From NCBI GenBank assembly GCA_035275145.1, contig DATENH010000055.1:3552-67551 (forward strand): 64,000 bases of DNA. Direction: 5' to 3'. Position numbers and translations under genes: made by a program. This DNA comes from Steroidobacteraceae bacterium (lineage in GTDB: Bacteria > Pseudomonadota > Gammaproteobacteria > Steroidobacterales > Steroidobacteraceae). The number at the start of each line of letters is the position of its first letter. Positions within the stretch are counted from its first letter, which is position 1. A model generated the notes under the pieces. It did no database searches and was not told the origin of the DNA. It saw nothing but the letters and a program-made list of their open reading frames with translations. Shown piece after piece: positions 1 through 64,000 of the stretch.

Positions 1-219
1 TTCACCAACGAGCTGGGGACCACCGACACCCAGATCTGCGGGCTTGCGGCCGGCAGCTATACGGTCGCTGAGCAAATGCCGAATGGGTACATGCAAGTCG
101 CCGTGTATGTGAATGGACAGGCGATCGATAGCGCCAGCGCTCTCGTGACGCTCGGCTCGGGCAGCGTGAGCGGTGATCAGACCGTGCTGTTCGTCAACAG
201 GGTGCACAATCCAAGCTGA
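1..219 (+). CDS. partial CDS (3' end only): Cna-B/SdrD-B-like repeat protein C-terminus
   Basis: Frame 1 is open from the window edge to TGA at 217-219. The tail '...GSYTVAEQMPNGYMQVAVYVNGQAIDS...VLFVNRV' resembles prealbumin-fold Cna-B-type repeats. The 5' end lies outside the window. Confidence 0.4.
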   Translation, partial: FTNELGTTDTQICGLAAGSYTVAEQMPNGYMQVAVYVNGQAIDSASALVTLGSGSVSGDQTVLFVNRVHNPS

Positions 220-486
220 GGCCGGAGCCGCCTCCAGCAGACCGAATTTCACGTCGCCTTCACGCCTGCGATGCCGCGCGGCTCACGGTGGCGCAGCCGG
301 CTGGGTGAGAATCGATATGACATCATCCGCAATAACTGCGAGCACTTCTGCGAGTGGTGCCTGAGCGGAGTCAGCCGGAGCCGGCAGCTCGAATCATTGC
401 CAGCGCGCCTGGGCGCGGCGACCATTGCGATGCTGGACGCAACGGCAACCTGGGCCTATCGCGCGCTCCAGCCGGCCTCTATCTGA
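220..486 (+). pseudogene. 5'-truncated LRAT/NlpC-P60-like acyltransferase remnant
   Basis: Track ORF 271..486 encodes '...[25 protein letters not shown]...'. This is the C-terminal catalytic-Cys block (NCEHF) of LRAT-family proteins. The N-terminal His-containing half is missing. The same frame runs straight back to the stop of the upstream gene. Confidence 0.5.
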
Positions 487-497
487 CGGGCAGCATC

Positions 498-1181
498 ATG
501 CAACTCAATGCAGATTTCTCGCAGCGCGCGGCGGTTCATGCAGCGATGCTCGAATGGACGTCTTCGCCCATCGCCGGCGTCGAGCGGCGCATGCTGGATC
601 GAATCGGTGGAGAGGTGGCGCGGGCCACCTCGATCGTCCGCTACGCTCCCGGTTCGCGCTTCTCTCGCCACACTCATACGGGCGGAGAAGAGTTCTTCGT
701 TCTCGAAGGTGTATTCCAGGACGAGCATGGCGATTATCCCGCCGGCTACTACGTTCGCAATCCGCCGACCTCCGCACACACGCCAGGCTCGGAGCAGGGC
801 TGTACGATTCTCGTCAAGTTGTGGCAGTTCGATGCGGCAGATCGCGTGGAGGTGCGCGTTGACACTACCCAGCGCTCGTACCGACGCGATCCGTTGCGCG
901 CAGGTGTCGAAGTCATGCCGCTCTACCAGGACGCGCATGAGGCAGTGGCACTCGAACGCTGGCCGGCGGGCATTGAAGTCTCTCTGGAATCGCCCGACGG
1001 TCTCGAGCTGCTCGTTCTGGATGGCGATTTCGCCGACGCGAGTGACGTCTTCCGTTATCAATCGTGGCTGCGGCTTCCGCCGGGATCGGCGGCGCGAGCG
1101 ACGGTGGGTCTGCAAGGCTGTCGGGTGTGGATCAAGACCGGGCACCTGGCGCGCGCACGGCTTCAATGCGTCATGGCGTAG
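498..1181 (+). CDS. cupin-domain protein (ChrR-like anti-sigma/cupin_7 type)
   Basis: Internal ATG at 498 of track ORF 354..1181. Double cupin-like pattern '[33 protein letters not shown]' with high GC3. Confidence 0.7.
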
Positions 1182-2008
1182 ACCACGACATTGACGCCGA
1201 TCATGTAAGCCTTGGTCGAGAAAGTTTCGAAGTACCACTCCCCATACGCTTCCCGCTCCCAGCCATCGCCCATGTCGGTATTGTGCGTTGCGAGGACCAT
1301 GACGCGTCCGTCGTCGTCGAGCCAGGCTCGCATGTGCGGCTCGTCGAGCGAGCCGAGCGGGTGCTTGTGCCCGCCGTTGTACTCTGCTGTGGAGCGTCCC
1401 GGCGCGGCAAAGTCGACCGCCGGAATCTGCGGCATCTCGTCGATGTCGAACACCTGATGGAAGATCGGATGGCTCGGCGTCAGCGGTTGCCAGGTCCGAT
1501 CGGGCAGCACCTGGTGCATCACGTTCTCGAACTGTCGCCACTCCCCATCGCCCCAGAAATCGTCGACCCACAGGAATCCGCCGTCCTCCAGGTAGCGCGC
1601 CAGGCCGCGGATCTCCGGCTCAGAAAGCACCATCCATCCCGGATCGGACATGAACAGCAGCGGATAGTCGCCCAGGTCGGGCGCCGTCAGGAAGCGGGTC
1701 GCAGTGGCTGGGTTGACGTGAATGCGCGTCAGCTGCGCGAGGCGATGCGTAAGATTGTCATCGGCACCGGGGAAGTCCGTCTCCCACCGCGCCCAGACGC
1801 GACCATCGTAAGCGTAGTACGCCTCGCCCATGCCGCCTTCGCTGCCGTAGATCGCACGCACGAAATTCAATGCCGACAGGTCGGGCTGTACGGTGGCGCG
1901 CCCACCGTCACCGGTGATGAGGTTCAGCGGCGCGAAGGCACTGAGCGCGAAGAGCAGCCCGCGCCATGAGACGCGCCCGGTCCGGCCCTCGAGAAGTCCA
2001 AGGCTCAT
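1163..2008 (-). CDS. DUF4159-like protein
   Basis: 281-aa ORF with an N-terminal hydrophobic segment and a central block '[40 protein letters not shown]' typical of DUF4159. Family recalled from memory. Confidence 0.75.
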
Positions 2009-2147
2009 GCGTGATTCGCCGTCGTCGTGAGGTCGCTGGAGGCCGCTACTTCCTTCGTGCGAGCGCTCCGCGAGTTTCCGACGAATCGATGCGGGAGGGT
2101 GCTTTCTGAAGGAATCTTAAGGTGGACGCCAAGCTTTGCGGGTTGCG

Positions 2148-2669
2148 TCACGGAGTCTGCCGCCGGACGATGGGATGTCGCAGCAGCGCCCACACAATGA
2201 TCGGTACTCCGACCGATGCAGGCAGCGCCCAGTATGTCCAGGGCGGTAGCTGATTGAGCGGCGGCAGCTGACTGCCGTTGTCCACGTAGAAGGCGACGAG
2301 CATCAGCACGTACGAAGATCCCATCCCGGCTATGTGGACGCGTGCCCAGGCTCGTATTCGCCGCCGCCGAGCTGCGCGCCCGGCAAACGCCGCCACAAAC
2401 GCCAGCGCACCGAGAATGAAGAGGTGATATGCATGGGCCCAGCGCATCACGCTCAAAGCGGTCGCGGACAGGAACAGCGACGTCAGCAACCAGAAGTACA
2501 GCGTGCCGAACCTCGGGTGTCGGCCGGGCCCTTTCGCGCTGAGCATGGCGAGCAAGCCGGTGACCGCCGCTGCGAGGCCGAGCAGAACATGGATAGCCAC
2601 GATGCGGAGGAACAGGGGATCGCTGGATGGGATCACGAACCCGGCGATCGTCGTAGCGTCCCCGTTCAT
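2148..2669 (-). CDS. integral membrane protein, 4-5 TM, unknown function
   Basis: Internal ATG (MNGDATT...) of track ORF 2148..2747. The start was chosen because the longer form would overlap the MFS gene ending at 2680. Strongly hydrophobic helices. Confidence 0.55.
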   Translation of the reverse strand: MNGDATTIAGFVIPSSDPLFLRIVAIHVLLGLAAAVTGLLAMLSAKGPGRHPRFGTLYFWLLTSLFLSATALSVMRWAHAYHLFILGALAFVAAFAGRAARRRRIRAWARVHIAGMGSSYVLMLVAFYVDNGSQLPPLNQLPPWTYWALPASVGVPIIVWALLRHPIVRRQTP

Positions 2670-2679
2670 GCGCGGCTTA

Positions 2680-3897
2680 TCACGACCCGCTCGCTGCGCG
2701 ACGATAGCGCCAGAACGCGGGCAACAGCGGCGCGCATGCAATGACACCGGCCACGCAAATCACGCCGCCCCAGAGGATCGCGTTGGCGGAACCGAAGCGC
2801 TGGCCCATGTAACCGGCGCGCGCGTTGCCGAGCAGAGGGCCCGTCATGTACGAGAGCTGCTCGATGCCGGCCATGCGGCCGCGAATCTCCGTAGGAATCG
2901 TTTCGTTCCAGATCGTCATGCGAAACAGGCCGCTGACCATGTCGGCCGCACCAGCCAGGGCGAGCCAGAGGACCGCGACCGCCAACGTGTTTGCGAAGCC
3001 GAGACCGGTGATAGCGATGCCCCAGCCGATTGCCGCGAGCACAACCGCGGCGCCATGGCGCGCAACGTGCTTCGACCAGCCGCTGAACAACGTGACGAGC
3101 AGACTGCCGACGCTCATCGCGGAATACAGGTAGCCGATGGAGTGGGCACCGCCCCAGCGCGCGGCCAGTGCGGGGAACAGCGCCATCGGCATCGCGAACG
3201 TCATCGCGACGATGTCGACGACATAGGTGCCGATCAACTCCGGTCGGCCCGCGGCGTAGCGGAAGCCTTCGCGGATACTGGCGAAGCTGACGCTCGGCGC
3301 CGTGTCGGGCGGCGGCATCGCGCGAATCGCGGTCAGCGCCGCGAGCGAGATCGCGAACGAGGCGGCGTCGATGACGAACGTCGCGGCCAGGCCGAAAGCT
3401 GCGATGCAGAGCCCGGCGAGCGCCGGCCCGGCGATTGCAGCACTCGTTCCTCTGAGGGACGTCAGCGCGGAGACAGCAGTCAGGTCCTGGCGCTCGACGA
3501 GCTTCGGCGTCAACGATTCCAGTGACGGCACGTGGATGCCGCTGATGCCGGACATGAGCGCGGCGATGATGAAGATCGCCGTGACACTCGGATGCGGCAG
3601 CAGCGAGTTCACTGCTAACGCAAGCGAGCAAGCCATGAGCAGCGTTTCGCACCAGCGCAGCAACTTACGGCGATCGAATGCATCCGCCAGCACGCCGCCC
3701 CACAGAGCGGTGAGCGCGAGCGGCACGAGCTGAACAGCGCCCAGGGCACCGACCATTGCGGACGATTTGGTGAGACCGAAGAGCTGCACCGGCAGTGCGA
3801 CGTAGGTGAAGAAGTTGCCGAGCGCACTGACGACCTGGCCCAGGAACAGGAGCCGGTAGTCGCGATGGCGGCGCAGCGGGGAAATGTCGAGCAGCAT
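2680..3897 (-). CDS. MFS transporter (EntS/enterobactin-exporter-like)
   Basis: Internal ATG at 3897 (MLLDISPLRRHRDYRLLFLGQ...), a typical MFS_3 N-terminus. About 12 TM. The upstream part of the 549-aa track ORF is Arg-rich junk that overlaps the next gene. Confidence 0.85.
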   Translation of the reverse strand: MLLDISPLRRHRDYRLLFLGQVVSALGNFFTYVALPVQLFGLTKSSAMVGALGAVQLVPLALTALWGGVLADAFDRRKLLRWCETLLMACSLALAVNSLLPHPSVTAIFIIAALMSGISGIHVPSLESLTPKLVERQDLTAVSALTSLRGTSAAIAGPALAGLCIAAFGLAATFVIDAASFAISLAALTAIRAMPPPDTAPSVSFASIREGFRYAAGRPELIGTYVVDIVAMTFAMPMALFPALAARWGGAHSIGYLYSAMSVGSLLVTLFSGWSKHVARHGAAVVLAAIGWGIAITGLGFANTLAVAVLWLALAGAADMVSGLFRMTIWNETIPTEIRGRMAGIEQLSYMTGPLLGNARAGYMGQRFGSANAILWGGVICVAGVIACAPLLPAFWRYRRAASGS

Positions 3898-3905
3898 GCG
3901 CGATC

Positions 3906-5057
3906 CTAGCGCGTCGCGAGCCGGAACGAGAGCAATCCGGCCGTGGATACGATTGCCAGCAGCGCAAGTCCCGACCGCAACGAGAACCCTGCATTCAACC
4001 CGGCGGCGAACAGTGCCGGCGCGAATGCTTTGGCGAAGAAGCTGGGGCGCGCCAGAGCACCGAGCAGGGCGCCCTGTTGTTGTGCGCCGAAGAGCTCGGC
4101 GGGCACCGTGCCGCGCGCAATCGTCAGAATGCCGTTGGATGCGCCATAGCAGATCGCGAACAACATGCCGAAGGCGAAGACAGCAGGAATGAAGTTGAGC
4201 AGGATCATGCCGAGCAGCGCCAGCACACAGGCTGCGTAACCGACACCGATCGCAGAAGTCCGTCCGGCGAAGAACCATTCGACGATCCGTGCCAGCACCT
4301 GCATCGGACCGATCATCGCTCCGATCCACACCGCCTGTTCGACGCTGAAGCCGCGCGTGCCCAGCGCCGGAATCATGTAAGCGGAAAGCGCGCTGAAGAC
4401 GAACGTCGCCGCCGCGAAGGTCGTCGCCAGCCAGGCAAAGCGTCGATCCCTGGAATACGCCTTGACCGCCGGCGCGGCCGCTCGGCTCGGCCGCTGCGCG
4501 TTATCGCTGACCGGCAGCACCAGGCGATGAATCGGCATGCAGATGAGAACGTGAAGCGCGGCAAAGACGACGAGCGTCGCGCGCCATCCCCATCTGTCCG
4601 CCAGCGCGTGCGAGAGCGGCCAGAACACGGTGCTGGCAAAGCCGCCGAACAGAGTCAGACCCGTCACCGACCGGCGATAGCTCTCGGGCGCGATTTGATA
4701 GAGGCTCGCAAACGCTGAGTCGTAGAGGCACGCCGCCATGGCGAGGCCTGCGAGCAGCCAGCCCAGAGTGAACACGAATGGATCGTGAGCGGCAGCGATC
4801 ACGACGAGCGCGATTGCAGCGGTGATCGAGCCGACCGTCATCACGTCTCGTCCGCCGGCCCTGTCGACGCGTCGTCCCAGCGCCGGAGCCACCACGCCGG
4901 ACGCAAGCTGTCCGAGCGTGAAGGCACCGAAGATCATGAGGTCATTGAACCCCAGCTCCTGCCGGATCGGCGCGGCGAGCACAGTCAAGGCGTAGTAGAG
5001 CGAGCCCCAGCTGATGATCTGGGCAATGCCGAGCAGCGCAATGGTTCTCCAGAGCAC
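3906..5057 (-). CDS. MFS transporter
   Basis: 383-aa ORF with 12 hydrophobic segments and the MFS loop motif 'GRRVDRAGGRD'. Confidence 0.85.
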   Translation of the reverse strand: MLWRTIALLGIAQIISWGSLYYALTVLAAPIRQELGFNDLMIFGAFTLGQLASGVVAPALGRRVDRAGGRDVMTVGSITAAIALVVIAAAHDPFVFTLGWLLAGLAMAACLYDSAFASLYQIAPESYRRSVTGLTLFGGFASTVFWPLSHALADRWGWRATLVVFAALHVLICMPIHRLVLPVSDNAQRPSRAAAPAVKAYSRDRRFAWLATTFAAATFVFSALSAYMIPALGTRGFSVEQAVWIGAMIGPMQVLARIVEWFFAGRTSAIGVGYAACVLALLGMILLNFIPAVFAFGMLFAICYGASNGILTIARGTVPAELFGAQQQGALLGALARPSFFAKAFAPALFAAGLNAGFSLRSGLALLAIVSTAGLLSFRLATR

Positions 5058-5146
5058 TGTTAAGCGGGCGCGGGCGACAGCATGCAGGAGCGAATACTAG
5101 CATCGGCCCTTTGACTCGCGCCGACGACGAGTGTACGGACTGATCG

Positions 5147-5365
5147 ATGAGACCCATCCTGCCGGCGATTGCGGCGGCCTTGCTATTTGGCGTGACCACG
5201 CCGATTGCGATGGCACTGCACCTGGCCGCGTTCGAGCTTGCCGGCCTGCTGTATCTGGGCGCTGGCCTCGGGCTGGTAGCGATTCGCTGCATTCGCGATC
5301 GCGGCTGGACGGCCACGGGCCTCGAGCGAGCCGATCTCAAGTGGCTCGTCGGCGTCATACTGCAC
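5147..5365 (+). pseudogene. 3'-truncated EamA/DMT transporter remnant
   Basis: 'MRPILPAIAAALLFGVTTPIAMAL...AGLLYLGAGLGLVAIRCIR...ADLKWLVGVIL' matches only the first two to three TM helices of EamA permeases. Similarity is lost where the convergent AraC gene ends (5355). Confidence 0.45.
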
Positions 5366-6323
5366 GTGATTGCGACGGATCGTCGGGTGCGGACGTACGC
5401 CACTCGCTCGCAGTCCGTCCCGTGGCCGCTACGACCAGTCGCCCGAAATGCGTGACGTCACGAAAGCCGCACGACAATGCGATTTCGGTGATCGTGCGGT
5501 GCGCGTTCGCAGGCTCGCGCAGTAAACGCATCGCGACGGCCGTTCGGCGCCGGATGATCTCGCGCATCGGACTTGTGCCGCGTTCTGCCATCACAACTTG
5601 CAGATAGCGCAGTGAGATGCCGACATCGCGTGCCAGCCGCCGTGGATCGAACTCCGGTTCGGAGAGCCGTCGATCGATGGCGCGGCGCGCCCTGGCGAAC
5701 AGGGCAGCACGGACGGCAGCGAGCGGCGGTTGCCGGTCTTTCATCCGGCGCGCCAGAGCATGACCCACGAGGGTGGTCATATGCTCAGCGACGTCGTTCG
5801 CGGCCGACTGCAGCGAATCCGCTGCGGATGCGACCGACATCACGTAGTCGCGCAGCAGCCCGGCAAAAGGATCATCTGTGCGCAGTACCAGGCCGTGGGC
5901 GAAGCTGGACTCACGGATCGGCGCTTGCAACGACCTCCGTGGAATGGCGATACACAGGTGACGTGCCGGAGTGGAGCAATCGAGTACGAACGGCCGCCTC
6001 CCATCGACGATGAACAGATCGCCTCGCCGGATGCACGTCGCAACGTCGTTGCAAACGAGTCCGCTCTCGCCGGCGACCTGCACATTGAGGAACAGCAGGT
6101 CGGCTTGCGAACCGGCCAACTCCTGCGCCCCGCGGTGAATACGATGGCCGCCGGCGCGAACGTCGCTGAGCGCGAGATCCGCGACGGGATAGCCGTACAA
6201 CTCGGCGACGAAGGACTCCGCGGTTCGTTCCGGCCGCAGCGGCATGAACTGGCTGCAGACTGCAGCGCGCCACAGCTCGAAGGCTTCGTCGGGACGATGA
6301 GTTGCGGATGAGAAGACCAGCAT
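5355..6323 (-). CDS. AraC/XylS-family transcriptional regulator
   Basis: C-terminal double HTH '...LARDVGISLRYLQVVMAERGTSPMREIIRRRTAVAMRLL...ITEIALSCGFRDVTHFGR'. Confidence 0.85.
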   Translation of the reverse strand: MLVFSSATHRPDEAFELWRAAVCSQFMPLRPERTAESFVAELYGYPVADLALSDVRAGGHRIHRGAQELAGSQADLLFLNVQVAGESGLVCNDVATCIRRGDLFIVDGRRPFVLDCSTPARHLCIAIPRRSLQAPIRESSFAHGLVLRTDDPFAGLLRDYVMSVASAADSLQSAANDVAEHMTTLVGHALARRMKDRQPPLAAVRAALFARARRAIDRRLSEPEFDPRRLARDVGISLRYLQVVMAERGTSPMREIIRRRTAVAMRLLREPANAHRTITEIALSCGFRDVTHFGRLVVAATGRTASEWRTSAPDDPSQSRAV

Positions 6324-6371
6324 GCGCGCTCAGCCGAATCGCAGTGCGCGCTCGTCCGGCACTGCTTCAAT

Positions 6372-7277
6372 TTGGATGTCTACAGTAACACCTGGCTGCG
6401 TCACGACAGCAAACGAGCGAGTGATTTTTGCATGGACATCGATCTGCAGGGTGTGTGGATGCACACGAACCTGACGCCGCTCGAGCGGCCAGCCGACGTG
6501 CAGGCGCTCGTGGTCACGCCGGCGGAGGCGGCGCGGATCGAAGCCAGGATACGGGCGAAATTCGACGATCCGAATCGGCCGCGGGAGCCCGCGGAGTACT
6601 TCGACCGGCTGACGATCGAGCCGGTCCGCGGTGAGTTGCACAGTTCGATCATCACGGCGCCGGCGGACGGCAAGCTGCCCGGCAACGATCGGTTCAAGCA
6701 GTTGGCGCGCCAGTTCGGCGGCGGCGCGCTCACGGCCTTCGACGGTCCGGAACAGCGGCCGCCATCGGAGCGCTGCCTCAACGCGCTCAGCGCCGCTCCG
6801 CCCGTGACGCTCGTGCCGTCTTCGGATCTGCGATTGATCGTGCAGACACCCCGGGCGATCGTCATCGTTTCGGAAGAGCTGCATGAAGCGCGCGTCGTCC
6901 GCATGAATGCCGAGCACGCACCGGCCGCGGTCACATCATGGCTTGGCGACGCGATCGGCTGGTGGGAGGGCGATACGCTCGTGATCGAGACCACGCAGTT
7001 CGCGCCGACGAGCGCGGCATGCGCGGGTCCGAGCAGCTTGTTCTTCGTTTCGCCGCTCACGGTTGTTACCGAGCGCATCCGGCGTGTGTCCAAGGACGAA
7101 ATCGACTATGCCTTCAAGGTGGAAGACCCCACCTATTACACGCAGCCGTGGCAAGGCGAGACAGTCTTCCACCGCTCGGACGCGCAGATCCTCGAGTACG
7201 CGTGTCACGAGGGCAACTACTCGCTGCGCTACGTACTCGAGTCGGCCAGAGCGTTGGAGCGCGCGGCTGACAAGTGA
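6372..7277 (+). CDS. conserved hypothetical protein
   Basis: 301-aa ORF with good GC3 and the C-terminal block 'PWQGETVFHRSDAQILEYACHEGNYSL'. No signal peptide is seen. The start is uncertain (alternative ATG at 6432). Confidence 0.6.
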   Translation: MDVYSNTWLRHDSKRASDFCMDIDLQGVWMHTNLTPLERPADVQALVVTPAEAARIEARIRAKFDDPNRPREPAEYFDRLTIEPVRGELHSSIITAPADGKLPGNDRFKQLARQFGGGALTAFDGPEQRPPSERCLNALSAAPPVTLVPSSDLRLIVQTPRAIVIVSEELHEARVVRMNAEHAPAAVTSWLGDAIGWWEGDTLVIETTQFAPTSAACAGPSSLFFVSPLTVVTERIRRVSKDEIDYAFKVEDPTYYTQPWQGETVFHRSDAQILEYACHEGNYSLRYVLESARALERAADK

Positions 7278-7298
7278 TCCATCATCCTGGAAGCCGCT

Positions 7299-8273
7299 CT
7301 AGCTGCCGCGAGCCGCTTTGGCCCTGCGCTTCGCGGGTTTCTTGCGCTTTGCAGCTTTGCTCTTCTGTGCCCTGCGTTCAGCGAGCGAGATGGGTTCGCC
7401 GGCGCCGGCTGAAGTCACGACGGCGTTCTTCGCCAGGCTCTTACGCAGTACCGCCATGAGGTCGATGATCTTCGCACTGCCTTCTGCCGCTTCGTCAACC
7501 GCCTCTTCCAAGCCGCGCTGGTGGATGACGTCCTCATCCTTCTTCTGCTTCGCTTGCGCGAGCTCCAACAGCGCCTGTGCATCCTTGTCCTCGAGCTCCG
7601 AGAGATCGAGCTTGGTCTGCTTCAAATCCTCGATGGCTTGCGTGAAGTGGCGCACTTTGCCGGCAGCGGCCTTCTTCGGCTTCGGCAGGCCAATCGACTC
7701 GGGTGTGCGGATCTCATCTGCATAGCGCAGCGTGTCGGCACGCAGAACTCCGTTGTCGGCGATGATCGCGACCAGGTACTCGTGGCCACGCATGACGAAG
7801 CTGCCGATGCCCACTCTGCCGGTTTTCTCCATCGTGGTTGCCAGCAGGTTGTATGCCTTGGCGGTTTTCCCGGAGGGCGCCAGGAAGTACGGCTTCTGAA
7901 AGTACATCGCCGGTATCTGTTCGAGCGGCACGAAGCCGCGCAGCTCGATATCGCCGGACATCTCGGGGGCGACCGATTCGAACTCCTCATCCGTGATCAC
8001 CACCATCTTGCCTTCGTCCGTCTGGTAACCGCGCACGAGCTCGCTCTTGTTGAGCTCCTTGTCTTCCTTCGAGCAGTGATACTCGCGACCCAAAGCGTGA
8101 CCTGCTTTGTCTACGAGCTTCATTGCCGTCTGGCGCGGTCGCACAGCGGACATGAGATCGACCGGGATGCTCACCAGTCCGAAGGTGATCGTTCCGGACC
8201 ACATCGAGCGAACCGGCGCGCCGACTGTATCGATGGTCTCTTGCGCTCCGCCGTTGTGCTTCTGCTTAGGCAA
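7299..8273 (-). CDS. ku: Ku protein (NHEJ DNA-end binding), paralog 1
   Basis: 'MWSGTITFGLVSIPVDLMSAV' Ku N-terminal signature and a Lys/Arg-rich C-tail. The track start is TTG at 8273, preceded by AAGGAG, and it overlaps the upstream ku by 8 nt. An alternative ATG lies at 8204. Confidence 0.9.
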   Translation of the reverse strand: MPKQKHNGGAQETIDTVGAPVRSMWSGTITFGLVSIPVDLMSAVRPRQTAMKLVDKAGHALGREYHCSKEDKELNKSELVRGYQTDEGKMVVITDEEFESVAPEMSGDIELRGFVPLEQIPAMYFQKPYFLAPSGKTAKAYNLLATTMEKTGRVGIGSFVMRGHEYLVAIIADNGVLRADTLRYADEIRTPESIGLPKPKKAAAGKVRHFTQAIEDLKQTKLDLSELEDKDAQALLELAQAKQKKDEDVIHQRGLEEAVDEAAEGSAKIIDLMAVLRKSLAKNAVVTSAGAGEPISLAERRAQKSKAAKRKKPAKRRAKAARGS

Positions 8274-9048
8274 CCTTCTTCTCCTTTACGGCTGCAATGC
8301 TGGCTCGCAGGCTTTCTGCGAGACTCGCTGACGGCGCCTTCTTCTTGCGTCGCACGGGCTCCAGCTTCTCGCCGCGCGCTTTCGCCTCGATCAGCTTGTG
8401 CAGACGTTCCCGATACTCGTTCTGCCACGTCGAGGGATCGAAATCCGTTTCGATGGAAGACACGAGCTGCTGCGCGAGTTTCAGTTCGCTGGCTGCAGGC
8501 TCATTCGCCTTGGCGGGCTCGATCCCCGAGAAGCTCAGGACCTGATCGGCGCGCCGCAGTGTCGAGAGCATGAGGTACCCGTCGATCGAGCTGAGCGCAC
8601 CCACATAGCGCTTCTTGCGCATGACCCAGCGTGCGACGCCGACCACCTTTTTGCTGTGTAGCGCCTCGGCCAGCGCGAAGTAGTCGCTGTCATCTGCATC
8701 AGGGCCGAGGTAGTAGGGACGGTCGTACCACTGATCGCCCAGCACTGAAGGCGCAACGAAGCGGCAGATCTCGATGTCGCGCGATTCAGGGGGGACCAGC
8801 TTCTCAAGATCGTCGGGCTCCAGAATCACTGCCGTGGTTCGATCCAGCGAGAATGCCTTGCGCATGTCGTCCCTGGAAACGTCCTTGCCCGTGTCCTTGC
8901 GGACGATGTGCTGCTCCACCGGCGCGCGATCCTTCGCGTGCAGCAGGTGGAAGCGAACCGTCCGGTCTTCGATGGCGGAGTACAGCTTGACGGCGAGCTC
9001 CTGTTTGCCGAGCTGCAGATTGCCTTTCCAGATGGCCCTAGCCGCCAC
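8266..9048 (-). CDS. ku: Ku protein, paralog 2
   Basis: 'RAIWKGNLQLGKQELAVKLYSA' plus 'YDRPYYLGPD' Ku core motifs. GTG start at 9048, which overlaps the upstream Zn-ribbon ORF by 11 nt. Confidence 0.9.
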   Translation of the reverse strand: MAARAIWKGNLQLGKQELAVKLYSAIEDRTVRFHLLHAKDRAPVEQHIVRKDTGKDVSRDDMRKAFSLDRTTAVILEPDDLEKLVPPESRDIEICRFVAPSVLGDQWYDRPYYLGPDADDSDYFALAEALHSKKVVGVARWVMRKKRYVGALSSIDGYLMLSTLRRADQVLSFSGIEPAKANEPAASELKLAQQLVSSIETDFDPSTWQNEYRERLHKLIEAKARGEKLEPVRRKKKAPSASLAESLRASIAAVKEKKVA

Positions 9049-9268
9049 GGGCAGTCTCCTCCTGGTCCTCGCAGCCTTCGCTGCAGACGACGCACACGAT
9101 GCCGCGCTCCACGTGATGCCTCACGCAATGCGGACAGCTCGGTTCGTCGCAGTCAGGGCAGCGCACCTCGATCTCGTACGCATACAGCTGATGACAGTGC
9201 GGACACTGTTCCTCGCCGCCCAGCCACCACGAGTCGGATTGTTTCACCAGTGTTGCACTCTTCGACAT
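9038..9268 (-). CDS. small cysteine-rich zinc-ribbon protein (76 aa)
   Basis: Four CxxC pairs (CPHC, CPDC, CPHC, CVVC) plus one extra Cys. GC3 is acceptable. Its stop lies inside the start region of ku paralog 2. The SD is weak. Confidence 0.55.
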   Translation of the reverse strand: MSKSATLVKQSDSWWLGGEEQCPHCHQLYAYEIEVRCPDCDEPSCPHCVRHHVERGIVCVVCSEGCEDQEETARGG

Positions 9269-9405
9269 TCCGTAAGCAGAACGGAGCTATGCGTTCCCGG
9301 TTCCTGGTGTCGAGAACTCCCTACACGAGCCAAGACGCAGCCAAGCAACGCAACCGGGACAACCTGCAGGGCGTTCGTTCCGGAGGACACCTCAGGAGAG
9401 ACTTC

Positions 9406-9597
9406 ATGGGTACTCAGACACCGAACCCGGGCGGTCAACCGAAACCAACTGCGCCCGGAAAGCCGGGATCGCGGCAACCGCCTGACAGCAACACAGGCAA
9501 GGAAAAGGATAGAGACGAAGGGCAGGAGATCCCGAAGACCGGCGAGAGCGGTGGCGACGATCAGGTCGATCGCTCGAGATCCGCCGACAATCCGTAG
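9406..9597 (+). CDS. small hydrophilic, disordered protein (63 aa)
   Basis: The ATG is preceded by AGGAGA at -7. The product is 'MGTQTPNPGGQPKPTAPGKPGSRQPP...'. GC3 is lower than in the neighbours, so this call is tentative. Confidence 0.35.
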   Translation: MGTQTPNPGGQPKPTAPGKPGSRQPPDSNTGKEKDRDEGQEIPKTGESGGDDQVDRSRSADNP

Positions 9598-9608
9598 CGC
9601 GCGCGGAG

Positions 9609-10529
9609 TCAAGGTCGCCGGTCGAAGTCCTCGCGGGTCAAGGCCCGGTTGATGCCGAAGGCGGCGCGAGTTCCTTCAGCCGCCGCAACGATTGCCAGCT
9701 GGACGTCTTTGATGATGTTGCCGGCTACGAAGACGCCCGCGACGCTCGTTGCTTCGTACTGTCCGCACTTGATTCCTCCGCGAGTCGAGAACTGACAGCC
9801 GAGCGATTCTGCCAGCCTTGACTGGCCGCTCGACGATGTGTCGAAGAACAGCGCCGACCGCGCGAGCCGCCGACCGCTGACAAAGACGATCGCCTGCAGT
9901 TTCCCGTGGTCGCCATGCAGATGGTCGATTCGTTCCTCCACGACGTCGATTCCGTTGCGGCGTAGCTGGCGCCGCTCGGTCTTGGAGAGCCTCGTCATAC
10001 CGTCTGAACAAAGGACGATGTCTCGCGTCCAGGCCGTCATGGCACGAGCCATTTCGAATCCGCGGCGATGTTTGCCGTACACCGCAACCGGCGCGTCGCG
10101 CACTTCCCATCCATCGCAGTAGGGACACTGAAATACACTCGTCCCGAAGAATTGTTCGATGCCTGGCACAGCGGGCAGATGATCGAACACGCCTGTTGCT
10201 ATGAGAAGTTTGCGGCTCTGGACGACACGACGCTTGCCGAGCGTTACTGAGAAATGTCCGTCTTTGCCGCGCACCGCGCGAGTGACCTCGGCCATGCGGA
10301 ACACGACATTCGCATAGCGGCCAAGTTCTTCGTGTGCCAGGCGTCGAAACTCTTCGGGCGGTATTTTGTCGCGAGTCAGGAAGCCGTGCATTTCTTTGGA
10401 CGCCCAGCTGCGCGGCGTTCCGGTGTCACACAGCAGGATCTTCCGGCGTGCCCGGCCCAATACCAAAGCGGCGCTCAGGCCTGCGGGGCCTGCACCCGCG
10501 ATCACCACGTCCCAGAGTGCGCGCGCCAT
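9609..10529 (-). CDS. thioredoxin-reductase-like NAD(P)/FAD-dependent oxidoreductase
   Basis: 'DVVIAGAGPAGLSAAL' dinucleotide fold and the 'CPYCDGWE' redox-Cys motif. Confidence 0.85.
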   Translation of the reverse strand: MARALWDVVIAGAGPAGLSAALVLGRARRKILLCDTGTPRSWASKEMHGFLTRDKIPPEEFRRLAHEELGRYANVVFRMAEVTRAVRGKDGHFSVTLGKRRVVQSRKLLIATGVFDHLPAVPGIEQFFGTSVFQCPYCDGWEVRDAPVAVYGKHRRGFEMARAMTAWTRDIVLCSDGMTRLSKTERRQLRRNGIDVVEERIDHLHGDHGKLQAIVFVSGRRLARSALFFDTSSSGQSRLAESLGCQFSTRGGIKCGQYEATSVAGVFVAGNIIKDVQLAIVAAAEGTRAAFGINRALTREDFDRRP

Positions 10530-10906
10530 GTTGGAAAACCTGGGTGCGCCGCTTCAGGTTCCAGCGGCAGTGGCGGACCTTTGCAGGGCAAGCAGCCATT
10601 CCTTCGCATCGGGGAATTGCCATCGACACACAGCGAACAGATGGGACTCGATCGCAAGCCACAAAGCGAATCGTCTAAGCGATGCAGAGATCGAAGCGAC
10701 CACTATGAACGAGATCGCACAGGCCTTCCGTGCCGCGCGAGGCAGGCAACTGTGCGTCAGCTCTGGCGGGGTTGTATCTCGCAGGTGACTGGACACGAAC
10801 AGAGTTGCCGGCGTCGATGGAGAGCGCGGTCACTGGTCATTCCGAAGCGACCGACGGAGGGCCTTGCTCGGTGGATGCGCCGGAGCAGTGACCGCTCATC
10901 CGCCTC

Positions 10907-10926
10907 GCCGCCCCACCAGGGGCGGC
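10907..10926 (-). terminator. GC-rich hairpin downstream of the DUF4142 gene
   Basis: GCCGCCCC-ACCA-GGGGCGGC, an 8-bp perfect stem starting 17 nt past the stop at 10943-10945. No U-tract follows. Confidence 0.3.
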
Positions 10927-10942
10927 TCAGCGGCTGCAGCGC

Positions 10943-11476
10943 CTACTGATCGTTGGCGCTGCGCTCCGATTTGTCCGTCTTGGCTTCGAGCTTCTTCGCT
11001 TCGGCCAGATGTTCCTCGAGCGTCGGCAAGGTCTTCTTCGCCAACGCGCGTAAATCCGGGTCGAGCGTCGTGTCGGCCGACGCCGTACGGAACAGCTTCA
11101 CTGCCGCCTCGTGATCCTTGACCATCTGCTGCATGTAGTCGTGATTGAAATCCTTGTCTGCGGACTGATGCTCGAACTTTTCCTTCATGCCCTTGTGCAT
11201 CATGCCCGGCTCGGTGGGCACCTCGAGTCCTTTCGCCTTGGCGGCACTCATGAGTTCCTGGTTCGCCTTGGTGTGATCCTTCACCATGTGTTGCGCGAAC
11301 GCCTTGACGTCGGCGTCGGTCGCCTTCGTCGAACCGAGCTTGCCCATCGCGACTTCCGCAGCGCCCGCTTCGCCCGCTTTCTTGACGAAGTCTTCGGCCG
11401 AAATCTTGTCGGCTGCGACGGCCGTCGCGCTGGCCGCGCCGAACGCCGCAATCATCAGAAACTTTGCAACCTTCAT
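10943..11476 (-). CDS. DUF4142-like periplasmic protein
   Basis: ATG at 11476 preceded by AGGGAGAA. Signal peptide 'MKVAKFLMIAAFGAASATAVA'. Repeat motifs 'FAQHMVKDH' and 'MVKDH'. Confidence 0.8.
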   Translation of the reverse strand: MKVAKFLMIAAFGAASATAVAADKISAEDFVKKAGEAGAAEVAMGKLGSTKATDADVKAFAQHMVKDHTKANQELMSAAKAKGLEVPTEPGMMHKGMKEKFEHQSADKDFNHDYMQQMVKDHEAAVKLFRTASADTTLDPDLRALAKKTLPTLEEHLAEAKKLEAKTDKSERSANDQ

Positions 11477-11554
11477 TGCATTTCTCCCTTGGGTCAGCGA
11501 ACTGCGACCCTTGATCATCACGCGAACGCGCCACGCACGAGCCGGTTCCCGTCA

Positions 11555-12163
11555 CTACAGTCGACGACGGAGGGCAGTTCTTCTACCTCGTGACCACACC
11601 ATTGCGCCGAGGGCCACGGCACCGACGGTGAGCAGGGCAGCTGCGGCCGGAAACGATCGGACTGCGCTGGCGGCGACTTCTCCAGCGTGCGGTTTGAGCA
11701 GCTCCAACCGGCGTTTGGTCATCTCGACACCGAGCGTGGCCAGTCGATCGCTGATGAGTCGTTCGGCGGCGGGCAGCAGTCGCGTTTCCTCGTCCGCCAC
11801 GTGGTGCATGACCAGGCGCATCAGATCGAAGAACTTTTCATCCTGGATCGGATTGCCGGTGGCGGGTTCATCCGCCGTCGTCTTGCGGAGCTCTTCGATG
11901 AGCCGGCGCATCTCGTTGTGCTCGGGCTCGCTCTTCTGGAGCACGGCATCCTCACCCATCAACGCGCGCAGCGCCGGATAGAAGATCTCTTCCTCCAGTT
12001 GCGCGTGCACCTCCAGCGCGAGGCATGCGTTGGTGATCAACGCGCGCTTCTTGCTCGCGGAAGCATGACGCTTGAAGCGATGAAAGAGCGCCAGCACGTG
12101 TGAATGATCCAGGCGAATCATCGTCGTGATGTCCGGGGTCAGGCTCTCCGCCAACGCGTTCAT
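11555..12163 (-). CDS. hemerythrin-domain protein with C-terminal TM anchor
   Basis: ATG at 12163 preceded by GAGGAGA. His/Glu ligand pattern 'DHSHV...', 'HAQLEEEIFYP', 'MHHVADEE'. C-terminal hydrophobic stretch 'AAALLTVGAVALGAMVW'. Confidence 0.8.
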   Translation of the reverse strand: MNALAESLTPDITTMIRLDHSHVLALFHRFKRHASASKKRALITNACLALEVHAQLEEEIFYPALRALMGEDAVLQKSEPEHNEMRRLIEELRKTTADEPATGNPIQDEKFFDLMRLVMHHVADEETRLLPAAERLISDRLATLGVEMTKRRLELLKPHAGEVAASAVRSFPAAAALLTVGAVALGAMVWSRGRRTALRRRL

Positions 12164-12281
12164 GGGTGTCTCCTCGCTGATTACTCGAGGATGCAACGCA
12201 TGAAACCGCTGGATCGACCCATGGACCGCTTCGCCCGCGAATTGCGTTGGTCCAGGGGACACTGACTTTTCGGAGCAGACC

Positions 12282-12995
12282 ATGAGAATCGAGGCGAGAA
12301 ACTCTCGCCGCAAGACGCCAGCGAGTGGGCGCCCCAGCTCCGGCGCTCTACGCTGCCGGCGCAAGTTCCTGCGCTTCTTCCCGCAAGGCTTTCGCGACGC
12401 CGACTATCTCGAGACGGAGCGAGACTACAAGTGGGAGTCACATCTGCGTTGGTGCGAGGCGCTCGATGTCGGGGAATTCTCCGCATTGCTGCGCGCCGGC
12501 CGCCACGACGAGATCGCCGCGCGCGCCGTGCGCGTCGAGCAGCGCTCTCTCTACAGCATGCTGTTCTCGTTCGAGAAGATGGCACTACGCGATGCCATCC
12601 GAGCCCCGCATGGCGCTCATGCGTTTGCAGAGGGACTCTTCCAATACCTGCACGGTGAAGGGGAGCTTCAGACCCGCTTCGAATCGTGGGTCGATACGGT
12701 TGCCAGGCTTCCTCGCAAGCAGACTCGCGTGCTCACCTGGCCACTGGTCACGGTCTTCGGGTTCATCGCACAGCCCGAGCAGCACATTTTCATGAAGCCG
12801 AACACGATGCGGGCAGCGGCGCGCGCATACGGCTTCGACCTCGAATATCGGTCACGCCCGAACTGGAATACCTACAGCAAGCTGCTCGAGCTTGCCGCGC
12901 GGGTGCGCAAAGAGCAGCGCGATCTGCGTCCACGCGACCTGATCGACATCCAGTCCTTCCTGTGGGTGCAGGGCTCGACCGAGTACGAGGAATAG
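12282..12995 (+). CDS. conserved hypothetical protein
   Basis: 237-aa ORF with good GC3. Blocks 'KFLRFFPQGFRDADYLETERDYKWESH' and 'DLIDIQSFLWVQGS'. I cannot name a family. Confidence 0.6.
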   Translation: MRIEARNSRRKTPASGRPSSGALRCRRKFLRFFPQGFRDADYLETERDYKWESHLRWCEALDVGEFSALLRAGRHDEIAARAVRVEQRSLYSMLFSFEKMALRDAIRAPHGAHAFAEGLFQYLHGEGELQTRFESWVDTVARLPRKQTRVLTWPLVTVFGFIAQPEQHIFMKPNTMRAAARAYGFDLEYRSRPNWNTYSKLLELAARVRKEQRDLRPRDLIDIQSFLWVQGSTEYEE

Positions 12996-13064
12996 CAGCG
13001 CCAGGAACTTTGACTGAGTCTCGGCAGTAGCTTCCTCGATTCGCAGCCTTGCAAGGAGCACCGC

Positions 13065-14453
13065 ATGCGCAGTTCGCTTGCGACTTTGTCCATCATCGCC
13101 GCCGCGACGACGTTCGCCTCGCTTGCCGATCCGCTTCCTCCCGACGCGACGTATCGTCCACTGCCTACGGTGCCGCTCGATGTCGTTCGCAGGAACGACG
13201 AGGCGGCGAAGCCCGCGGTGACGCGCCGTCAACAGAGTCTCTTGAACGAGCGCTATGAGCTTGCGAACCGTGCGATACCCGGTGTGATGATGTCGGGCGG
13301 GCGCAAGGCAGTGCAGGGCGGTGTGCGTGTGAAGCCGCGTGCAGGAAGTACGTGGGACTCGCTCGCGCAGATGACTCCGGATGAGATCAAAGCGCAAGGC
13401 CTGCTGCCGGGCGGGTTCATGCCGCTGCCGCACGTCAAGCAGGCAACGGGCGGGCAAGTCTTTCCGCAGCAGCAGATCGATGCGATCGGTCGCGCCGAAG
13501 ACCGCAATCTCAAACGCTTCGACGTGGACTTCGATCTGCCCGATCACCTGACGCCGGAGTTTCCCGCGCCGATCTTCCTCAGCAACCGGCCCGACCTCGG
13601 CGACATCAGCGGCGGCGAGCTGCTGACCATTCGGAACTACTACGCCAAGGTCGTGGGAATTCTCACGCCGGTCCAGATCGAAGGCCTGCGCCTGCTGCTC
13701 ACGCCGTTTCCGCAGGAAGAGTTCAATCAAACCGAGGATCGCAAGGTAGCGGAGCAGAGCAATGGGGTCGCCTGCCTCGACTGCCACCAGAATTTCCATA
13801 CGAACGCGGCGTTCCACCTGACGCCCGATCTGCGACCGCAAGCGGCGCGCTTCCGCCTCGATACCACCAGCCTGCGCGGGCTGTTCAATCAGCAGATCCA
13901 CGGCTCGAAGCGCTCGCTGCGCTCGGTCGAAGACTTCTCCGAATTCGAACAGCGCACCGCGTACTTCAACGGCGATCACGTCAGCGCGACGCGCAAGGGC
14001 GTGAATCTGCCGGATCGCCCGAACCAGGTGGCGATGATGGCGCAGATGCAGAACATGATCGATTTTCCGCCGGCGCCGAAGCTCGATCCGCTGGGCCGGC
14101 TGGATCCGGCGAAAGCGAGTGCGGCCGAGCTCGCGGGCGAGAAGGTCTTCATGGGCAAGGGCCAGTGCGCGACGTGCCACATGCCGCAGCACTCGTTCAT
14201 GGATCAGGAAATGCACGACCTGAAACTCGAGCGCTTCTACAAGGTCGGGCAGGTCGTGAACGACCAGGTCGCGATTCCCGACGGACCGATCAAGACCTTC
14301 ACGCTGCGCGGAATCAAGGACTCGCCGCCGTACCTGCACGACGGCCGGCTGCTGACGCTCGCGGATACCGTCGAGTATTTCAACCTTGTGCTGTCGCTGA
14401 AGCTGACGCAGGACGAGAAAGACTCGCTCGTCGCGTACATGCTGGCACTTTGA
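13065..14453 (+). CDS. di-haem cytochrome c peroxidase-family protein
   Basis: AAGGAG SD, a signal peptide, two haem-c sites (CLDCH and CATCH), and the C-terminal 'GIKDSPPYLHDGR' CCP/MauG-type motif. Confidence 0.85.
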   Translation: MRSSLATLSIIAAATTFASLADPLPPDATYRPLPTVPLDVVRRNDEAAKPAVTRRQQSLLNERYELANRAIPGVMMSGGRKAVQGGVRVKPRAGSTWDSLAQMTPDEIKAQGLLPGGFMPLPHVKQATGGQVFPQQQIDAIGRAEDRNLKRFDVDFDLPDHLTPEFPAPIFLSNRPDLGDISGGELLTIRNYYAKVVGILTPVQIEGLRLLLTPFPQEEFNQTEDRKVAEQSNGVACLDCHQNFHTNAAFHLTPDLRPQAARFRLDTTSLRGLFNQQIHGSKRSLRSVEDFSEFEQRTAYFNGDHVSATRKGVNLPDRPNQVAMMAQMQNMIDFPPAPKLDPLGRLDPAKASAAELAGEKVFMGKGQCATCHMPQHSFMDQEMHDLKLERFYKVGQVVNDQVAIPDGPIKTFTLRGIKDSPPYLHDGRLLTLADTVEYFNLVLSLKLTQDEKDSLVAYMLAL

Positions 14454-14468
14454 GATGAGGAGCGCGTC

Positions 14469-15059
14469 ATGATCCGTACCATTTACATCGTCTGCGCAGG
14501 GTTGCTGTCGTGCACGGCAGCGTATGCGCAGCAGGGCGGCAATCCGGGCGGGCTCTCGCCGGATACGCCGGGACTCGAGACTGCCAAGCCTGCCGCTGAT
14601 CACTCGAACACGCAGGACAAACTCTTCGTACGTCAGGCGGCGCTCGGCAACCAGGCGGAAGTGGAACTGGGCCAGCTCGCAGGCAAGAAGGCTGCAACCG
14701 ATCCGGTGCGCAAGTTTGCGCAGCACATGGTCGACGACCATGGCAAGTCAGGCGACCTGGTGCGCAAGCTCGGACGCGGGGTGAACGCGAACATTCCGAA
14801 GGAGCTGGATCCCGAGCATCAGTCGGTGCGCGCGAAATTGGAGCAGGCGTCGGGCAAGGAGTTCGACGTGCAGTACATGGGCAGCATGATTCAGGATCAC
14901 CAGCGCACGGCGAACCTGCTGCAATGGGAAATCAGCAACGGGCAGAGCGAGCCGCTGAAGAAGTACGCGGCCGATACGCTTCCCGATGTGATGGAGCACC
15001 TGGAGATGGCGAAGCAGCAGTACGCAATGCTCACTTCCGGTGCGCCGCCCGCGAAATAG
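14469..15059 (+). CDS. DUF4142-like periplasmic protein
   Basis: Signal peptide, 'FAQHMVDDH' and 'MIQDH' repeats. Sits 15 nt after the peroxidase gene. Confidence 0.8.
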   Translation: MIRTIYIVCAGLLSCTAAYAQQGGNPGGLSPDTPGLETAKPAADHSNTQDKLFVRQAALGNQAEVELGQLAGKKAATDPVRKFAQHMVDDHGKSGDLVRKLGRGVNANIPKELDPEHQSVRAKLEQASGKEFDVQYMGSMIQDHQRTANLLQWEISNGQSEPLKKYAADTLPDVMEHLEMAKQQYAMLTSGAPPAK

Positions 15060-15066
15060 GCGAAGC

Positions 15067-15606
15067 ATGATGCGGGACGCGCTCTCCGCGATGCTCATCT
15101 GGGTCATCTATCCGCTGTGGTTGCTGGCCGGAGCGGGGGACTATTTCTGTCATCGCAAGACCCACATCGAGCGCACCAGCGGCGTCACGGAGTCGTGGAT
15201 GCACCTGGCGCAGTTCGCTTGTCTTGCAATGGCCTTGGCATGCGCGGTCCTGCTGCAGATCAACGCTGCGGCGTTTGCCGTGCTGCTCGTGCTTGTGCTG
15301 ACACATTCAGCGCTCTCGTATCTCGACGTGCGATACACGGATGGACTTCGTCGCATCTTGCCGATCGAACAGACCCTTCACGGCTTCATGGACGTGCTTC
15401 CGCTCATGGCGGTTGCTCTGCTAGGCGTGCAGCACTGGCAGGAGATTCGCACAGGTGGGATGGAATTCACGCTGGTCCCGGCAATCGAGCTTGATCGCGT
15501 GCTGCTGCTAGCCAGCTTTGCGGTCGCGGCCGGGTTGCCTATCGTCGGGGAGTTGCTGCGCACAGCGCGCAACCGCGTTCACGTGGGTTTCGCCACCATC
15601 AGATAG
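15067..15606 (+). CDS. integral membrane protein with conserved His residues
   Basis: ATG at 15067, 7 nt after the previous stop. 5-6 TM. 'GDYFCHRKTHIE' (HxxxH). Confidence 0.6.
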   Translation: MMRDALSAMLIWVIYPLWLLAGAGDYFCHRKTHIERTSGVTESWMHLAQFACLAMALACAVLLQINAAAFAVLLVLVLTHSALSYLDVRYTDGLRRILPIEQTLHGFMDVLPLMAVALLGVQHWQEIRTGGMEFTLVPAIELDRVLLLASFAVAAGLPIVGELLRTARNRVHVGFATIR

Positions 15607-16043
15607 AACACCGCGACGAGCGCCAGAAAGGCGACGACGCCGAGTGCGACCCACCATAGCATGAAGCCCCAATACCGATCCGGGAGCTGGCTGCCCGCTG
15701 CGGCCGCCCGCTCCGCAATGTCACGCATTCGGATCTGCATCCAGACGACCGGCAGCCAGCACACTCCGGCCAGAAAATAGAGTGCAAAGGAAACGACGAT
15801 CCAGGTGCTGGAGAGCGGAAAGCCGGCGAGATGCACGAGATATAAGCCGGTCAACGGCTGGATGATGATGGTCGGGGTAGTGAAGGCCCAGTCGGCGATG
15901 ACCACATAGCGCACGACGACCGCGATCGCCCGCGCGTCGCGCGTCCGGCTCGCGAAGAACATGTAGAACGCGGAGCCGAGGCCAGTCCCGAACAGCAGAG
16001 TCGAAGAAAGAATGTGCAGCCACTTGACGACCACGTACGTCAT
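15579..16043 (-). CDS. DUF2269-like membrane protein
   Basis: Internal ATG at 16043 giving 'MTYVVVKWLHILSSTLLFGTGLG', the typical family N-terminus. Confidence 0.75.
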   Translation of the reverse strand: MTYVVVKWLHILSSTLLFGTGLGSAFYMFFASRTRDARAIAVVVRYVVIADWAFTTPTIIIQPLTGLYLVHLAGFPLSSTWIVVSFALYFLAGVCWLPVVWMQIRMRDIAERAAAAGSQLPDRYWGFMLWWVALGVVAFLALVAVFYLMVAKPT

Positions 16044-16459
16044 CGGCGGGCCTCGAGGCGAAACAGCAGGACGATGCAGGCGAGCAAGGGCAGGTTCTTG
16101 AGAATCGGGCCGTAGGGATGCAGCCAGAATTCCGGGAGCTTGATCGTGATGACGATCGTGTAGCCGAGAATCAGCGCGAACTGAGCGAGCCACAGCCATT
16201 GCCGACGGCGTAGCAGCAGTGTCGCCGCGCCGAGTACGAGATCCAGAGCAGCGGCTGCGTACAACGCGACGTTGGCGAAGACTCCTGTGATGCCGGTCCT
16301 GGCGAGCAGCGCGAGGCTGTCAGCGCGCGGAAATAGTCCCAGGGAGACGATGCCCGTCCAGATCCAGACCAGCGCGATGCTCCAGCGCAGCAGTGGCAGC
16401 AGCCACTGCAGCTCAGCGTGATCCGCGAGCGGCTCGCGTGTATCCGTCAAGATGCGCAT
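16040..16459 (-). CDS. DoxX-like membrane protein
   Basis: Internal ATG at 16459. 4 TM. ATGA overlap with the DUF2269 gene. Confidence 0.6.
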   Translation of the reverse strand: MRILTDTREPLADHAELQWLLPLLRWSIALVWIWTGIVSLGLFPRADSLALLARTGITGVFANVALYAAAALDLVLGAATLLLRRRQWLWLAQFALILGYTIVITIKLPEFWLHPYGPILKNLPLLACIVLLFRLEARR

Positions 16460-16503
16460 CGTGACAAGGGAACTGCGAGTAGCGTGCAGCGCTTGCAATA
16501 GCG

Positions 16504-17016
16504 ATGCACGACAACGTTCGCGAGCAACAGTCGGTTCGTCTCGGCGCCGCGGCGCGGCGCGCCTTGTGTTCCGGTGCCAGCGCCAGCGTTTGTTCCGCAC
16601 TGGCGCTTTCGATCTGCAGCCGTATCGATGAGGGCAGCTACGCGGGCGGACTCAACGGTCCGAGCCAATGGCTTTGGGGGCAGGCGCAGGCCTACACACG
16701 CGAGGCGAGCCTGCGTCATACGGCGGTCGGGTACATCGTTCACCATCTTACATCGGTGTTCTGGGCGACGTCGTACGAGCTGATCTTCGGCGAGCCTGAT
16801 CGACGCAAGACTCCGCTGCGTCGCTGCGCCGACGCTGCGGTCAGCTCAGCGGGTGCCTATGTCGTCGACTACTACCTGACGCCGCCACGCTTTCGTCCCG
16901 GTTTCAGGAAGCACCTGCGCACGCCGTCGATGTATGTCGTCTATGGCGCCTTCGCGCTCGGGCTGGCAGCCGCGAGCATCGTTCGTGACCGCAATCGCAG
17001 GAGGAATACGCAGTGA
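16504..17016 (+). CDS. hypothetical membrane protein
   Basis: 170-aa ORF with hydrophobic segments. Its stop overlaps the start of the FAD/Rieske gene. Confidence 0.45.
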   Translation: MHDNVREQQSVRLGAAARRALCSGASASVCSALALSICSRIDEGSYAGGLNGPSQWLWGQAQAYTREASLRHTAVGYIVHHLTSVFWATSYELIFGEPDRRKTPLRRCADAAVSSAGAYVVDYYLTPPRFRPGFRKHLRTPSMYVVYGAFALGLAAASIVRDRNRRRNTQ

Positions 17017-18605
17017 TGCAGAACCAGCCGACGCCGGGCTCTTACTGGCGGGCCTCTGTGCAGTTGCCGGAGTTCGCGCCACTCGCGGCAGATCTCACTG
17101 TCGATGTCTGTGTGATTGGCGCCGGCATCGCCGGCTTGACGAGCGCTTATCTGCTCAGCAAGCAAGGCCTCAGCGTCGTCCTTATCGAGGCGCTGGGTAT
17201 CGGCAGCGGAGAAACCGGACAGACGACTGCGCACATCGCGGTCCCGGATGATCGCTACTGGCATATCGAGAAGACACTCGGTGCGCGCGCTGCGCGGCAG
17301 GTGGCAGAGAGCTTCGGCGCCGCAGCCGACTTGATCGAGGCCACGACGCGCGACGAAGCCATCGACTGCGACTTCGAACGCGTCTCGGGCTATCTGTATT
17401 CGTGTGCGAAGGATCCCGCCGAGGAGTTGTGCAAGGAACTGGAGGCCGCCGAGCGCGCGGGCGTGCGCGTGTCGTGGCAGGATCGATTGCCGATCTCGAC
17501 TGTTGCATCCGGACCTTGCTTGAAGTTCGCCGACCAGGCGCAGTTCCATTCCTTGCGTTATCTCGTGGGGCTCACCCATGCGTGCACGCAGCGCCGTACG
17601 AGTATCTATTGCGACACGCGGGCTCTGGACATCGAGGAGCGGGAATACGGCGTCGTGATCAAGACGCTCCACGGCAAAATCAGTGCCGCTGCTGCCGTGG
17701 TCGCGACCAACGTGCCTTTCAATGACCGGGTCACCCTCCACGCCAAGCAGTTCGCGTATCAGACCTACGCTGTCGCCGCGCCAGTCGAGCGCGGCTCGCT
17801 GCCGCACGTGCTGATCTGGGATGACGGCGATCCCTACCACTATGTTCGTCTCGCTGCGCTGGACGACGAGCACGATCTGCTCATCGTCGGCGGCGCAGAC
17901 CATCGGACGGGTCAGAATGACGATCCGGAAGAGTGTCATCGCCAGGTCCACGCCTGGTTGCGCGACCGCTTTCCCATGGCGGGTCCGCTCGCTTATCGAT
18001 GGTCGGGTGAAGTCGCGGAGCCGCTCGATGGTATCGCCTATCTCGGCCGCAACCCGGGCAGTCGCAACGTCTATGTGATCACCGGCGATTCCGGTAATGG
18101 AATCTCGCACGCGACTGTCGGCGCCATGCTGGTGTCGGATCAGATCATGCAACGGCCGAATGCGTGGGAGTCGGTCTACGATCCTTCGCGCAAACCGGTG
18201 CGCGAAGCGCTGCATTTCATGCGTGAGCAGGCGAACGTGGCGGCCCAGTATGGCGACTGGGTGGCCGGCGGCGAATCGACGCCGGCGGCGATCGGAGCAG
18301 GCGAGGGCGCCGTCATTCGCCATGGGCTGCGCAAGCTTGCTGTGTTTCGCGACGAGGACGGCGCTCTGCATTGCCATTCGGCGACCTGTCCGCATCTCGG
18401 CTGCGTGGTGCGCTGGAATCCGCTCGATCGCACCTGGGATTGCCCGTGCCACGGTTCGCGATTCAGTACCTACGGCAGCGTGCTGCACGGGCCAGCTGTG
18501 AGCGGCCTTGCTTCCATCGATGAGGAGGACTGGCTGCGCATCGTGGAGGCGCAGCGAGAGAGCAAAGGCGCAGCGACCAAGCAGCCCCACGGGAAGTCAC
18601 GCTGA
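17013..18605 (+). CDS. FAD-dependent oxidoreductase fused to a C-terminal Rieske [2Fe-2S] domain
   Basis: 'DVCVIGAGIAGLTSAY' FAD fold and the Rieske ligands 'CPHLGC...CPCHGS'. Start is GTG 17013 or ATG 17016. Confidence 0.85.
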   Translation: MMQNQPTPGSYWRASVQLPEFAPLAADLTVDVCVIGAGIAGLTSAYLLSKQGLSVVLIEALGIGSGETGQTTAHIAVPDDRYWHIEKTLGARAARQVAESFGAAADLIEATTRDEAIDCDFERVSGYLYSCAKDPAEELCKELEAAERAGVRVSWQDRLPISTVASGPCLKFADQAQFHSLRYLVGLTHACTQRRTSIYCDTRALDIEEREYGVVIKTLHGKISAAAAVVATNVPFNDRVTLHAKQFAYQTYAVAAPVERGSLPHVLIWDDGDPYHYVRLAALDDEHDLLIVGGADHRTGQNDDPEECHRQVHAWLRDRFPMAGPLAYRWSGEVAEPLDGIAYLGRNPGSRNVYVITGDSGNGISHATVGAMLVSDQIMQRPNAWESVYDPSRKPVREALHFMREQANVAAQYGDWVAGGESTPAAIGAGEGAVIRHGLRKLAVFRDEDGALHCHSATCPHLGCVVRWNPLDRTWDCPCHGSRFSTYGSVLHGPAVSGLASIDEEDWLRIVEAQRESKGAATKQPHGKSR

Positions 18606-18652
18606 GCCGGGACCATCGGAACCTTGTCGACGCGTACATCGTATGTAGCTCG

Positions 18653-20461
18653 ATGATCAGCTACAGAAGAAGGGGCTGGTACTGCGCGGCTGCGTATTTG
18701 TCGCTCGCAGCGTGGATGCCACCGGCCGTCGCGTCTCCGCCGCAGCCGCCGCCGAGTGCGGCACCGGCCGAAGACGGCAACTGGGTGATGCCCGGTAAGA
18801 ATTTCGCGTCGACGCGCTTCAGCGGTCTGGACGAGCTGAACGTACGGAACGTCGGCAATTTGCGGGTCGAGTTCACGTTCTCGACCGGCGTGCTCCGGGG
18901 CCATGAATCGGCGCCGATCGTGCGGGGCGACACGATGTTTCTCATCACGCCCTATCCGAATCACGTCTACGCGCTCGACCTGTCGCAGCCCGGCGCGCAT
19001 CTGAAGTGGCGCTACGATCCGAAGCCCGCCGCGGCGGCGCAAGGCATCGCCTGCTGCGACGTCGTGAATCGCGGTCTCACGGTCGCGGGCGACAGCGTGT
19101 ATCTGGCGACACTCGATGGACAGGCGATCGCACTCGACGCTGGGACAGGCAAGGAGCGCTGGCGCAAGCAGCTCGGCAACATGAACAAGGGCGAGACGGT
19201 CACGATGGCGCCGTTCGTCGCCGCCGGCAAAGTGCTGGTCGGCAATAGCGGCGGCGAATACGGCGTTCGCGGCTGGGTCATTGCGCTCGACGCGAAGACG
19301 GGTGAGGAGTCATGGCGCGCCTACAGCACCGGGCCGGACGCAGAGGTGCTGATCGGGCCGCGCTTCGCTCCTTTCTATGAAGGCGATCGCGGCAAGGATC
19401 TCGGCGTGCGCACCTGGCCGCCGGAAGCCTGGAAGATGGGCGGCGGCACGATGTGGGGCTGGGTTTCCTACGATCCGGACCTGCAGCTCATCTATCACGG
19501 CACCGCCAATCCGGGACCGTGGAATGCCGAGCAGCGGCCCGGCGACAACAAGTGGACCGGCGGCATCTTCGCGCGCGACGTCGCGACCGGCGAAGCGCGC
19601 TGGTTCCATCAGGCCGTGCCCCACGACCTGTACGACTACGACGCGATCAACGAGATCGTGCTGCTCGACATGCAGTTCAACGGCCAGCCGCGCAAAGTGC
19701 TCGTGCGGCCCGAGCGCAACGGCTACATGTACATCATCGATCGCACGACAGGTGAAGTGCTCGCTGCCGATGCGTATTCCAACGTCAATTCGATCAAGTC
19801 GATCGACCTGAAAACCGGCAGGCCGATCGACAATCCGGACAAGCACCCGCAGCTCGGCAAGGTCGTGCGCGACATCTGCCCCGCCGCGCCCGGCGCGAAA
19901 GACTGGAATCCATCGGCGTATTCGCCCGTCACCGGTCTGCTCTACGTACCGCACCTGAACCTGTGCATGAACTTCGAGAGTGTCGAGGCGAACTACATTG
20001 CCGGCACTCCGTACGTCGGTGCCAACGTCACGATGCATGCCGGACCGGGCGGCAATCGCGGCGAGATGCTCGCGTGGGACGTCGTGCAGCGCAAGCCGGC
20101 GTGGAAGATCGCGGAGGATCTCCCGCTGTGGAGCGGAGCGCTGGCGACCGCCGGCAACCTGGTCTTCTACGGCACGCTCGACGGGGTGTTCAAGGCTGTC
20201 GATGCCACGACGGGCGAAGTGAAGTGGCAGTTTCAGACGGGCTCGGGAATCGTGGGACAGCCGGTGACTTATCGCGGGCCGGATGGTCGTCAATATGTGG
20301 CGGTGCTCTCGGGGGTCGGTGGTTGGTCCGGAGCGATCGTCGCAGGCGATCTCGACGCGCGCGATCCCACCGCGGCGCTCGGGTTCGCCAATGCGATGAG
20401 CGATCTGCCGCAGAAGACGGCGAAAGGCGGAATGCTGTATGTGTTCGCGGTGCCCAGATAG
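18653..20461 (+). CDS. xoxF: PQQ-dependent methanol/ethanol dehydrogenase, lanthanide (XoxF) type
   Basis: Signal peptide, vicinal-Cys 'GIACCDVVNRG', and 'PHDLYDYDAINE' carrying the extra Asp two residues after the catalytic Asp (D-Y-D), as in Ln-dependent enzymes. Eight-blade propeller W-motifs. Confidence 0.9.
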   Translation: MISYRRRGWYCAAAYLSLAAWMPPAVASPPQPPPSAAPAEDGNWVMPGKNFASTRFSGLDELNVRNVGNLRVEFTFSTGVLRGHESAPIVRGDTMFLITPYPNHVYALDLSQPGAHLKWRYDPKPAAAAQGIACCDVVNRGLTVAGDSVYLATLDGQAIALDAGTGKERWRKQLGNMNKGETVTMAPFVAAGKVLVGNSGGEYGVRGWVIALDAKTGEESWRAYSTGPDAEVLIGPRFAPFYEGDRGKDLGVRTWPPEAWKMGGGTMWGWVSYDPDLQLIYHGTANPGPWNAEQRPGDNKWTGGIFARDVATGEARWFHQAVPHDLYDYDAINEIVLLDMQFNGQPRKVLVRPERNGYMYIIDRTTGEVLAADAYSNVNSIKSIDLKTGRPIDNPDKHPQLGKVVRDICPAAPGAKDWNPSAYSPVTGLLYVPHLNLCMNFESVEANYIAGTPYVGANVTMHAGPGGNRGEMLAWDVVQRKPAWKIAEDLPLWSGALATAGNLVFYGTLDGVFKAVDATTGEVKWQFQTGSGIVGQPVTYRGPDGRQYVAVLSGVGGWSGAIVAGDLDARDPTAALGFANAMSDLPQKTAKGGMLYVFAVPR

Positions 20462-21017
20462 GAGTCGGGCTGAAGCCCGACCTACAGCGATCACATTGAC
20501 GCTGCTGGTTGTCGTTGCGCTCAGCGCGTGTCATCGGGAGAACCGGTACTTCGAGGCGCCGCCGGGGACGGACGTGGCGCCGACGCAGGTTGCGATGAGC
20601 TCGCTCGTTGCCGGTCAATCCTCTGCTCAGTTCCGCGAGCAGCAGCGCAAAGAGTACGAGGAGAACGCTTACCACCTCTCCGAAGGCAAGCGGCTGTTCA
20701 CCTCTTTCAATTGCACCGGCTGCCATGCACACGGCGGCGGCGGCTCCGGGCCCGCGCTCATGGATGACCGCTGGATCTATGGCGGCGAGATCGATCAGAT
20801 CTATCTCACGATCGTGCAGGGCCGGCCGAATGGGATGCCGGCGTTCGGTGGCAAGATTCCGCCGCAACAGATCTGGCAGCTCGCAGCTTACGTGCGTTCG
20901 CTAGGCGGGCACGGGCCGAAGGCGGCGCGGCCGAGCCGCGACGATCACATCCAGATTCCGGCGGAGCAGGGCAGGCGCGACGAAGAGTTGAACACGGCGC
21001 CGGCGCAGACCGACTGA
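20439..21017 (+). CDS. lipoprotein-type class I cytochrome c
   Basis: Signal with lipobox 'VVVALSAC' and haem site 'CTGCH' with the distal 'NGMPAF'. The ATG at 20439 overlaps the xoxF 3' end by 23 nt. An alternative TTG lies at 20496. Confidence 0.75.
   Translation: MCSRCPDRSRAEARPTAITLTLLVVVALSACHRENRYFEAPPGTDVAPTQVAMSSLVAGQSSAQFREQQRKEYEENAYHLSEGKRLFTSFNCTGCHAHGGGGSGPALMDDRWIYGGEIDQIYLTIVQGRPNGMPAFGGKIPPQQIWQLAAYVRSLGGHGPKAARPSRDDHIQIPAEQGRRDEELNTAPAQTD
20464..20481 (+). promoter_or_regulatory. stem-loop immediately after the xoxF stop
   Basis: GTCGGGC-TGAA-GCCCGAC, a 7-bp perfect stem. It lies inside the 5' coding part of the cytochrome c gene and has no U-tract. Confidence 0.3.
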
Positions 21018-21024
21018 GTCGAGT

Positions 21025-21954
21025 ATGCACTCCGTGTTGCAAGCCCTCGGCGTCCACGCTCAGCACATCGAGCTCGTGTGGCACACGATGCTGTGGGTCT
21101 GCGGCTTCATGTACCTGCTCGTGATTGCCTTCCTGATTCACGCGATCTGGCGCCGTCGGGGCGATTCCGACGCTGAGGCTCCCCGCCGCATGTCCGTCGC
21201 TCTGGCCGGCTGGATCGGCCTGATGGTGCTTGGCCTGTTCGGCCTGACTCTCACCAGCTTCCTCACCGATCGCGCACTCGTGCACGCAGCCAGCGAGCCG
21301 CAGGTGACGTTGAAGATCACGGGTTACCAATGGTGGTGGGAGATCGAGTACACGAATCCGGATCCGAGCCGGCAGGTGCGCACGGCGAACGAGATCCACC
21401 TGCCGGTGGGGGCGCAGGTGCTCGCGGAGCTCGGATCGAATGACGTCATTCACAGTCTCTGGGTGCCGAGCCTGAACGGCAAGCGCGATCTGATTCCGGG
21501 TCGTCCAACCGAGATCAGTCTGCAGCCGCTGCGCATCGGGCGTTATCGCGGTCAATGCGCCGAGTTCTGTGGGCTGCAGCACGCGAAGATGGCACTGGAA
21601 GTGGTGGTCGAATCGCAGCAGGACTATGACGCCTGGTACGAGCGACAGCTTGCGGCTGCGCCACCGGCGTCCGAGGCGCGCGCCGCACGCGGCCAGCAAG
21701 TGTTCTTCAACACTGCATGCAATCTGTGTCACGCGATCGCGGGTACGGATGCAGCCGCCACGGTCGGACCCGATCTGTCGCACGTCGCGAGTCGCCGCAT
21801 GCTGGCGGCCGGAGCATTGCCGAACGATCCCGAGCACCTGCGGCGCTGGCTGCAGAATCCGCAGCGCGAGAAACCCGGCAATCACATGCCGATCGTGAGC
21901 CTTGGTCGCGACGATCTCGATGCGCTGATCGCTTACCTGGGGACGCTGCAGTGA
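21025..21954 (+). CDS. ctaC: cytochrome c oxidase subunit II with fused C-terminal cytochrome c domain (caa3-type)
   Basis: 'GYQWWWEIEY', the CuA ligands 'VIHSLWVP...CAEFCGLQHAKM', and a C-terminal 'CNLCH' haem-c site. Confidence 0.9.
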   Translation: MHSVLQALGVHAQHIELVWHTMLWVCGFMYLLVIAFLIHAIWRRRGDSDAEAPRRMSVALAGWIGLMVLGLFGLTLTSFLTDRALVHAASEPQVTLKITGYQWWWEIEYTNPDPSRQVRTANEIHLPVGAQVLAELGSNDVIHSLWVPSLNGKRDLIPGRPTEISLQPLRIGRYRGQCAEFCGLQHAKMALEVVVESQQDYDAWYERQLAAAPPASEARAARGQQVFFNTACNLCHAIAGTDAAATVGPDLSHVASRRMLAAGALPNDPEHLRRWLQNPQREKPGNHMPIVSLGRDDLDALIAYLGTLQ

Positions 21955-23861
21955 GCGCACAAAGTCCATCGCTCGATGGCGAATGGCTCGACGAGTCTGC
22001 GACCCGCCAGCGTCTGGAAAAGACGTGGGACGATGCGCCCGGCCTGTGGGGCGCCCTGACGACGCTCGATCACAAGCGCGTCGGCTTGCGCTACATCGTG
22101 ACTGCCTTTGGCTTCTTCGGACTGGCCGGAGTGGCGGCATTCGTGATGCGGCTGCAGCTCGCGCATGCCGAGAACGATCTGGTCGGGCCGGATCTGTACA
22201 ACCAGCTGTTCACGATGCACGGCTCGACGATGATGTTCCTGTTCGCCGTGCCGATCATGCAAGCCGTCGGGATCTATTTCGTACCGCTGATGGTCGGCAC
22301 GCGCGCGATTTCGTTCCCGCGGCTGCTCGCCTTCAGTTACTGGATCTACCTGTTCGGCGGCCTGCTGCTGTGGACCGCGTTCTTCCTGAACATCGGGCCG
22401 GATGCCGGCTGGTTCGCGTACGTGCCGCTGTCGGGGCCGCAATATTCGCCCGGCAAGCGCGTCGACATCTGGGCGCAGATGATCACGTACACCGAGCTGT
22501 CGAGCATCGCGGTCGCGGTCTCGACCATCGCCACGATCTTCAAGCAGCGCGCGCCCGGCATGGCGCTGAATCGCGTGCCGTTGTTCGTCTGGGCGATCCT
22601 GGTGATGAGCTTCATGGTGCTGTTCGCGATGCCGTCGGTGATGATCGGCAGCTCGTTCCTGATCATGGATCGGCTGGTCGGCACGCATTTCTTCAATCCG
22701 GCCGAAGGTGGCGACGCGCTGCTCTGGCAGCACCTGTTCTGGTTCTTCGGCCATCCCGAGGTGTACATCATCTTCATCCCGGCGCTCGGGATGGTGTCGT
22801 CGATCGTCCAGACTTTCTCGCGACGGCCGGTGTTCGGCTATCCGCTGATGGTGCTGTCGCTGATCGCGACCAGCCTGTTCGCGTTCGGCCTGTGGGTGCA
22901 CCACATGTTCGCGACCGGCTTGCCGCGCCTTGGCAACAGCTTCTACACGGCTGCGAGCATGGTGATCGCGATTCCGACCGGCATTCAGATCTTCGGCTGG
23001 ATTGCCACTGTGTGGCTCGGCAAGCCGCGCTTCACCACCCCGTTCCTGTTCATCATCGGTTTCATCGTCGTGTTCGTGATCGGCGGTCTCACGGGGGTGA
23101 TGCTGGCCTCGGTGCCGCTCGATCTGCAGGTCCACGACACGTACTTCGTCGTGGCGCATTTTCACTACGTGCTGATCGGCGGCGGCGTGTTCCCGCTGCT
23201 CGGCGCGGTCTACTACTGGTTTCCGAAGATCACCGGACGGCTGCTCGATGAGCGTCTCGGCAAGCTGAACTTCTGGCTGTTCTTCATCGGCTTCAACGTC
23301 ACGTTCTTCCCGATGCACTATCTCGGCCTCGCTGGCATGCCGCGCAGGGTGTACACATATTCCTCAGGGCTCGGCTGGGATGGATTGAATCTGCTCGCGA
23401 CCGGCGGTGCCGTGCTCATCGCCATCAGCTTGCTCCTGCTCGCATTCAACATCGTACGCAGCCTGCGCTCGGGTGCAGCAGCGGGCGCGAATCCGTGGGA
23501 TGCGGACACGCTGGAATGGGCGACGTCCTCACCACCGTTGAGCTTCAACTTCACTCACATTCCGCTCGTCACGGGCAGTCATCCGCTGTGGGACAGCGAA
23601 CGGTTGCACGTGATGCGCGGGCTGCGGCTGGATGAGCGGGAGCTCGTGCTGACAACTGTTCTGGATGCACAGCCGGACCTGCGCGAGCCCTCCGTGCCGC
23701 CGTCGATCTGGCCGTTCCTTGCGGCGATTGCAGTGGGGACGATGTTCGTCACATCCATCTTCTCCCCGTGGGCGGTGATCGTCGGTGCGATTCCGATTGC
23801 CATCACGCTGACCGCCTGGTTCTGGCCAAAGAGCGCGGCGGAAGAGGAGATCGAGCAGTGA
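21951..23861 (+). CDS. ctaD: cytochrome c oxidase subunit I (A-type)
   Basis: GTG at 21951 forms a GTGA overlap with the ctaC stop. Motifs 'WFFGHPEVYIIFIP', 'VWVHHMFATG' and 'HFHYVL'. Confidence 0.92.
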   Translation: MSAQSPSLDGEWLDESATRQRLEKTWDDAPGLWGALTTLDHKRVGLRYIVTAFGFFGLAGVAAFVMRLQLAHAENDLVGPDLYNQLFTMHGSTMMFLFAVPIMQAVGIYFVPLMVGTRAISFPRLLAFSYWIYLFGGLLLWTAFFLNIGPDAGWFAYVPLSGPQYSPGKRVDIWAQMITYTELSSIAVAVSTIATIFKQRAPGMALNRVPLFVWAILVMSFMVLFAMPSVMIGSSFLIMDRLVGTHFFNPAEGGDALLWQHLFWFFGHPEVYIIFIPALGMVSSIVQTFSRRPVFGYPLMVLSLIATSLFAFGLWVHHMFATGLPRLGNSFYTAASMVIAIPTGIQIFGWIATVWLGKPRFTTPFLFIIGFIVVFVIGGLTGVMLASVPLDLQVHDTYFVVAHFHYVLIGGGVFPLLGAVYYWFPKITGRLLDERLGKLNFWLFFIGFNVTFFPMHYLGLAGMPRRVYTYSSGLGWDGLNLLATGGAVLIAISLLLLAFNIVRSLRSGAAAGANPWDADTLEWATSSPPLSFNFTHIPLVTGSHPLWDSERLHVMRGLRLDERELVLTTVLDAQPDLREPSVPPSIWPFLAAIAVGTMFVTSIFSPWAVIVGAIPIAITLTAWFWPKSAAEEEIEQ

Positions 23862-24487
23862 GCGCGCGGGACCTCGACGAGCGGCCGCTGCAATTCATGG
23901 GCGATCTGTCGCACCTGGAGGATCATGGCCACAGCCATCGGAGCCTCACGTGGTGGGGCATGATGGGGCTGATCTGCGTCGAAGCCACCGCCCTCGGGCT
24001 GGCAGTAGTGGCCTATCTGTACCTGTCGACTCACGAGCAGCAATGGCCGCCTGCGTATCTGCTGCCCGACCCCGGCTGGGGCACGGCGTTCACCGTCATT
24101 GTCCTCTTGAGCTTCGTGCCGAACATGCTGCTCGACAAGCGCGCGCAACAGGAAAAACTCGGGCCGGTGCGCTTGTGGATAGTCGTCATGACTGTGATCG
24201 GCTTCATCCTGGTGGTCATCCGCTATTTCGAGTTCCGCTCCATGCACGTCGCGTGGAGCGATTCGGCCTATGGCTCGGCGGTGATCGTGTTGCTCGGCCT
24301 GCACACCGTCCACCTGGTGACGGATCTCTACGATTCGATCGTACTGGTGGTACTGATGTTTACGCGTCATGGCGACACCGGGCGCCGTTACGTGGACGTC
24401 GCAGAGAACGCGATCTACTGGAACTTCGTCATCTACGTGTGGGTGCCGATCTACGTGGTGTTGTACTTCGTGCCGAGGTGGTTGTGA
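23858..24487 (+). CDS. ctaE: cytochrome c oxidase subunit III-family protein (short form)
   Basis: GTG at 23858 forms a GTGA overlap with the ctaD stop. 5 TM. 'SAYGSAVIVLLGLHTVHLVTD' and 'YWNFV'. Confidence 0.8.
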   Translation: MSARDLDERPLQFMGDLSHLEDHGHSHRSLTWWGMMGLICVEATALGLAVVAYLYLSTHEQQWPPAYLLPDPGWGTAFTVIVLLSFVPNMLLDKRAQQEKLGPVRLWIVVMTVIGFILVVIRYFEFRSMHVAWSDSAYGSAVIVLLGLHTVHLVTDLYDSIVLVVLMFTRHGDTGRRYVDVAENAIYWNFVIYVWVPIYVVLYFVPRWL

Positions 24488-24846
24488 CCAGCGAGCGCGA
24501 GCTGCATTCGCCGCTGCAGCGCTTCGGCAAATGGTCGGGCACCTGGCTCGGCACGATCGCGTGGTTTGCGGATCAGCAGATCATGTCGATGACCGTGTAC
24601 GCCAACTGCCCGCCGCGCACGCACGCGCTCGCCGTCGGCGTTGGTGCGGCTTGCGCATTGCTCGCGCTGATTGGCGGGCTTCACTCGTGGAGTGTCTATC
24701 GTTCGCTTCCCGCCGGAGAGGTTGCGAGCGCCTCCCGTCGCACGGATCGATTCATCGCTGCGCTGTCGCTGCTGCTCGCGTGTATCTCCATCCTCGCAAT
24801 CATCTTCGGCACCACTGCAGGCGTGATCTTGCGATGCGAGCGCTGA
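24484..24846 (+). CDS. small membrane protein (possible oxidase subunit IV-like)
   Basis: GTG at 24484 forms a GTGA overlap with the previous stop. About 3 TM helices. Its position matches small subunits in similar oxidase operons. Confidence 0.5.
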   Translation: MTSERELHSPLQRFGKWSGTWLGTIAWFADQQIMSMTVYANCPPRTHALAVGVGAACALLALIGGLHSWSVYRSLPAGEVASASRRTDRFIAALSLLLACISILAIIFGTTAGVILRCER

Positions 24847-25718
24847 TCGTCCTGTTGCTGTTGCTGCCGAGCCTTACGCGGGCGCATACGCAGGAGACGT
24901 CGGGTCGAGAATCGGGCGAGTGGGTGCTCATTTCGTTACTGCTGGTCGCGGGTGCCTGGTATGCGGCAGGATACCTTCGGGTATGGGGCTCTTCGCGGAC
25001 GGGCCGCGCGGTGCTGGCGCGACAGGGTGCGCTGTTCGCTGGCGGCTGGCTGGTCATCGCCGCGTCGTTGCTCAGCCCACTTCATGAGCTGGGCGGGCGT
25101 TCCTTCACCGCACACATGATCGAGCACGAGCTGCTGATGCTCGTGGCGGCGCCGCTGATCGCATTTGCGCGGCCAATCGGTGTCTTCATCTGGGCGCTGC
25201 CGCGCTCGGCGCGACACGCGCTCGGCACTCTCGGTCATCGCCATTGGTTCGCGTCGCTGTGGCGAAGTATTTCGTCGCCGCTGAGCGCCAGCGTGATCCA
25301 GGCGGCAATGCTCTGGCTCTGGCACGCGCCACTGTTTTTCGACGCCGCGCTGCGCAGCGAGCTGTGGCACGCGGTTCAGCACCTGTCGCTCGTATCCTCG
25401 GCGCTGCTGTTCTGGTGGTCGATCAATACAGCATCCGCGCTCGGGCGCAGGCATGGCGTTGCGGGTTTCTATCTGTTCTTCACTTCGGTGCACAGCGCAT
25501 TGCTCGGAGCGCTGATGGCCTTCGCGCAGAGTCCCTGGTACTCCGAATATGCACGCATGGGGATGTCAGGCACGGCTGGCCTCTCGCCGCTGGAGGATCA
25601 GCAGATCGCGGGTTTGATCATGTGGGTACCGGGTGGTGCCGTGCATGCCCTGGCAGCGCTCATCTATCTGAGCCGTTGGTTCGGAGGCAAGCCGTGGGGC
25701 GTCGCCGTGACACGGTGA
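24834..25718 (+). CDS. ctaG: cytochrome c oxidase assembly factor CtaG (caa3 type) family
   Basis: ATG at 24834. 'FTAHMIEHELLMLVAAPL', 'WHAVQHLS' and 'LEDQQIAGLIMWVPGG'. Confidence 0.8.
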   Translation: MRALIVLLLLLPSLTRAHTQETSGRESGEWVLISLLLVAGAWYAAGYLRVWGSSRTGRAVLARQGALFAGGWLVIAASLLSPLHELGGRSFTAHMIEHELLMLVAAPLIAFARPIGVFIWALPRSARHALGTLGHRHWFASLWRSISSPLSASVIQAAMLWLWHAPLFFDAALRSELWHAVQHLSLVSSALLFWWSINTASALGRRHGVAGFYLFFTSVHSALLGALMAFAQSPWYSEYARMGMSGTAGLSPLEDQQIAGLIMWVPGGAVHALAALIYLSRWFGGKPWGVAVTR

Positions 25719-26497
25719 AATGTCTGCTGCTGCTGAGCGCGCTCGCGCTGTCGGCTGGTGCGCAGGCGCGCGAGCTGAAGGTCTGCGCGGACCCGAACAA
25801 TCTGCCGTTTTCGAATCAACGCGAGGAAGGCTTCGAGAACAAGCTCGTGCAGCTGGTGGCGCGTGAGTTGCACGCCGACGTCAGGTACGTTTGGTGGGCG
25901 CAACGGCGCGGCAACGTGCGCGAGACGCTCAAGGCAGGTCTTTGCGATCTCATCCCGGGAGTGGCAAGCAATCTGGAGATGCTCGCAACCACCCGACCGT
26001 ACTACCGCTCCGCCTACATGTTCGTGACGCGCGCTGCTGACGAGCTCGATCTCGAGGGATTCGACGACACGCGTCTGCGCACTCTGACCATCGGTGTGCA
26101 GATGATCGGCGACGACTCCGCCAATACTCCACCGGCGCATGCGCTCGCTCGACGTGGGGTCATCGACAACGTGCGCGGCTACATGCTGTACGGCGACTAC
26201 GCGCAGGAGAATCCGCCGCGCGCGATCATCGACGACGTGGCGCGCCACCGTCTCGATGTGGCCGTCGTCTGGGGTCCGCTGGCCGGCTACTTCGCGCGAC
26301 AGAGTAAGCCTGCACTGCATCTCCAGCCGGTCAGTCCGCTCATCGACGGGCCCATGCTGCCGATGGCGTTCGACATATCGATGGGCGTGCGCAAAGACGA
26401 TCGCGCACTGCGTAGCGAGCTCGACGGCGTGCTCACGCAGCAGTCCGCGAAAGTTCAGGCGTTGCTCCACGAGTATGGGATTCCGCTCGTCAGATGA
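25715..26497 (+). CDS. xoxJ: quinoprotein-dehydrogenase-associated periplasmic binding protein (XoxJ/MoxJ-like)
   Basis: GTG at 25715 forms a GTGA overlap with the ctaG stop. Signal peptide then 'LKVCADPNNLPFSN', typical of MoxJ/XoxJ. Confidence 0.8.
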   Translation: MKCLLLLSALALSAGAQARELKVCADPNNLPFSNQREEGFENKLVQLVARELHADVRYVWWAQRRGNVRETLKAGLCDLIPGVASNLEMLATTRPYYRSAYMFVTRAADELDLEGFDDTRLRTLTIGVQMIGDDSANTPPAHALARRGVIDNVRGYMLYGDYAQENPPRAIIDDVARHRLDVAVVWGPLAGYFARQSKPALHLQPVSPLIDGPMLPMAFDISMGVRKDDRALRSELDGVLTQQSAKVQALLHEYGIPLVR

Positions 26498-27057
26498 GTA
26501 GACAGCCGCGCAAACAGGACACTGCTCTGCTGATCCTCGATATGGTTTCGGAGTTCCGCTTTCCGGACGCCGCGCCGGTGCTCCGCGGCGCGCGCCGTCC
26601 GGCAGGTGCGATCGCACGACTCAAGGCGCGAGCCAGGACGGCGGGAATTCCAGTCATCTACGTCAATGACACGGCCGGCAAGTGGGAGTCGGATCCGCGG
26701 GAGTTCGTGCAGCGCTGTCTGGCACCGGATGCTCCCGGCCACGATCTGGTCGAGCTGATCGAACCGGATCTGGACCGGGACTACTTCATGTTCAAGCCGC
26801 GACACTCCGCATTCTTCGGCACGCCGCTCGAATCGTTGCTGGGCCAACTAGCGCTGCGTCGGCTGGTTCTCACGGGAATCAGCAGCCATCAGTGTGTGCT
26901 GTTCACGGCGATGGATGCGCACGTGCGCGACTATGAGTTGATCGTGCCGACAGACTGTGTCGGCGCGGGATCGAGAGCGGAAACCGGTCATGCTCTCTTC
27001 ATCGCCGAGCACGCAATGGGTGCGCGCGTCCCAGCCTCCACTCGGCTGCGATTCTGA
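26494..27057 (+). CDS. isochorismatase-family cysteine hydrolase
   Basis: ATGA overlap with xoxJ. 'ALLILDM', 'KPRHSAFFGT' and 'LVLTGISSHQCV' form the D-K-C triad context. Confidence 0.85.
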   Translation: MSRQPRKQDTALLILDMVSEFRFPDAAPVLRGARRPAGAIARLKARARTAGIPVIYVNDTAGKWESDPREFVQRCLAPDAPGHDLVELIEPDLDRDYFMFKPRHSAFFGTPLESLLGQLALRRLVLTGISSHQCVLFTAMDAHVRDYELIVPTDCVGAGSRAETGHALFIAEHAMGARVPASTRLRF

Positions 27058-27861
27058 TCAGTTGTCGCGTGCCGTGCCGGGCTCCGCCATCTTGCGGTGC
27101 TGCTCTGCCAATGCTTCTTTAGGTGTGATGCCCGCCATCGCGACCTGGAGCTTGTTCTTGAGGCCGGCAACGACGTCGGCTTCCCCGCGCATCATGGCGT
27201 CGAAACCGATGCGAGCAACCTCTGCCGGATCGGCCTTGTTCTCCTGCGTTCCGACTTTGGTGTCCATCAATTCGGCCCGCTCGAAGAACTCCGTATCGGT
27301 CACGCCGGGCATCAGGCAGGTGACGGTTACGCCGGTGTCTTGCAGCTCGTTACGCAGCGCGAGCGCGAAGGAATCGACGAAGGCCTTGGTCGCGTTGTAG
27401 ACGGCCTGGTACGACCCCGGCATATAGCCTGCGATCGAGCCGGTGAAGAGGATGCGGCCATTACCGGCAGCGCGCATTCGCCGACCGATCTCGTGCACCA
27501 GGTAGAGCGTGCCGGTGACATTCGTCTCGATGACGTGCATTGCCGCTTCAAAGTCCTGATCGAGAAAGCCGTGGCCGAGACCGTGACCGGCGTTCGCCAG
27601 CAGCGCCGCGACCGGTCGCTCACCGACCGCACGCACGACTTTGTCGACTCCCTCCTGGGTCGCAAGGTCGCACTGGATGCCTTCGACGTTCGCGCCCAAG
27701 GCTTGAAACTGTTCAATCGCTTCATTGAGCGGCGTGTCGGCCGCCACGATCAGGTCGAAGCCTTCCTGCGCAGCAATCGCTGCCAGTTCACGCCCGATAC
27801 CGCTCGACGCACCGGTGACGATTGCGAGAAGCCTGCTCTGCGGGGGTTTTTGCGTGGCCAT
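27058..27861 (-). CDS. SDR-family oxidoreductase
   Basis: ATG at 27861. 'VTGASSGIG' and 'YNATK'. Its stop abuts the isochorismatase stop. Confidence 0.88.
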   Translation of the reverse strand: MATQKPPQSRLLAIVTGASSGIGRELAAIAAQEGFDLIVAADTPLNEAIEQFQALGANVEGIQCDLATQEGVDKVVRAVGERPVAALLANAGHGLGHGFLDQDFEAAMHVIETNVTGTLYLVHEIGRRMRAAGNGRILFTGSIAGYMPGSYQAVYNATKAFVDSFALALRNELQDTGVTVTCLMPGVTDTEFFERAELMDTKVGTQENKADPAEVARIGFDAMMRGEADVVAGLKNKLQVAMAGITPKEALAEQHRKMAEPGTARDN

Positions 27862-27901
27862 GGTCTGCTCCGGGTTTGAGAATGCAAGTGCGTCGGAGCG
27901 G

Positions 27902-28108
27902 TCAATGTTCCGCACGTTCTTCTCTGTAGGCGAAGCGCTCGCGAATATGCGCGTTGAAGAACACACCCTTCGCCAAGGCCGTCCGCATTGCTTCGAAGAT
28001 TTCAGGGGGCACGTCCAGATAGCGATAGCGCCGACCCGACTGAAAAGTGATCAGCAGTGTCCGCGACGTCTCGTCGTATTCGAAGGAGCGTATGACGGCA
28101 GAGGGCAT
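27902..28108 (-). CDS. KTSC-domain protein (68 aa)
   Basis: ATG at 28108. 'IRSFEYDETSRTLLITFQSGRRYRYLDVPPEIFEAM...KGVFFNAHIR'. Confidence 0.75.
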   Translation of the reverse strand: MPSAVIRSFEYDETSRTLLITFQSGRRYRYLDVPPEIFEAMRTALAKGVFFNAHIRERFAYREERAEH

Positions 28109-28215
28109 CGAAGTCTCTAGCGACGGAAGTTGCCGAAGACTCGACGGGTTCCACCGGCTCGCCCGTATGGTTTTCCTGACCTCGACATTGCGCTTCGCCC
28201 GAGGAAAATAGCGGA

Positions 28216-29442
28216 ATGGCAAAACGGACCGGCAGTGCCGATCTTCCCCTGCATGGCGGCCGCGTACCGCCGTGGCTCTCGGCGCGCATGGCCAGGCTCG
28301 GGCGCGTCATCGTCGAGGCGATCGTGCTGGAGCACGGCCGCGACGAGCTGTTGCGCCGGCTGGCGCATCCGTTCTGGTTTCAATCCTTCGGTGCCGTCAT
28401 GGGAATGGACTGGCATTCCTCGGGCATCACGACGAGTGTGATTGGCGCGCTGAAGCGTGGGCTTGCGCCGGTGCAAGACGAGTTGGGCATCTATGTCTGC
28501 GGCGGTAAAGGTGCACAGTCGCGCCGCACGCCGTTGGAATTGACCGTCATCGGCGAGCGCACCGGCCTCGACGCTGCAGCGCTGACGCACGCGAGCCGTC
28601 TGGTGGCCAAGGTCGATAGCGCGGCAGTTCAAGATGGCTTCGATCTCTACCTGCACGGATTCTTCGTTAGCGGCGACGGCCACTGGTGCGTGGTACAGCA
28701 AGGGATGAGTGAAGCCCGGCGCGAAGCACGGCGCTATCACTGGCTGTCCGAGAGTCTGCAGAGCTTCCTGGATTCGCCCCATGCAGCCATCGAGGGGAAG
28801 AATCAGGGTGCGATCGTGAATCTTGCCGACACACGCGCAGAACGCAATCGACAGGCCGGTCTCGAGCTCGTGCGTGCGGGACCTGACCAGCCCGTGAGCT
28901 TGTTGCGACGCTGGCGCGATTCGGGGAACGGATCGCTTACGTTGTTCCCGGAGACTCTACCGGTCCCCCATCTGCACCTGCCCGCCCATCACGACGTTCG
29001 GCCTACGGACGTCATGCTTCGGCGCCTGCATGCGACGCTTGCGGCTGCTGCTGACCGCGGTCCGAGTGACTTTGTCGATCTGCTGCTGACGCCAGGTGTG
29101 GGTGCGCGCACGGTCGCTGCGCTGGCGTTGGTCGCGGAAGTCGTGCATGGCGCGCCTGCGCGCTTCAGCGATCCGGCGCGATTCTCATTGGCGCACGGCG
29201 GCAAGGACGGACATCCGTTTCCTGTGCCGCTGGCCGTGTACGACACGACCATTCGTGTGCTGAAGGATGCTGTCGCACGCGCCAGGCTAGGCAATGACGA
29301 TCGGCTCGCCGCGATTCGCCAGCTGGACGAACAAGCCCGCCTGCTCGAAGGACGCGTTGCCGGGACATCCTTCGAGGCCTTCCTCGAGAAGGAGCGTGCG
29401 CATGCCATCGAGTACGGCGGTCGAACTGTAGTCGGGCCGTAG
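28216..29442 (+). CDS. DUF763-family protein
   Basis: 'ADLPLHGGRVPPWL...HPFWFQSFGAVMGMDWHSSGITTSVIGALK'. The C-terminal half holds an HhH-like 'LLLTPGVGARTVAALAL'. Confidence 0.85.
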   Translation: MAKRTGSADLPLHGGRVPPWLSARMARLGRVIVEAIVLEHGRDELLRRLAHPFWFQSFGAVMGMDWHSSGITTSVIGALKRGLAPVQDELGIYVCGGKGAQSRRTPLELTVIGERTGLDAAALTHASRLVAKVDSAAVQDGFDLYLHGFFVSGDGHWCVVQQGMSEARREARRYHWLSESLQSFLDSPHAAIEGKNQGAIVNLADTRAERNRQAGLELVRAGPDQPVSLLRRWRDSGNGSLTLFPETLPVPHLHLPAHHDVRPTDVMLRRLHATLAAAADRGPSDFVDLLLTPGVGARTVAALALVAEVVHGAPARFSDPARFSLAHGGKDGHPFPVPLAVYDTTIRVLKDAVARARLGNDDRLAAIRQLDEQARLLEGRVAGTSFEAFLEKERAHAIEYGGRTVVGP

Positions 29443-29462
29443 GAGGAACACGCGAGGTTCAC

Positions 29463-29894
29463 ATGGCGTTCTGGCTGCAGTTCGCTCGCGGCGCTCGCGG
29501 CGCTCGCGGCGATTCCGCTGTTCGTATTGACGCATGCGGGCCAAGGATGACTCGACACACATTCGATCTGCTGCTCGAAGTGCTCGACCATGAGGTCACG
29601 GATGTCGACGACGTGTCGTGCGGCATGGTCGACGACATCGAGCTGAGCAATACGCCGGAGGGTCCAGTGGTCAGTGCCTTGCTCATTGGTCCCGGTGCCT
29701 GGATACCGAGGCTGCCAGCGATGCTGCAATGGGTCGCCCCAAAGGTCCTTGGTTCGGCGACAGTCCGTGTGCCATGGGACGAGGTGGAGCGCGTGGCGGA
29801 AACGATCAAGCTCAAGTCGACAGCCGGCGCGCTGGGCCTCGGGCGACTCGACAGGAGGGTGGGAGCATGGCTGAGCCGCAAGCCCGAATCCTAG
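29463..29894 (+). CDS. PRC-barrel-like protein
   Basis: 'LLLEVLDHEVTDVDDVSCGMVDDIEL' looks PRC-barrel-like. The start is uncertain: ATG 29463 (GAGG at -6) or ATG 29547. Confidence 0.5.
   Translation: MAFWLQFARGARGARGDSAVRIDACGPRMTRHTFDLLLEVLDHEVTDVDDVSCGMVDDIELSNTPEGPVVSALLIGPGAWIPRLPAMLQWVAPKVLGSATVRVPWDEVERVAETIKLKSTAGALGLGRLDRRVGAWLSRKPES
29483..29509 (+). repeat. perfect 9-bp tandem repeat (CGCTCGCGG) x3
   Basis: Read directly from the sequence. It is in-frame and encodes ARG-ARG-ARG if the long start is used. Confidence 0.9.
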
Positions 29895-30142
29895 CGAGTG
29901 CCTGCGCGATGGAGTTGAAGAAGGTCGTGACTGCGGACGGCCGCATGCTCGGCCGCGTCTTCGACCTGCGCTGCCGGTGGGAACCCGGCGCGCGAGCTCC
30001 GGTCGTCGATCAGGTCGTCTTCGGCAAGCTGGGGCTGCTCGAGCGCGCTGGCTTGCGTCAATTCAAGCCGCGCTCGGTGCACTGGTATCTGGTCGAAGCG
30101 GTTCGCGGCGACGAAGTCGTCGTCGCCGCCAGCAAGCGCTAG
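29867..30142 (+). CDS. PRC-barrel-like small protein
   Basis: ATG at 29867 preceded by GGAGGGTGGGAGC. 'VVTADGRMLGRVFDL'. Overlaps the previous ORF by 28 nt. Confidence 0.5.
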   Translation: MAEPQARILASACAMELKKVVTADGRMLGRVFDLRCRWEPGARAPVVDQVVFGKLGLLERAGLRQFKPRSVHWYLVEAVRGDEVVVAASKR

Positions 30143-30149
30143 CAGTCTT

Positions 30150-30569
30150 TCAATCGAGCATATTGGCCGGCACCTTCCCACCGTGCGCCGCCAGCTCTTT
30201 CATCACGCGCTTGTGCAGCCAGATATTCATCGCAGCGGAATCCCCGGGGTCGCCGGTATAGCCGAGCTCGCGGGCGAGCTCCCTGCGATTCTCGAAGCTC
30301 GAGTCCATTCCGACGAGCTTCATCAGATCTACGATCGACGTGCGCCAGTTCAATTTCTGGCCATTGTCGGCAGCCATCTTTTCCAGGACTGCTTCGACAT
30401 CGACCGTTTGCTGCGCGGGCGCTGCCGCTGGTCTTTGCGGCGGAGCGGTCGTGCCGCTGCTTGCTGACGGTGTGCGGTTAGCTGTCGGTGCTGGACTGGC
30501 CGGCGTGTTGGGTCGCGCAGCGGCCTTGTTGCCGAAGATGGCGTCTTTGATCTTGCTGAAGATACTCAT
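30150..30569 (-). CDS. DUF3597-like protein
   Basis: 'MSIFSKIKDAIFG' N-terminus, a Pro/Ala-rich linker and a conserved C-terminal domain. Confidence 0.8.
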   Translation of the reverse strand: MSIFSKIKDAIFGNKAAARPNTPASPAPTANRTPSASSGTTAPPQRPAAAPAQQTVDVEAVLEKMAADNGQKLNWRTSIVDLMKLVGMDSSFENRRELARELGYTGDPGDSAAMNIWLHKRVMKELAAHGGKVPANMLD

Positions 30570-30647
30570 AAACCCTCGTCATCGATGCCCATGCGAGGCG
30601 CTTGCCCCGAGTGAGAAAGGAACGATGACTGGGTCTGTTAGTTCCGT

Positions 30648-31127
30648 TCACCGCGTCGCCGCACGTACGAAGATCGCATCGCCGATCTTGTTGAACGCCA
30701 CCTGGTAAGCCTTGGGATCGAGGATCGGCGTATCGCGATCCGTCGTCTGCCCCTCCTTGCTGGATTGATGCTTGCTGTCGACGAAGTTCAGCCGGACCGT
30801 GACGAAGCCCGGGCGTATTTCCTCCACGAAAGCGGTGGCCCGCGTCTGCGCACTCGTGGACGAGTCCTCGAGGATCTCCCACCAGCCGTTCCTGCTGCCC
30901 GTCGGGCTCGACGCAGTGATGAATCCGGTGTCGATATCGGCGCTTTGCACGATGTAACCCAGATCCTGGAACACGCTGAGCACTGAGCCGAACGCGACGC
31001 GCTTGTGCGTTTCGAATTCCTGACTCTGGAATGCCTGGATCTGCAGCGGCGTAGGAGGCGGCGGCGCGATGGCGCAACCGGCAATCCACAAACAGACGCA
31101 GAGGAACGTGACGCTCGAAGTTTTCAT
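30648..31127 (-). CDS. lipoprotein, unknown function
   Basis: Signal with lipobox 'LWIAGC'. 159 aa. Confidence 0.65.
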   Translation of the reverse strand: MKTSSVTFLCVCLWIAGCAIAPPPPTPLQIQAFQSQEFETHKRVAFGSVLSVFQDLGYIVQSADIDTGFITASSPTGSRNGWWEILEDSSTSAQTRATAFVEEIRPGFVTVRLNFVDSKHQSSKEGQTTDRDTPILDPKAYQVAFNKIGDAIFVRAATR

Positions 31128-31145
31128 GGGCCGTCCTTGTCCTTG

Positions 31146-31559
31146 TCAGAAGTCGCTGCTACGGCTGCGAAAGTCCGAGACGACCTTGTTGGCGTCGAAC
31201 TTGATGAGCAACGTCATGGTGCGCTGGGTCTGCTCGAAACCGGCCGCCTTGGCCGTGCCGCCCGTAAGAACGATCGTCCAATAGTTGCTCACCGACGAGG
31301 ATTCGGCGACCGTCGCCTGGCGTTGATAAGTCCAAACTTCCTGGTTCGAGCCATCGATCGAGGTGATGTTCGGAGCGCCGAATGCTTCCAGCACCTGCGT
31401 CTGCGTCGTCTCGCCCACGTGCAGATTCAGCTGCACGTTGCCATGGGTCAGATCGCTGTTCTTGCTCGGACCCGGACGCTCGGGGAGCTGGGGAGGTTGC
31501 ACGCAAGCCATGCACAAAGTTGCCGCGAGAGTTGCGGTTGCGAAGAGTCGGGCTGACAC
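31146..31559 (-). CDS. probable lipoprotein, unknown function
   Basis: Signal 'LAATLCMAC'. 137 aa. Sits 18 nt upstream of the next lipoprotein gene. Confidence 0.55.
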   Translation of the reverse strand: MSARLFATATLAATLCMACVQPPQLPERPGPSKNSDLTHGNVQLNLHVGETTQTQVLEAFGAPNITSIDGSNQEVWTYQRQATVAESSSVSNYWTIVLTGGTAKAAGFEQTQRTMTLLIKFDANKVVSDFRSRSSDF

Positions 31560-31677
31560 GCTGAGTCCTTTCGAGCCTGAACGGCCCGCGCTGATGGAGA
31601 GAGCAATGCTTCGTGGATCGGAGCAGTGTCGCTCCGAAACCCTGAACCCTCACTGACTGCTCGACGTGTTTTGTCGT

Positions 31678-32112
31678 TCAGGATTTCGGCAGCAGGGTTG
31701 CGTGACCGGCGAGCAGCTTCCAACCTGAATCGGTCTTGACCCACGTATCAGTGACGAGCACGAAAACGTCGAATGCCCGGCCCTGGTAACTGCCTTGCTG
31801 ATGCAGCTTGCCGGTGAGCACTGCAGTGGCGTTCAGCACCCGCACTTTGACGTTTTCTGTTTCGTTCACTTCCAGCTTGAGCTCGGGTGAACCAATCTCG
31901 GCGAGCAGATCGCTCTTGCTCTTCGTCTTGCCGGCTGACGTCGTCAGGATGAAATCTTCAGCATAAAACGCTGCCGCTTTGGCAGCCTCGTTGTTCTTGA
32001 TCGATGCGTTCAGCTGCACATCCGCCTGGATGACCTGCGTTGCAGGATCCAGCTCCTGGGACAGAGCCGGTGTAGCGCTCAGGATCAGTGAAAGGAGCGT
32101 TGTGAATTTCAT
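31678..32112 (-). CDS. secreted SnoaL/DUF4440-like (NTF2-fold) protein
   Basis: ATG at 32112, a signal peptide, and 'FYAEDFILTTSAGKT...DTWVKTDSGWKLLAGH'. Confidence 0.7.
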   Translation of the reverse strand: MKFTTLLSLILSATPALSQELDPATQVIQADVQLNASIKNNEAAKAAAFYAEDFILTTSAGKTKSKSDLLAEIGSPELKLEVNETENVKVRVLNATAVLTGKLHQQGSYQGRAFDVFVLVTDTWVKTDSGWKLLAGHATLLPKS

Positions 32113-32217
32113 AGTGCTGCCGTAGATAGCAAGTCCGCCAGCGCGCGAATACCAACGTTGGATAGGTTCCTCTGCTATCGACGACCGCGTAGAGTGCACG
32201 CACCCGGAGGACTTCAC

Positions 32218-32532
32218 ATGACTGCACCCATGACTCGCCGCCGGCTGCTGCGTGTCAGCGCGATTTCCGCAACCGCTGTACCGCTTGCAGCGCTCTTCAC
32301 GCGAACTGCTCGTGGAGCGGACGCGCCGCTGATCGCGCCGACGGATCCCGCAGCCGTCGCCGTCAAGTACGTCGAAGATGCCGCGCAGGCAAAGAGCGCC
32401 GAGTCCGGCAGCAACTGCGCAAATTGCGCGCTATATGACGGGGGTCCTGACTCCACCCAAGGCCCATGCTCGGTCTTCGGCGGCAAGCAGGTGAAAGCTG
32501 CCGGCTGGTGCACCGCCTGGACTTCGTTATGA
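32218..32532 (+). CDS. high-potential iron-sulfur protein (HiPIP) with Tat signal
   Basis: GGAGG SD, twin-Arg 'TRRRLL', and Cys ligands in 'CANCALY...GPCSVF...GWCTAW'. Confidence 0.85.
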   Translation: MTAPMTRRRLLRVSAISATAVPLAALFTRTARGADAPLIAPTDPAAVAVKYVEDAAQAKSAESGSNCANCALYDGGPDSTQGPCSVFGGKQVKAAGWCTAWTSL

Positions 32533-32644
32533 GGCTGAAGCGCGATTGTTGATCGCCAGGCAACACTGATGTGGAGCGGGGCGGATTTATCGCCCAGCCG
32601 CGCCGCGAGAGGATGCTGTCCACGGACCAACGGACAGAGCATCC

Positions 32645-33316
32645 ATGAATATCCGCAGAGCAATCGTAGTCGCCGCATTCCTCGCCCTCGCATCGCTGCG
32701 CGTGCTCGCAGCCGACGCCGTGCAATCTGCGCGACCGGATCCCGAACTGATGAACCGGATGGGTCTGCTGTATGCGACGGGAACGGGCGTGCCTCAGGAT
32801 TACGTTGCAGCGCTGGCCTGGTATCAGCGCGCGGCAGAGGGCGGGTCCACCAGCGCGATGAACAACATCGCGACCCTGTACTTCCATGGTTTCGGAGTGC
32901 CGCAGAGCTACGAGGAGACAGCGAAATGGCTGCGACTCGCGGTGAAGCAGGGCGACGCAACCGCTCAAAACAGGCTCGGTGCCCTGTATGACGACGGCCT
33001 GGGCGTTGCGAAGAGCGCTCACGACGCGTTCGAGCTATTCAGCCTCTCAGCCGCTCAAGGCTATGCGCCGGGCATGGCGAACCTCGGACGAGCTTATGCG
33101 CGCGGCAATGGCGTGAAGAAGGACGAGATACATGCCTACACGCTGATCTCCGCTGCCGTCGAAATCGGCCTGCGACAGCGCGACCGCGACGCCGCGCTGT
33201 ACGAACTGGGCGCGCTCTCGCAGCGGCTCGATGCGAAGCAACTCGAGCGCGCACAGGCGGACGCTCGCACTCTGGTAGGGACGCGGTCCAAAGAGGACAC
33301 CTATACCTTGATCTAA
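32645..33316 (+). CDS. Sel1-repeat (TPR-like) secreted protein
   Basis: Signal peptide and 4-5 repeats of the form 'G.GV..D...A..WY..AA..G'. Confidence 0.85.
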   Translation: MNIRRAIVVAAFLALASLRVLAADAVQSARPDPELMNRMGLLYATGTGVPQDYVAALAWYQRAAEGGSTSAMNNIATLYFHGFGVPQSYEETAKWLRLAVKQGDATAQNRLGALYDDGLGVAKSAHDAFELFSLSAAQGYAPGMANLGRAYARGNGVKKDEIHAYTLISAAVEIGLRQRDRDAALYELGALSQRLDAKQLERAQADARTLVGTRSKEDTYTLI

Positions 33317-33379
33317 TCGCGGATTGCAGCGGCCTTCGCATACGCTCGACCGGGAGCAAATTCGTCCGGAGCGAGCGCG

Positions 33380-34474
33380 ATGTCCCTTCGTATCTGTTGC
33401 GGCGTACTCGGCCTGGCTTGCGCTTCACTGGTGCAAGCAGCGGATGACGGCGGCCAGTTCTACGGCCTGCTGCGCCAGCGGGATCTCTCACCCTTCGGCT
33501 TCCTGCGCCTCGACATGCGTCCGGCGCATGCCTTGTCGATCGAGCCCGGCAGCTGGGCGCTCGAGACCGAGATCGGCTATCAGAACACCTGGGCGTTGAG
33601 CCCGGAGGTCGAGGACTATTTCACCAGCCTGGAGCCGACCGGGCGGCGCCGCCTCGGGCCGGCTGAAGTGCAGGCGATCCAGGCTTTGCCGGGCGAGAAC
33701 TACGAGCTCGACATCGAGACCGCGCTGTTCGACGTGACGTTCCACTACAAGCTGTCACGCGACTGGACCGTGTACGGGATCGTCAGCGGCATCACTTACC
33801 AGGGCGGCTTTCTCGACAGCACGATCGAGAGCTTCCACGACACCTTCGGCTTCAGCAGCTTCGGCCGCCCCGCGATCGCGCGCAACCAGGCGTCGCTCGT
33901 TTACGACCTGAAGGGCGGGCAGACGGTGTTCCTGGAAAAACCGACCGATGGCGGCTTCCTCGATCCCGTGATCGGCGCCCGCTACACCGGATGGCAGCCC
34001 TTTGACAGTTGGCGTCTCTCGCTCGAAGCAGCTACGAAGCTGGCGGTCGGTGGCGAGAGGTTGCTGCTGTCGACGGGTAAAACCGACTACGGCATGCAGG
34101 CATCGCTGCAGCATCCGGGCATTCGCCATGCGTTCTACATCGATGTCGCGGCGGTCTACTACTCCGGCGCCGATCAACCTGCGCCGCAGGAATCGCAGGT
34201 CATTCCCACGCTGGTGCTGGGCTACGAGTACCAGCTCACTGCGCGCACTAATCTAAATCTGCAGGCCTACGTCAGCACCAGCCCGTACACGGACGAGGTG
34301 ACGGATCTCGATGAGCTGACCGGCATGAAGTACCAGTACACGCTCGGCGTGCGCCACCGCTACGACAACATGATCTTCACGTTCGGCTTCACCGAGAACG
34401 TGCAGAACATCAACAACACGCCGGACATCGGCTTGCAGCTAGGCTTCGCTTACGTTCCGCATCTCCGCAGGTGA
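33380..34474 (+). CDS. DUF3187-like outer-membrane beta-barrel protein
   Basis: Signal peptide, alternating beta pattern and a terminal aromatic-rich strand. Family recalled from memory. Confidence 0.7.
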   Translation: MSLRICCGVLGLACASLVQAADDGGQFYGLLRQRDLSPFGFLRLDMRPAHALSIEPGSWALETEIGYQNTWALSPEVEDYFTSLEPTGRRRLGPAEVQAIQALPGENYELDIETALFDVTFHYKLSRDWTVYGIVSGITYQGGFLDSTIESFHDTFGFSSFGRPAIARNQASLVYDLKGGQTVFLEKPTDGGFLDPVIGARYTGWQPFDSWRLSLEAATKLAVGGERLLLSTGKTDYGMQASLQHPGIRHAFYIDVAAVYYSGADQPAPQESQVIPTLVLGYEYQLTARTNLNLQAYVSTSPYTDEVTDLDELTGMKYQYTLGVRHRYDNMIFTFGFTENVQNINNTPDIGLQLGFAYVPHLRR

Positions 34475-34582
34475 CTAGGGAGTGCGCCCCGCAGCACGCT
34501 CGGATCGCTTGGCTCTCTTCGCCGCACGCTTCTCCTCGAGCGTCTTGGCCGGTTTGCGTTTCTGCTCTCGCTTCTGGTCCAT
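34475..34582 (-). CDS. possible 35-aa Lys/Arg-rich peptide
   Basis: Not in the track because it is under 60 aa. ATG at 34582, 8 nt after the desaturase stop. 'MDQKREQKRKPAKTLEEKRAAKRAKRSERAAGRTP'. The SD is weak. Confidence 0.2.
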   Translation of the reverse strand: MDQKREQKRKPAKTLEEKRAAKRAKRSERAAGRTP

Positions 34583-34590
34583 ACCCTTGC

Positions 34591-35673
34591 TCACGTGCAA
34601 TCCCCTTCAGAGTTGCGGACGGGTCGCGCGGCGTTCTGCCGCTGTCGCTTGATCTGTCGTACGTGCGCATAGCCGACCAGTTTCCTGCTTTGCTCGTCCC
34701 AGAAGTGGAACGTCAGGCAATGGAAGCTGGACCACAGAGTGATCGGCTTGACTTGCTGGAACAACCGCTCGCCCTCGTGGCACTTCTGCAAGTTGTAGTT
34801 GGGGATGCGCGGGCTCAGGTGGTGAATGTGGTGGAAGCCGATACTGGCCGAGAACCATTGCAGCACGCGCGGTAACTTGTAGAAGGAGCTGCCGCGCAGC
34901 GCTGCCGCTGTGTAGTTCCAGTTGTCGCCGCGCTCCCAGTAGGCGTCTTCGAACTGATGCTGCACGTAGAAGAGCCAGACGCCCGCGGCGCCCGCCACCA
35001 GCAGCACGGTCGATTGAATGAGCAGATAGGGCCCGACGCCGAAGATCCAGCTCATCGACGCCACCGTGCAGAGCAGCACCAGGTTCATCCACCAGACCGA
35101 GCGGCGCTGGCGTCGATCCGCCTTGGGCGAAGCGAAACGGTGATTGATCAGGACCAGATAGAACGGGGCGAGCACGAAGAGCACCAGCGGATTGCGCGAC
35201 AGCCGATAGGCGAATCGACGCCACGGCGACGCTTCGAGGTACTCCTGCACGGTCATGGTCCAGATGTCTCCGGTACCGCGCTTGTCGAGATGCCCTGCGG
35301 TGCCGTGATGGATCGAATGCTGCCAACGCCAATGGTCGTACGGCGTGAACGTCAGGGCACCCGTGATGAAGCCGACGATGTCGTTGGCCCGGCGCGAGCG
35401 GAAGTACGAGCCGTGGCCGCAGTCATGAAAGATGACGAACAGGCGCATCAGGAACGCGCCTGCCAGGATCGCGGGCGGGATCGCGAGCCACAGGGAGATT
35501 CCATGTGCATGGTAGATGACATACCAGAGCAGCAAGTACGGAATCAGCGTAGTTGTCAGCTGCCATAGGGCGCGCTTGGTGGAGGCATGCTGATACGGCG
35601 CGACGATGGCGCTCCAGGCTGCTCTATCGACGTGCTCCGGCGCGCCAGCCGCATTCGAATCGACCGTGGTCAT
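34591..35673 (-). CDS. membrane fatty-acid desaturase
   Basis: ATG at 35673. Three His boxes: 'HDCGH', 'HSIHH' and 'HHIHH'. Confidence 0.88.
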   Translation of the reverse strand: MTTVDSNAAGAPEHVDRAAWSAIVAPYQHASTKRALWQLTTTLIPYLLLWYVIYHAHGISLWLAIPPAILAGAFLMRLFVIFHDCGHGSYFRSRRANDIVGFITGALTFTPYDHWRWQHSIHHGTAGHLDKRGTGDIWTMTVQEYLEASPWRRFAYRLSRNPLVLFVLAPFYLVLINHRFASPKADRRQRRSVWWMNLVLLCTVASMSWIFGVGPYLLIQSTVLLVAGAAGVWLFYVQHQFEDAYWERGDNWNYTAAALRGSSFYKLPRVLQWFSASIGFHHIHHLSPRIPNYNLQKCHEGERLFQQVKPITLWSSFHCLTFHFWDEQSRKLVGYAHVRQIKRQRQNAARPVRNSEGDCT

Positions 35674-35807
35674 TGACTGCTCCGCCCGCGATTTTGCGGT
35701 CACTGTACGCGCAGTCCTTGTTCTGCACCATCTGCGCAATCGGCAACCTTGTGGCCCGCCTTGCATTCGGCACACTTTCGCGACTTTTCACGGAAGGAGC
35801 CCAGGAC

Positions 35808-37508
35808 ATGCTCGGATCTCGCGCCGTTGGGGTCATCGCAGCGCTTGCGCTCAGCACGGCTGCCGTTGCCGGGGACGTCGTCCATTTGGAGCAGAACTGG
35901 TCGCCGGAGCTGCGCGAGCAGTTCTATTTCGCGCCGCAGGGCTCGCATCTGATGCCGTATGAGTGGTTCCTGGCCCTGGAGCGGTCGGGCGACCAGACGT
36001 TGTTCTCCTCGCCGCAGAATCTCGCGCGATTTGGCTGGCTCTACCACGACAAAGCATCGCCGCAGCTCAATCCGGGACGCCTGCCTATCGGGATGACGAA
36101 GGAGCCCGCGACGGCGCCGGGCGGCGGCACCTGGCTGGGAATGACTTGCGCCGCTTGCCACACCAGTGATGTGTCGCACGAAGGCAAGGTCGTCCGCATC
36201 GACGGCGCCCCCGCGATGCTCGACTTCGGTTCGTTTCTCGGCGCGCTGTCGAGCGCCGTGCTCGCGTCGAATCCGGCGGTGGACGCGGAAAAGTTCAAGC
36301 GTTTCGCAGCGCGAGTGCACACCGCGCGGCCTGACGGGCCGACGCCAGAGCAGCTCGCTGCGCTGTATCAAGAGTTCGCTGCAAAGTTCGTCGGGCGTGC
36401 CTGGATGCGCACGCCGCCGCTGCCGGCCGGCCCGGGACGCGTCGATGCCTTGACGCAGATCGTCAACTCGCTGGCGGTGTTCTATCTCGGCACGCCGGAG
36501 AATCTGCATCCGCCGGTGGCGCCGACCAGCTTTCCGTTTCTATGGCTGACGCCGCAGTTGGACTTCGTGCAGTGGAATCCCATCGCATCCAGCCCGATCG
36601 CGCGCAACGCCGGCGAAGCGCTCGGCGTGTTCGGCGAAGCCAACTTCGGGCGCGACCCGGCCAGCGCACCGCTCAGCTCGACGGTTCTGTTCGACAAGCT
36701 GTTCGAGATGGAGCAATGGGTCGACGGCTTGTCGCCGCCGAAGTGGCCGGAGCACGTGTTCGGCAGGATCGATCAGACTCGCTGGCGCCGCGGCGCCGCG
36801 CTGTTTCAAGCCGATTGTCGCGGCTGCCACAACATGCCGCCGTTCGACATGACGCGCAAGGAAGACAACATCGCGGGCAAGCAATTCATCAAGATCACTC
36901 GCGTCCCGTTTCAGAGCGTCGGCACCGATCCGCAGTACGTGCAGAGCCTGGTGGGCCGCTTCGTGCAGACGGGCGGGCTCGGCTCGACGTTGTTCGGCGG
37001 CAGGGCAGTGGTGCCGGGCGCGGAGTTCTTCGCTACGACCACCGCGGCTGTGTTGAGGAAGGGCCTCGTCGACGCGAAACTTTCCGGCGAGCAGCAGCTC
37101 GCCTACAACGGCTTCCGCTTCTATCCGAAGGCGAATCCGAGCGACCCGAACGAGCAGCTCCGTCCCTGGCGGCCGCCGTCGCTCACCGGAATCAAAGCGG
37201 GTCCGCTGCTGGGAATCTGGGCGACGGGTCCGTTCTTCCACAACGGCTCAGTGCCGAATCTCTACGAAGTGCTGTCGCCGCCCGAGCAGCGCTCGCAGAC
37301 TTTCTGGATCGGCAGCTCGGAGCTCGACACCCAGAAGCTCGGTTTCGTTTCGAAGGAACGCGCCGGCCTGTTCAAGTTCGACACGCAGCTGCCGGGCAAT
37401 CGCAATGTCGGGCACGCGTATCCGAAGCAGTCGTACACGCACGAGCAAAGGCTCGATGTCATCGAGTTCCTGAAGGACCCGCAACGCTTCGCGACGACGA
37501 CGCCCTGA
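35808..37508 (+). CDS. di-haem cytochrome c-family protein (peroxidase-like)
   Basis: GGAAGGAG SD, a signal peptide and two haem sites (CAACH and CRGCH). Confidence 0.8.
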   Translation: MLGSRAVGVIAALALSTAAVAGDVVHLEQNWSPELREQFYFAPQGSHLMPYEWFLALERSGDQTLFSSPQNLARFGWLYHDKASPQLNPGRLPIGMTKEPATAPGGGTWLGMTCAACHTSDVSHEGKVVRIDGAPAMLDFGSFLGALSSAVLASNPAVDAEKFKRFAARVHTARPDGPTPEQLAALYQEFAAKFVGRAWMRTPPLPAGPGRVDALTQIVNSLAVFYLGTPENLHPPVAPTSFPFLWLTPQLDFVQWNPIASSPIARNAGEALGVFGEANFGRDPASAPLSSTVLFDKLFEMEQWVDGLSPPKWPEHVFGRIDQTRWRRGAALFQADCRGCHNMPPFDMTRKEDNIAGKQFIKITRVPFQSVGTDPQYVQSLVGRFVQTGGLGSTLFGGRAVVPGAEFFATTTAAVLRKGLVDAKLSGEQQLAYNGFRFYPKANPSDPNEQLRPWRPPSLTGIKAGPLLGIWATGPFFHNGSVPNLYEVLSPPEQRSQTFWIGSSELDTQKLGFVSKERAGLFKFDTQLPGNRNVGHAYPKQSYTHEQRLDVIEFLKDPQRFATTTP

Positions 37509-37661
37509 CGCCCATCCTCCGTGCCAGGCCGCGGCAGCCATGACGATCCGGGCCATTCGCGTCTCCTGTCGTTAGCGACTTGACGTAACCGGGCGGCACG
37601 GAACCCTGCGCGCGTCCTGGTCGTGTTTCCTTCTGAGCACTGTGCTCGATAAGAGTCATCC

Positions 37662-38012
37662 ATGACCCAGCCCATCGACGTTATGCTCATCGAGCCCTCG
37701 GAGTCGGACGCGCAGAAGACCCTTGCCGCGATCCGTCGCAAGGCGCCGGGCGTCTCAGCCGTTCATGTCTCGGGCGCCGAGGCGGCAGCCGGCCTCATTT
37801 TCGACTACTGGCCCGCCGAAACGCCGCAGGTGCCGCGTTTGCTGATGCTCGATCTCACCACTGCAGGCGAGCCCGGCAAGTCGTTTCTGCATCGGCTCAG
37901 GAGCCATGCCGTCACCCGCAATGTGCCGGCCGTACTCATCCTCAAGCCCGTCGACGAAGATGAGCATGACGCGGAGCTCGCGAGCGTCCTCGACAAGTGG
38001 CTCAAAGCTTGA
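37662..38012 (+). CDS. stand-alone receiver (CheY-like) domain, atypical
   Basis: '[10 protein letters not shown]...RLLMLDL' receiver layout. The conserved T/S position reads 'VLILKP', and the protein ends right at the expected Lys. Confidence 0.55.
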
Positions 38013-38994
38013 CCATCTTCATGCCGCGCTCGCTGTAGCGTGGCCCGGCTGTCCTGCCCTTCGGCGCCGCTGCATCGAGTGCAGCGAGGTCTGCGCCGCT
38101 CAATGTCACGTCGGGCGCTGCGGCTGAATCTCGCATCGTCGCGCGGCGCTTGACGCCGGGGATCGGCACGATGTCTGCGCCTTGCGCCAGCAGCCACGCA
38201 AGCGCGATCTGCGCATTCGATACTCCGTGGCGCTTTGCTACCGCCGCAATCGCATCGACGATCGCGAGATTCCTCGGCAGGTTTTCGGCCGAATAACGCG
38301 GATCGTTGCGGCGCCAGTCGTCGGCCGGCAGATCGGCGAGGCTGCGAATGCCGCCTGCCAGGAAGCCGCGGCCGAGCGGGCTGTACGGCACGAAGCCGAT
38401 GTTCAGCTCGCGACAGGTCGGGAGGATTTCCTCTTCGACGTCGCGCTCCCAGATCGAATACTCGGTCTGCAGGGCCGCAATCGGATGCGTCTTCGCCGCG
38501 CGCCTGAGCGTGTCGGCGCCGGCCTCCGAAAGTCCGATGTGCCGCACTTTGCCTTCCTTCACCAGCTGCGCCATGCCGCCGACCGTTTCTTCGATCGGCA
38601 CTTTCGGATCGACCCGATGCTGGTAGAACAGATCGATCGTCTCGATGCCCAGTCGCTTGAGCGAGCCTTCGCACGCGCGACGCGCATTCGCGGGTGAGCC
38701 GTCCAGGCCGGCCATCTGGTCCCCATTCCACTTCATCGCGAATTTGGTAGCGATGATGAGTCCTTTGCGCTTGCCCTGGATGGCTGCGCCCACCAGCTCT
38801 TCATTGGTAAAGGGGCCGTACATTTCAGCCGTATCGAAAAAGGTGATGCCGAGATCGATCGCTTCGTGGATCGTGGCAATGGATTCGGTGCGGTTGGCAA
38901 CGCCATACGTGATGTTGCCGCCGCTGATCATCGGCATGCAGCCGATCCCGAGCGCGGATACTTCGAGGGTGTCGCCGAGCGTGCGATATTTCAT
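38002..38994 (-). CDS. aldo/keto reductase
   Basis: 'LGIGCM...FFDTAEMYG...NEELVG...ATKF'. Confidence 0.9.
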
Positions 38995-39060
38995 GGGACG
39001 TCTCCGGTGGGCGGCTCATTCTACCGACGGATTAGTCCGCGCCGTTACGTCTAAGAAAGG

Positions 39061-40761
39061 ATGCACGCCGTCCGCGCATGTAATGTTTGCCTGACCTTGG
39101 CGATGGCAGCCTTGTCTTCGGCAAGGGTGGCGGCTGCGTCTTCGGATCATGCCCCCGTATTGCCGAGCCTGACCGCGCGCAGCACGCGCCTGGACACTGC
39201 GCGCCCTCCGGAAGTCCCCGACGATGCGACCCTGGAGGCGAGCGGCGCGACGATCGGCCACATTCAGTTCAACGCCCTGCAGCTCTTCGACATCGGCGGG
39301 CTCGACCAGGATACGGCGCTGTTTCGCCTCGCCAATCGCCTGCATATCCGTACGCGCGAGGCGACGATTGCCGACCAGCTTCTGTTTCGTGAGGGTCAGC
39401 CCTACGATCCGAGCACGATCGCGGAAACCGCCCGCATCCTGCGATCGACGCGCTATCTGCGCGACGCGAGCATCCGGCCCGTCGCTTATCACGACGGTGT
39501 CGTCGACCTCGAGGTGAAGACCCAGGATGTCTGGACCTTGAATCCCGGCCTGTCGTTCGGGCGGCACGGCGGCAAGAACACCGGCGGCTTCGAGCTCGAG
39601 GAGCTGAATTTTCTCGGCCTGGGCACCGAGATGGGTCTGAGCTTCAAGTCCGGCATCGATCGCGACTCGAAGTCCGTTTTCTACCGCGACCGCCAGCTCG
39701 GGTCCTCGTGGTGGGATCTGTCGACCGCTTACTCGGACAACAGCGACGGACGTCTCGCCGACTTCTCTCTGGAGCGTCCGTTCTATTCGTTCGAGACGAC
39801 GCGCGCCGGTGGCGTGGCCGCCAATGACGACCTGCGGGTGGATTCGCGTTACGACCTCGGCAAGGTGATCGACAAGTTCGAGACCCACGCCAAGCTGGCA
39901 AGCGCCTACTTTGGCTTCTCGCATGGCCTGTCGAACGGCTGGGCGCGCCGCTATTCGCTCGGGTTCACGTACGACGATCATCAGTTCGCCGACGCGCCGG
40001 GCGCCGCTCCGGCGGTGCTGCTGCCGGCCGATCGCAAGCTCGTCTATCCATGGTTCGCTGCCGAATGGGTGCAGGATCGCTATGCCACGACGCGCAACCG
40101 CGATCAGATCGAGAAGACCGAGGATTACTCGCTGGGTTGGAAGCTACGTGCGCAAGTGGGTTTTGCCAGCTCGGCAGCGGGCTCGGATCGGGATGCTGTC
40201 ATGCTCGAGGCCAAGGCCTCCACCGGCTATGACCTCACCGAGCGACAATCGTTGAGCTTGAGCGCCGATGCGGCCGGGCGCGTCGAAGGCGGCAGTCTCG
40301 AGAATGGCTTGCTGGGGGCCGAGGCACGCTACTATTTCCGTCAGTCGCCGCGCCGACTCTTCTTCATGGGACTTACGGGAACGGCGGGAACCCACCTCGA
40401 CACGGATACCCAATTACTATTGGGCGGAGACAATGGCCTGCGCGGCTATCCGTTGCGCTATCAGGCGGGAACTGGTCGATGGCTCTTCACTGCCGAACAA
40501 CGCGGGTACAGCAACTGGTTTCCGTTCCAGCTGTTCAATGTCGGTGGTGCGGTGTTCTTCGACGTGGGGCGCGTCACCGGGCGCGACCCGTTGGGGTCGG
40601 TACCGCAGGGTGTCTTGAAGGACGTAGGCATCGGTTTGCGGCTCGGCAACAGCCGCTCCGCGCTCGGCAATGTGCTGCACATCGATCTGGCATTCCCGCT
40701 CGATGGCGACTCGTCCATCGACAAGATGCAGGTCGTGGTCGAGACCAAGCGCAGTTTCTGA
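39061..40761 (+). CDS. Omp85/BamA-TamA-family outer-membrane protein (POTRA plus beta-barrel)
   Basis: Signal peptide, a POTRA-like block 'IGHIQFNALQLFD...LLFREGQPYD', a long beta-barrel region, and a C-terminal 'VVETKRSF' ending in Phe. Confidence 0.8.
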   Translation: MHAVRACNVCLTLAMAALSSARVAAASSDHAPVLPSLTARSTRLDTARPPEVPDDATLEASGATIGHIQFNALQLFDIGGLDQDTALFRLANRLHIRTREATIADQLLFREGQPYDPSTIAETARILRSTRYLRDASIRPVAYHDGVVDLEVKTQDVWTLNPGLSFGRHGGKNTGGFELEELNFLGLGTEMGLSFKSGIDRDSKSVFYRDRQLGSSWWDLSTAYSDNSDGRLADFSLERPFYSFETTRAGGVAANDDLRVDSRYDLGKVIDKFETHAKLASAYFGFSHGLSNGWARRYSLGFTYDDHQFADAPGAAPAVLLPADRKLVYPWFAAEWVQDRYATTRNRDQIEKTEDYSLGWKLRAQVGFASSAAGSDRDAVMLEAKASTGYDLTERQSLSLSADAAGRVEGGSLENGLLGAEARYYFRQSPRRLFFMGLTGTAGTHLDTDTQLLLGGDNGLRGYPLRYQAGTGRWLFTAEQRGYSNWFPFQLFNVGGAVFFDVGRVTGRDPLGSVPQGVLKDVGIGLRLGNSRSALGNVLHIDLAFPLDGDSSIDKMQVVVETKRSF

Positions 40762-42146
40762 TGCGGCTGATCCTCGCCGCTGCCCTCAGTGCGGTGGCGG
40801 GATGCGCGTCCGTGCCTCCGGCCGCCGATGTTCCGCCGCCCGTCGTAGCAGACGTTCCGCACACGTGGTCGGCTCCGCAGGTGAGTGCGAATCGCCGCAT
40901 GCTCGGCGACACGGGTGCGAGCAATTCACTCCTGGCGGCAGATGAAGTGCTGGCAGCCGCTATTGCGTTCAACCCGCGCATGAAGCTGGCGCGGGCTCAA
41001 CGCGACACGGGCGCGGCTGGCGTGCTCGCGGCACACGAGCGAGCCAATCCGACTCTGTCGCTTGCTCCAGAACATCTGATTTCTGCCGCAGCGGGTGTAT
41101 CGCCATGGGTAGTCGCGGTGTCGCTGGTCTGGCCACTGCGAACTGCCGGGAAACGAGATCTGGCAATCGAACAGGCACTCGCAGCCGATGACGCGGCGCT
41201 GCTCAACGCTGCTGCGGAAGTCTGGTCGCTGCGCACCGATGCCCGATCGGTCGTGTGCGCGGCGGAGTTTGCCTGGGCCCGCCGCGCGCTCGCGAACGAG
41301 GAGGCGGGCTTGCGTGTCGATCTCGTCACCCGCATGGAGAAGCAGGCCGACGCGGGCATCGTGAGCCGGTACGAAGTAGCGCGCGCCCGTCTGGAACGGG
41401 ATGCCTCCACGTTGCGATTGCATCAGTCGGATGCGGACGTCATCGCTGCACGTCATGACATCGCTGCCCTCGCTGGCGTGCCGCTGTCGGAGGTCGAGCT
41501 CCGGGAGCCTGGCGAGGGTTGCATCAAAGTCGACCCGTCGCGCGAGGTTGTTCCAGCGCAGGAGCTCGAGGCGCGAGCGATCGGCAGTCGACTCGACCTG
41601 CGCGCGAAGCTCGCGGAGTTTCGGAGCGCGGATGCGGCATGGCGCACCGAGATTGCCAAGCGCTACCCGGATCTGGCGCTCGGCCCGGGATACATGTACG
41701 ACCAGGGCGACCGCAAGGTGACCTTCAGTCTGTCGTTCGAGCTGCCCATCCATTCGCACAACGCTGGCGGTATTGCCAAAGCCCGTGCCGATCGCGACCG
41801 TTTCGTCGCCGAAGCGGAGGTGCTGCAAGCCATGATCGTTGCGGAAGTCGCCAAAGCGGCCGATCAGCTCGCACAGGCGCGAGCGCAACTCACCTCGGCC
41901 CAGGCTCTGCTCCAGCAGGCACAAGCGCTGCTGGACCGGGACGTCGAGCGCGAACGAGCGGGCGAGCTCGACAGGCCGGCGCTCCTGATCTCGCGCATCG
42001 CGACGTTGACGGCCCGCGTCGACGAGCTCACAGCCGCGCGCGCTGTCGCAGACGCTGCAGCAGCCCTGGAAGCTGCGACTCAAACGCCACTGGCGTCACC
42101 GGAATTCAATACTGAAGCGGCCCGCGCTCTACTGAAGGCGCAATGA
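40761..42146 (+). CDS. TolC/OMF-family outer-membrane efflux lipoprotein (CzcC-like)
   Basis: The ATG shares one nt with the Omp85 stop (TGATG). Lipobox 'AVAGC'. Two coiled-coil repeat halves. Confidence 0.8.
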   Translation: MRLILAAALSAVAGCASVPPAADVPPPVVADVPHTWSAPQVSANRRMLGDTGASNSLLAADEVLAAAIAFNPRMKLARAQRDTGAAGVLAAHERANPTLSLAPEHLISAAAGVSPWVVAVSLVWPLRTAGKRDLAIEQALAADDAALLNAAAEVWSLRTDARSVVCAAEFAWARRALANEEAGLRVDLVTRMEKQADAGIVSRYEVARARLERDASTLRLHQSDADVIAARHDIAALAGVPLSEVELREPGEGCIKVDPSREVVPAQELEARAIGSRLDLRAKLAEFRSADAAWRTEIAKRYPDLALGPGYMYDQGDRKVTFSLSFELPIHSHNAGGIAKARADRDRFVAEAEVLQAMIVAEVAKAADQLAQARAQLTSAQALLQQAQALLDRDVERERAGELDRPALLISRIATLTARVDELTAARAVADAAAALEAATQTPLASPEFNTEAARALLKAQ

Positions 42147-43132
42147 ACTCACACAATCCAATTGCTTCGCTGTTGCTTGCGACGGTCGCGTTGCTCGGGT
42201 GTAGCCGCGAGCCTTCCGACGAACGTGCCGCGGCGCCGGCAGCAGCAAACTCCGATGCGGCGAGCGATGCTCCGGGCGTCACGGCGAACGCAGAAACTCA
42301 ACACGGCATGGGCGTGGAGCTCGCTGCTGTCACGACCGCGAGCGTCGCAGCGCAGGCGCGCGGGACTGCGACTGTCATCGATTCGGCCGCCTTTGCAGCA
42401 GCGATTGCGGATCTGGAATCGCTGCGTGCGGAAGCTGCGGTCGCGGCTGGGAACGAGCAGCGCCTGGAGCAGCTCCTCCAGGACGGCAACGCGTCTCGAC
42501 AAGCCGTCGATGCCGCGCGTCAGCAGAATTCTTCGGCCAGAGCCAAGCTCGCCGGCGCCGAGTCGCGCGCGCGGCTCGATTGGGGCGCGAAGCTCGCGAG
42601 TGCGACGGATGCCGCAAACGTGCGCTTCCGTGCAGACATCGTCAGCGGCGCCGTCACGCTCTTTCGCGCAGAATTTCCGGACTCTCTGGGTGCCGCGAGC
42701 GAGCTGCGCTACGAGCTACTGACTCCGCGCCGCGGACCCGTCGTGCTCGAATTCTTCGAGCGCTCGCATGCGGCGGCGCAGTTCGCCGCTGGCGAAAGCG
42801 TGCTGCTCGGACTTCGCGCGCAGAGTGCAAGCGATGCGTCGTTTCGTCCCAATGAGCGCGTGCCCGTCGTCGCGACGGCGCTCGGAGCTGCGCGGCCGTT
42901 CGTTCCCGCAGCCGCTGCGATTGCGTACCAGGGGCGTCTGTGGTGCTACGTCGCCCGATCTGCAGATCGTTTCGACCGCGTTGCTCTCGACAGCGAGGCG
43001 AGCAGCACCGAAGGTTATGCGGCTGATGAGTCGATCAAGGCCGGCGATCGGGTCGTGGTGCGCGGCGCGGCCCTGCTGTTGTCGCTGGAGCGCTCGGCGA
43101 GCTCCGACGTCGGAGCGAGTACCGACGAATGA
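42143..43132 (+). CDS. periplasmic adaptor (MFP) lipoprotein, divergent
   Basis: ATGA overlap. Lipobox 'LLGC'. Ala-rich coiled-coil hairpin and a C-terminal beta domain. Confidence 0.6.
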   Translation: MNSHNPIASLLLATVALLGCSREPSDERAAAPAAANSDAASDAPGVTANAETQHGMGVELAAVTTASVAAQARGTATVIDSAAFAAAIADLESLRAEAAVAAGNEQRLEQLLQDGNASRQAVDAARQQNSSARAKLAGAESRARLDWGAKLASATDAANVRFRADIVSGAVTLFRAEFPDSLGAASELRYELLTPRRGPVVLEFFERSHAAAQFAAGESVLLGLRAQSASDASFRPNERVPVVATALGAARPFVPAAAAIAYQGRLWCYVARSADRFDRVALDSEASSTEGYAADESIKAGDRVVVRGAALLLSLERSASSDVGASTDE

Positions 43133-46100
43133 TGGTCGGCATCATCTCGCAGGCGTTGCGTCATCGCGGCATCGTCGCGGTGCTCTCGGTGGTATTGCTG
43201 CTCTATGGCGCGGTGCTGGCGTTTCGCAGCCGGCTCGACGTGCTTCCGGAATTCGTGCCGCCGCAAGTGGTCGTGCAGACGGAATCGCCGGGACTCGCGC
43301 CCGAGCAGGTCGAGTCGCTCGTCACGCTGCCGGTCGAGCAGGCTCTGAGCGGCATTCCCGCGACGGCGCGTGTCAGTTCGGAGTCGATCACCGGCCTGTC
43401 GGTGGTGACAGTCGTCTTCGACGATGACGTCGATATTCTCGTCGCCCGACAGGGCGTCGCCGAACATCTTGCCGAGCTGGCCGGCCGGCTGCCCGTGGGC
43501 GTGTCCGTGCCACGGATGTCGCCGCTCGTCTCCTCGACGATGGACTTGCTGAAGATCGGTCTCGTCTCGAAGACTGCGTCGCCGCGCGAGCTGCGGGACG
43601 TGGCTGACTGGGAACTGCGGCCCAGGCTCCTCGCCGTGCCCGGTGTCGCACGAATAACGGTCTATGGCGGCGAGCGGCGTGAGGTACAGATTCTGCTGGA
43701 CAACGCACGACTCGCGGCTGCGGATCTCACGCCAAGCGACGTGCTGACTGCGGCGCGCGCGGCGACGGGTGTGCGCGGTTCCGGCCAGATCGATCTGCAG
43801 TCGCAGCGTATCCCGATCAGCGCCGGACTCGTCGGCGATCCAGTGCAGGTTGTCTCGCAAGCGGTAGTCGCCACGCGCGGCGAGACGACGATTCGTATCG
43901 CCGATGTCGCGCGGGTGCAGGACGGTCCGGCCATTCCCTTCGGCGACGCCGTCATTCAAGGCAAGCCGGGAGTGCTGCTCGCGATCTCGAGCCAGTATGA
44001 CGCCAACACGCTCGAAGGGACTCGCGCACTGGAGAGCGCGCTTGCCGAGATGCTGCCGAGACTCAGGGCGCGCGGCATCGATGTCTATCCCGCGATCCAT
44101 CGGCCGGCCACGTTCATCGAGCGGGCGCTCGGCAACCTCACCAAGACACTGGCGATCGGTGCACTGCTGATCGCCATCGTGCTCTATGCGTTTCTGCGCG
44201 ACTGGCGGTCGGCGTTGATTGCTTTCATGGCAATCCCGCTGTCGCTGCTCGCGGCTGTGGTGGTGCTGAATCACTTCGACGTCGCGCTGAACACGCTCAC
44301 CCTGGGCGGATTCGCCGTCGCGCTCGGCGTGCTGGTCGACGATGCAGTCATCTATCTGGAGAACATCCTGCGACGGCTGCGGGAAAACGCAGGAGTAGCT
44401 CAGCCGAAGGCGCGACTCGTCGTGATTCGCGATGCGTCGCTGGAGATCTCAGGCGCCGTCGTTTTCGCCACCGCAGTCATCCTGCTGGTGTTGCTCCCGG
44501 TCTTCTTGATGCCGGGCGTGCAAGGCAAGTTCATGGCTCCGTTGGTTCTGGCCTTCGCGCTTTCCGTAGTCGCATCGCTGGTCGTGGCGCTCACCGTAAC
44601 GCCCGCACTTGCGGCCCTGCTGCTGCGTCCGGGTGAGTCCCACCGGGAGCCGTCGTGGCTCTCGAAGCTGCGCTCCTGGCATCTGCTGGCGCTCGAGCGC
44701 TGCACTCGCCATCGCACAGCAGTGCTCGTGACTCTGGGGATCCTGCTGACCGGGGTCCTTGCGCTCACGCCGCTGCTCGCGGGCGAGTTCATGCCGAGTT
44801 TCCGCGAAGGGCATTTCGTCGCGCAGGTGTCCGCCCGTGTGCCAGGGACTTCGCTGGGTGAAATGGCACGGCTCGGCGAACGGATCAGCTCGGAAATCCT
44901 CCAGCTTCCCTACATCGCAACCGTCGCGCACCAGATCGGCCGCGCGGAGCAGGGCGAGGATACCTGGGGCCCGGAGCGCTCGGAGTTTCACATCGAATTG
45001 AAGCCCGACAATCACATCGACCAGGAACGAGTGCAACGAGAGCTGCGAGAGCTGTTCGCACGCTATCCGGCAGTGCAGTCCGAGGTGCTGACGTTCCTGG
45101 GCGATCGGGTGAGCGAGTCCTTGTCGGGAGAGACTGCGCAAGGCGTGATTCGCGTGCGCGGCAACGACATCGACGCGATCGACCGCGCCACGGCGCGCTT
45201 GCTCCGGGAGATCGAGTCCGTTCCCGGGATTGCCGACGTCCAGTCTGCACATGCGGGACTTTCCGCGGAGCTGTCCGTGAACCTCTTGCCGGCACGCCTG
45301 GCGCTCTACGGACTGCGCGCGGGCGACGTCCTCGACGTGATGGAGACTGCATTCGCCGGCACGATCGTCAACCAGGTCTACGCAGGCAATCGCACCGTCA
45401 ACATCGTCGCGCTGCTGCCGCCGGCGCAACGCGCAGACCCGCAGAGCGTGCGAAAACTCCCGCTGCGTTCGGCGAGCGGTCAATTCATCGCGCTCGGGGA
45501 TGTCGCGCAGATCTACGTCGCGACGGCTCGCTCGGCGATTCGCCACGAAGGCGGCCAGCGCATGGGCGTCATCACTTTCAACGCGGGCACGCGCGCGATC
45601 CAGCCGGTCACTCGCGATGTGCAATCGATCCTGTCGCGCGATGCCGCTCAGCATCGCGATACCTGGACGGAACTTGCCGGCGAGGCCGAGCAGCAACAGC
45701 AGACTCAGCGCAGCCTCATGGTGTTTTCGTCGATTGCCCTGGTGCTGATCGTCCTCGTGCTCACGGCCGCGTTCGAGCGCCGGGCGCTCGCTCTGATCGT
45801 TCTCGTCAACGTACCGTTCAGTCTCATCGGCGCAATCCTGGCCCTGGCAGCTACCGGTCAATCGCTATCACTGGGCGCTCTCGTCGGGCTGGTCACGGTG
45901 TTCGGCATCAGCGCCCGCAACGCGATCCTGCTGCTTGCTCACTGCGAAAAGCTGTTGGAGGAGAGTCCGGGCGCGGCGTGGACACCCGAGCTCATCGATC
46001 GTGGTGCAGCCGAGCGCCTCTTGCCCGTGATCATGACGGCCGTGCTGACTGCGCTCGGCCTCGTGCCCCTTGCGGCCAGCCTGGGCACGGCGGGCAACGA

Positions 46101-46245
46101 GATCGAAGGGCCGCTGGCCATTGCCGTTCTCGGCGGGCTCGTCAGCTCGACAGTGCTGTGCCTCGTCGTGCTGCCAGCCTTCATGCACTGGATCGCACAG
46201 TCTCGGTTCAACCGCCTGTTACGCGTGCCGGCCGAATCCCTCTGA
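43129..46245 (+). CDS. RND efflux permease (CzcA/CusA-like N-terminus)
   Basis: 1038 aa. ATGA overlap. 12 TM plus two large loops. TM4 reads 'LGVLVDDAVIYLEN'. Confidence 0.92.
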   Translation: MMVGIISQALRHRGIVAVLSVVLLLYGAVLAFRSRLDVLPEFVPPQVVVQTESPGLAPEQVESLVTLPVEQALSGIPATARVSSESITGLSVVTVVFDDDVDILVARQGVAEHLAELAGRLPVGVSVPRMSPLVSSTMDLLKIGLVSKTASPRELRDVADWELRPRLLAVPGVARITVYGGERREVQILLDNARLAAADLTPSDVLTAARAATGVRGSGQIDLQSQRIPISAGLVGDPVQVVSQAVVATRGETTIRIADVARVQDGPAIPFGDAVIQGKPGVLLAISSQYDANTLEGTRALESALAEMLPRLRARGIDVYPAIHRPATFIERALGNLTKTLAIGALLIAIVLYAFLRDWRSALIAFMAIPLSLLAAVVVLNHFDVALNTLTLGGFAVALGVLVDDAVIYLENILRRLRENAGVAQPKARLVVIRDASLEISGAVVFATAVILLVLLPVFLMPGVQGKFMAPLVLAFALSVVASLVVALTVTPALAALLLRPGESHREPSWLSKLRSWHLLALERCTRHRTAVLVTLGILLTGVLALTPLLAGEFMPSFREGHFVAQVSARVPGTSLGEMARLGERISSEILQLPYIATVAHQIGRAEQGEDTWGPERSEFHIELKPDNHIDQERVQRELRELFARYPAVQSEVLTFLGDRVSESLSGETAQGVIRVRGNDIDAIDRATARLLREIESVPGIADVQSAHAGLSAELSVNLLPARLALYGLRAGDVLDVMETAFAGTIVNQVYAGNRTVNIVALLPPAQRADPQSVRKLPLRSASGQFIALGDVAQIYVATARSAIRHEGGQRMGVITFNAGTRAIQPVTRDVQSILSRDAAQHRDTWTELAGEAEQQQQTQRSLMVFSSIALVLIVLVLTAAFERRALALIVLVNVPFSLIGAILALAATGQSLSLGALVGLVTVFGISARNAILLLAHCEKLLEESPGAAWTPELIDRGAAERLLPVIMTAVLTALGLVPLAASLGTAGNEIEGPLAIAVLGGLVSSTVLCLVVLPAFMHWIAQSRFNRLLRVPAESL

Positions 46246-46630
46246 GCTGCAGCAGATCCCATAGATTCCCGTACGGATCCTGGAACACCGCCACCGTTCC
46301 GTAGCTCTCTTCCTTCGGCTCGCGGACGAACACGACGCCGCGTTCCTGGTAGCGCCGGAAGTCACGCCAGAAGTCATCGGTGTGGAGAAAGAGGAATACG
46401 CGTCCGCCGGTCTGGTTGCCGATCCGTGACTCCTGCTCCGGGCCGACTGCTCGCGCCAGCAACAGCCGCGACTCCGTCGAGCCGGGAGGTGCCACCAGGA
46501 CCCAGCGCTTGTTCTGCGCTTCGATGAACGTGTCTTCGATCAGCACGAAACCGAGCGTCTCGACGTAGAACCTGAGCGCCTCGTCGTAATCGCGCACGAC
46601 CAGCGAGATGTAGCCAATAGTCTGTTTCAT
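46208..46630 (-). CDS. VOC/glyoxalase-family protein
   Basis: ATG at 46630. 'YISLVVRDYDEALRFYVETLGF' and 'FQDPYGNLWDL'. Its 3' end overlaps the RND 3' end by 38 nt. Confidence 0.8.
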   Translation of the reverse strand: MKQTIGYISLVVRDYDEALRFYVETLGFVLIEDTFIEAQNKRWVLVAPPGSTESRLLLARAVGPEQESRIGNQTGGRVFLFLHTDDFWRDFRRYQERGVVFVREPKEESYGTVAVFQDPYGNLWDLLQLRGIRPARVTGG

Positions 46631-46681
46631 ACCGCCAAGCTTACTTGCATGGTCACCGAACGGCACGTAGGCTGCCGCGCC

Positions 46682-48607
46682 ATGAAAGCCTACTTCACTC
46701 GTCATGCTTCACTCGTTGCTGCCGGTCTGCTCGTTACCGCGAACTCCGGTATGGCCCAGGACTCCGCCCGCGTCACGCCGATGACACCCGACGTCGTCGA
46801 CAAGTACGAACAGACACTCCCCTCGGCTGATTTCGTTCGTCGCGAGACGATGGTGCCGATGCGTGACGGCACGAAGCTCTACACGGTCGTCGTAATGAAA
46901 AAGGGCACTGCCAATGGGCCCATCCTCCTCTCGCGCACGCCCTATGACGCTCATCACGAGACCCATCGGGTCGCGAGCCAGCGGATCGTCGACATCCTCG
47001 AAGTGATGGATGCCGAATTCGTCGAAGACGGCTACATCCGCGTCTATCAGGACATTCGTGGCCTGCATCGCTCCGAGGGCGCTTACATCATGAACCGGCC
47101 GCTGGCCGGGCCGCTGAATACCACGGGCATCGACGAGGCGACCGATGCCTACGACACCATCGACTGGCTGGTGAAGAACGTTCCCGAGTCGAACGGCAAG
47201 GTCGGCGTTATCGGCAGCTCCTACCTCGGCTTCACCGCATTGATGGCCGAGATCAATCCGCATCCCGCGCTGAAGGCAGTCGTGCCGCAGAGCCCGATGG
47301 TCGATGGCTGGATGGGCGACGACTGGTTTCACAACGGCGCGTTTCGCGTGCTCTCGCTCAACTACGCGGTCGGTCAGGCAACCAACAAAGCCGAAGGCGG
47401 TGGCGACTTCGCTCTCGGCGGCGGCGACGATTACACGCGCTACCTGGAAGCCGGCTCGGTCGCGGACTTCGTGAAGCTGCTCGGCATCGGGCACTATCCC
47501 GGCGTCCGCAAGTTCCTCGAGAACCCGGCGTATACCGACTTCTGGTCGCTGCAGGCGGTCGACAAATGGCTGGCGGCGCAGCCGCTGACGGTGCCGACCA
47601 TGCTCGAAGTCGGGCAGTGGGATCAGGAGGACAGCTACGGCGCACCCGCCGCCTATCGCGCGCTCGAACCCAAGGACACTCGCAACGACATGGTCTCGCT
47701 CGTGATCGGGCCGTGGCGCCACTCGGGAGCGAATCACTATGGCTACGATCTCGGCAGCCTGACTTTCACCGGCGATACGGCGCGCGAGTGGCGCGTGCAG
47801 TACGTGAAGCCGTTCTTCGATCACTGGCTCAAAGGCGCTCCCGATCCGCACACGCCGCCGGTGCTCACGTATGCAACGGGCGTCAACAAGTGGGAAAGCT
47901 CGCCGCGCTGGCCGATGGGCGTTGCGGCGCCGATCTATCTGGCGGCCAACGGCGTCGCCACTTTCGAGCGCCCGTCGACGGCCGGGCAATACGAATATGT
48001 GAGCGACCCCGCTCATCCGGTGCCGTTCATTCCGCGCCCGATCGACATGAGCGACCCGACGCAGTGGAAGCCCTGGCTGGTGCAGGATCAGCGCTTCGTG
48101 TCGGATCGCCCGGACGTCGCGCTGTGGAAATCCGCGCCGCTCGACAAACCGGTGCACATCATGGGTGCGCCCGAGGTCGATCTGTTTGCTGCGACCAGCG
48201 GCACCGACAGCGATTGGGTCGTGAAGCTGATCGACGTGTATCCCGACCACACCCCTGAGCCCGCTTCGCAAGGCGCGAAGCCTTCGATGGCCGGCCTCGA
48301 GCTGCCGATCGGCATCGAGATCTTTCGCGGCCGCTATCTGAAGAGCTTCGCGGCGCCGGCACCGCTCAAGGCAGGTCGCGTCGAGCACTATCGCTGGACG
48401 CTGCCGAACGTCAACCACGTGTTCCTGCCGGGTCACCGGATCATGGTGCAGATCCAGTCCAGCCTGTTCCCGCTCTACGATCGCAATCCGCAGACCTACG
48501 TGGACAACATCATGTATGCGAAGCCCGGCGACTATCGCAAGGCGACGCAGAGCATTTCGTTCGGCGGCAGCAGCGCGAGCGCCGTGGTGTTGCCGGTGGT
48601 GCGCTGA
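46682..48607 (+). CDS. CocE/NonD-family (S15 X-Pro dipeptidyl-peptidase-like) hydrolase
   Basis: ATG at 46682, a signal peptide, 'VPMRDGTKLYT...LLSRTPY' and the 'GSSYLG' nucleophile elbow. Confidence 0.88.
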   Translation: MKAYFTRHASLVAAGLLVTANSGMAQDSARVTPMTPDVVDKYEQTLPSADFVRRETMVPMRDGTKLYTVVVMKKGTANGPILLSRTPYDAHHETHRVASQRIVDILEVMDAEFVEDGYIRVYQDIRGLHRSEGAYIMNRPLAGPLNTTGIDEATDAYDTIDWLVKNVPESNGKVGVIGSSYLGFTALMAEINPHPALKAVVPQSPMVDGWMGDDWFHNGAFRVLSLNYAVGQATNKAEGGGDFALGGGDDYTRYLEAGSVADFVKLLGIGHYPGVRKFLENPAYTDFWSLQAVDKWLAAQPLTVPTMLEVGQWDQEDSYGAPAAYRALEPKDTRNDMVSLVIGPWRHSGANHYGYDLGSLTFTGDTAREWRVQYVKPFFDHWLKGAPDPHTPPVLTYATGVNKWESSPRWPMGVAAPIYLAANGVATFERPSTAGQYEYVSDPAHPVPFIPRPIDMSDPTQWKPWLVQDQRFVSDRPDVALWKSAPLDKPVHIMGAPEVDLFAATSGTDSDWVVKLIDVYPDHTPEPASQGAKPSMAGLELPIGIEIFRGRYLKSFAAPAPLKAGRVEHYRWTLPNVNHVFLPGHRIMVQIQSSLFPLYDRNPQTYVDNIMYAKPGDYRKATQSISFGGSSASAVVLPVVR

Positions 48608-48626
48608 AGCCGATCGCCGTCGGCTT
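48607..48626 (+). terminator. hairpin overlapping the hydrolase stop
   Basis: AAGCCGA-tcgccg-TCGGCTT followed by GAAAATTATT. The U-tract is weak. Confidence 0.35.
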
Positions 48627-48712
48627 GAAAATTATTCCTGCGCGCAATTTAAAGGGAACCGTTCGCGAGCCTTCTTCGTGTCCTGCTGTAAAGGCAGAAG
48701 GGCACGGACAGT

Positions 48713-49069
48713 TTGCGGCACCGAAAGAAATCGACTCCGAACGAGGATCGTTCGCCCAAGTTGCAGTGGCCGTTCACCGAGCGGCGCGTCGGCGACCGAC
48801 GCATAGCTGACCGCCGCAAAGGCGAGCGACGACTAGGTGACCGGCGCCAGGCGTCTGCGCCCGAAACCAGCGATGCGGCGCCATCGTTTACCGGCCGCGA
48901 GCGGCAGATCGTCGATCAGCTGATGCAGGGAATGACCAACCGCCAGATTGCGTACTCTCTCGGCATTGCGGAAGGGACGGTCAAGAAGCACCTGCATCAC
49001 GTCTACCAGAAACTCGGCGTGCGTAGCCGCGTGCTGCTGATCGTCGAGCAGAGCTCGAAGAATCGGTGA
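48713..49069 (+). CDS. LuxR-family HTH protein with Arg-rich repeat N-terminus
   Basis: C-terminal 'TGRERQIVDQLMQGMTNRQIAYSLGIAEGTVKKHLHHVYQKLGV'. There is no receiver or autoinducer domain. Confidence 0.75.
   Translation: MRHRKKSTPNEDRSPKLQWPFTERRVGDRRIADRRKGERRLGDRRQASAPETSDAAPSFTGRERQIVDQLMQGMTNRQIAYSLGIAEGTVKKHLHHVYQKLGVRSRVLLIVEQSSKNR
48779..48847 (+). repeat. 15-nt-period coding repeat ([DE]RR every 5 aa, five copies)
   Basis: The sequence encodes ERRVG-DRRIA-DRRKG-ERRLG-DRR. The nucleotide units are GACCGACGC / GACCGCCGC / GAGCGACGA / GACCGGCGC. Confidence 0.85.
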
Positions 49070-49967
49070 CCGTTGCCTGGCAGGCAAGGCGACCGGACCG
49101 GCCGAGCACCTCATCGAGCTCGACGGCGCAGGCCGGCAGTTGCGCCGGGAGATCGAGGTACAGATCGCGCAGCGAGCACGGTTGGAGTCCGCGCTCCAGC
49201 CAGTGCTGCAAGAGGCGCTCGAAGGCCGGTAGCAACCTCATGCCTTCGAGCTCGGCATGCAGCGTGAAAACGTGGTCGCGGCGCGGTGGCGCGAGGCTGT
49301 AATCCAGCACCACCTCCGCAACGTTGTGCTCAGTGCAGCCTGCGAGGCCGATCACTTCATCGAACGTCGGCAGCGTCGTCGGCAACTGCGGGCAAACGGC
49401 CCGTTGCTGCACAGGCGCCGGCGTGAATGGACCGATTCCGCGCGTATCGCTCGCATACTCGAATCCAAGCTCGGCTTCGAGCGCCGGCACGTATTCATTG
49501 ATCTGCCAGCCTGCCGCGCCGTGCACTTTCGGCTGATCGCGAAACACCCGCTGAAAGGCCTCGACGGCGAGCTGCATCTGCCGGCGGGTCCATGAGTCGT
49601 CGCGGGTAGTGACGTTGTCTTGCCATAGGACATGATCGTGGCAATGCACGCCGACCTCGAAGCCGGCATCGCGAACGGCGCGCATGGCGTCTTGCCCGTG
49701 CTCGCTGATGTCAGGTCCAGGCAGCAATGTGCCGTAGCACAGCGTCTTCAGTCCGTAATTTGCAGCGACCGAAGTGCGCATGACCTTGGCGAAGAAGCCC
49801 GGACGAAAGATGCGCCGCAACGCCCGGCCGGTATTGTCGGGCCCGAGGCTGAACAAAAACGTCGCGTTGACCCGATAGCGCCGCAGCAGCTCGCGCAGGC
49901 GCGGTACACCCTCCAGCGTGCCACGCAGCGTGTCGGCATCGACCTTGAGTGCAACTCGCGCAGTCAT
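48981..49967 (-). CDS. arnD: 4-deoxy-4-formamido-L-arabinose-phosphoundecaprenol deformylase (ArnD-like polysaccharide deacetylase)
   Basis: ATG at 49967 forms an ATGA overlap with the upstream stop. 'ALKVDADTLRGTLEGVP...ATFLFSLGPDNTG'. The 3' tail overlaps the LuxR gene by 89 nt. Confidence 0.85.
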   Translation of the reverse strand: MTARVALKVDADTLRGTLEGVPRLRELLRRYRVNATFLFSLGPDNTGRALRRIFRPGFFAKVMRTSVAANYGLKTLCYGTLLPGPDISEHGQDAMRAVRDAGFEVGVHCHDHVLWQDNVTTRDDSWTRRQMQLAVEAFQRVFRDQPKVHGAAGWQINEYVPALEAELGFEYASDTRGIGPFTPAPVQQRAVCPQLPTTLPTFDEVIGLAGCTEHNVAEVVLDYSLAPPRRDHVFTLHAELEGMRLLPAFERLLQHWLERGLQPCSLRDLYLDLPAQLPACAVELDEVLGRSGRLACQATVTDSSSSARRSAARGYARRVSGRRDAGAS

Positions 49968-51070
49968 CGGCCGAGGGCCGAGGTGAACGCGGCGAAACTG
50001 GTCTCGTCGATCGTCGCGAACGTGCCCGTGGGCGTCAGGTCGCGGGCCTGCTGCAGATCGTGCGCGTAGGCATCGAAGATGGCCGAAAGTGCAGTGCGCA
50101 TGTCCGTCGTCGGCCGCCACTGCAGCTCTTTGCACGTGTTCTCGATCCAGGGAACGCGTGTCTGAATGTCCTGATAGCCCTCGCCGTAGTACTTCGCCGA
50201 CGACACTTCGGTTATCCGCACGCGCTGCGCCGCCTCCCGGTACTCGGGACGCGACCGCGCCATCTCCAGCATCATCTCGGCGAGTTGCCGGATCGAGTAG
50301 TTGTTGGCGGGATTGCCGATGTTGTAGATCTTGCCCGAAGCGATGCCGCCCGGGTTTGCAATGATCCGCAGCAGGCAGTCCATCGCGTCGTCGACATAGG
50401 TGAACGAGCGCATCTGCGCGCCGCCGTCGACGAGCTGGATGTTCTCGCCGCGCACGATGTGGCCGAGGAACTGCGTCAGCACCCGCGAGCTGCCTTCCTT
50501 CGGCGTATGAATGCTGTCGAGCCCGGCGCCGATCCAGTTGAACGGCCGCACCAGCGTGAAGTCGAGCCGTCCCTCCAGCCCGTAAGCCCAGATGACCCGG
50601 TCGAGCAGTTGCTTCGCGCAGGAGTAGATCCAGCGCGACTTGTTGACCGGGCCGAGCACCAGGTTCGAGGCGTATGGATCGAACTTCGCATCCGAGCTCA
50701 TGCCGTACACCTCGGAGGTGGACGGAAAGATGATGCGCGTCCCGTACTTCACGCAGTGCCGGATGATCGGCAGGTTCGCCTCGAAGTCGAGCTCGAATAC
50801 TCGCAGCGGCTCGCGCACGTACGTCGCCGGCGTCGCAATCGCCACCAGCGGCAGCGCCAGGTCGCACTTGCGCACGTTGTATTCGACCCACTCGCGGTTG
50901 ATCGTGATGTCGCCTTCGACGAAATGAAAGCGCGGCTCGTTGCGGAAGCGCTCGACACGATCCCCCTGCAGGTCCATGCCGTAGACGTCCCAGTCGGTCC
51001 GTGCGAGCAGCGCATGCGTCAAGTGATGGCCGATGAATCCGTTGACGCCCAGGATGAGGATGCGTTTCAT
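49964..51070 (-). CDS. arnA: UDP-glucuronate oxidative decarboxylase (ArnA C-terminal-domain homolog, stand-alone)
   Basis: 'ILILGVNGFIGHHL', 'STSEVYG' and 'YSCAKQLLDR', very close to the ArnA dehydrogenase domain. Confidence 0.9.
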   Translation of the reverse strand: MKRILILGVNGFIGHHLTHALLARTDWDVYGMDLQGDRVERFRNEPRFHFVEGDITINREWVEYNVRKCDLALPLVAIATPATYVREPLRVFELDFEANLPIIRHCVKYGTRIIFPSTSEVYGMSSDAKFDPYASNLVLGPVNKSRWIYSCAKQLLDRVIWAYGLEGRLDFTLVRPFNWIGAGLDSIHTPKEGSSRVLTQFLGHIVRGENIQLVDGGAQMRSFTYVDDAMDCLLRIIANPGGIASGKIYNIGNPANNYSIRQLAEMMLEMARSRPEYREAAQRVRITEVSSAKYYGEGYQDIQTRVPWIENTCKELQWRPTTDMRTALSAIFDAYAHDLQQARDLTPTGTFATIDETSFAAFTSALGR

Positions 51071-51083
51071 GGGAGTGACTCGC

Positions 51084-52013
51084 CTAGAAAAGTCGCAGTT
51101 GTGCGTGCCCGCCGTAGCGATCCGCGAAAGAAGTCGCCGTGAAGGCGCTGCCCGCGAGCTCGACTCGCGTCAGCGTCAGTTGCTTGCCATCGCTGCAATC
51201 GAGCTGGAGCTGGCCGTCCTCGACGTACAGACACGGTGCCTGAGCCAGGTGGCGCGCCTCACCATCGAGGTAGCGGCTGCCGAGCACCCGCAAGGTCCAT
51301 TCGCCGCAGCGGCCGAACGCTCCGGGGAACGGTGGAGCGACGGCGCGTATCAAGTTGTGAATTTCCAGAGCAGGTCGATTCCATTGGATCCTGCCGTCCT
51401 GCGGCTGCCGCCGTCCGAAGTACGAGCCGCGTGCAAGGTTGAGCGGAACGCGCGGCGCATGTCCGGCGAGCAAGTCCGGCAGGCAACGCTCGAGCAATCG
51501 CTCGGCCGCTGCCGCGACCTTGAGAGATACGTCGAGCCCGGTGTCATCGATGAGAATCGGCACCGGCTCCTGGCCGACCAGCGGGCCGGCGTCGGGCACG
51601 GCCTCCATGTAGTGCAGACTGGCGCCCGTCTCGGTCTCGCCGTTGACGATGGCCCAGTTGACCGGTGCACGGCCTCGATACTTCGGCAGGAGCGAGCCAT
51701 GCATGTTCAATGCGCCGCGCGCGGGCGTCGCGAGCAGCCGATCAGACAACAGGTGGCGGTAATAGAACGAGAACAGGAAATCAGGGCTTAGCCGCTCGAT
51801 CCTGGCGATGACAGCGTCGCCATTGGGATCGGCCGGAGCGATGACTGGGATGCGATGCTGCCGGGCGAGATCGGCAACGCTGCCAAACCATCGCTGCTCC
51901 GACGGATCGTCCTCATGCGTGAGGACCAGCGGCACGTGCACACCTTGACGCACGAGCACGCGCAGGCAGCGCACACCGACCTCGCTGTACGCGAATACGA
52001 CTGCGCTGCTCAC
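51084..52013 (-). CDS. arnA: UDP-4-amino-4-deoxy-L-arabinose formyltransferase (ArnA N-terminal-domain homolog, stand-alone)
   Basis: GTG start. 'NMHGSLLPKYRGRAPVNWAI' formyltransferase motif. Confidence 0.88.
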   Translation of the reverse strand: MSSAVVFAYSEVGVRCLRVLVRQGVHVPLVLTHEDDPSEQRWFGSVADLARQHRIPVIAPADPNGDAVIARIERLSPDFLFSFYYRHLLSDRLLATPARGALNMHGSLLPKYRGRAPVNWAIVNGETETGASLHYMEAVPDAGPLVGQEPVPILIDDTGLDVSLKVAAAAERLLERCLPDLLAGHAPRVPLNLARGSYFGRRQPQDGRIQWNRPALEIHNLIRAVAPPFPGAFGRCGEWTLRVLGSRYLDGEARHLAQAPCLYVEDGQLQLDCSDGKQLTLTRVELAGSAFTATSFADRYGGHAQLRLF

Positions 52014-52987
52014 GACGACTCACCGCGCTCGGCTTCGATGACGGCCTGTACCACGTACCTGGGTCGATCGCGGACCTGCAGATAGATGCGGCCGATGTAT
52101 TCACCCAGCAGGCCGATGCCGAACAACACGATGCCGATCATCAGAAACACGATCGCGAACAGCGTGAACACACCTTCGGCTTCGGGGCCGATGAGCAGGC
52201 GACGCACGGCCAGGTACACGACGAACAGGAATGACAGGGCGGCGATGACGATGCCGGCCATCGAGAAAAGCTGCAGCGGCACGAGCGAGAAGCCGGTCAT
52301 CAGGTCGAAGTTGAGCCGGACCAGGCGATACAGCGAGTACTTCGATGTGCCGCTCTCGCGCTCCTCATGGCGCACGGGAATCTCGATCGATCGCAACGCG
52401 TACAGGCTGCCGAGCGCAGGCAGGAACGTCGTGACCTCGCGCGATTGATTGATGGCGCTGACGATCGCCCGGGAGTACCCCCGCAACATGCATCCCTGGT
52501 CAGTCATGCGAATGCCGGAGATGCGTCGACGCACGATGTTCATCGCGGCGGAAGCCTTGCGCCGCCACCACGCGTCGCGGCGCCGTTGACGAATCGTGCC
52601 GACGTAGTCGTAGCCCTCGTCGAAGCGAGCCACGAGTTGTGCAATCTCTTCGGGAGGATTCTGCAGGTCCGCATCGAGCGTCACGATGAAGTCGCCGCGC
52701 ACGCGCTCGAAACCTGCCCTGATGGCCGCGTGCTGGCCGAAGTTACCGCGCAGGATGACGATCCTCGTCTCGTGCGGCCGCTGCTGGAAGGTCTCGCGCA
52801 ACAGTGCGACCGAACGATCGGTGCTGCCGTCGTCGACGAAGATGCACTCGTACGGACGGTGCAGCGCATCGAGTGCCGGGTAGAGTCGTGCGATCAACGC
52901 CGGCAGGCACGACTCTTCATTGAACACAGGAATCACGACGCTGATCTGCGGCAGCGGGCGCAGTGCGATCTGGGCGCGCGCGCTCAT
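52010..52987 (-). CDS. arnC: undecaprenyl-phosphate 4-deoxy-4-formamido-L-arabinose transferase
   Basis: ATG at 52987 (ATGA overlap). GT2 'VVIPVFNEE...FVDDGSTD...LDADLQNPPEE'. Two C-terminal TM helices. Confidence 0.9.
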   Translation of the reverse strand: MSARAQIALRPLPQISVVIPVFNEESCLPALIARLYPALDALHRPYECIFVDDGSTDRSVALLRETFQQRPHETRIVILRGNFGQHAAIRAGFERVRGDFIVTLDADLQNPPEEIAQLVARFDEGYDYVGTIRQRRRDAWWRRKASAAMNIVRRRISGIRMTDQGCMLRGYSRAIVSAINQSREVTTFLPALGSLYALRSIEIPVRHEERESGTSKYSLYRLVRLNFDLMTGFSLVPLQLFSMAGIVIAALSFLFVVYLAVRRLLIGPEAEGVFTLFAIVFLMIGIVLFGIGLLGEYIGRIYLQVRDRPRYVVQAVIEAERGESS

Positions 52988-54105
52988 GAGCGGTTCGCCA
53001 GTACGTGCCGCAGGTTGTCGCACACACGACGAACATCGGCGTCGGCCATCGCTGGGAAGAGCGGCAGCGTCACCGTCTCGCGCCCGATTCTCGCGGCGTT
53101 CGGATAGCGGTCCTCCCGATAGCCGCGCGCTGCATAGGTCGTCAGACCGGGAATGCACGGATAGTGGACACCGATGGCGATGCCGCGCTTGCCCATGGCT
53201 TGCTGGAATTGCGTACGCGTCATGCCGAGCCGATCGAAGGGCAGCAGCAACGTGAACATGTTCCAGCAGTGCCCGTTGTCCCCGCGGTCCGGCAGTACGC
53301 CGGGTGAGTCCGCCGACAGCTCGCTGAAGTAGATGTCGGCCAGCTCGCGGCGCCGCTGACAGAAGGCGTCGAGGCGTTCGAGTTGCGCCAGGCCGATGCG
53401 CGCAGCGACGTCGGACAGGTTGAATTTCCCGCCCGCGCGCAGCACATCGATGTTGCCCTCGTCGTCGCGCTCGATGCCGTGAAAGCGTTCGGCCTCGATC
53501 AAGCGGCCTTCCTCGGCGTGGTTGTACGCGATCGCGCCGCCTTCGATCGTCGTCATGTTCTTGTTGGGATGAAAGCTGAAGCACGTGATGTCGCCGAACG
53601 TGCCGATGCGCCGGCCGCGATAGAGGCTGCCGATCGCGTGCGCCGCATCCTCGACGACGCGCAGCCCGTTCGCGGCCGCCAGCCGCTGCAGGCGATCGAG
53701 GTCCACCGGCAGACCCGCGAAGTGCACCGGCATGATGGCGCGTGTGTGACCGGAGAGCGCGCTCTCAACTTGCGACAGATCGAGATTGCGGCTGCCGAGC
53801 TCCACGTCGACGAATACCGGTACGGCGCCGACGCGCAGCACGACATTGGCGCTCGCTGCAAAGCTCATCGCCGGCACGATCACCTCGTGCCCCCTGCCGA
53901 CACCGGCCGCCAACAGGCCGACTTCGAGCGCAGCCGTGCCGGACGTGAGCGTGCGGACCGGACGACCACCGAGATAGGAGGAGAGGGCGCCCTCGAACTT
54001 GGCAACGTACGGCCCGGTAGTGATCCACCCGGAGCGCAGCACCTCGCCGACCTGAGCGATGGTCTGATCGTCGAGCGTCGGTCGCGCGAACGGCAGGTGA
54101 GTCAT
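52984..54105 (-). CDS. arnB: UDP-4-amino-4-deoxy-L-arabinose--oxoglutarate aminotransferase
   Basis: ATG at 54105. DegT/DnrJ/EryC1 family. 'FSFHPNKNMTTIEGG' carries the PLP Lys. Confidence 0.9.
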   Translation of the reverse strand: MTHLPFARPTLDDQTIAQVGEVLRSGWITTGPYVAKFEGALSSYLGGRPVRTLTSGTAALEVGLLAAGVGRGHEVIVPAMSFAASANVVLRVGAVPVFVDVELGSRNLDLSQVESALSGHTRAIMPVHFAGLPVDLDRLQRLAAANGLRVVEDAAHAIGSLYRGRRIGTFGDITCFSFHPNKNMTTIEGGAIAYNHAEEGRLIEAERFHGIERDDEGNIDVLRAGGKFNLSDVAARIGLAQLERLDAFCQRRRELADIYFSELSADSPGVLPDRGDNGHCWNMFTLLLPFDRLGMTRTQFQQAMGKRGIAIGVHYPCIPGLTTYAARGYREDRYPNAARIGRETVTLPLFPAMADADVRRVCDNLRHVLANRS

Positions 54106-54479
54106 GCGGGACTCCGAGTGAGGAGATAGACGCCCAGCACGATCACGGCGATGCCGATGAGCTTGCTGGACTCGAGCGATTCGCCGAACAGAAGCGCGGC
54201 GCCGATTGCGTTGACGATGTAGCCGATCGACAGGAGCGGATAGATGACGCTCACCGGCGCACGCGACAGCGCGAGGATCCAGATCACGACGCTCAGCGCA
54301 TAGCAGGCGATACCGCCCCACGCCCCGTAATGAGACAGGAGCTGCGGCGCTGCTGCCGCCACTCCAGGCCAGCTCAGCGTGATCTGACCCGTAGCACGCG
54401 TTGCCGCTTTGAGCAGCAATTGAGCTGCTGCGTTGAGCAACACGCCGCTGATCACGAGCACCCAGGTCACGACACTCAT
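54102..54479 (-). CDS. SMR/EamA-like small membrane protein (ArnE/ArnF-type flippase subunit)
   Basis: ATG at 54479. ATGA overlaps on both sides. 4 TM, 125 aa. Only one such gene is present. Confidence 0.7.
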   Translation of the reverse strand: MSVVTWVLVISGVLLNAAAQLLLKAATRATGQITLSWPGVAAAAPQLLSHYGAWGGIACYALSVVIWILALSRAPVSVIYPLLSIGYIVNAIGAALLFGESLESSKLIGIAVIVLGVYLLTRSPA

Positions 54480-56164
54480 CGCCGGCTCACTGCAACCCGA
54501 TGTCTGTCGCGGCCCAGGACGCGCATCGGCAGCCCGCGGCCGCGGAGATCCTCGTATGTCCGGTGCGGCATGACAGCGATGCCATCCGGCAGAGCGCGCC
54601 AGGTTTCTTCGAAGCGGGCCATGTCGTGGATGGCGTTGCCGGCTGCGTGTTGCAGCCCGTAATCCAGCTCGCCGTGCGTATCGACGAGGAACATCGTGCG
54701 CCGCAGGTAGAACGGCAGCGTCTGGTCGTAGGTCTGGACGGAGAAGATGGGCGCGTGCGCGGCGAGGTCGGCGGGGATCTGTGCCGCCAGCGATTTTCCG
54801 GACCGCAGGCCGTCGTGATGTCCGACGGTTGCGAACAGCATGGCGAGACCGGCGAACCAGGCGGCCGCAACCCCCACGATGGATCGAAACGGCCGGCCTT
54901 GCTGCGTGCAGCGCCAGCACCAGACCGCAATCGCCACTGCGACCAGATCGAACGCGGCGACGGCAGGCCAGGCACCATTGATCGCGTCCACCGCGATGGC
55001 GTCCGTATTCACGTGCGTGACGATCAGACCGTAGATCGGCAACGTCAACGCGAGCAGCACCAGAATGCCGATGCTGATGCGCAGTGCGCGCACGTCGAGG
55101 CACGACTCCCGGCTGGCAGTCAGCAGGGCAAGCGGCGGCAGGATGGGCAACACATACGGCGCCAGTTTCGAGTCGGACAGCGAGAAGAACACGACGACGA
55201 ACACGCACCAGATCCACAGCAGGCGCCGAATGTCGAAGTGCCCGCGAGGTGCGTCGTTGCGCCAGCCATTCCAGAGCGCAGCGGCCATCTGCGGCAACCA
55301 CGGCAGCACGCCCGCAACGAGGACCACCAGGAAGTACCAGGACGGTTCCACTCGCTGTGCTTCGTCGGTCAGGTAGCGCTGGAAGTGCTCGTGGATGAAG
55401 AAGAAGCGCAGAAAGTCGGGATTCGCGCGCGCGACTTCGATGAACCACGGCGCCGTCACGACCAGGAACACCGCCGCGCCCGAAACCGGCCGCAAGGTGC
55501 GCAGCATCGCCCAGTCACGTTGCCAGAAGAGATAGATACCGAGCACGGCGGCTGCGATGACGATAGCGGCCAGACCCTTGGTGAGCACGGCCAAGCCCAA
55601 TAGCAGCCAGGTTGTGAGCATCCAGAGTCGACTTTCGCGCGGCGCCGAGCTCCGGTTGACCTGCGTCAGACAGAACGCTGACAGCATGGCCGTCAGCAGC
55701 AACGTGAATGTCATGTCCAGCGTCAGGACCTGGCCCATCGCGAAATGCAGGACGCTCGAGGCAAGCAGCACAGCGGCGAGCACGCCGGTGCGCGAGGACC
55801 AGAGGCGGCGGCCGAGCAGGAAGACCAGGAGAACGTCGAGCCAGGCGGACAGCAGCGTGCAGGCGCGTGCGGTCCATTCGCCTTCGCCAGCCAACTTGTA
55901 CAGGGCGGCAGTGATCCAGTACTGCAGCGGGGGCTTCTCGATATAGGCAACGCCGTTCAAGTGCGGCGTCACCCAATCCCCGAGGAGCACTATCTCGCGC
56001 GGGATCTCGGCATAGCGGCCTTCGTCGGGATTCGCCAACGGTCGACCGAATGCCAGCGCGAACCAGATAGCGCTGAATGCGACCACCGCGCACGAGACCA
56101 GCAGAATTCTCAGTCGCAGCGAAGGTGCGACGGGCAGGAGGGCCGATGTGGGCAGGGCACTCAA
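54476..56164 (-). CDS. arnT: 4-amino-4-deoxy-L-arabinose lipid A transferase (GT83/GT39 family)
   Basis: 'NPDEGRYAEIPREI...HLNGVAYIEKPPLQYW', the ArnT signature. Polytopic. Confidence 0.88.
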   Translation of the reverse strand: MSALPTSALLPVAPSLRLRILLVSCAVVAFSAIWFALAFGRPLANPDEGRYAEIPREIVLLGDWVTPHLNGVAYIEKPPLQYWITAALYKLAGEGEWTARACTLLSAWLDVLLVFLLGRRLWSSRTGVLAAVLLASSVLHFAMGQVLTLDMTFTLLLTAMLSAFCLTQVNRSSAPRESRLWMLTTWLLLGLAVLTKGLAAIVIAAAVLGIYLFWQRDWAMLRTLRPVSGAAVFLVVTAPWFIEVARANPDFLRFFFIHEHFQRYLTDEAQRVEPSWYFLVVLVAGVLPWLPQMAAALWNGWRNDAPRGHFDIRRLLWIWCVFVVVFFSLSDSKLAPYVLPILPPLALLTASRESCLDVRALRISIGILVLLALTLPIYGLIVTHVNTDAIAVDAINGAWPAVAAFDLVAVAIAVWCWRCTQQGRPFRSIVGVAAAWFAGLAMLFATVGHHDGLRSGKSLAAQIPADLAAHAPIFSVQTYDQTLPFYLRRTMFLVDTHGELDYGLQHAAGNAIHDMARFEETWRALPDGIAVMPHRTYEDLRGRGLPMRVLGRDRHRVAVSRR

Positions 56165-56351
56165 GGACGTCTCGGGCCTCGGCGGCAGGTATGCCTCCGG
56201 GGTGTCGTTTGACGAGGCCCGCAGACCACTTCAATCGCGGCTCTTCATGACGTTTTTGCAGCGCGTATCAATTACACGGGTCGTGGATCGATTGATGCTG
56301 CCGGCGCGTCACGTCCAACACGTCTTGATGAGCACCTGGACGAATTGGACC

Positions 56352-57152
56352 ATGTATCTGCGGTATTCGATCTGCGCTCTGGTTGTGTGTGCGGGGCTTC
56401 AGGGCTGCGCAACGCTGCCGAATGGCCACCTGTGGGGCGCGGACGCGACGCTGCGGCCGGGCTGGAGTCGCGTGCGAGAAGCTGCCGTCGACGCCGCGCG
56501 GGATCCGTGGGTCTGGGCGCCCGCCGCCGGCGCCGCTTTGTTTCAGATCGATGACTGGGATCGGCGCACATCGGATTGGGCGCGCACGAACACGCCTGTG
56601 TTCGGCTCGCAGCGCAGCGCTGAAAACTGGAGCGACGATCTGCGCGATGCATCCTCGATCGCGCACTACCTCACCATCGCGGCCACTCCGGGCGGAGACG
56701 ATGCTGGCGACTGGATCCTTGCGAAGGGCAAGGCCACGCTCACGCAACTAGCCGCCGTCGCCGTGACGGGCGGCATGACGAAAGCACTGAAGTCCGCTGC
56801 GGATCGCGAGCGGCCCAACGGCAGCGACGAGGAAAGCTTCCCGTCGGGTCACGCCTCCAACTCGGCGGTGCATACCAGGCTCGCGTCCGAGAACCTGCGC
56901 TCGATGGAGCTCAGCTCCGGCGTGCAGCGCTCGCTCGATGTCGGTCTGGACGCGCTGACCGTTGCCACCGCTTGGGCGCGCGTCGAGGCGGGAGCACACT
57001 TCCCATCCGACACGCTGGTCGGCATGGCCCTCGGCAACTTCGTGGGTTCGTTCGTCAATCGCGCGTTCCTCGGCCTGGATGACTCGACCGCGGCTGTCGC
57101 ACTGGCCTCGACCGAGCAGGGCATGGTCCTGCGCTGGGAGTGCCGGTTCTGA
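56352..57152 (+). CDS. PAP2-family phosphatase lipoprotein
   Basis: ATG at 56352. Lipobox 'GLQGC'. Complete motifs 'KSAADRERP', 'PSGH' and 'RVEAGAHFPSD'. Confidence 0.8.
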   Translation: MYLRYSICALVVCAGLQGCATLPNGHLWGADATLRPGWSRVREAAVDAARDPWVWAPAAGAALFQIDDWDRRTSDWARTNTPVFGSQRSAENWSDDLRDASSIAHYLTIAATPGGDDAGDWILAKGKATLTQLAAVAVTGGMTKALKSAADRERPNGSDEESFPSGHASNSAVHTRLASENLRSMELSSGVQRSLDVGLDALTVATAWARVEAGAHFPSDTLVGMALGNFVGSFVNRAFLGLDDSTAAVALASTEQGMVLRWECRF

Positions 57153-57251
57153 GGTAGAGTGCGTCCAGCACCGTGTGCGCCTGCCACAGTGTGATGCGAT
57201 TGGTTTCTCTCGATCGCCCGTCTAACGAAAAATAACCGCCGCGGGTTCTCG

Positions 57252-57974
57252 ATGCACTATCTGAAACTGCGACGCAGTCGAACAATACTGACCTCTTTCT
57301 CCGCTGCAGCTCTGCTGTTCATGGTGTTTCCCGGGATCGATCTCTTCATCTCCCGGCTGTTCTTCAACCAAGGGTTTTACCTGAGTCGGCAATGGTGGAC
57401 GATGCTCATGCACGAGAGCATGGGCTACTTTCTCGGCTTGTCCCTGGCATCGGTGGTCGCGCTCTGCATCTGGAACAAGATGACGAAGCGCAACGTGTGC
57501 GGAGTCGATGCCAAGCGGGTCGTATATCTGTTTCTGGTGCTGGTCCTCGGTGCCGGCGTGATTGTGAATATGGCGCTCAAGGACAACTTCGGGCGCGCCC
57601 GGCCGCGGGACGTCGTGGAGTTCGGCGGGCTCAAGCACTACACGCCGCCCTTCGTCATCAGCGGCGAATGCGGGAAGAACTGCTCTTTCGCATCGGGCGA
57701 AGCGGCCGGCGGCTTCTTCGGCCTCGCCCTGGCGATGGCGCTGAGCAGACGCCGCGCGCTGCTGGCGGCAGGCGCCGGCATTGGCGCCTTGGTATCGTTC
57801 TGCCGCATTGCCAGCGGCGCGCACTTCTTTTCGGATACAGTCGTCTCCTTCTTCGTGATGCTGATCGTGGCGGACGTGCTGTACTACTACCTGGTCCTGG
57901 GCGAGTTCGAACGAGCGGCGCGAGTCCGACTGGAGGCCGAAGGACTGCCGGCACTGCCCGTCCGCGAGTCCTGA
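57252..57974 (+). CDS. PAP2-family membrane phosphatase (variant C2 motif)
   Basis: 'KDNFGRARP' and 'RIASGAHFFSD', but the middle motif reads 'SFASGE', not PSGH. 1-nt gap to eptA. Confidence 0.8.
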   Translation: MHYLKLRRSRTILTSFSAAALLFMVFPGIDLFISRLFFNQGFYLSRQWWTMLMHESMGYFLGLSLASVVALCIWNKMTKRNVCGVDAKRVVYLFLVLVLGAGVIVNMALKDNFGRARPRDVVEFGGLKHYTPPFVISGECGKNCSFASGEAAGGFFGLALAMALSRRRALLAAGAGIGALVSFCRIASGAHFFSDTVVSFFVMLIVADVLYYYLVLGEFERAARVRLEAEGLPALPVRES

Positions 57975-57975
57975 C

Positions 57976-59523
57976 TTGAGATTCCAGACCTCGCACCTGC
58001 GGTTTGCGCTCGGCTTCTCGGTCCTGCTGTTTGCCGTCTGCAATACGATCAATATCGACAAACTGGCGAAGTGGTTTCGTCAGGGCGACGGTCTCGATTC
58101 CCTGGCGCTGGCTGCTTACCTGGTCGCCGGACTGTGCCTGTTCACGGTGTTCTTCACCCTCGTGGCACATCGCTGGACGATCAAGCCGTTCGCGATCCTG
58201 CTGACGATCGCCAGCGTCGCCGGGACCTACTTCATCGCGAAATACGGCGTCGCCATCGACACCTCGATGGTCCAGAACACCGTGCACACGGATGTCACCG
58301 AAGTCGGACAACTGTTGTCGTGGCAGATGATTCCGTACGTGCTGTTTCTGATAGTCGTGCCGGTACTCATCATCCTGTCGGCGGACATCACGTTTCGGGC
58401 ACAGGGCAAGTATCTGCTCGGTTCGCTGAAGTTGATCTCGATCGCCTTTGGCATCGCCCTGGCATGTCTGTACCTGCAGTACAGCGCGATTCTTCGAGCC
58501 GGCAACGTCTCGAACAAATACATCGTTTATTCGCTGGTGCCGATCAACCTCATCTCGAGCTCGATCAATGCGACCTCCAAGGCAATCAAGCCGTACTTCA
58601 AGCGCAGCGAGAAGGATGTGGCGATCGCCGCGAGCGTTACGTCGCCGGACAATCTCGTGGTGGTCCTCGCGGTGGGCGAGTCTTCGCGCAGAAAGAACTT
58701 CAGTCTCTACGGTTACGAGCGGCGCAAGACCAACCCGGTGCTGGAGAACATCACCGGCCTGCATCTGCTCGACGCAATCGCGACGCGAGGCTCGACGTTG
58801 TATGCGCTGCCGAAGATCCTGGAGAAGAGCGACATCAAGCTGACGACGATCGTTTCGAAGGTGGGCATACCGACCGCGTGCTACGTGAACTACACGCTGT
58901 ATGACAACTGCGCGGCCGTCGGCGAAACGAAAGTCAGCGACTGCGGGCACGGCGGCAAGTGCTACGACGAAGACGTCATCCCGCTGCTGAAGGAAAGTCT
59001 CGGCAGCTACTCATCCGGCTACCGCTTCGTCGTCCTGCACCTCGGCGGCGGCAGTCACGGACCGATCTACAGCGACCGCTATCCGCCGGAGTTTCAGCAG
59101 TTCGCGCCGATGTGCACCGACGCCGACGTCGCGAACAAATGCTCGATCGAGCAGCTCTACAACTCTTACGACAACACGATTCTCTACGTCGACCATGTCG
59201 TGGGGCAGGCCATTCAGACGCTCGAACGCTCCGGCGTTCCGTATGTGTTCATGTATCTGTCCGATCACGGCGAATCGCTGCTGGAAAACGGCCTGATGTT
59301 CCACGGCATGCCGCCGGGTATGTCGCTGCCGGCCGAGCAGGCCGAAGTGCCGTTGATCGTGAAGTCGTCGATACCGATCTCGATCGTGAAGCGCTCGGAG
59401 TATCAGCAGTCGGATGTGTTCGACACGGTGCTGGATCTGTTCACGATCCAGTCGGCGCAGTTCGACAAGGCCGGCAGCTTCCTCAAGAAGAGTCCCGAAG
59501 CGGCGTTGGCCGGCGGATCCTAG
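57976..59523 (+). CDS. eptA: lipid A phosphoethanolamine transferase (EptA/MCR family)
   Basis: TTG start. 5 N-terminal TM helices. 'VGESSR', 'GSTLYALP', 'GGSHGPIYSDRYPPEFQQFAPMC' and 'MYLSDHGESLLENGLMFHGMP'. Confidence 0.88.
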   Translation: MRFQTSHLRFALGFSVLLFAVCNTINIDKLAKWFRQGDGLDSLALAAYLVAGLCLFTVFFTLVAHRWTIKPFAILLTIASVAGTYFIAKYGVAIDTSMVQNTVHTDVTEVGQLLSWQMIPYVLFLIVVPVLIILSADITFRAQGKYLLGSLKLISIAFGIALACLYLQYSAILRAGNVSNKYIVYSLVPINLISSSINATSKAIKPYFKRSEKDVAIAASVTSPDNLVVVLAVGESSRRKNFSLYGYERRKTNPVLENITGLHLLDAIATRGSTLYALPKILEKSDIKLTTIVSKVGIPTACYVNYTLYDNCAAVGETKVSDCGHGGKCYDEDVIPLLKESLGSYSSGYRFVVLHLGGGSHGPIYSDRYPPEFQQFAPMCTDADVANKCSIEQLYNSYDNTILYVDHVVGQAIQTLERSGVPYVFMYLSDHGESLLENGLMFHGMPPGMSLPAEQAEVPLIVKSSIPISIVKRSEYQQSDVFDTVLDLFTIQSAQFDKAGSFLKKSPEAALAGGS

Positions 59524-60071
59524 TGGCGATGATGCTGATGCGCATCCTGTGTCGAAGGATGCTCATAGCCACGCAGCTCCATGTATCGTGCGGTCTGGTC
59601 CGCGTCGAGCAGTGCAGTCTGCGCGAGATGCGCTTCCAGATGAGCCTGCCGCAATGACGACTGCAGCTCGCCGATGTGTCTCAGCGATGCCTGGAGCGAC
59701 CGATCATCGACCCGCTTCGATGCGAACAAGGTATCGAGTTGCGCCTCGGCGTCGATGAGCTCCGCGCCGATCGTCTTCGCCTTCGAACGCATCGACGCTT
59801 CGATCGCGCGCGTTCGTGCCAGCTGCTCCGGTGTAAGGTGGAGCTGATCCGCAAGCGCAAGGACGTGGGCCGGACCGGGGTAGCCGTTGAGCTCGGCTGC
59901 CTTCGCAAAGCCCATTCCCTGGCCAGTTCGCAGCGCCTCGACATCGTCGCTCGACAGCGCCTTGATATTGCGTGCTTCCTGCCCGACGTACGGAGAGGCA
60001 GTCGGTTCACCCGCCCCGGCGACGGTCGTTGCAATCAAGGCCGCAGCAGAGACGAGCATTCGCGCTGACAT
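59520..60071 (-). CDS. LTXXQ-motif periplasmic protein (CpxP/Spy/ZraP family) with His-rich tail
   Basis: Signal peptide, 'LTPEQ', and a C-terminal 'HPSTQDAHQHHRH'. Confidence 0.7.
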   Translation of the reverse strand: MSARMLVSAAALIATTVAGAGEPTASPYVGQEARNIKALSSDDVEALRTGQGMGFAKAAELNGYPGPAHVLALADQLHLTPEQLARTRAIEASMRSKAKTIGAELIDAEAQLDTLFASKRVDDRSLQASLRHIGELQSSLRQAHLEAHLAQTALLDADQTARYMELRGYEHPSTQDAHQHHRH

Positions 60072-60083
60072 GATGCGTAACCT

Positions 60084-60356
60084 CTATCGGAGTCGTCGCC
60101 GCCGGGTTCGCACGCGCCGCACCTGGCCCGCAGCCGACAACTGCAAGTGGGCAGCTTCGCGAGCTGCTGCCGCCGAATCGTAGCCATCCATTCGCTCGAA
60201 CAGATCGCCGATCGGCTGCTGCTCGTACGTCGACAGCTCGTAGCCGAATCCCTCCAGCTCCTTGAAAATGCGCACGTACGCGCGTTCGGCGTTCAGGAGA
60301 TCCAGCAGGGTTCGCATATATATATGTATGGGCAAGGCGCGAGCATCAGGCGACAT
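60084..60356 (-). CDS. hypothetical small protein
   Basis: Good GC3. No SD at either candidate ATG (60356 or 60317). An (AT)5 run at 60316-60325 sits at or next to the second ATG. Confidence 0.4.
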   Translation of the reverse strand: MSPDARALPIHIYMRTLLDLLNAERAYVRIFKELEGFGYELSTYEQQPIGDLFERMDGYDSAAAAREAAHLQLSAAGQVRRVRTRRRRLR

Positions 60357-60395
60357 AATCTTGCAAGCTGCGCCGCCGGCGCGATGTGATCTGCG

Positions 60396-62342
60396 TCACA
60401 TGCGCTGCGCGTCGGCCAATCGGCCCTTCCGGTGTTCTTCCGGCGTGGCATCGCCGCCATTCATCCCCGGTAGTTCCACATGCATCGTGACACCGCCGCC
60501 CTCGTTGAGCGTCGCCCAGATCAGTCCGCCGTGCGCCTGGATGATCGAGCGGCTGATCGCCAGTCCCATTCCCAAGCCGTGCGGCTTGGTGGTCACGAAG
60601 TGCTCGAACATCTTGCCGAGCTGCGCTTCCGTCACGCCGATACCGGTATCGCGAATCAGGATCTCAACCTGGCCGGCCGCAACCCGGCTCTCGACGTGAA
60701 TTTCGCGCACTGTGCCGCCGCCGTCAATCGCTTCCGCGGCGTTGATGAGCAGGTTGATCAGGACTTGCTGCAACTGTACCGCGTCGCCGAGCACCAGCGC
60801 CGGTTTGGCGCTGCGGACGAACTGCACCCGAATCTGTCGCTGCCGCATCTCGCTCTCGAGCAGCCGCAACATCTCCTCGATCGCCGTGTTGACGTCGACT
60901 CGTACGCGCTCGGGAGACTCTTTGCGAAACAATGCGCGCAGCCGGCGCAGCGTCTGCGCTCCGCGGTTTGCGTCGGCGATCACATCGTCGAGCGCCTCAC
61001 CTGCGGCTGGCGCGGCGCCGCGCGCGGCGAGAATTTCCTTCGCAGCCTCCGCATTCAGGATGATTGCCATGAGCGGCTGACCGAGCTCATGCGCAAACGA
61101 TGCGCTCATCTCGCCGAGCGTGGTGACTCGCAGTGCGTGAGCGAGCTCGTCACGCTGCCTGCGAACTTCGTCTTCCGCTCGCTGCCGACGTTCCTCGCTT
61201 TGCATGCGTAAAGCCTCGGCGCGCTGTCGCTGCGCGCGACTCACGAACAGGCCGACGACCAGCAAGGTCTGAACCAGGAACAGGCCGACGCCAGCGAGGA
61301 TGTACCACTTGTACTGGTGCCAGATCGAGAACGGTCGATAGCGGACCTCGCTGGCCGCTGGCAGGCGCGCCTCGTCGATGCGCCAGCGATCCAGTTGACG
61401 CCAGTCGAATAGATTTCGATAAGCGCTGGCGCTCACCACGGGGATGTCGGAGGGAGCCTCGCCGCGCAGGATGCGCACGCCGATTTCTCCGGTTTGACGT
61501 CCCAGGTCGGCCACGCTGTAAACATGTCCGCCGACAGCTCCCAGCCCGACGTACTGGTCGAGGGCTACGTAAACGGGTGCGTTTGCGGACTGAGCGAGCA
61601 CGCCTAACGCCTGGTGCGGAACGAAGGCGTCGCCCGCGCCATCCGTGAAGAGCGTCAGGTAGTAGATGAGGCTGTGAGGGGGCAGGGTGGAGACCTTGCT
61701 CTGGAGCTGCGGCATCGACAGATCGATCAGCCAAGCGGTGCTCACCCGGTGCTCGAAGCTCTGCAGCTCGCGACGTGCAACGGCCTGGATCTGCCGGTCG
61801 AAGCGCGAAGTGCCGCCGATCACGAAAACGTTGCGCGTATCGGGCTGCAGCCGCAGCGCCAACTCGAGCGTCGGCGCGAACGTTCGTTTCACCACGACCC
61901 CGGTAACGTTCGCGGGCAGCGTTCGTTCTGCGACTTCGACGGGATTCGCGCCGCAAAAGACGATCGGCACGCCGGGGAACAGCGCAGAGTCGTGCGGCAA
62001 CAGAAAATTGAGGGCCGGCTCCATGACCGCAACGATCAGTCTGAGCTGGCGGTCGTGGTACTTGCGGCTGAGATGCTCGCGCAGCACGGCTTCGTAATCG
62101 GGGGCATCGAAGCGCGAGAGATTCAGCGACTCCGTGTAGAACTCGACCGGCTCCGGCGATCCGGCCCGCAGCACTTGCTGCAGGTTGTGGTTGATGATTG
62201 CGAGACCCGGCAGCTCCTTGTCCTCGTCGAAGACGATGAGCACCTGGGGACCGGAGTGCGCCCGCAGCGAGGCGCACATGGCGAGCGCGGCAACGAGCAC
62301 GCACACGAGCTGTCGAAGGACGATGTCTCTGCGTCCGTTCAC
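60396..62342 (-). CDS. sensor histidine kinase with periplasmic ABC-substrate-binding-like domain
   Basis: Signal/TM, a roughly 300-aa periplasmic domain, a second TM, H-box 'SFAHELGQPL', N-box 'LINLLINAAEA', G-boxes 'DTGIG' and 'GLGMGL'. Confidence 0.88.
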   Translation of the reverse strand: MNGRRDIVLRQLVCVLVAALAMCASLRAHSGPQVLIVFDEDKELPGLAIINHNLQQVLRAGSPEPVEFYTESLNLSRFDAPDYEAVLREHLSRKYHDRQLRLIVAVMEPALNFLLPHDSALFPGVPIVFCGANPVEVAERTLPANVTGVVVKRTFAPTLELALRLQPDTRNVFVIGGTSRFDRQIQAVARRELQSFEHRVSTAWLIDLSMPQLQSKVSTLPPHSLIYYLTLFTDGAGDAFVPHQALGVLAQSANAPVYVALDQYVGLGAVGGHVYSVADLGRQTGEIGVRILRGEAPSDIPVVSASAYRNLFDWRQLDRWRIDEARLPAASEVRYRPFSIWHQYKWYILAGVGLFLVQTLLVVGLFVSRAQRQRAEALRMQSEERRQRAEDEVRRQRDELAHALRVTTLGEMSASFAHELGQPLMAIILNAEAAKEILAARGAAPAAGEALDDVIADANRGAQTLRRLRALFRKESPERVRVDVNTAIEEMLRLLESEMRQRQIRVQFVRSAKPALVLGDAVQLQQVLINLLINAAEAIDGGGTVREIHVESRVAAGQVEILIRDTGIGVTEAQLGKMFEHFVTTKPHGLGMGLAISRSIIQAHGGLIWATLNEGGGVTMHVELPGMNGGDATPEEHRKGRLADAQRM

Positions 62343-62439
62343 GGCGGGCCGATGATAGAGCGAACTCGGGCGTCACGCAGCCATTGTCGGCTTTACGCGC
62401 CGGGGGCAAGATGGCTGCCGGCCGGAAGGTGAAGGAACC

Positions 62440-63075
62440 ATGCCCAACATTCCCGACGACCTCTATACCGAACCCGAGTCTTCGCCCGATACGCTGGCCA
62501 ATCTGGGCCCGCTGCGTCGCCTGGCCGGCGTGTGGGAGTCCGATCAGGGTGTCGACATCAATCCGAAGGCCGACGGGCCGCAACGACGCGTGTACCGCGA
62601 GCAAGTGCGCATGGATCCGATCGACGCGCAGGCCAACGGCCCGCAGCTCCTGTACGGGTTGCGCTACCACATTCACATCAACACGCCGGAGGAGGCGATC
62701 ACTTTCCACGACCAGGTCGGTTACTGGCTGTGGGAGCCGGCAACCGGGCTCATCATGCAATCGCTCGCCATTCCTCGCGGACAGGTCGTGCTCGCCGGCG
62801 GGCAGGCGCAGCCGGGCGACGACCGCATCACGGTCGAGGCCCGGCGTGGCGACCCGCGCTTCGGCATCTGCTCGACGACTTTCCTCGACGAAGCGTTTCG
62901 CACCGACTACTACCGCATCGACATCACCTTCAATCGCGACGGAAGCTGGACTTACGTGACGCGCACCGATCTGGCGATTCGCGGCAAGGTCCCGGCGTTC
63001 GATCACCGCGACACGAATACTCTGCGACGGACTGCGGCGCCGACGCCGAATCCGCTCGCGCTCACGGTTCGCTGA
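62440..63075 (+). CDS. nitrobindin/THAP4-like haem-binding beta-barrel protein
   Basis: 'LGPLRRLAGVWESDQG' and 'LLYGLRYHIHI'. Family recalled from memory. Confidence 0.7.
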   Translation: MPNIPDDLYTEPESSPDTLANLGPLRRLAGVWESDQGVDINPKADGPQRRVYREQVRMDPIDAQANGPQLLYGLRYHIHINTPEEAITFHDQVGYWLWEPATGLIMQSLAIPRGQVVLAGGQAQPGDDRITVEARRGDPRFGICSTTFLDEAFRTDYYRIDITFNRDGSWTYVTRTDLAIRGKVPAFDHRDTNTLRRTAAPTPNPLALTVR

Positions 63076-63844
63076 GCTTCATCGCGGGGTCGAAGTCGCT
63101 GCCGGCGATATCCTTGAACACGAGGAGCTGCGCGACCTTCGCGGACGCACCGTCGTAGAAGCCGGCTTCGCTCACGAACTCCTTCGGGTTGCGGAAAGTC
63201 CCGAACAGGATGTCGAACAGCGGCAGGTCGGAATAGTTGAACTGATGAACGCCGCGGCCGTGATGGACGCTGTGGCTCTCGGGCCGCTGCACGATGTAAC
63301 CGAGCCACTGCGGAGTGCGGACGTTGATGTGCTGGAAGACGGCCAGGAACGTCGTGGCATAAAGGGCGTACGTGACGGCCTGCGCGCTGAGTCCCACCGC
63401 CACGGTCAAGCCAAGGGTCGTGAGAAAGGTGAAGCCCACGATGTCGAGCGGGCTGAAGTAGAACGCGCCAAAGCTGTCCAGCCGTTCGGCGCTGTGATGC
63501 ATCTGGTGAAACGAGCGCCAGATCCAGTGCACCCGGTGCATGGTCCGGTGCCAGACATAAACCAGAAACTCGTAGATCAGCACGCCGATGGCTGCGCCGA
63601 CGAGGGGGTTGAGCGCTTCCAGGTTGACGAGCTGGTAGCGGGCCAGTGTCTCGCCCCACAGCAGCGGCAGGTAGGACGACAGGTAGAAATAGAGCACGAA
63701 CACGACCAGCGCCCGTATCCTCCAGCCCTTGACCCGAGGCAGGGCGCGGGCGGGGAACAGTGCTTCCAGCAGGATCAGGGCGGCGTACAGTCCCAGTACG
63801 GTCAAGGAGATCGGATCCAGCAGGATTTGCAGCGGCGTCGGCAT
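63062..63844 (-). CDS. sterol-desaturase/fatty-acid-hydroxylase-superfamily membrane protein
   Basis: His boxes 'WHRTMH', 'HQMHH' and 'HSVHH'. Confidence 0.85.
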   Translation of the reverse strand: MPTPLQILLDPISLTVLGLYAALILLEALFPARALPRVKGWRIRALVVFVLYFYLSSYLPLLWGETLARYQLVNLEALNPLVGAAIGVLIYEFLVYVWHRTMHRVHWIWRSFHQMHHSAERLDSFGAFYFSPLDIVGFTFLTTLGLTVAVGLSAQAVTYALYATTFLAVFQHINVRTPQWLGYIVQRPESHSVHHGRGVHQFNYSDLPLFDILFGTFRNPKEFVSEAGFYDGASAKVAQLLVFKDIAGSDFDPAMKLSEP

Positions 63845-63951
63845 GATGGGCTCCCCGAAGTGGCGTTGTTCGATCGGGGTCCACTTTGGTCGAAGTGCCC
63901 GAAGGGCTGCTTGGTGGCGGCATAATGGTTGAGTAATGATTCGGTAATCGA

Positions 63952-64000
63952 ATGAAATACCAGGTCGCCGAATACCTCATCGACACGGCTCGCTACCGGA
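63952..64000 (+). CDS. partial CDS (5' end): possibly a winged-helix (OmpR/CadC-type) DNA-binding N-terminus
   Basis: 'MKYQVAEYLIDTARYR' fits the Y-x-F-x-x-[FY]-x-[LI]-D pattern of such N-termini. Only 16 codons are in the window. Confidence 0.3.
   Translation, partial: MKYQVAEYLIDTARYR

Follow-up and report, generated by a model that had tools for sequence, protein, structure and literature searches.

A xoxF3 Gene Joined to a caa3-Type Oxidase Cassette in a Soil Steroidobacteraceae Genome

In the canonical xox and mxa systems, the terminal oxidases are encoded elsewhere. Clusters in which xoxF3 is co-localised with genes for CoxI/II/III, CtaG, CytC and XoxJ, and for a hypothetical protein of ~110–130 aa between CoxIII and CtaG, were described from Acidobacteria, Gemmatimonadetes and Verrucomicrobia by Voutsinos et al. 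(2024; PMC10875860), who credit the first mention of the XoxF3–oxidase co-localisation to Keltjens et al. (2014). These reports concern co-localisation only, and the literature contains no purified XoxF3 enzyme (PMC10875860). XoxF3 is barely expressed by Methylocella silvestris during laboratory growth on methanol or methane (PMC9291206), and in M. trichosporium OB3b, a methanotroph, XoxF3 increases with cerium (PMC12482762). Methylocella tundrae T4 reportedly has one XoxF3 in its genome; the xoxF3 cluster (T4_00353-55) was significantly upregulated under anoxic N2O-respiring conditions, the neighbouring aa3 oxidase (T4_00359-61) rose 17–60 fold, and several other dehydrogenases and oxidases were also up (bioRxiv 10.1101/2024.01.15.574570). 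For the oxidase, Alphaproteobacteria have "A1 oxidase with Caa3_CtaG" operon subtypes, which are the equivalent of Bacillus subtilis ctaCDEFG (PMC6431628).

We analysed a 64-kb stretch of DNA (the window) from a metagenome-assembled genome of a soil gammaproteobacterium of the Steroidobacteraceae. The nine plus-strand genes at 18653–27057, from xoxF to an isochorismatase gene, are a Steroidobacteraceae instance of the known XoxF3–cox cluster. A first-pass annotation had presented the arrangement as unusual, but for clade XoxF3 it is what is normally reported (PMC10875860). Cultured strains also carry it on RefSeq plasmids, two of which have exactly the order seen in the window, and it is not in itself new. 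As an operon type it is known from genome comparisons and not from experiment.

Gene Content and Packing

All nine genes were recovered on the plus strand at the positions first claimed, and matches to Pfam and NCBIfam profiles bore out their identities (Table 1). Neighbouring genes overlap by 4–23 nt or are spaced by 7 nt, the gap lying between the cytochrome c gene and coxB. The cytochrome start shares 23 nt with the 3' end of xoxF, as had been noted, and this overlap is kept in relatives. The four GTGA overlaps described as consecutive are present (21951, 23858, 24484 and 25715) but are not strictly so, because the junction between the 120-aa gene and ctaG, a 13-nt overlap (ATG at 24834, stop at 24846), falls between the third and fourth; the ATGA overlap of xoxJ and the isochorismatase gene was confirmed at 26494. 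Tight co-directional packing was seen again in every related contig examined and is therefore not due to chance; with its overlaps kept in relatives, the operon-like character first proposed holds. Terminator-like sites inside the cluster were not above chance (8 found versus 6.3 ± 2.7 expected).

Table 1. Genes of the cluster, with positions in the window and supporting profile matches
Gene	Product	Position	Strand	Evidence
xoxF	clade XoxF3 dehydrogenase, predicted, 602 aa	18653..20461	+	TIGR03075 633 bits (cut-off 480)
cyt c	lipoprotein class I cytochrome c, 192 aa	20439..21017	+	Pfam Cytochrome_CBB3/Cytochrom_C
coxB/ctaC	subunit II with CuA site	21025..21954	+	TIGR02866 158.8 bits (cut-off 147.7)
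coxA/ctaD	subunit I, A1 type, 636 aa	21951..23861	+	TIGR02891 709 bits (cut-off 670.75)
coxC/ctaE	short subunit III	23858..24487	+	PF00510 29.2 bits (cut-off 23.8)
	cassette-specific membrane protein, 120 aa	24484..24846	+	position of ctaF (subunit IV) in Bacillus ctaCDEFG
ctaG	Caa3_CtaG type, not Cox11	24834..25718	+	PF09678 171.7 bits
xoxJ-like	periplasmic binding protein, signal peptide	25715..26497	+	TIGR03871 298.9 bits (cut-off 212)
	isochorismatase-family hydrolase	26494..27057	+	PF00857 124 bits

The product of xoxF is predicted to be a periplasmic PQQ/lanthanide-type alcohol (methanol) dehydrogenase and has an N-terminal signal peptide. In an alignment with XoxF of Methylacidiphilum fumariolicum SolV (PDB 4MAE), the vicinal C134–C135 matches the Cys pair of that enzyme, E202 and N286 correspond to Glu172 and Asn256, and D328-Y329-D330 aligns with Asp299-Tyr300-Asp301, so that the D-Y-D aspartate proposed earlier as a lanthanide ligand is homologous to its counterpart in the SolV enzyme. 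Identity is 63–77% to the XoxF3 group (63–70% to the enzymes of Azospirillum, Mesorhizobium, Gemmatimonas and Methylocella tundrae T4), compared with 51% to SolV XoxF2 and 47% to AM1 XoxF5, and by its sequence the dehydrogenase falls in clade XoxF3. Among solved structures the SolV methanol dehydrogenase is closest, with 646 bits; the ethanol dehydrogenases PedH/ExaA gave 313–325 bits.

The 192-aa protein is a mono-haem cytochrome (CTGCH at residue 92, Met in GMPAF) with a signal peptide and a lipobox, LSAC, at residue 28. Its best solved relatives are CcoP domains at 66 bits, cytochrome cL reaching merely 34 bits, and the MoxG profile TIGR03872 scored 41.7 bits, under its cut-off of 147.8. 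Over its full length it shares 36–39% identity with the cytochrome preceding coxB in cassettes that have no xoxF; the lipobox Cys is found in the XoxF-linked versions only. Since the cassette and its leading cytochrome also exist without xoxF, the protein belongs to the portable oxidase cassette, and an identity as XoxG/cL was ruled out. The first reading had left the choice between XoxG/cL and oxidase-associated cytochromes to be checked, and both the scores and the xoxF-less homologues place it on the oxidase side. It is nevertheless the presumed electron acceptor of XoxF3.

CoxB matches PF00116 and PF00034 and is of the caa3 type: two TM helices are present, along with H143 in DVIHS and CAEFCGLQHAKM at residue 178, and a cytochrome c domain (CNLCH at 232, HMP at 287) is fused at the C-terminal end. 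CoxA has the metal ligands and channel residues H90, H268/E270/Y272 (GHPEVY), H317-H318, H403 and H405 and two extra C-terminal helices at 582–621; among solved relatives the actinobacterial aa3 is closest (492 bits), Rhodobacter/Paracoccus aa3 scoring ~385 bits. CoxC, with five predicted TM segments, is kept in all related loci. Pfam and NCBIfam searches gave no match for the 120-aa protein, which corresponds to the hypothetical protein lying between CoxIII and CtaG in PMC10875860. Its family counts 236 representatives of about 108–128 aa with invariant W17, G19, G23, Q32, C42, G64, R89, F90 and C118. An AlphaFold2 model (pLDDT 83) has three long helices, and a Foldseek search with it against the PDB returned nothing below E 0.7. 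CtaG is a predicted membrane copper-insertion/assembly factor.

The XoxJ-like protein falls in the "quinoprotein dehydrogenase-associated" binding protein family (TIGR03871); the MoxJ equivalog TIGR03870 gave 152.5 bits, under the cut-off of 258. It is 49–60% identical to the SBP encoded after xoxF3 in alphaproteobacterial loci. CtaG and XoxJ are fused in frame as a single ORF in three relatives (L021, L025 and the P0007 contig), and four more database proteins carry PF09678 and PF00497 together. The isochorismatase gene follows xoxJ in the P0007 contig and L025, is absent from six relatives (L004, L021, L007, L016, L033 and L034), and is a peripheral passenger, not a core part.

About 55 ORFs of the window were scanned against Pfam; as had been stated, they include no PQQ-biosynthesis or lanthanide-uptake gene, and the scan also gave no formaldehyde-oxidation or C1-assimilation gene and no cL/XoxG-type cytochrome. 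The window also encodes two Ku proteins and hemerythrin, DUF4142, KTSC and DUF763 proteins, and an SDR gene adjoins the cluster, as does a Zn-ADH gene in one relative. The neighbourhoods of other loci encode Ku/LigD/Hsp20, Mn catalase and DUF2934 proteins, a low-affinity iron permease, hemerythrin and BON proteins.

Linkage to the Oxidase and Cassettes Without xoxF

An oxidase lies within about 6 kb of the dehydrogenase in 13/13 independent XoxF3 loci examined, which span Steroidobacteraceae, Azospirillum, Mesorhizobium, Methylocella, Rhizorhabdus, Benzoatithermus and Gemmatimonas, the last carrying the full XoxF3–cox set. These loci comprise at least four gene orders and three phyla-level groups, and the survival of the linkage through rearrangement argues for selection over shared ancestry alone. 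On plasmids, CoxA is within about 5 kb for the 15 XoxF3-like matches whose CoxA was also listed. Judged by gene order, T4_00353-55 and T4_00359-61 appear to be the M. tundrae plasmid locus examined here, and we took the plasmid enzyme as the one XoxF3 that the T4 genome reportedly holds. In relatives L001 and L005, ctaG and xoxJ are missing after the 120-aa gene, and both are therefore dispensable at that site.

The oxidase is more widespread than the dehydrogenase: CoxA relatives of 60–80% identity are found on 94 plasmids, compared with only 16 for XoxF3-like genes. The cassette and its leading cytochrome occur without xoxF on Rhizobium etli p42b, Mesorhizobium japonicum pMLb, R. leguminosarum WSM1325 pR132503 and Bradyrhizobium barranii pCC829_1, the rhizobial order being cyt c–coxB–ctaD–cox3–(small protein)–ctaG–cyt c. 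A frequent neighbour of these cassettes is an FdhF/YdeP-family oxidoreductase gene.

Proposed Electron Path and Alternatives

We think it probable that XoxF3 and XoxJ have been joined to a portable A1-type caa3 cassette and work with it as one alcohol-to-O2 cluster. The nine genes would be transcribed jointly and translated in a coupled manner. Periplasmic XoxF3 would oxidise methanol or another small alcohol and pass electrons to the membrane-tethered lipoprotein cytochrome encoded immediately downstream, from which they would flow through the fused cytochrome c domain of subunit II to CuA, haem a and the haem a3–CuB site, where O2 would be reduced with proton pumping. CtaG would load the oxidase with copper, XoxJ may help in the maturation or activation of XoxF, and the partners may also form a physical complex.

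Alternatively, the genes may be co-located only, which we consider quite unlikely. The cassette would then be a general, mobile, often plasmid-borne alternative oxidase fed by the periplasmic cytochrome c pool, the adjacency of xoxF3 and xoxJ would reflect a shared regulon or island (e.g., for starvation, hypoxia or stress), and XoxF3 electrons would go to whichever oxidase is active. Consistent with this, most plasmids with the cassette carry no xoxF and recurrently have the FdhF/YdeP-type gene instead, the leading cytochrome is part of the cassette, recurrent neighbours resemble a stress island (Ku, hemerythrin, Mn catalase, Hsp20, etc.), and the T4 induction was anoxic and shared by other dehydrogenases and oxidases. 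A cassette not exclusive to XoxF, a cytochrome outside the cL/XoxG family known as the methanol dehydrogenase acceptor, and the loss of ctaG and xoxJ in L001 and L005 all count against the single alcohol-to-O2 cluster. Co-location, however, does not readily accommodate an oxidase that stays adjacent in all 13 loci across four gene orders, the conserved xoxF/cytochrome overlap, a lipobox restricted to XoxF-linked cytochromes and the lack of a cL-type acceptor gene nearby; moreover, the CtaG–XoxJ fusions and the co-induction in M. tundrae T4 support a functional link between XoxF3 and the oxidase. The cooperation proposed in the first-pass annotation is thus backed by linkage, fusions and co-induction, but because the oxidase family is not exclusive to XoxF its "self-contained" nature is plausible and unproven.

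The substrate bears on the joined cluster as well. XoxF3 may not be primarily a methanol dehydrogenase but act on ethanol or higher alcohols, or on formaldehyde or other aldehydes, as a respiratory sink in a non-methylotroph, a tentative and rather unlikely reading. It would fit the absence of a characterised XoxF3 from the literature (PMC10875860), which, like the weak expression in M. silvestris (PMC9291206), also counts against the preferred explanation. Further points in its favour are the lack of PQQ-synthesis and C1 genes among the ORFs scanned, carriers that include non-methylotrophic rhizobia, Azospirillum and Steroidobacteraceae, and the SDR and Zn-ADH genes beside the clusters. On the other hand, every active-site residue common to characterised XoxF methanol dehydrogenases is present, the SolV enzyme scores far above PedH/ExaA, and XoxF3 responds to cerium in M. 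trichosporium OB3b (PMC12482762).

Comparison with Known Systems

The clusters of PMC10875860 have the same gene content as the locus in the window, which differs in its gammaproteobacterial host, in having no separate XoxG, NRAMP or TonB receptor, and in the place of xoxJ, after ctaG and not beside xoxF. The order xoxF–cyt c–coxB–coxA–coxC–small membrane protein–...–xoxJ recurs on Azospirillum argentinense Az39 plasmid p1 (NZ_CP007794) and in Rhizorhabdus argentea, with XoxF 67–70% and Azospirillum CoxA 69% identical; unlike in the window, the small protein of Az39 is not followed by ctaG before xoxJ is reached, and in R. argentea xoxJ is preceded by an additional cytochrome c and by a 316-aa gene. 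The xoxF-less rhizobial cassettes resemble the window in CoxA (62–65% identity) and the leading cytochrome (36–39%), but have no xoxF/xoxJ, and their leading cytochrome is without the lipobox Cys.

Like canonical xoxFGJ and mxaFJGI (Methylorubrum extorquens AM1 XoxF5; MxaF), the locus combines a periplasmic PQQ dehydrogenase, which has a vicinal Cys pair, with a XoxJ/MoxJ-type partner and a c-type cytochrome as the presumed electron outlet; it has the lanthanide Asp in common with XoxF enzymes only and not with Ca-dependent MxaF. The dehydrogenase is only 47% identical to AM1 XoxF5, the adjacent cytochrome is not cL/XoxG, and a complete terminal oxidase lies in the same gene string. The cassette order cyt c–ctaC(c)–ctaD–ctaE–120-aa protein–ctaG is the Bacillus ctaCDEFG gene order, and the likeness extends to a subunit II with fused cytochrome c, a long subunit I with two extra helices, a short five-helix subunit III, a small membrane protein at the ctaF position and an assembly factor of the PF09678 CtaG type, not Cox11. 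Gram-positive-type oxidases likewise give CoxA a higher score than Paracoccus/Rhodobacter aa3 does. Unlike in Bacillus, the set begins with an additional gene for a lipoprotein cytochrome c and is joined to a dehydrogenase, and for the 120-aa protein no resemblance to known subunit IV proteins was detected in sequence or fold. The experimentally established rus operon of Acidithiobacillus ferrooxidans (cyc2-cyc1-coxBACD-rus), although unrelated in its Fe2+ donor, proteins and lineage, follows the same logic, in that a single operon provides a substrate-specific periplasmic/outer electron donor together with its cytochromes and a dedicated aa3-type oxidase.

Gene string and dehydrogenase clade

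The window carries a further example of a cluster type known for XoxF3, with a PQQ-dependent dehydrogenase encoded next to a complete terminal oxidase. The first-pass annotation had described a xoxF gene, a caa3 oxidase and a xoxJ gene in one overlapped operon, and searches with Pfam/NCBIfam-type profiles showed that description of the gene string to be correct: CoxI, CoxII, CoxIII, CtaG, cytochrome c and XoxJ form, with the dehydrogenase, a complete xoxF3–cox set in a single string. The xoxF and cytochrome c genes overlap by 23 nt, a gap of 7 nt separates the latter from coxB, and the gene of a 120-aa protein overlaps ctaG by 13 nt. The four GTGA junctions reported earlier are all present but not consecutive, as the 13-nt overlap is interposed. 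We infer that the genes are co-transcribed; promoter and terminator motifs in the window were found at chance level, which carries little information in a 64% GC genome, and an Rfam scan of the window gave no matches.

Features of the window and of related loci
Sequence	Coordinates	Strand	Feature
Window	7299-9048, 10943-12364, 14469-15059, 27902-30569		Genes round the cluster: two Ku, hemerythrin, two DUF4142, KTSC, DUF763, DUF3597
Window	13065-14453		462-aa secreted protein, two CXXCH motifs (CLDCH, CATCH), between hemerythrin/DUF4142 genes; no significant Pfam family
Window	17013-18605	+	530-aa DAO-family FAD-dependent oxidoreductase fused to a C-terminal Rieske domain
Window	18653-27057	+	Nine-gene cluster, almost no intergenic spacing
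Window	18653-26497	+	Complete xoxF3–cox set
Window	21951, 23858, 24484, 25715	+	GTGA overlaps
Window	24484-24846	+	120-aa protein gene, no family
Window	26494	+	ATGA overlap
Window	35553-37508		651-aa protein, RoxA-like cytochrome c domain (PF21419) and further CXXCH region
Window	49964-59523		Lipid A modification set: epimerase/dehydratase, ArnA-like formyltransferase, DegT/ArnB aminotransferase, ArnT-type glycosyltransferase, two PAP2 phosphatases, EptA-type phosphoethanolamine transferase
L001 (relative)	16087-16449		120-aa gene, end of cluster
L005 (relative)	15959-16321		120-aa gene, end of cluster
L021 (relative)	3855-5966		ctaG–xoxJ, single ORF
L025 (relative)	9949-12051		ctaG–xoxJ, single ORF
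Contig of P0007	16206-17906		ctaG–xoxJ, single gene

Two genes, one at the end of the string and one just outside it, were rejected as core parts. The isochorismatase gene, the ninth of the string, had no tblastn match in the alphaproteobacterial loci, and neither had the FAD/Rieske oxidoreductase gene 48 nt upstream of xoxF. The latter is kept in Steroidobacteraceae-like relatives, there three or four genes away from xoxF; in related contigs the fusion protein is 62–66% identical and is encoded downstream of response-regulator and HWE-kinase genes, not adjacent to xoxF.

The dehydrogenase scores 633.4 bits against the TIGR03075 cut-off of 480, placing it in the methanol/ethanol PQQ dehydrogenase family, and its best PDB match is the XoxF2 enzyme of Methylacidiphilum fumariolicum SolV (4MAE, 646 bits), with XoxF1 (7O6Z) at 523 bits. 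In the alignment with the SolV enzyme, C134–C135, E202, N286, D328 and D330 fall on its Cys pair, Glu172, Asn256, Asp299 and Asp301. The earlier reading of a lanthanide aspartate in a D-Y-D motif is borne out by D330, which aligns with the lanthanide-specific Asp301, two residues past the catalytic Asp. A search of plasmids returned a group at 60–70% identity from Azospirillum, Mesorhizobium, Sinorhizobium and Methylocella tundrae, all other matches being at most 48% identical; a RefSeq-annotated XoxF5 among the matches was 47.5% identical to the window dehydrogenase. A scan of a genome collection with a single XoxF protein and exact 8-residue patterns found only distant beta-propeller proteins (24–32% identity).

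In a trimmed alignment, the dehydrogenase was 63–77% identical to the XoxF3 group, versus 51% to SolV XoxF2 and 47% to XoxF5 of Methylorubrum extorquens AM1. The closest named sequence came from a Povalibacter MAG (77%); the enzymes of Azospirillum, Mesorhizobium, Gemmatimonas and Benzoatithermus were 67–71% identical and the plasmid enzyme of Methylocella tundrae T4 63%. Because of these identities, and because the Azospirillum and Mesorhizobium sequences have been named xoxF3 (PMC7065363), we assign the dehydrogenase by sequence to clade XoxF3; in a tree with references from outside XoxF1 and XoxF4, it grouped with XoxF3-labelled sequences, away from XoxF2 and XoxF5. For the T4 genome one XoxF3 has been reported, in the cluster T4_00353-55 (bioRxiv 10.1101/2024.01.15.574570), and we take the enzyme on T4 plasmid p1 to be this protein. 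The predicted activity of the window XoxF3 is lanthanide-dependent methanol oxidation; XoxF3 systems have been described as without experimental characterisation to date (PMC10875860).

Linkage to the oxidase and cassettes without xoxF

Oxidase genes were found within ~6 kb in 13 of 13 independent XoxF3 loci examined, a set drawn from outside methanotroph copies such as that of M. trichosporium OB3b. The window order, xoxF–cyt c–coxBAC–small protein–(ctaG)–xoxJ, recurs in Steroidobacteraceae-like metagenome contigs, Azospirillum argentinense Az39 plasmid p1 and Rhizorhabdus argentea, and the order xoxF–xoxJ–cyt c–coxBAC–small protein–ctaG is found in Mesorhizobium ciceri pMc1284, Benzoatithermus flavus and a Gemmatimonas MAG. 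The oxidase lies upstream of xoxF in one 6-Mb genome, and inverted and downstream of it in T4. That the linkage outlasts such rearrangement argues for selection on co-location. Among the plasmid XoxF3-like matches with a CoxA among those listed (n = 15), the two genes were likewise no more than ~5 kb apart.

The arrangement, contrasted earlier with the familiar xox/mxa clusters, is already on record for xoxF3 and occurs in cultured strains. Voutsinos et al. reported co-localisation of xoxF3 with CoxI, CoxII, CoxIII, CtaG, cytochrome c and XoxJ (PMC10875860), and they credit Keltjens et al. 2014 with an earlier mention of cox and ctaG genes in a small number of xoxF3 operons. Searches of the literature yielded no experiment that ties xoxF to coxB/ctaD. 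The dehydrogenase–oxidase cluster is real and conserved, and it is probably functional.

The oxidase also occurs without the dehydrogenase. Relatives of CoxA at 60–80% identity were found on 94 plasmids, versus 16 with XoxF3-like genes, and a cassette of the form cyt c–coxB–ctaD–cox3–(small protein)–ctaG–cyt c is present without xoxF in R. etli p42b, M. japonicum pMLb, R. leguminosarum WSM1325 and B. barranii. The oxidase is therefore not restricted to XoxF, and the self-contained XoxF–caa3 module proposed earlier is plausible rather than certain. Near the cassette, three of four rhizobial plasmid loci have a gene for an FdhF/YdeP-family molybdoenzyme, in two of them directly upstream of the cassette cytochrome, and fdhD is present once; the electron donor that partners the cassette may vary from host to host.

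The 192-aa mono-haem cytochrome c that leads the cassette in the window was rejected as a member of the cL/XoxG family. It scores 41.7 bits with TIGR03872 (MoxG) against a cut-off of 147.8, and 52–67 bits with CcoP domains versus 29–35 bits with cL entries of the PDB. Its orthologues precede coxB in cassettes without xoxF, and it is 36–39% identical over its full length to the leading cytochrome there. Given these identities and scores, we class it with the oxidase-associated class I cytochromes, which settles the question of its grouping raised by the first-pass annotation; it may still act like XoxG. The lipobox Cys is conserved in all seven aligned versions linked to XoxF (Steroidobacteraceae-like contigs, Benzoatithermus and M. 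ciceri) and replaced by Trp in both aligned versions without xoxF (R. etli and M. japonicum).

A possible XoxF3–oxidase respiratory branch

The protein encoded after ctaG scores 298.9 bits with the 'quinoprotein dehydrogenase-associated' model TIGR03871 (cut-off 212), in agreement with its initial annotation as a XoxJ/MoxJ-like binding protein, and since the MoxJ equivalog TIGR03870 reaches 152.5 bits, under its cut-off of 258, we call it XoxJ-like, not MxaJ proper. Its gene and ctaG are separate in the window, joined by a GTGA overlap, but form one ORF of ~566 aa in three relatives, where the XoxJ signal peptide has become a hydrophobic linker helix. PF09678 and PF00497 also occur together in four other proteins from the database (P0373, P0380, P0384 and P0386). 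In two other relatives (L001 and L005, 76–78% XoxF identity), the cluster ends at the 120-aa gene and neither ctaG nor xoxJ was found after it, so that in these two genomes both genes are either dispensable or encoded at another site.

Expression data come from other organisms. In T4 growing anoxically on methanol and N2O, transcripts of xoxF3 (T4_00353-55) increased significantly and those of the aa3 oxidase T4_00359-61 rose 17–60 fold, the two gene sets not being joined in the available text of that report (bioRxiv 10.1101/2024.01.15.574570); the tags T4_00353-61 span nine genes, in number and order as in the T4 plasmid locus. In M. trichosporium OB3b, XoxF3 increases in response to cerium (PMC12482762), and in M. 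silvestris its expression under standard growth is very low (PMC9291206). The ctaG–xoxJ fusions and the co-induction in T4 further support a functional link between dehydrogenase and oxidase.

The best reading of the cluster is a short respiratory branch, in which electrons would pass from XoxF3 to the tethered cytochrome c and the cytochrome domain of CoxB, and onward through CuA, haem a and haem a3–CuB to O2, with CtaG serving oxidase assembly and XoxJ serving XoxF. Its main rival would have the cassette act as a general-purpose alternative oxidase, tied to xoxF3 by nothing more than a shared regulon. The existence of cassettes without xoxF favours this rival, as do the stress-type neighbours near the cluster in the window and in other loci, while the linkage across rearranged XoxF3 loci, the fusions and the T4 induction point to the respiratory branch. 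Such neighbour genes recur around the cassette in hosts unrelated to one another and have the look of an island for general stress or dormancy. Ku/LigD, Hsp20, Mn catalase, DUF2934, low-affinity iron permease, hemerythrin and BON proteins are encoded in compared loci such as L004, L016, L019, L031 and L032.

A more far-reaching and, in our view, unlikely reading of the same branch is that XoxF3, the lipoprotein cytochrome c and caa3 would form a membrane-attached 'alcohol oxidase' supercomplex with XoxJ held at the membrane next to CtaG, a proximity that would be literal in the relatives with fused genes. Such a complex would be a persistence module under starvation or oxygen limitation, conserving energy from traces of methanol released by plants or present in the atmosphere while bypassing the rest of the respiratory chain, by analogy with high-affinity H2 or CO oxidation; Ku, hemerythrin, DUF2934, BON and Mn catalase, together with the T4 induction, would then mirror its true regulon.

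Reports describe XoxF3 as abundant among bacteria of soil and weathered rock, in the Acidobacteria, Gemmatimonadota and Proteobacteria. If the adjacent oxidase is a private electron sink, alcohol or methanol oxidation would be a two-component proton-pumping branch that could run apart from central metabolism, which would bear on the use of atmospheric and plant methanol by non-methylotrophs and on their need for lanthanides. The window extends the cluster to Steroidobacteraceae and adds a cytochrome derived from an oxidase cassette that also circulates without xoxF, the CtaG–XoxJ fusions of relatives, and a gene order shared with the cultured, genetically tractable A. argentinense Az39 and R. 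argentea.

The 120-aa protein and the oxidase type

The 120-aa protein, like the XoxJ-like protein, has a 100% identical counterpart in a Steroidobacteraceae MAG. Steroidobacteraceae-like, Mesorhizobium, Benzoatithermus and Azospirillum loci encode a homologue in the equivalent place, which same-sized unannotated genes occupy in Gemmatimonas and Rhizorhabdus. The family comprises 236 representatives of similar length; a metagenome scan with the narrower alignment A2 gave 10 loci, every one a close relative. Across 25 sequences down to 32% identity, two cysteines are invariant, C42 and, within a C-terminal R-C-E-R motif, C118; they might form a disulfide or metal site. The protein has no match in Pfam or NCBIfam, and AlphaFold2 predicts a confident three-helix structure (pLDDT 83) for which Foldseek found nothing below E 0.7 in the PDB, only generic helical bundles. 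Neither sequence nor fold agrees with subunit IV (CtaF/COX4_pro), and as only the gene position matches ctaF, this assignment is a positional guess. By position and length, the protein resembles the conserved hypothetical of ~110–130 aa that Acidobacteria, Verrucomicrobia and Gemmatimonadetes encode between CoxIII and CtaG (PMC10875860), whose acidobacterial sequences enter the comparison by description. We gave no weight to the published idea of a 'vesicle-transport-like' fold for that hypothetical, which is based on generic helical similarity.

CoxA exceeds the TIGR02891 cut-off (709 versus 670.75 bits) and contains the haem a, haem a3 and CuB ligands, the cross-linked Tyr and the GHPEVY motif with the D-channel Glu of A1 type, the residues being H90, H268, E270, Y272, H317, H318, H403 and H405; it also has two additional C-terminal helices. 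CoxB has the CuA site CAEFCGLQHAKM with an upstream His, and CNLCH in a fused cytochrome c domain (PF00034, residues 220–308). It exceeds the cut-off of TIGR02866, and quinol-oxidase models score far under theirs; judged from these profiles, subunit II belongs to an enzyme that oxidises cytochrome c and not quinol. COX3 is short, with five helices predicted for CoxC, and CtaG is of the Caa3 type (PF09678). No ctaA or ctaB was detected among the window ORFs scanned against Pfam. The oxidase is predicted to contain haem A, reduce O2 and pump protons.

CoxA has higher scores with actinobacterial and Bacillus oxidases than with the aa3 enzymes of Paracoccus and Rhodobacter. With ctaCDEFG of Bacillus, the window oxidase shares the gene order, a subunit II with fused cytochrome c, the combination of a long subunit I and a short subunit III, and a CtaG of the PF09678 family, not Cox11 (PMC6431628).
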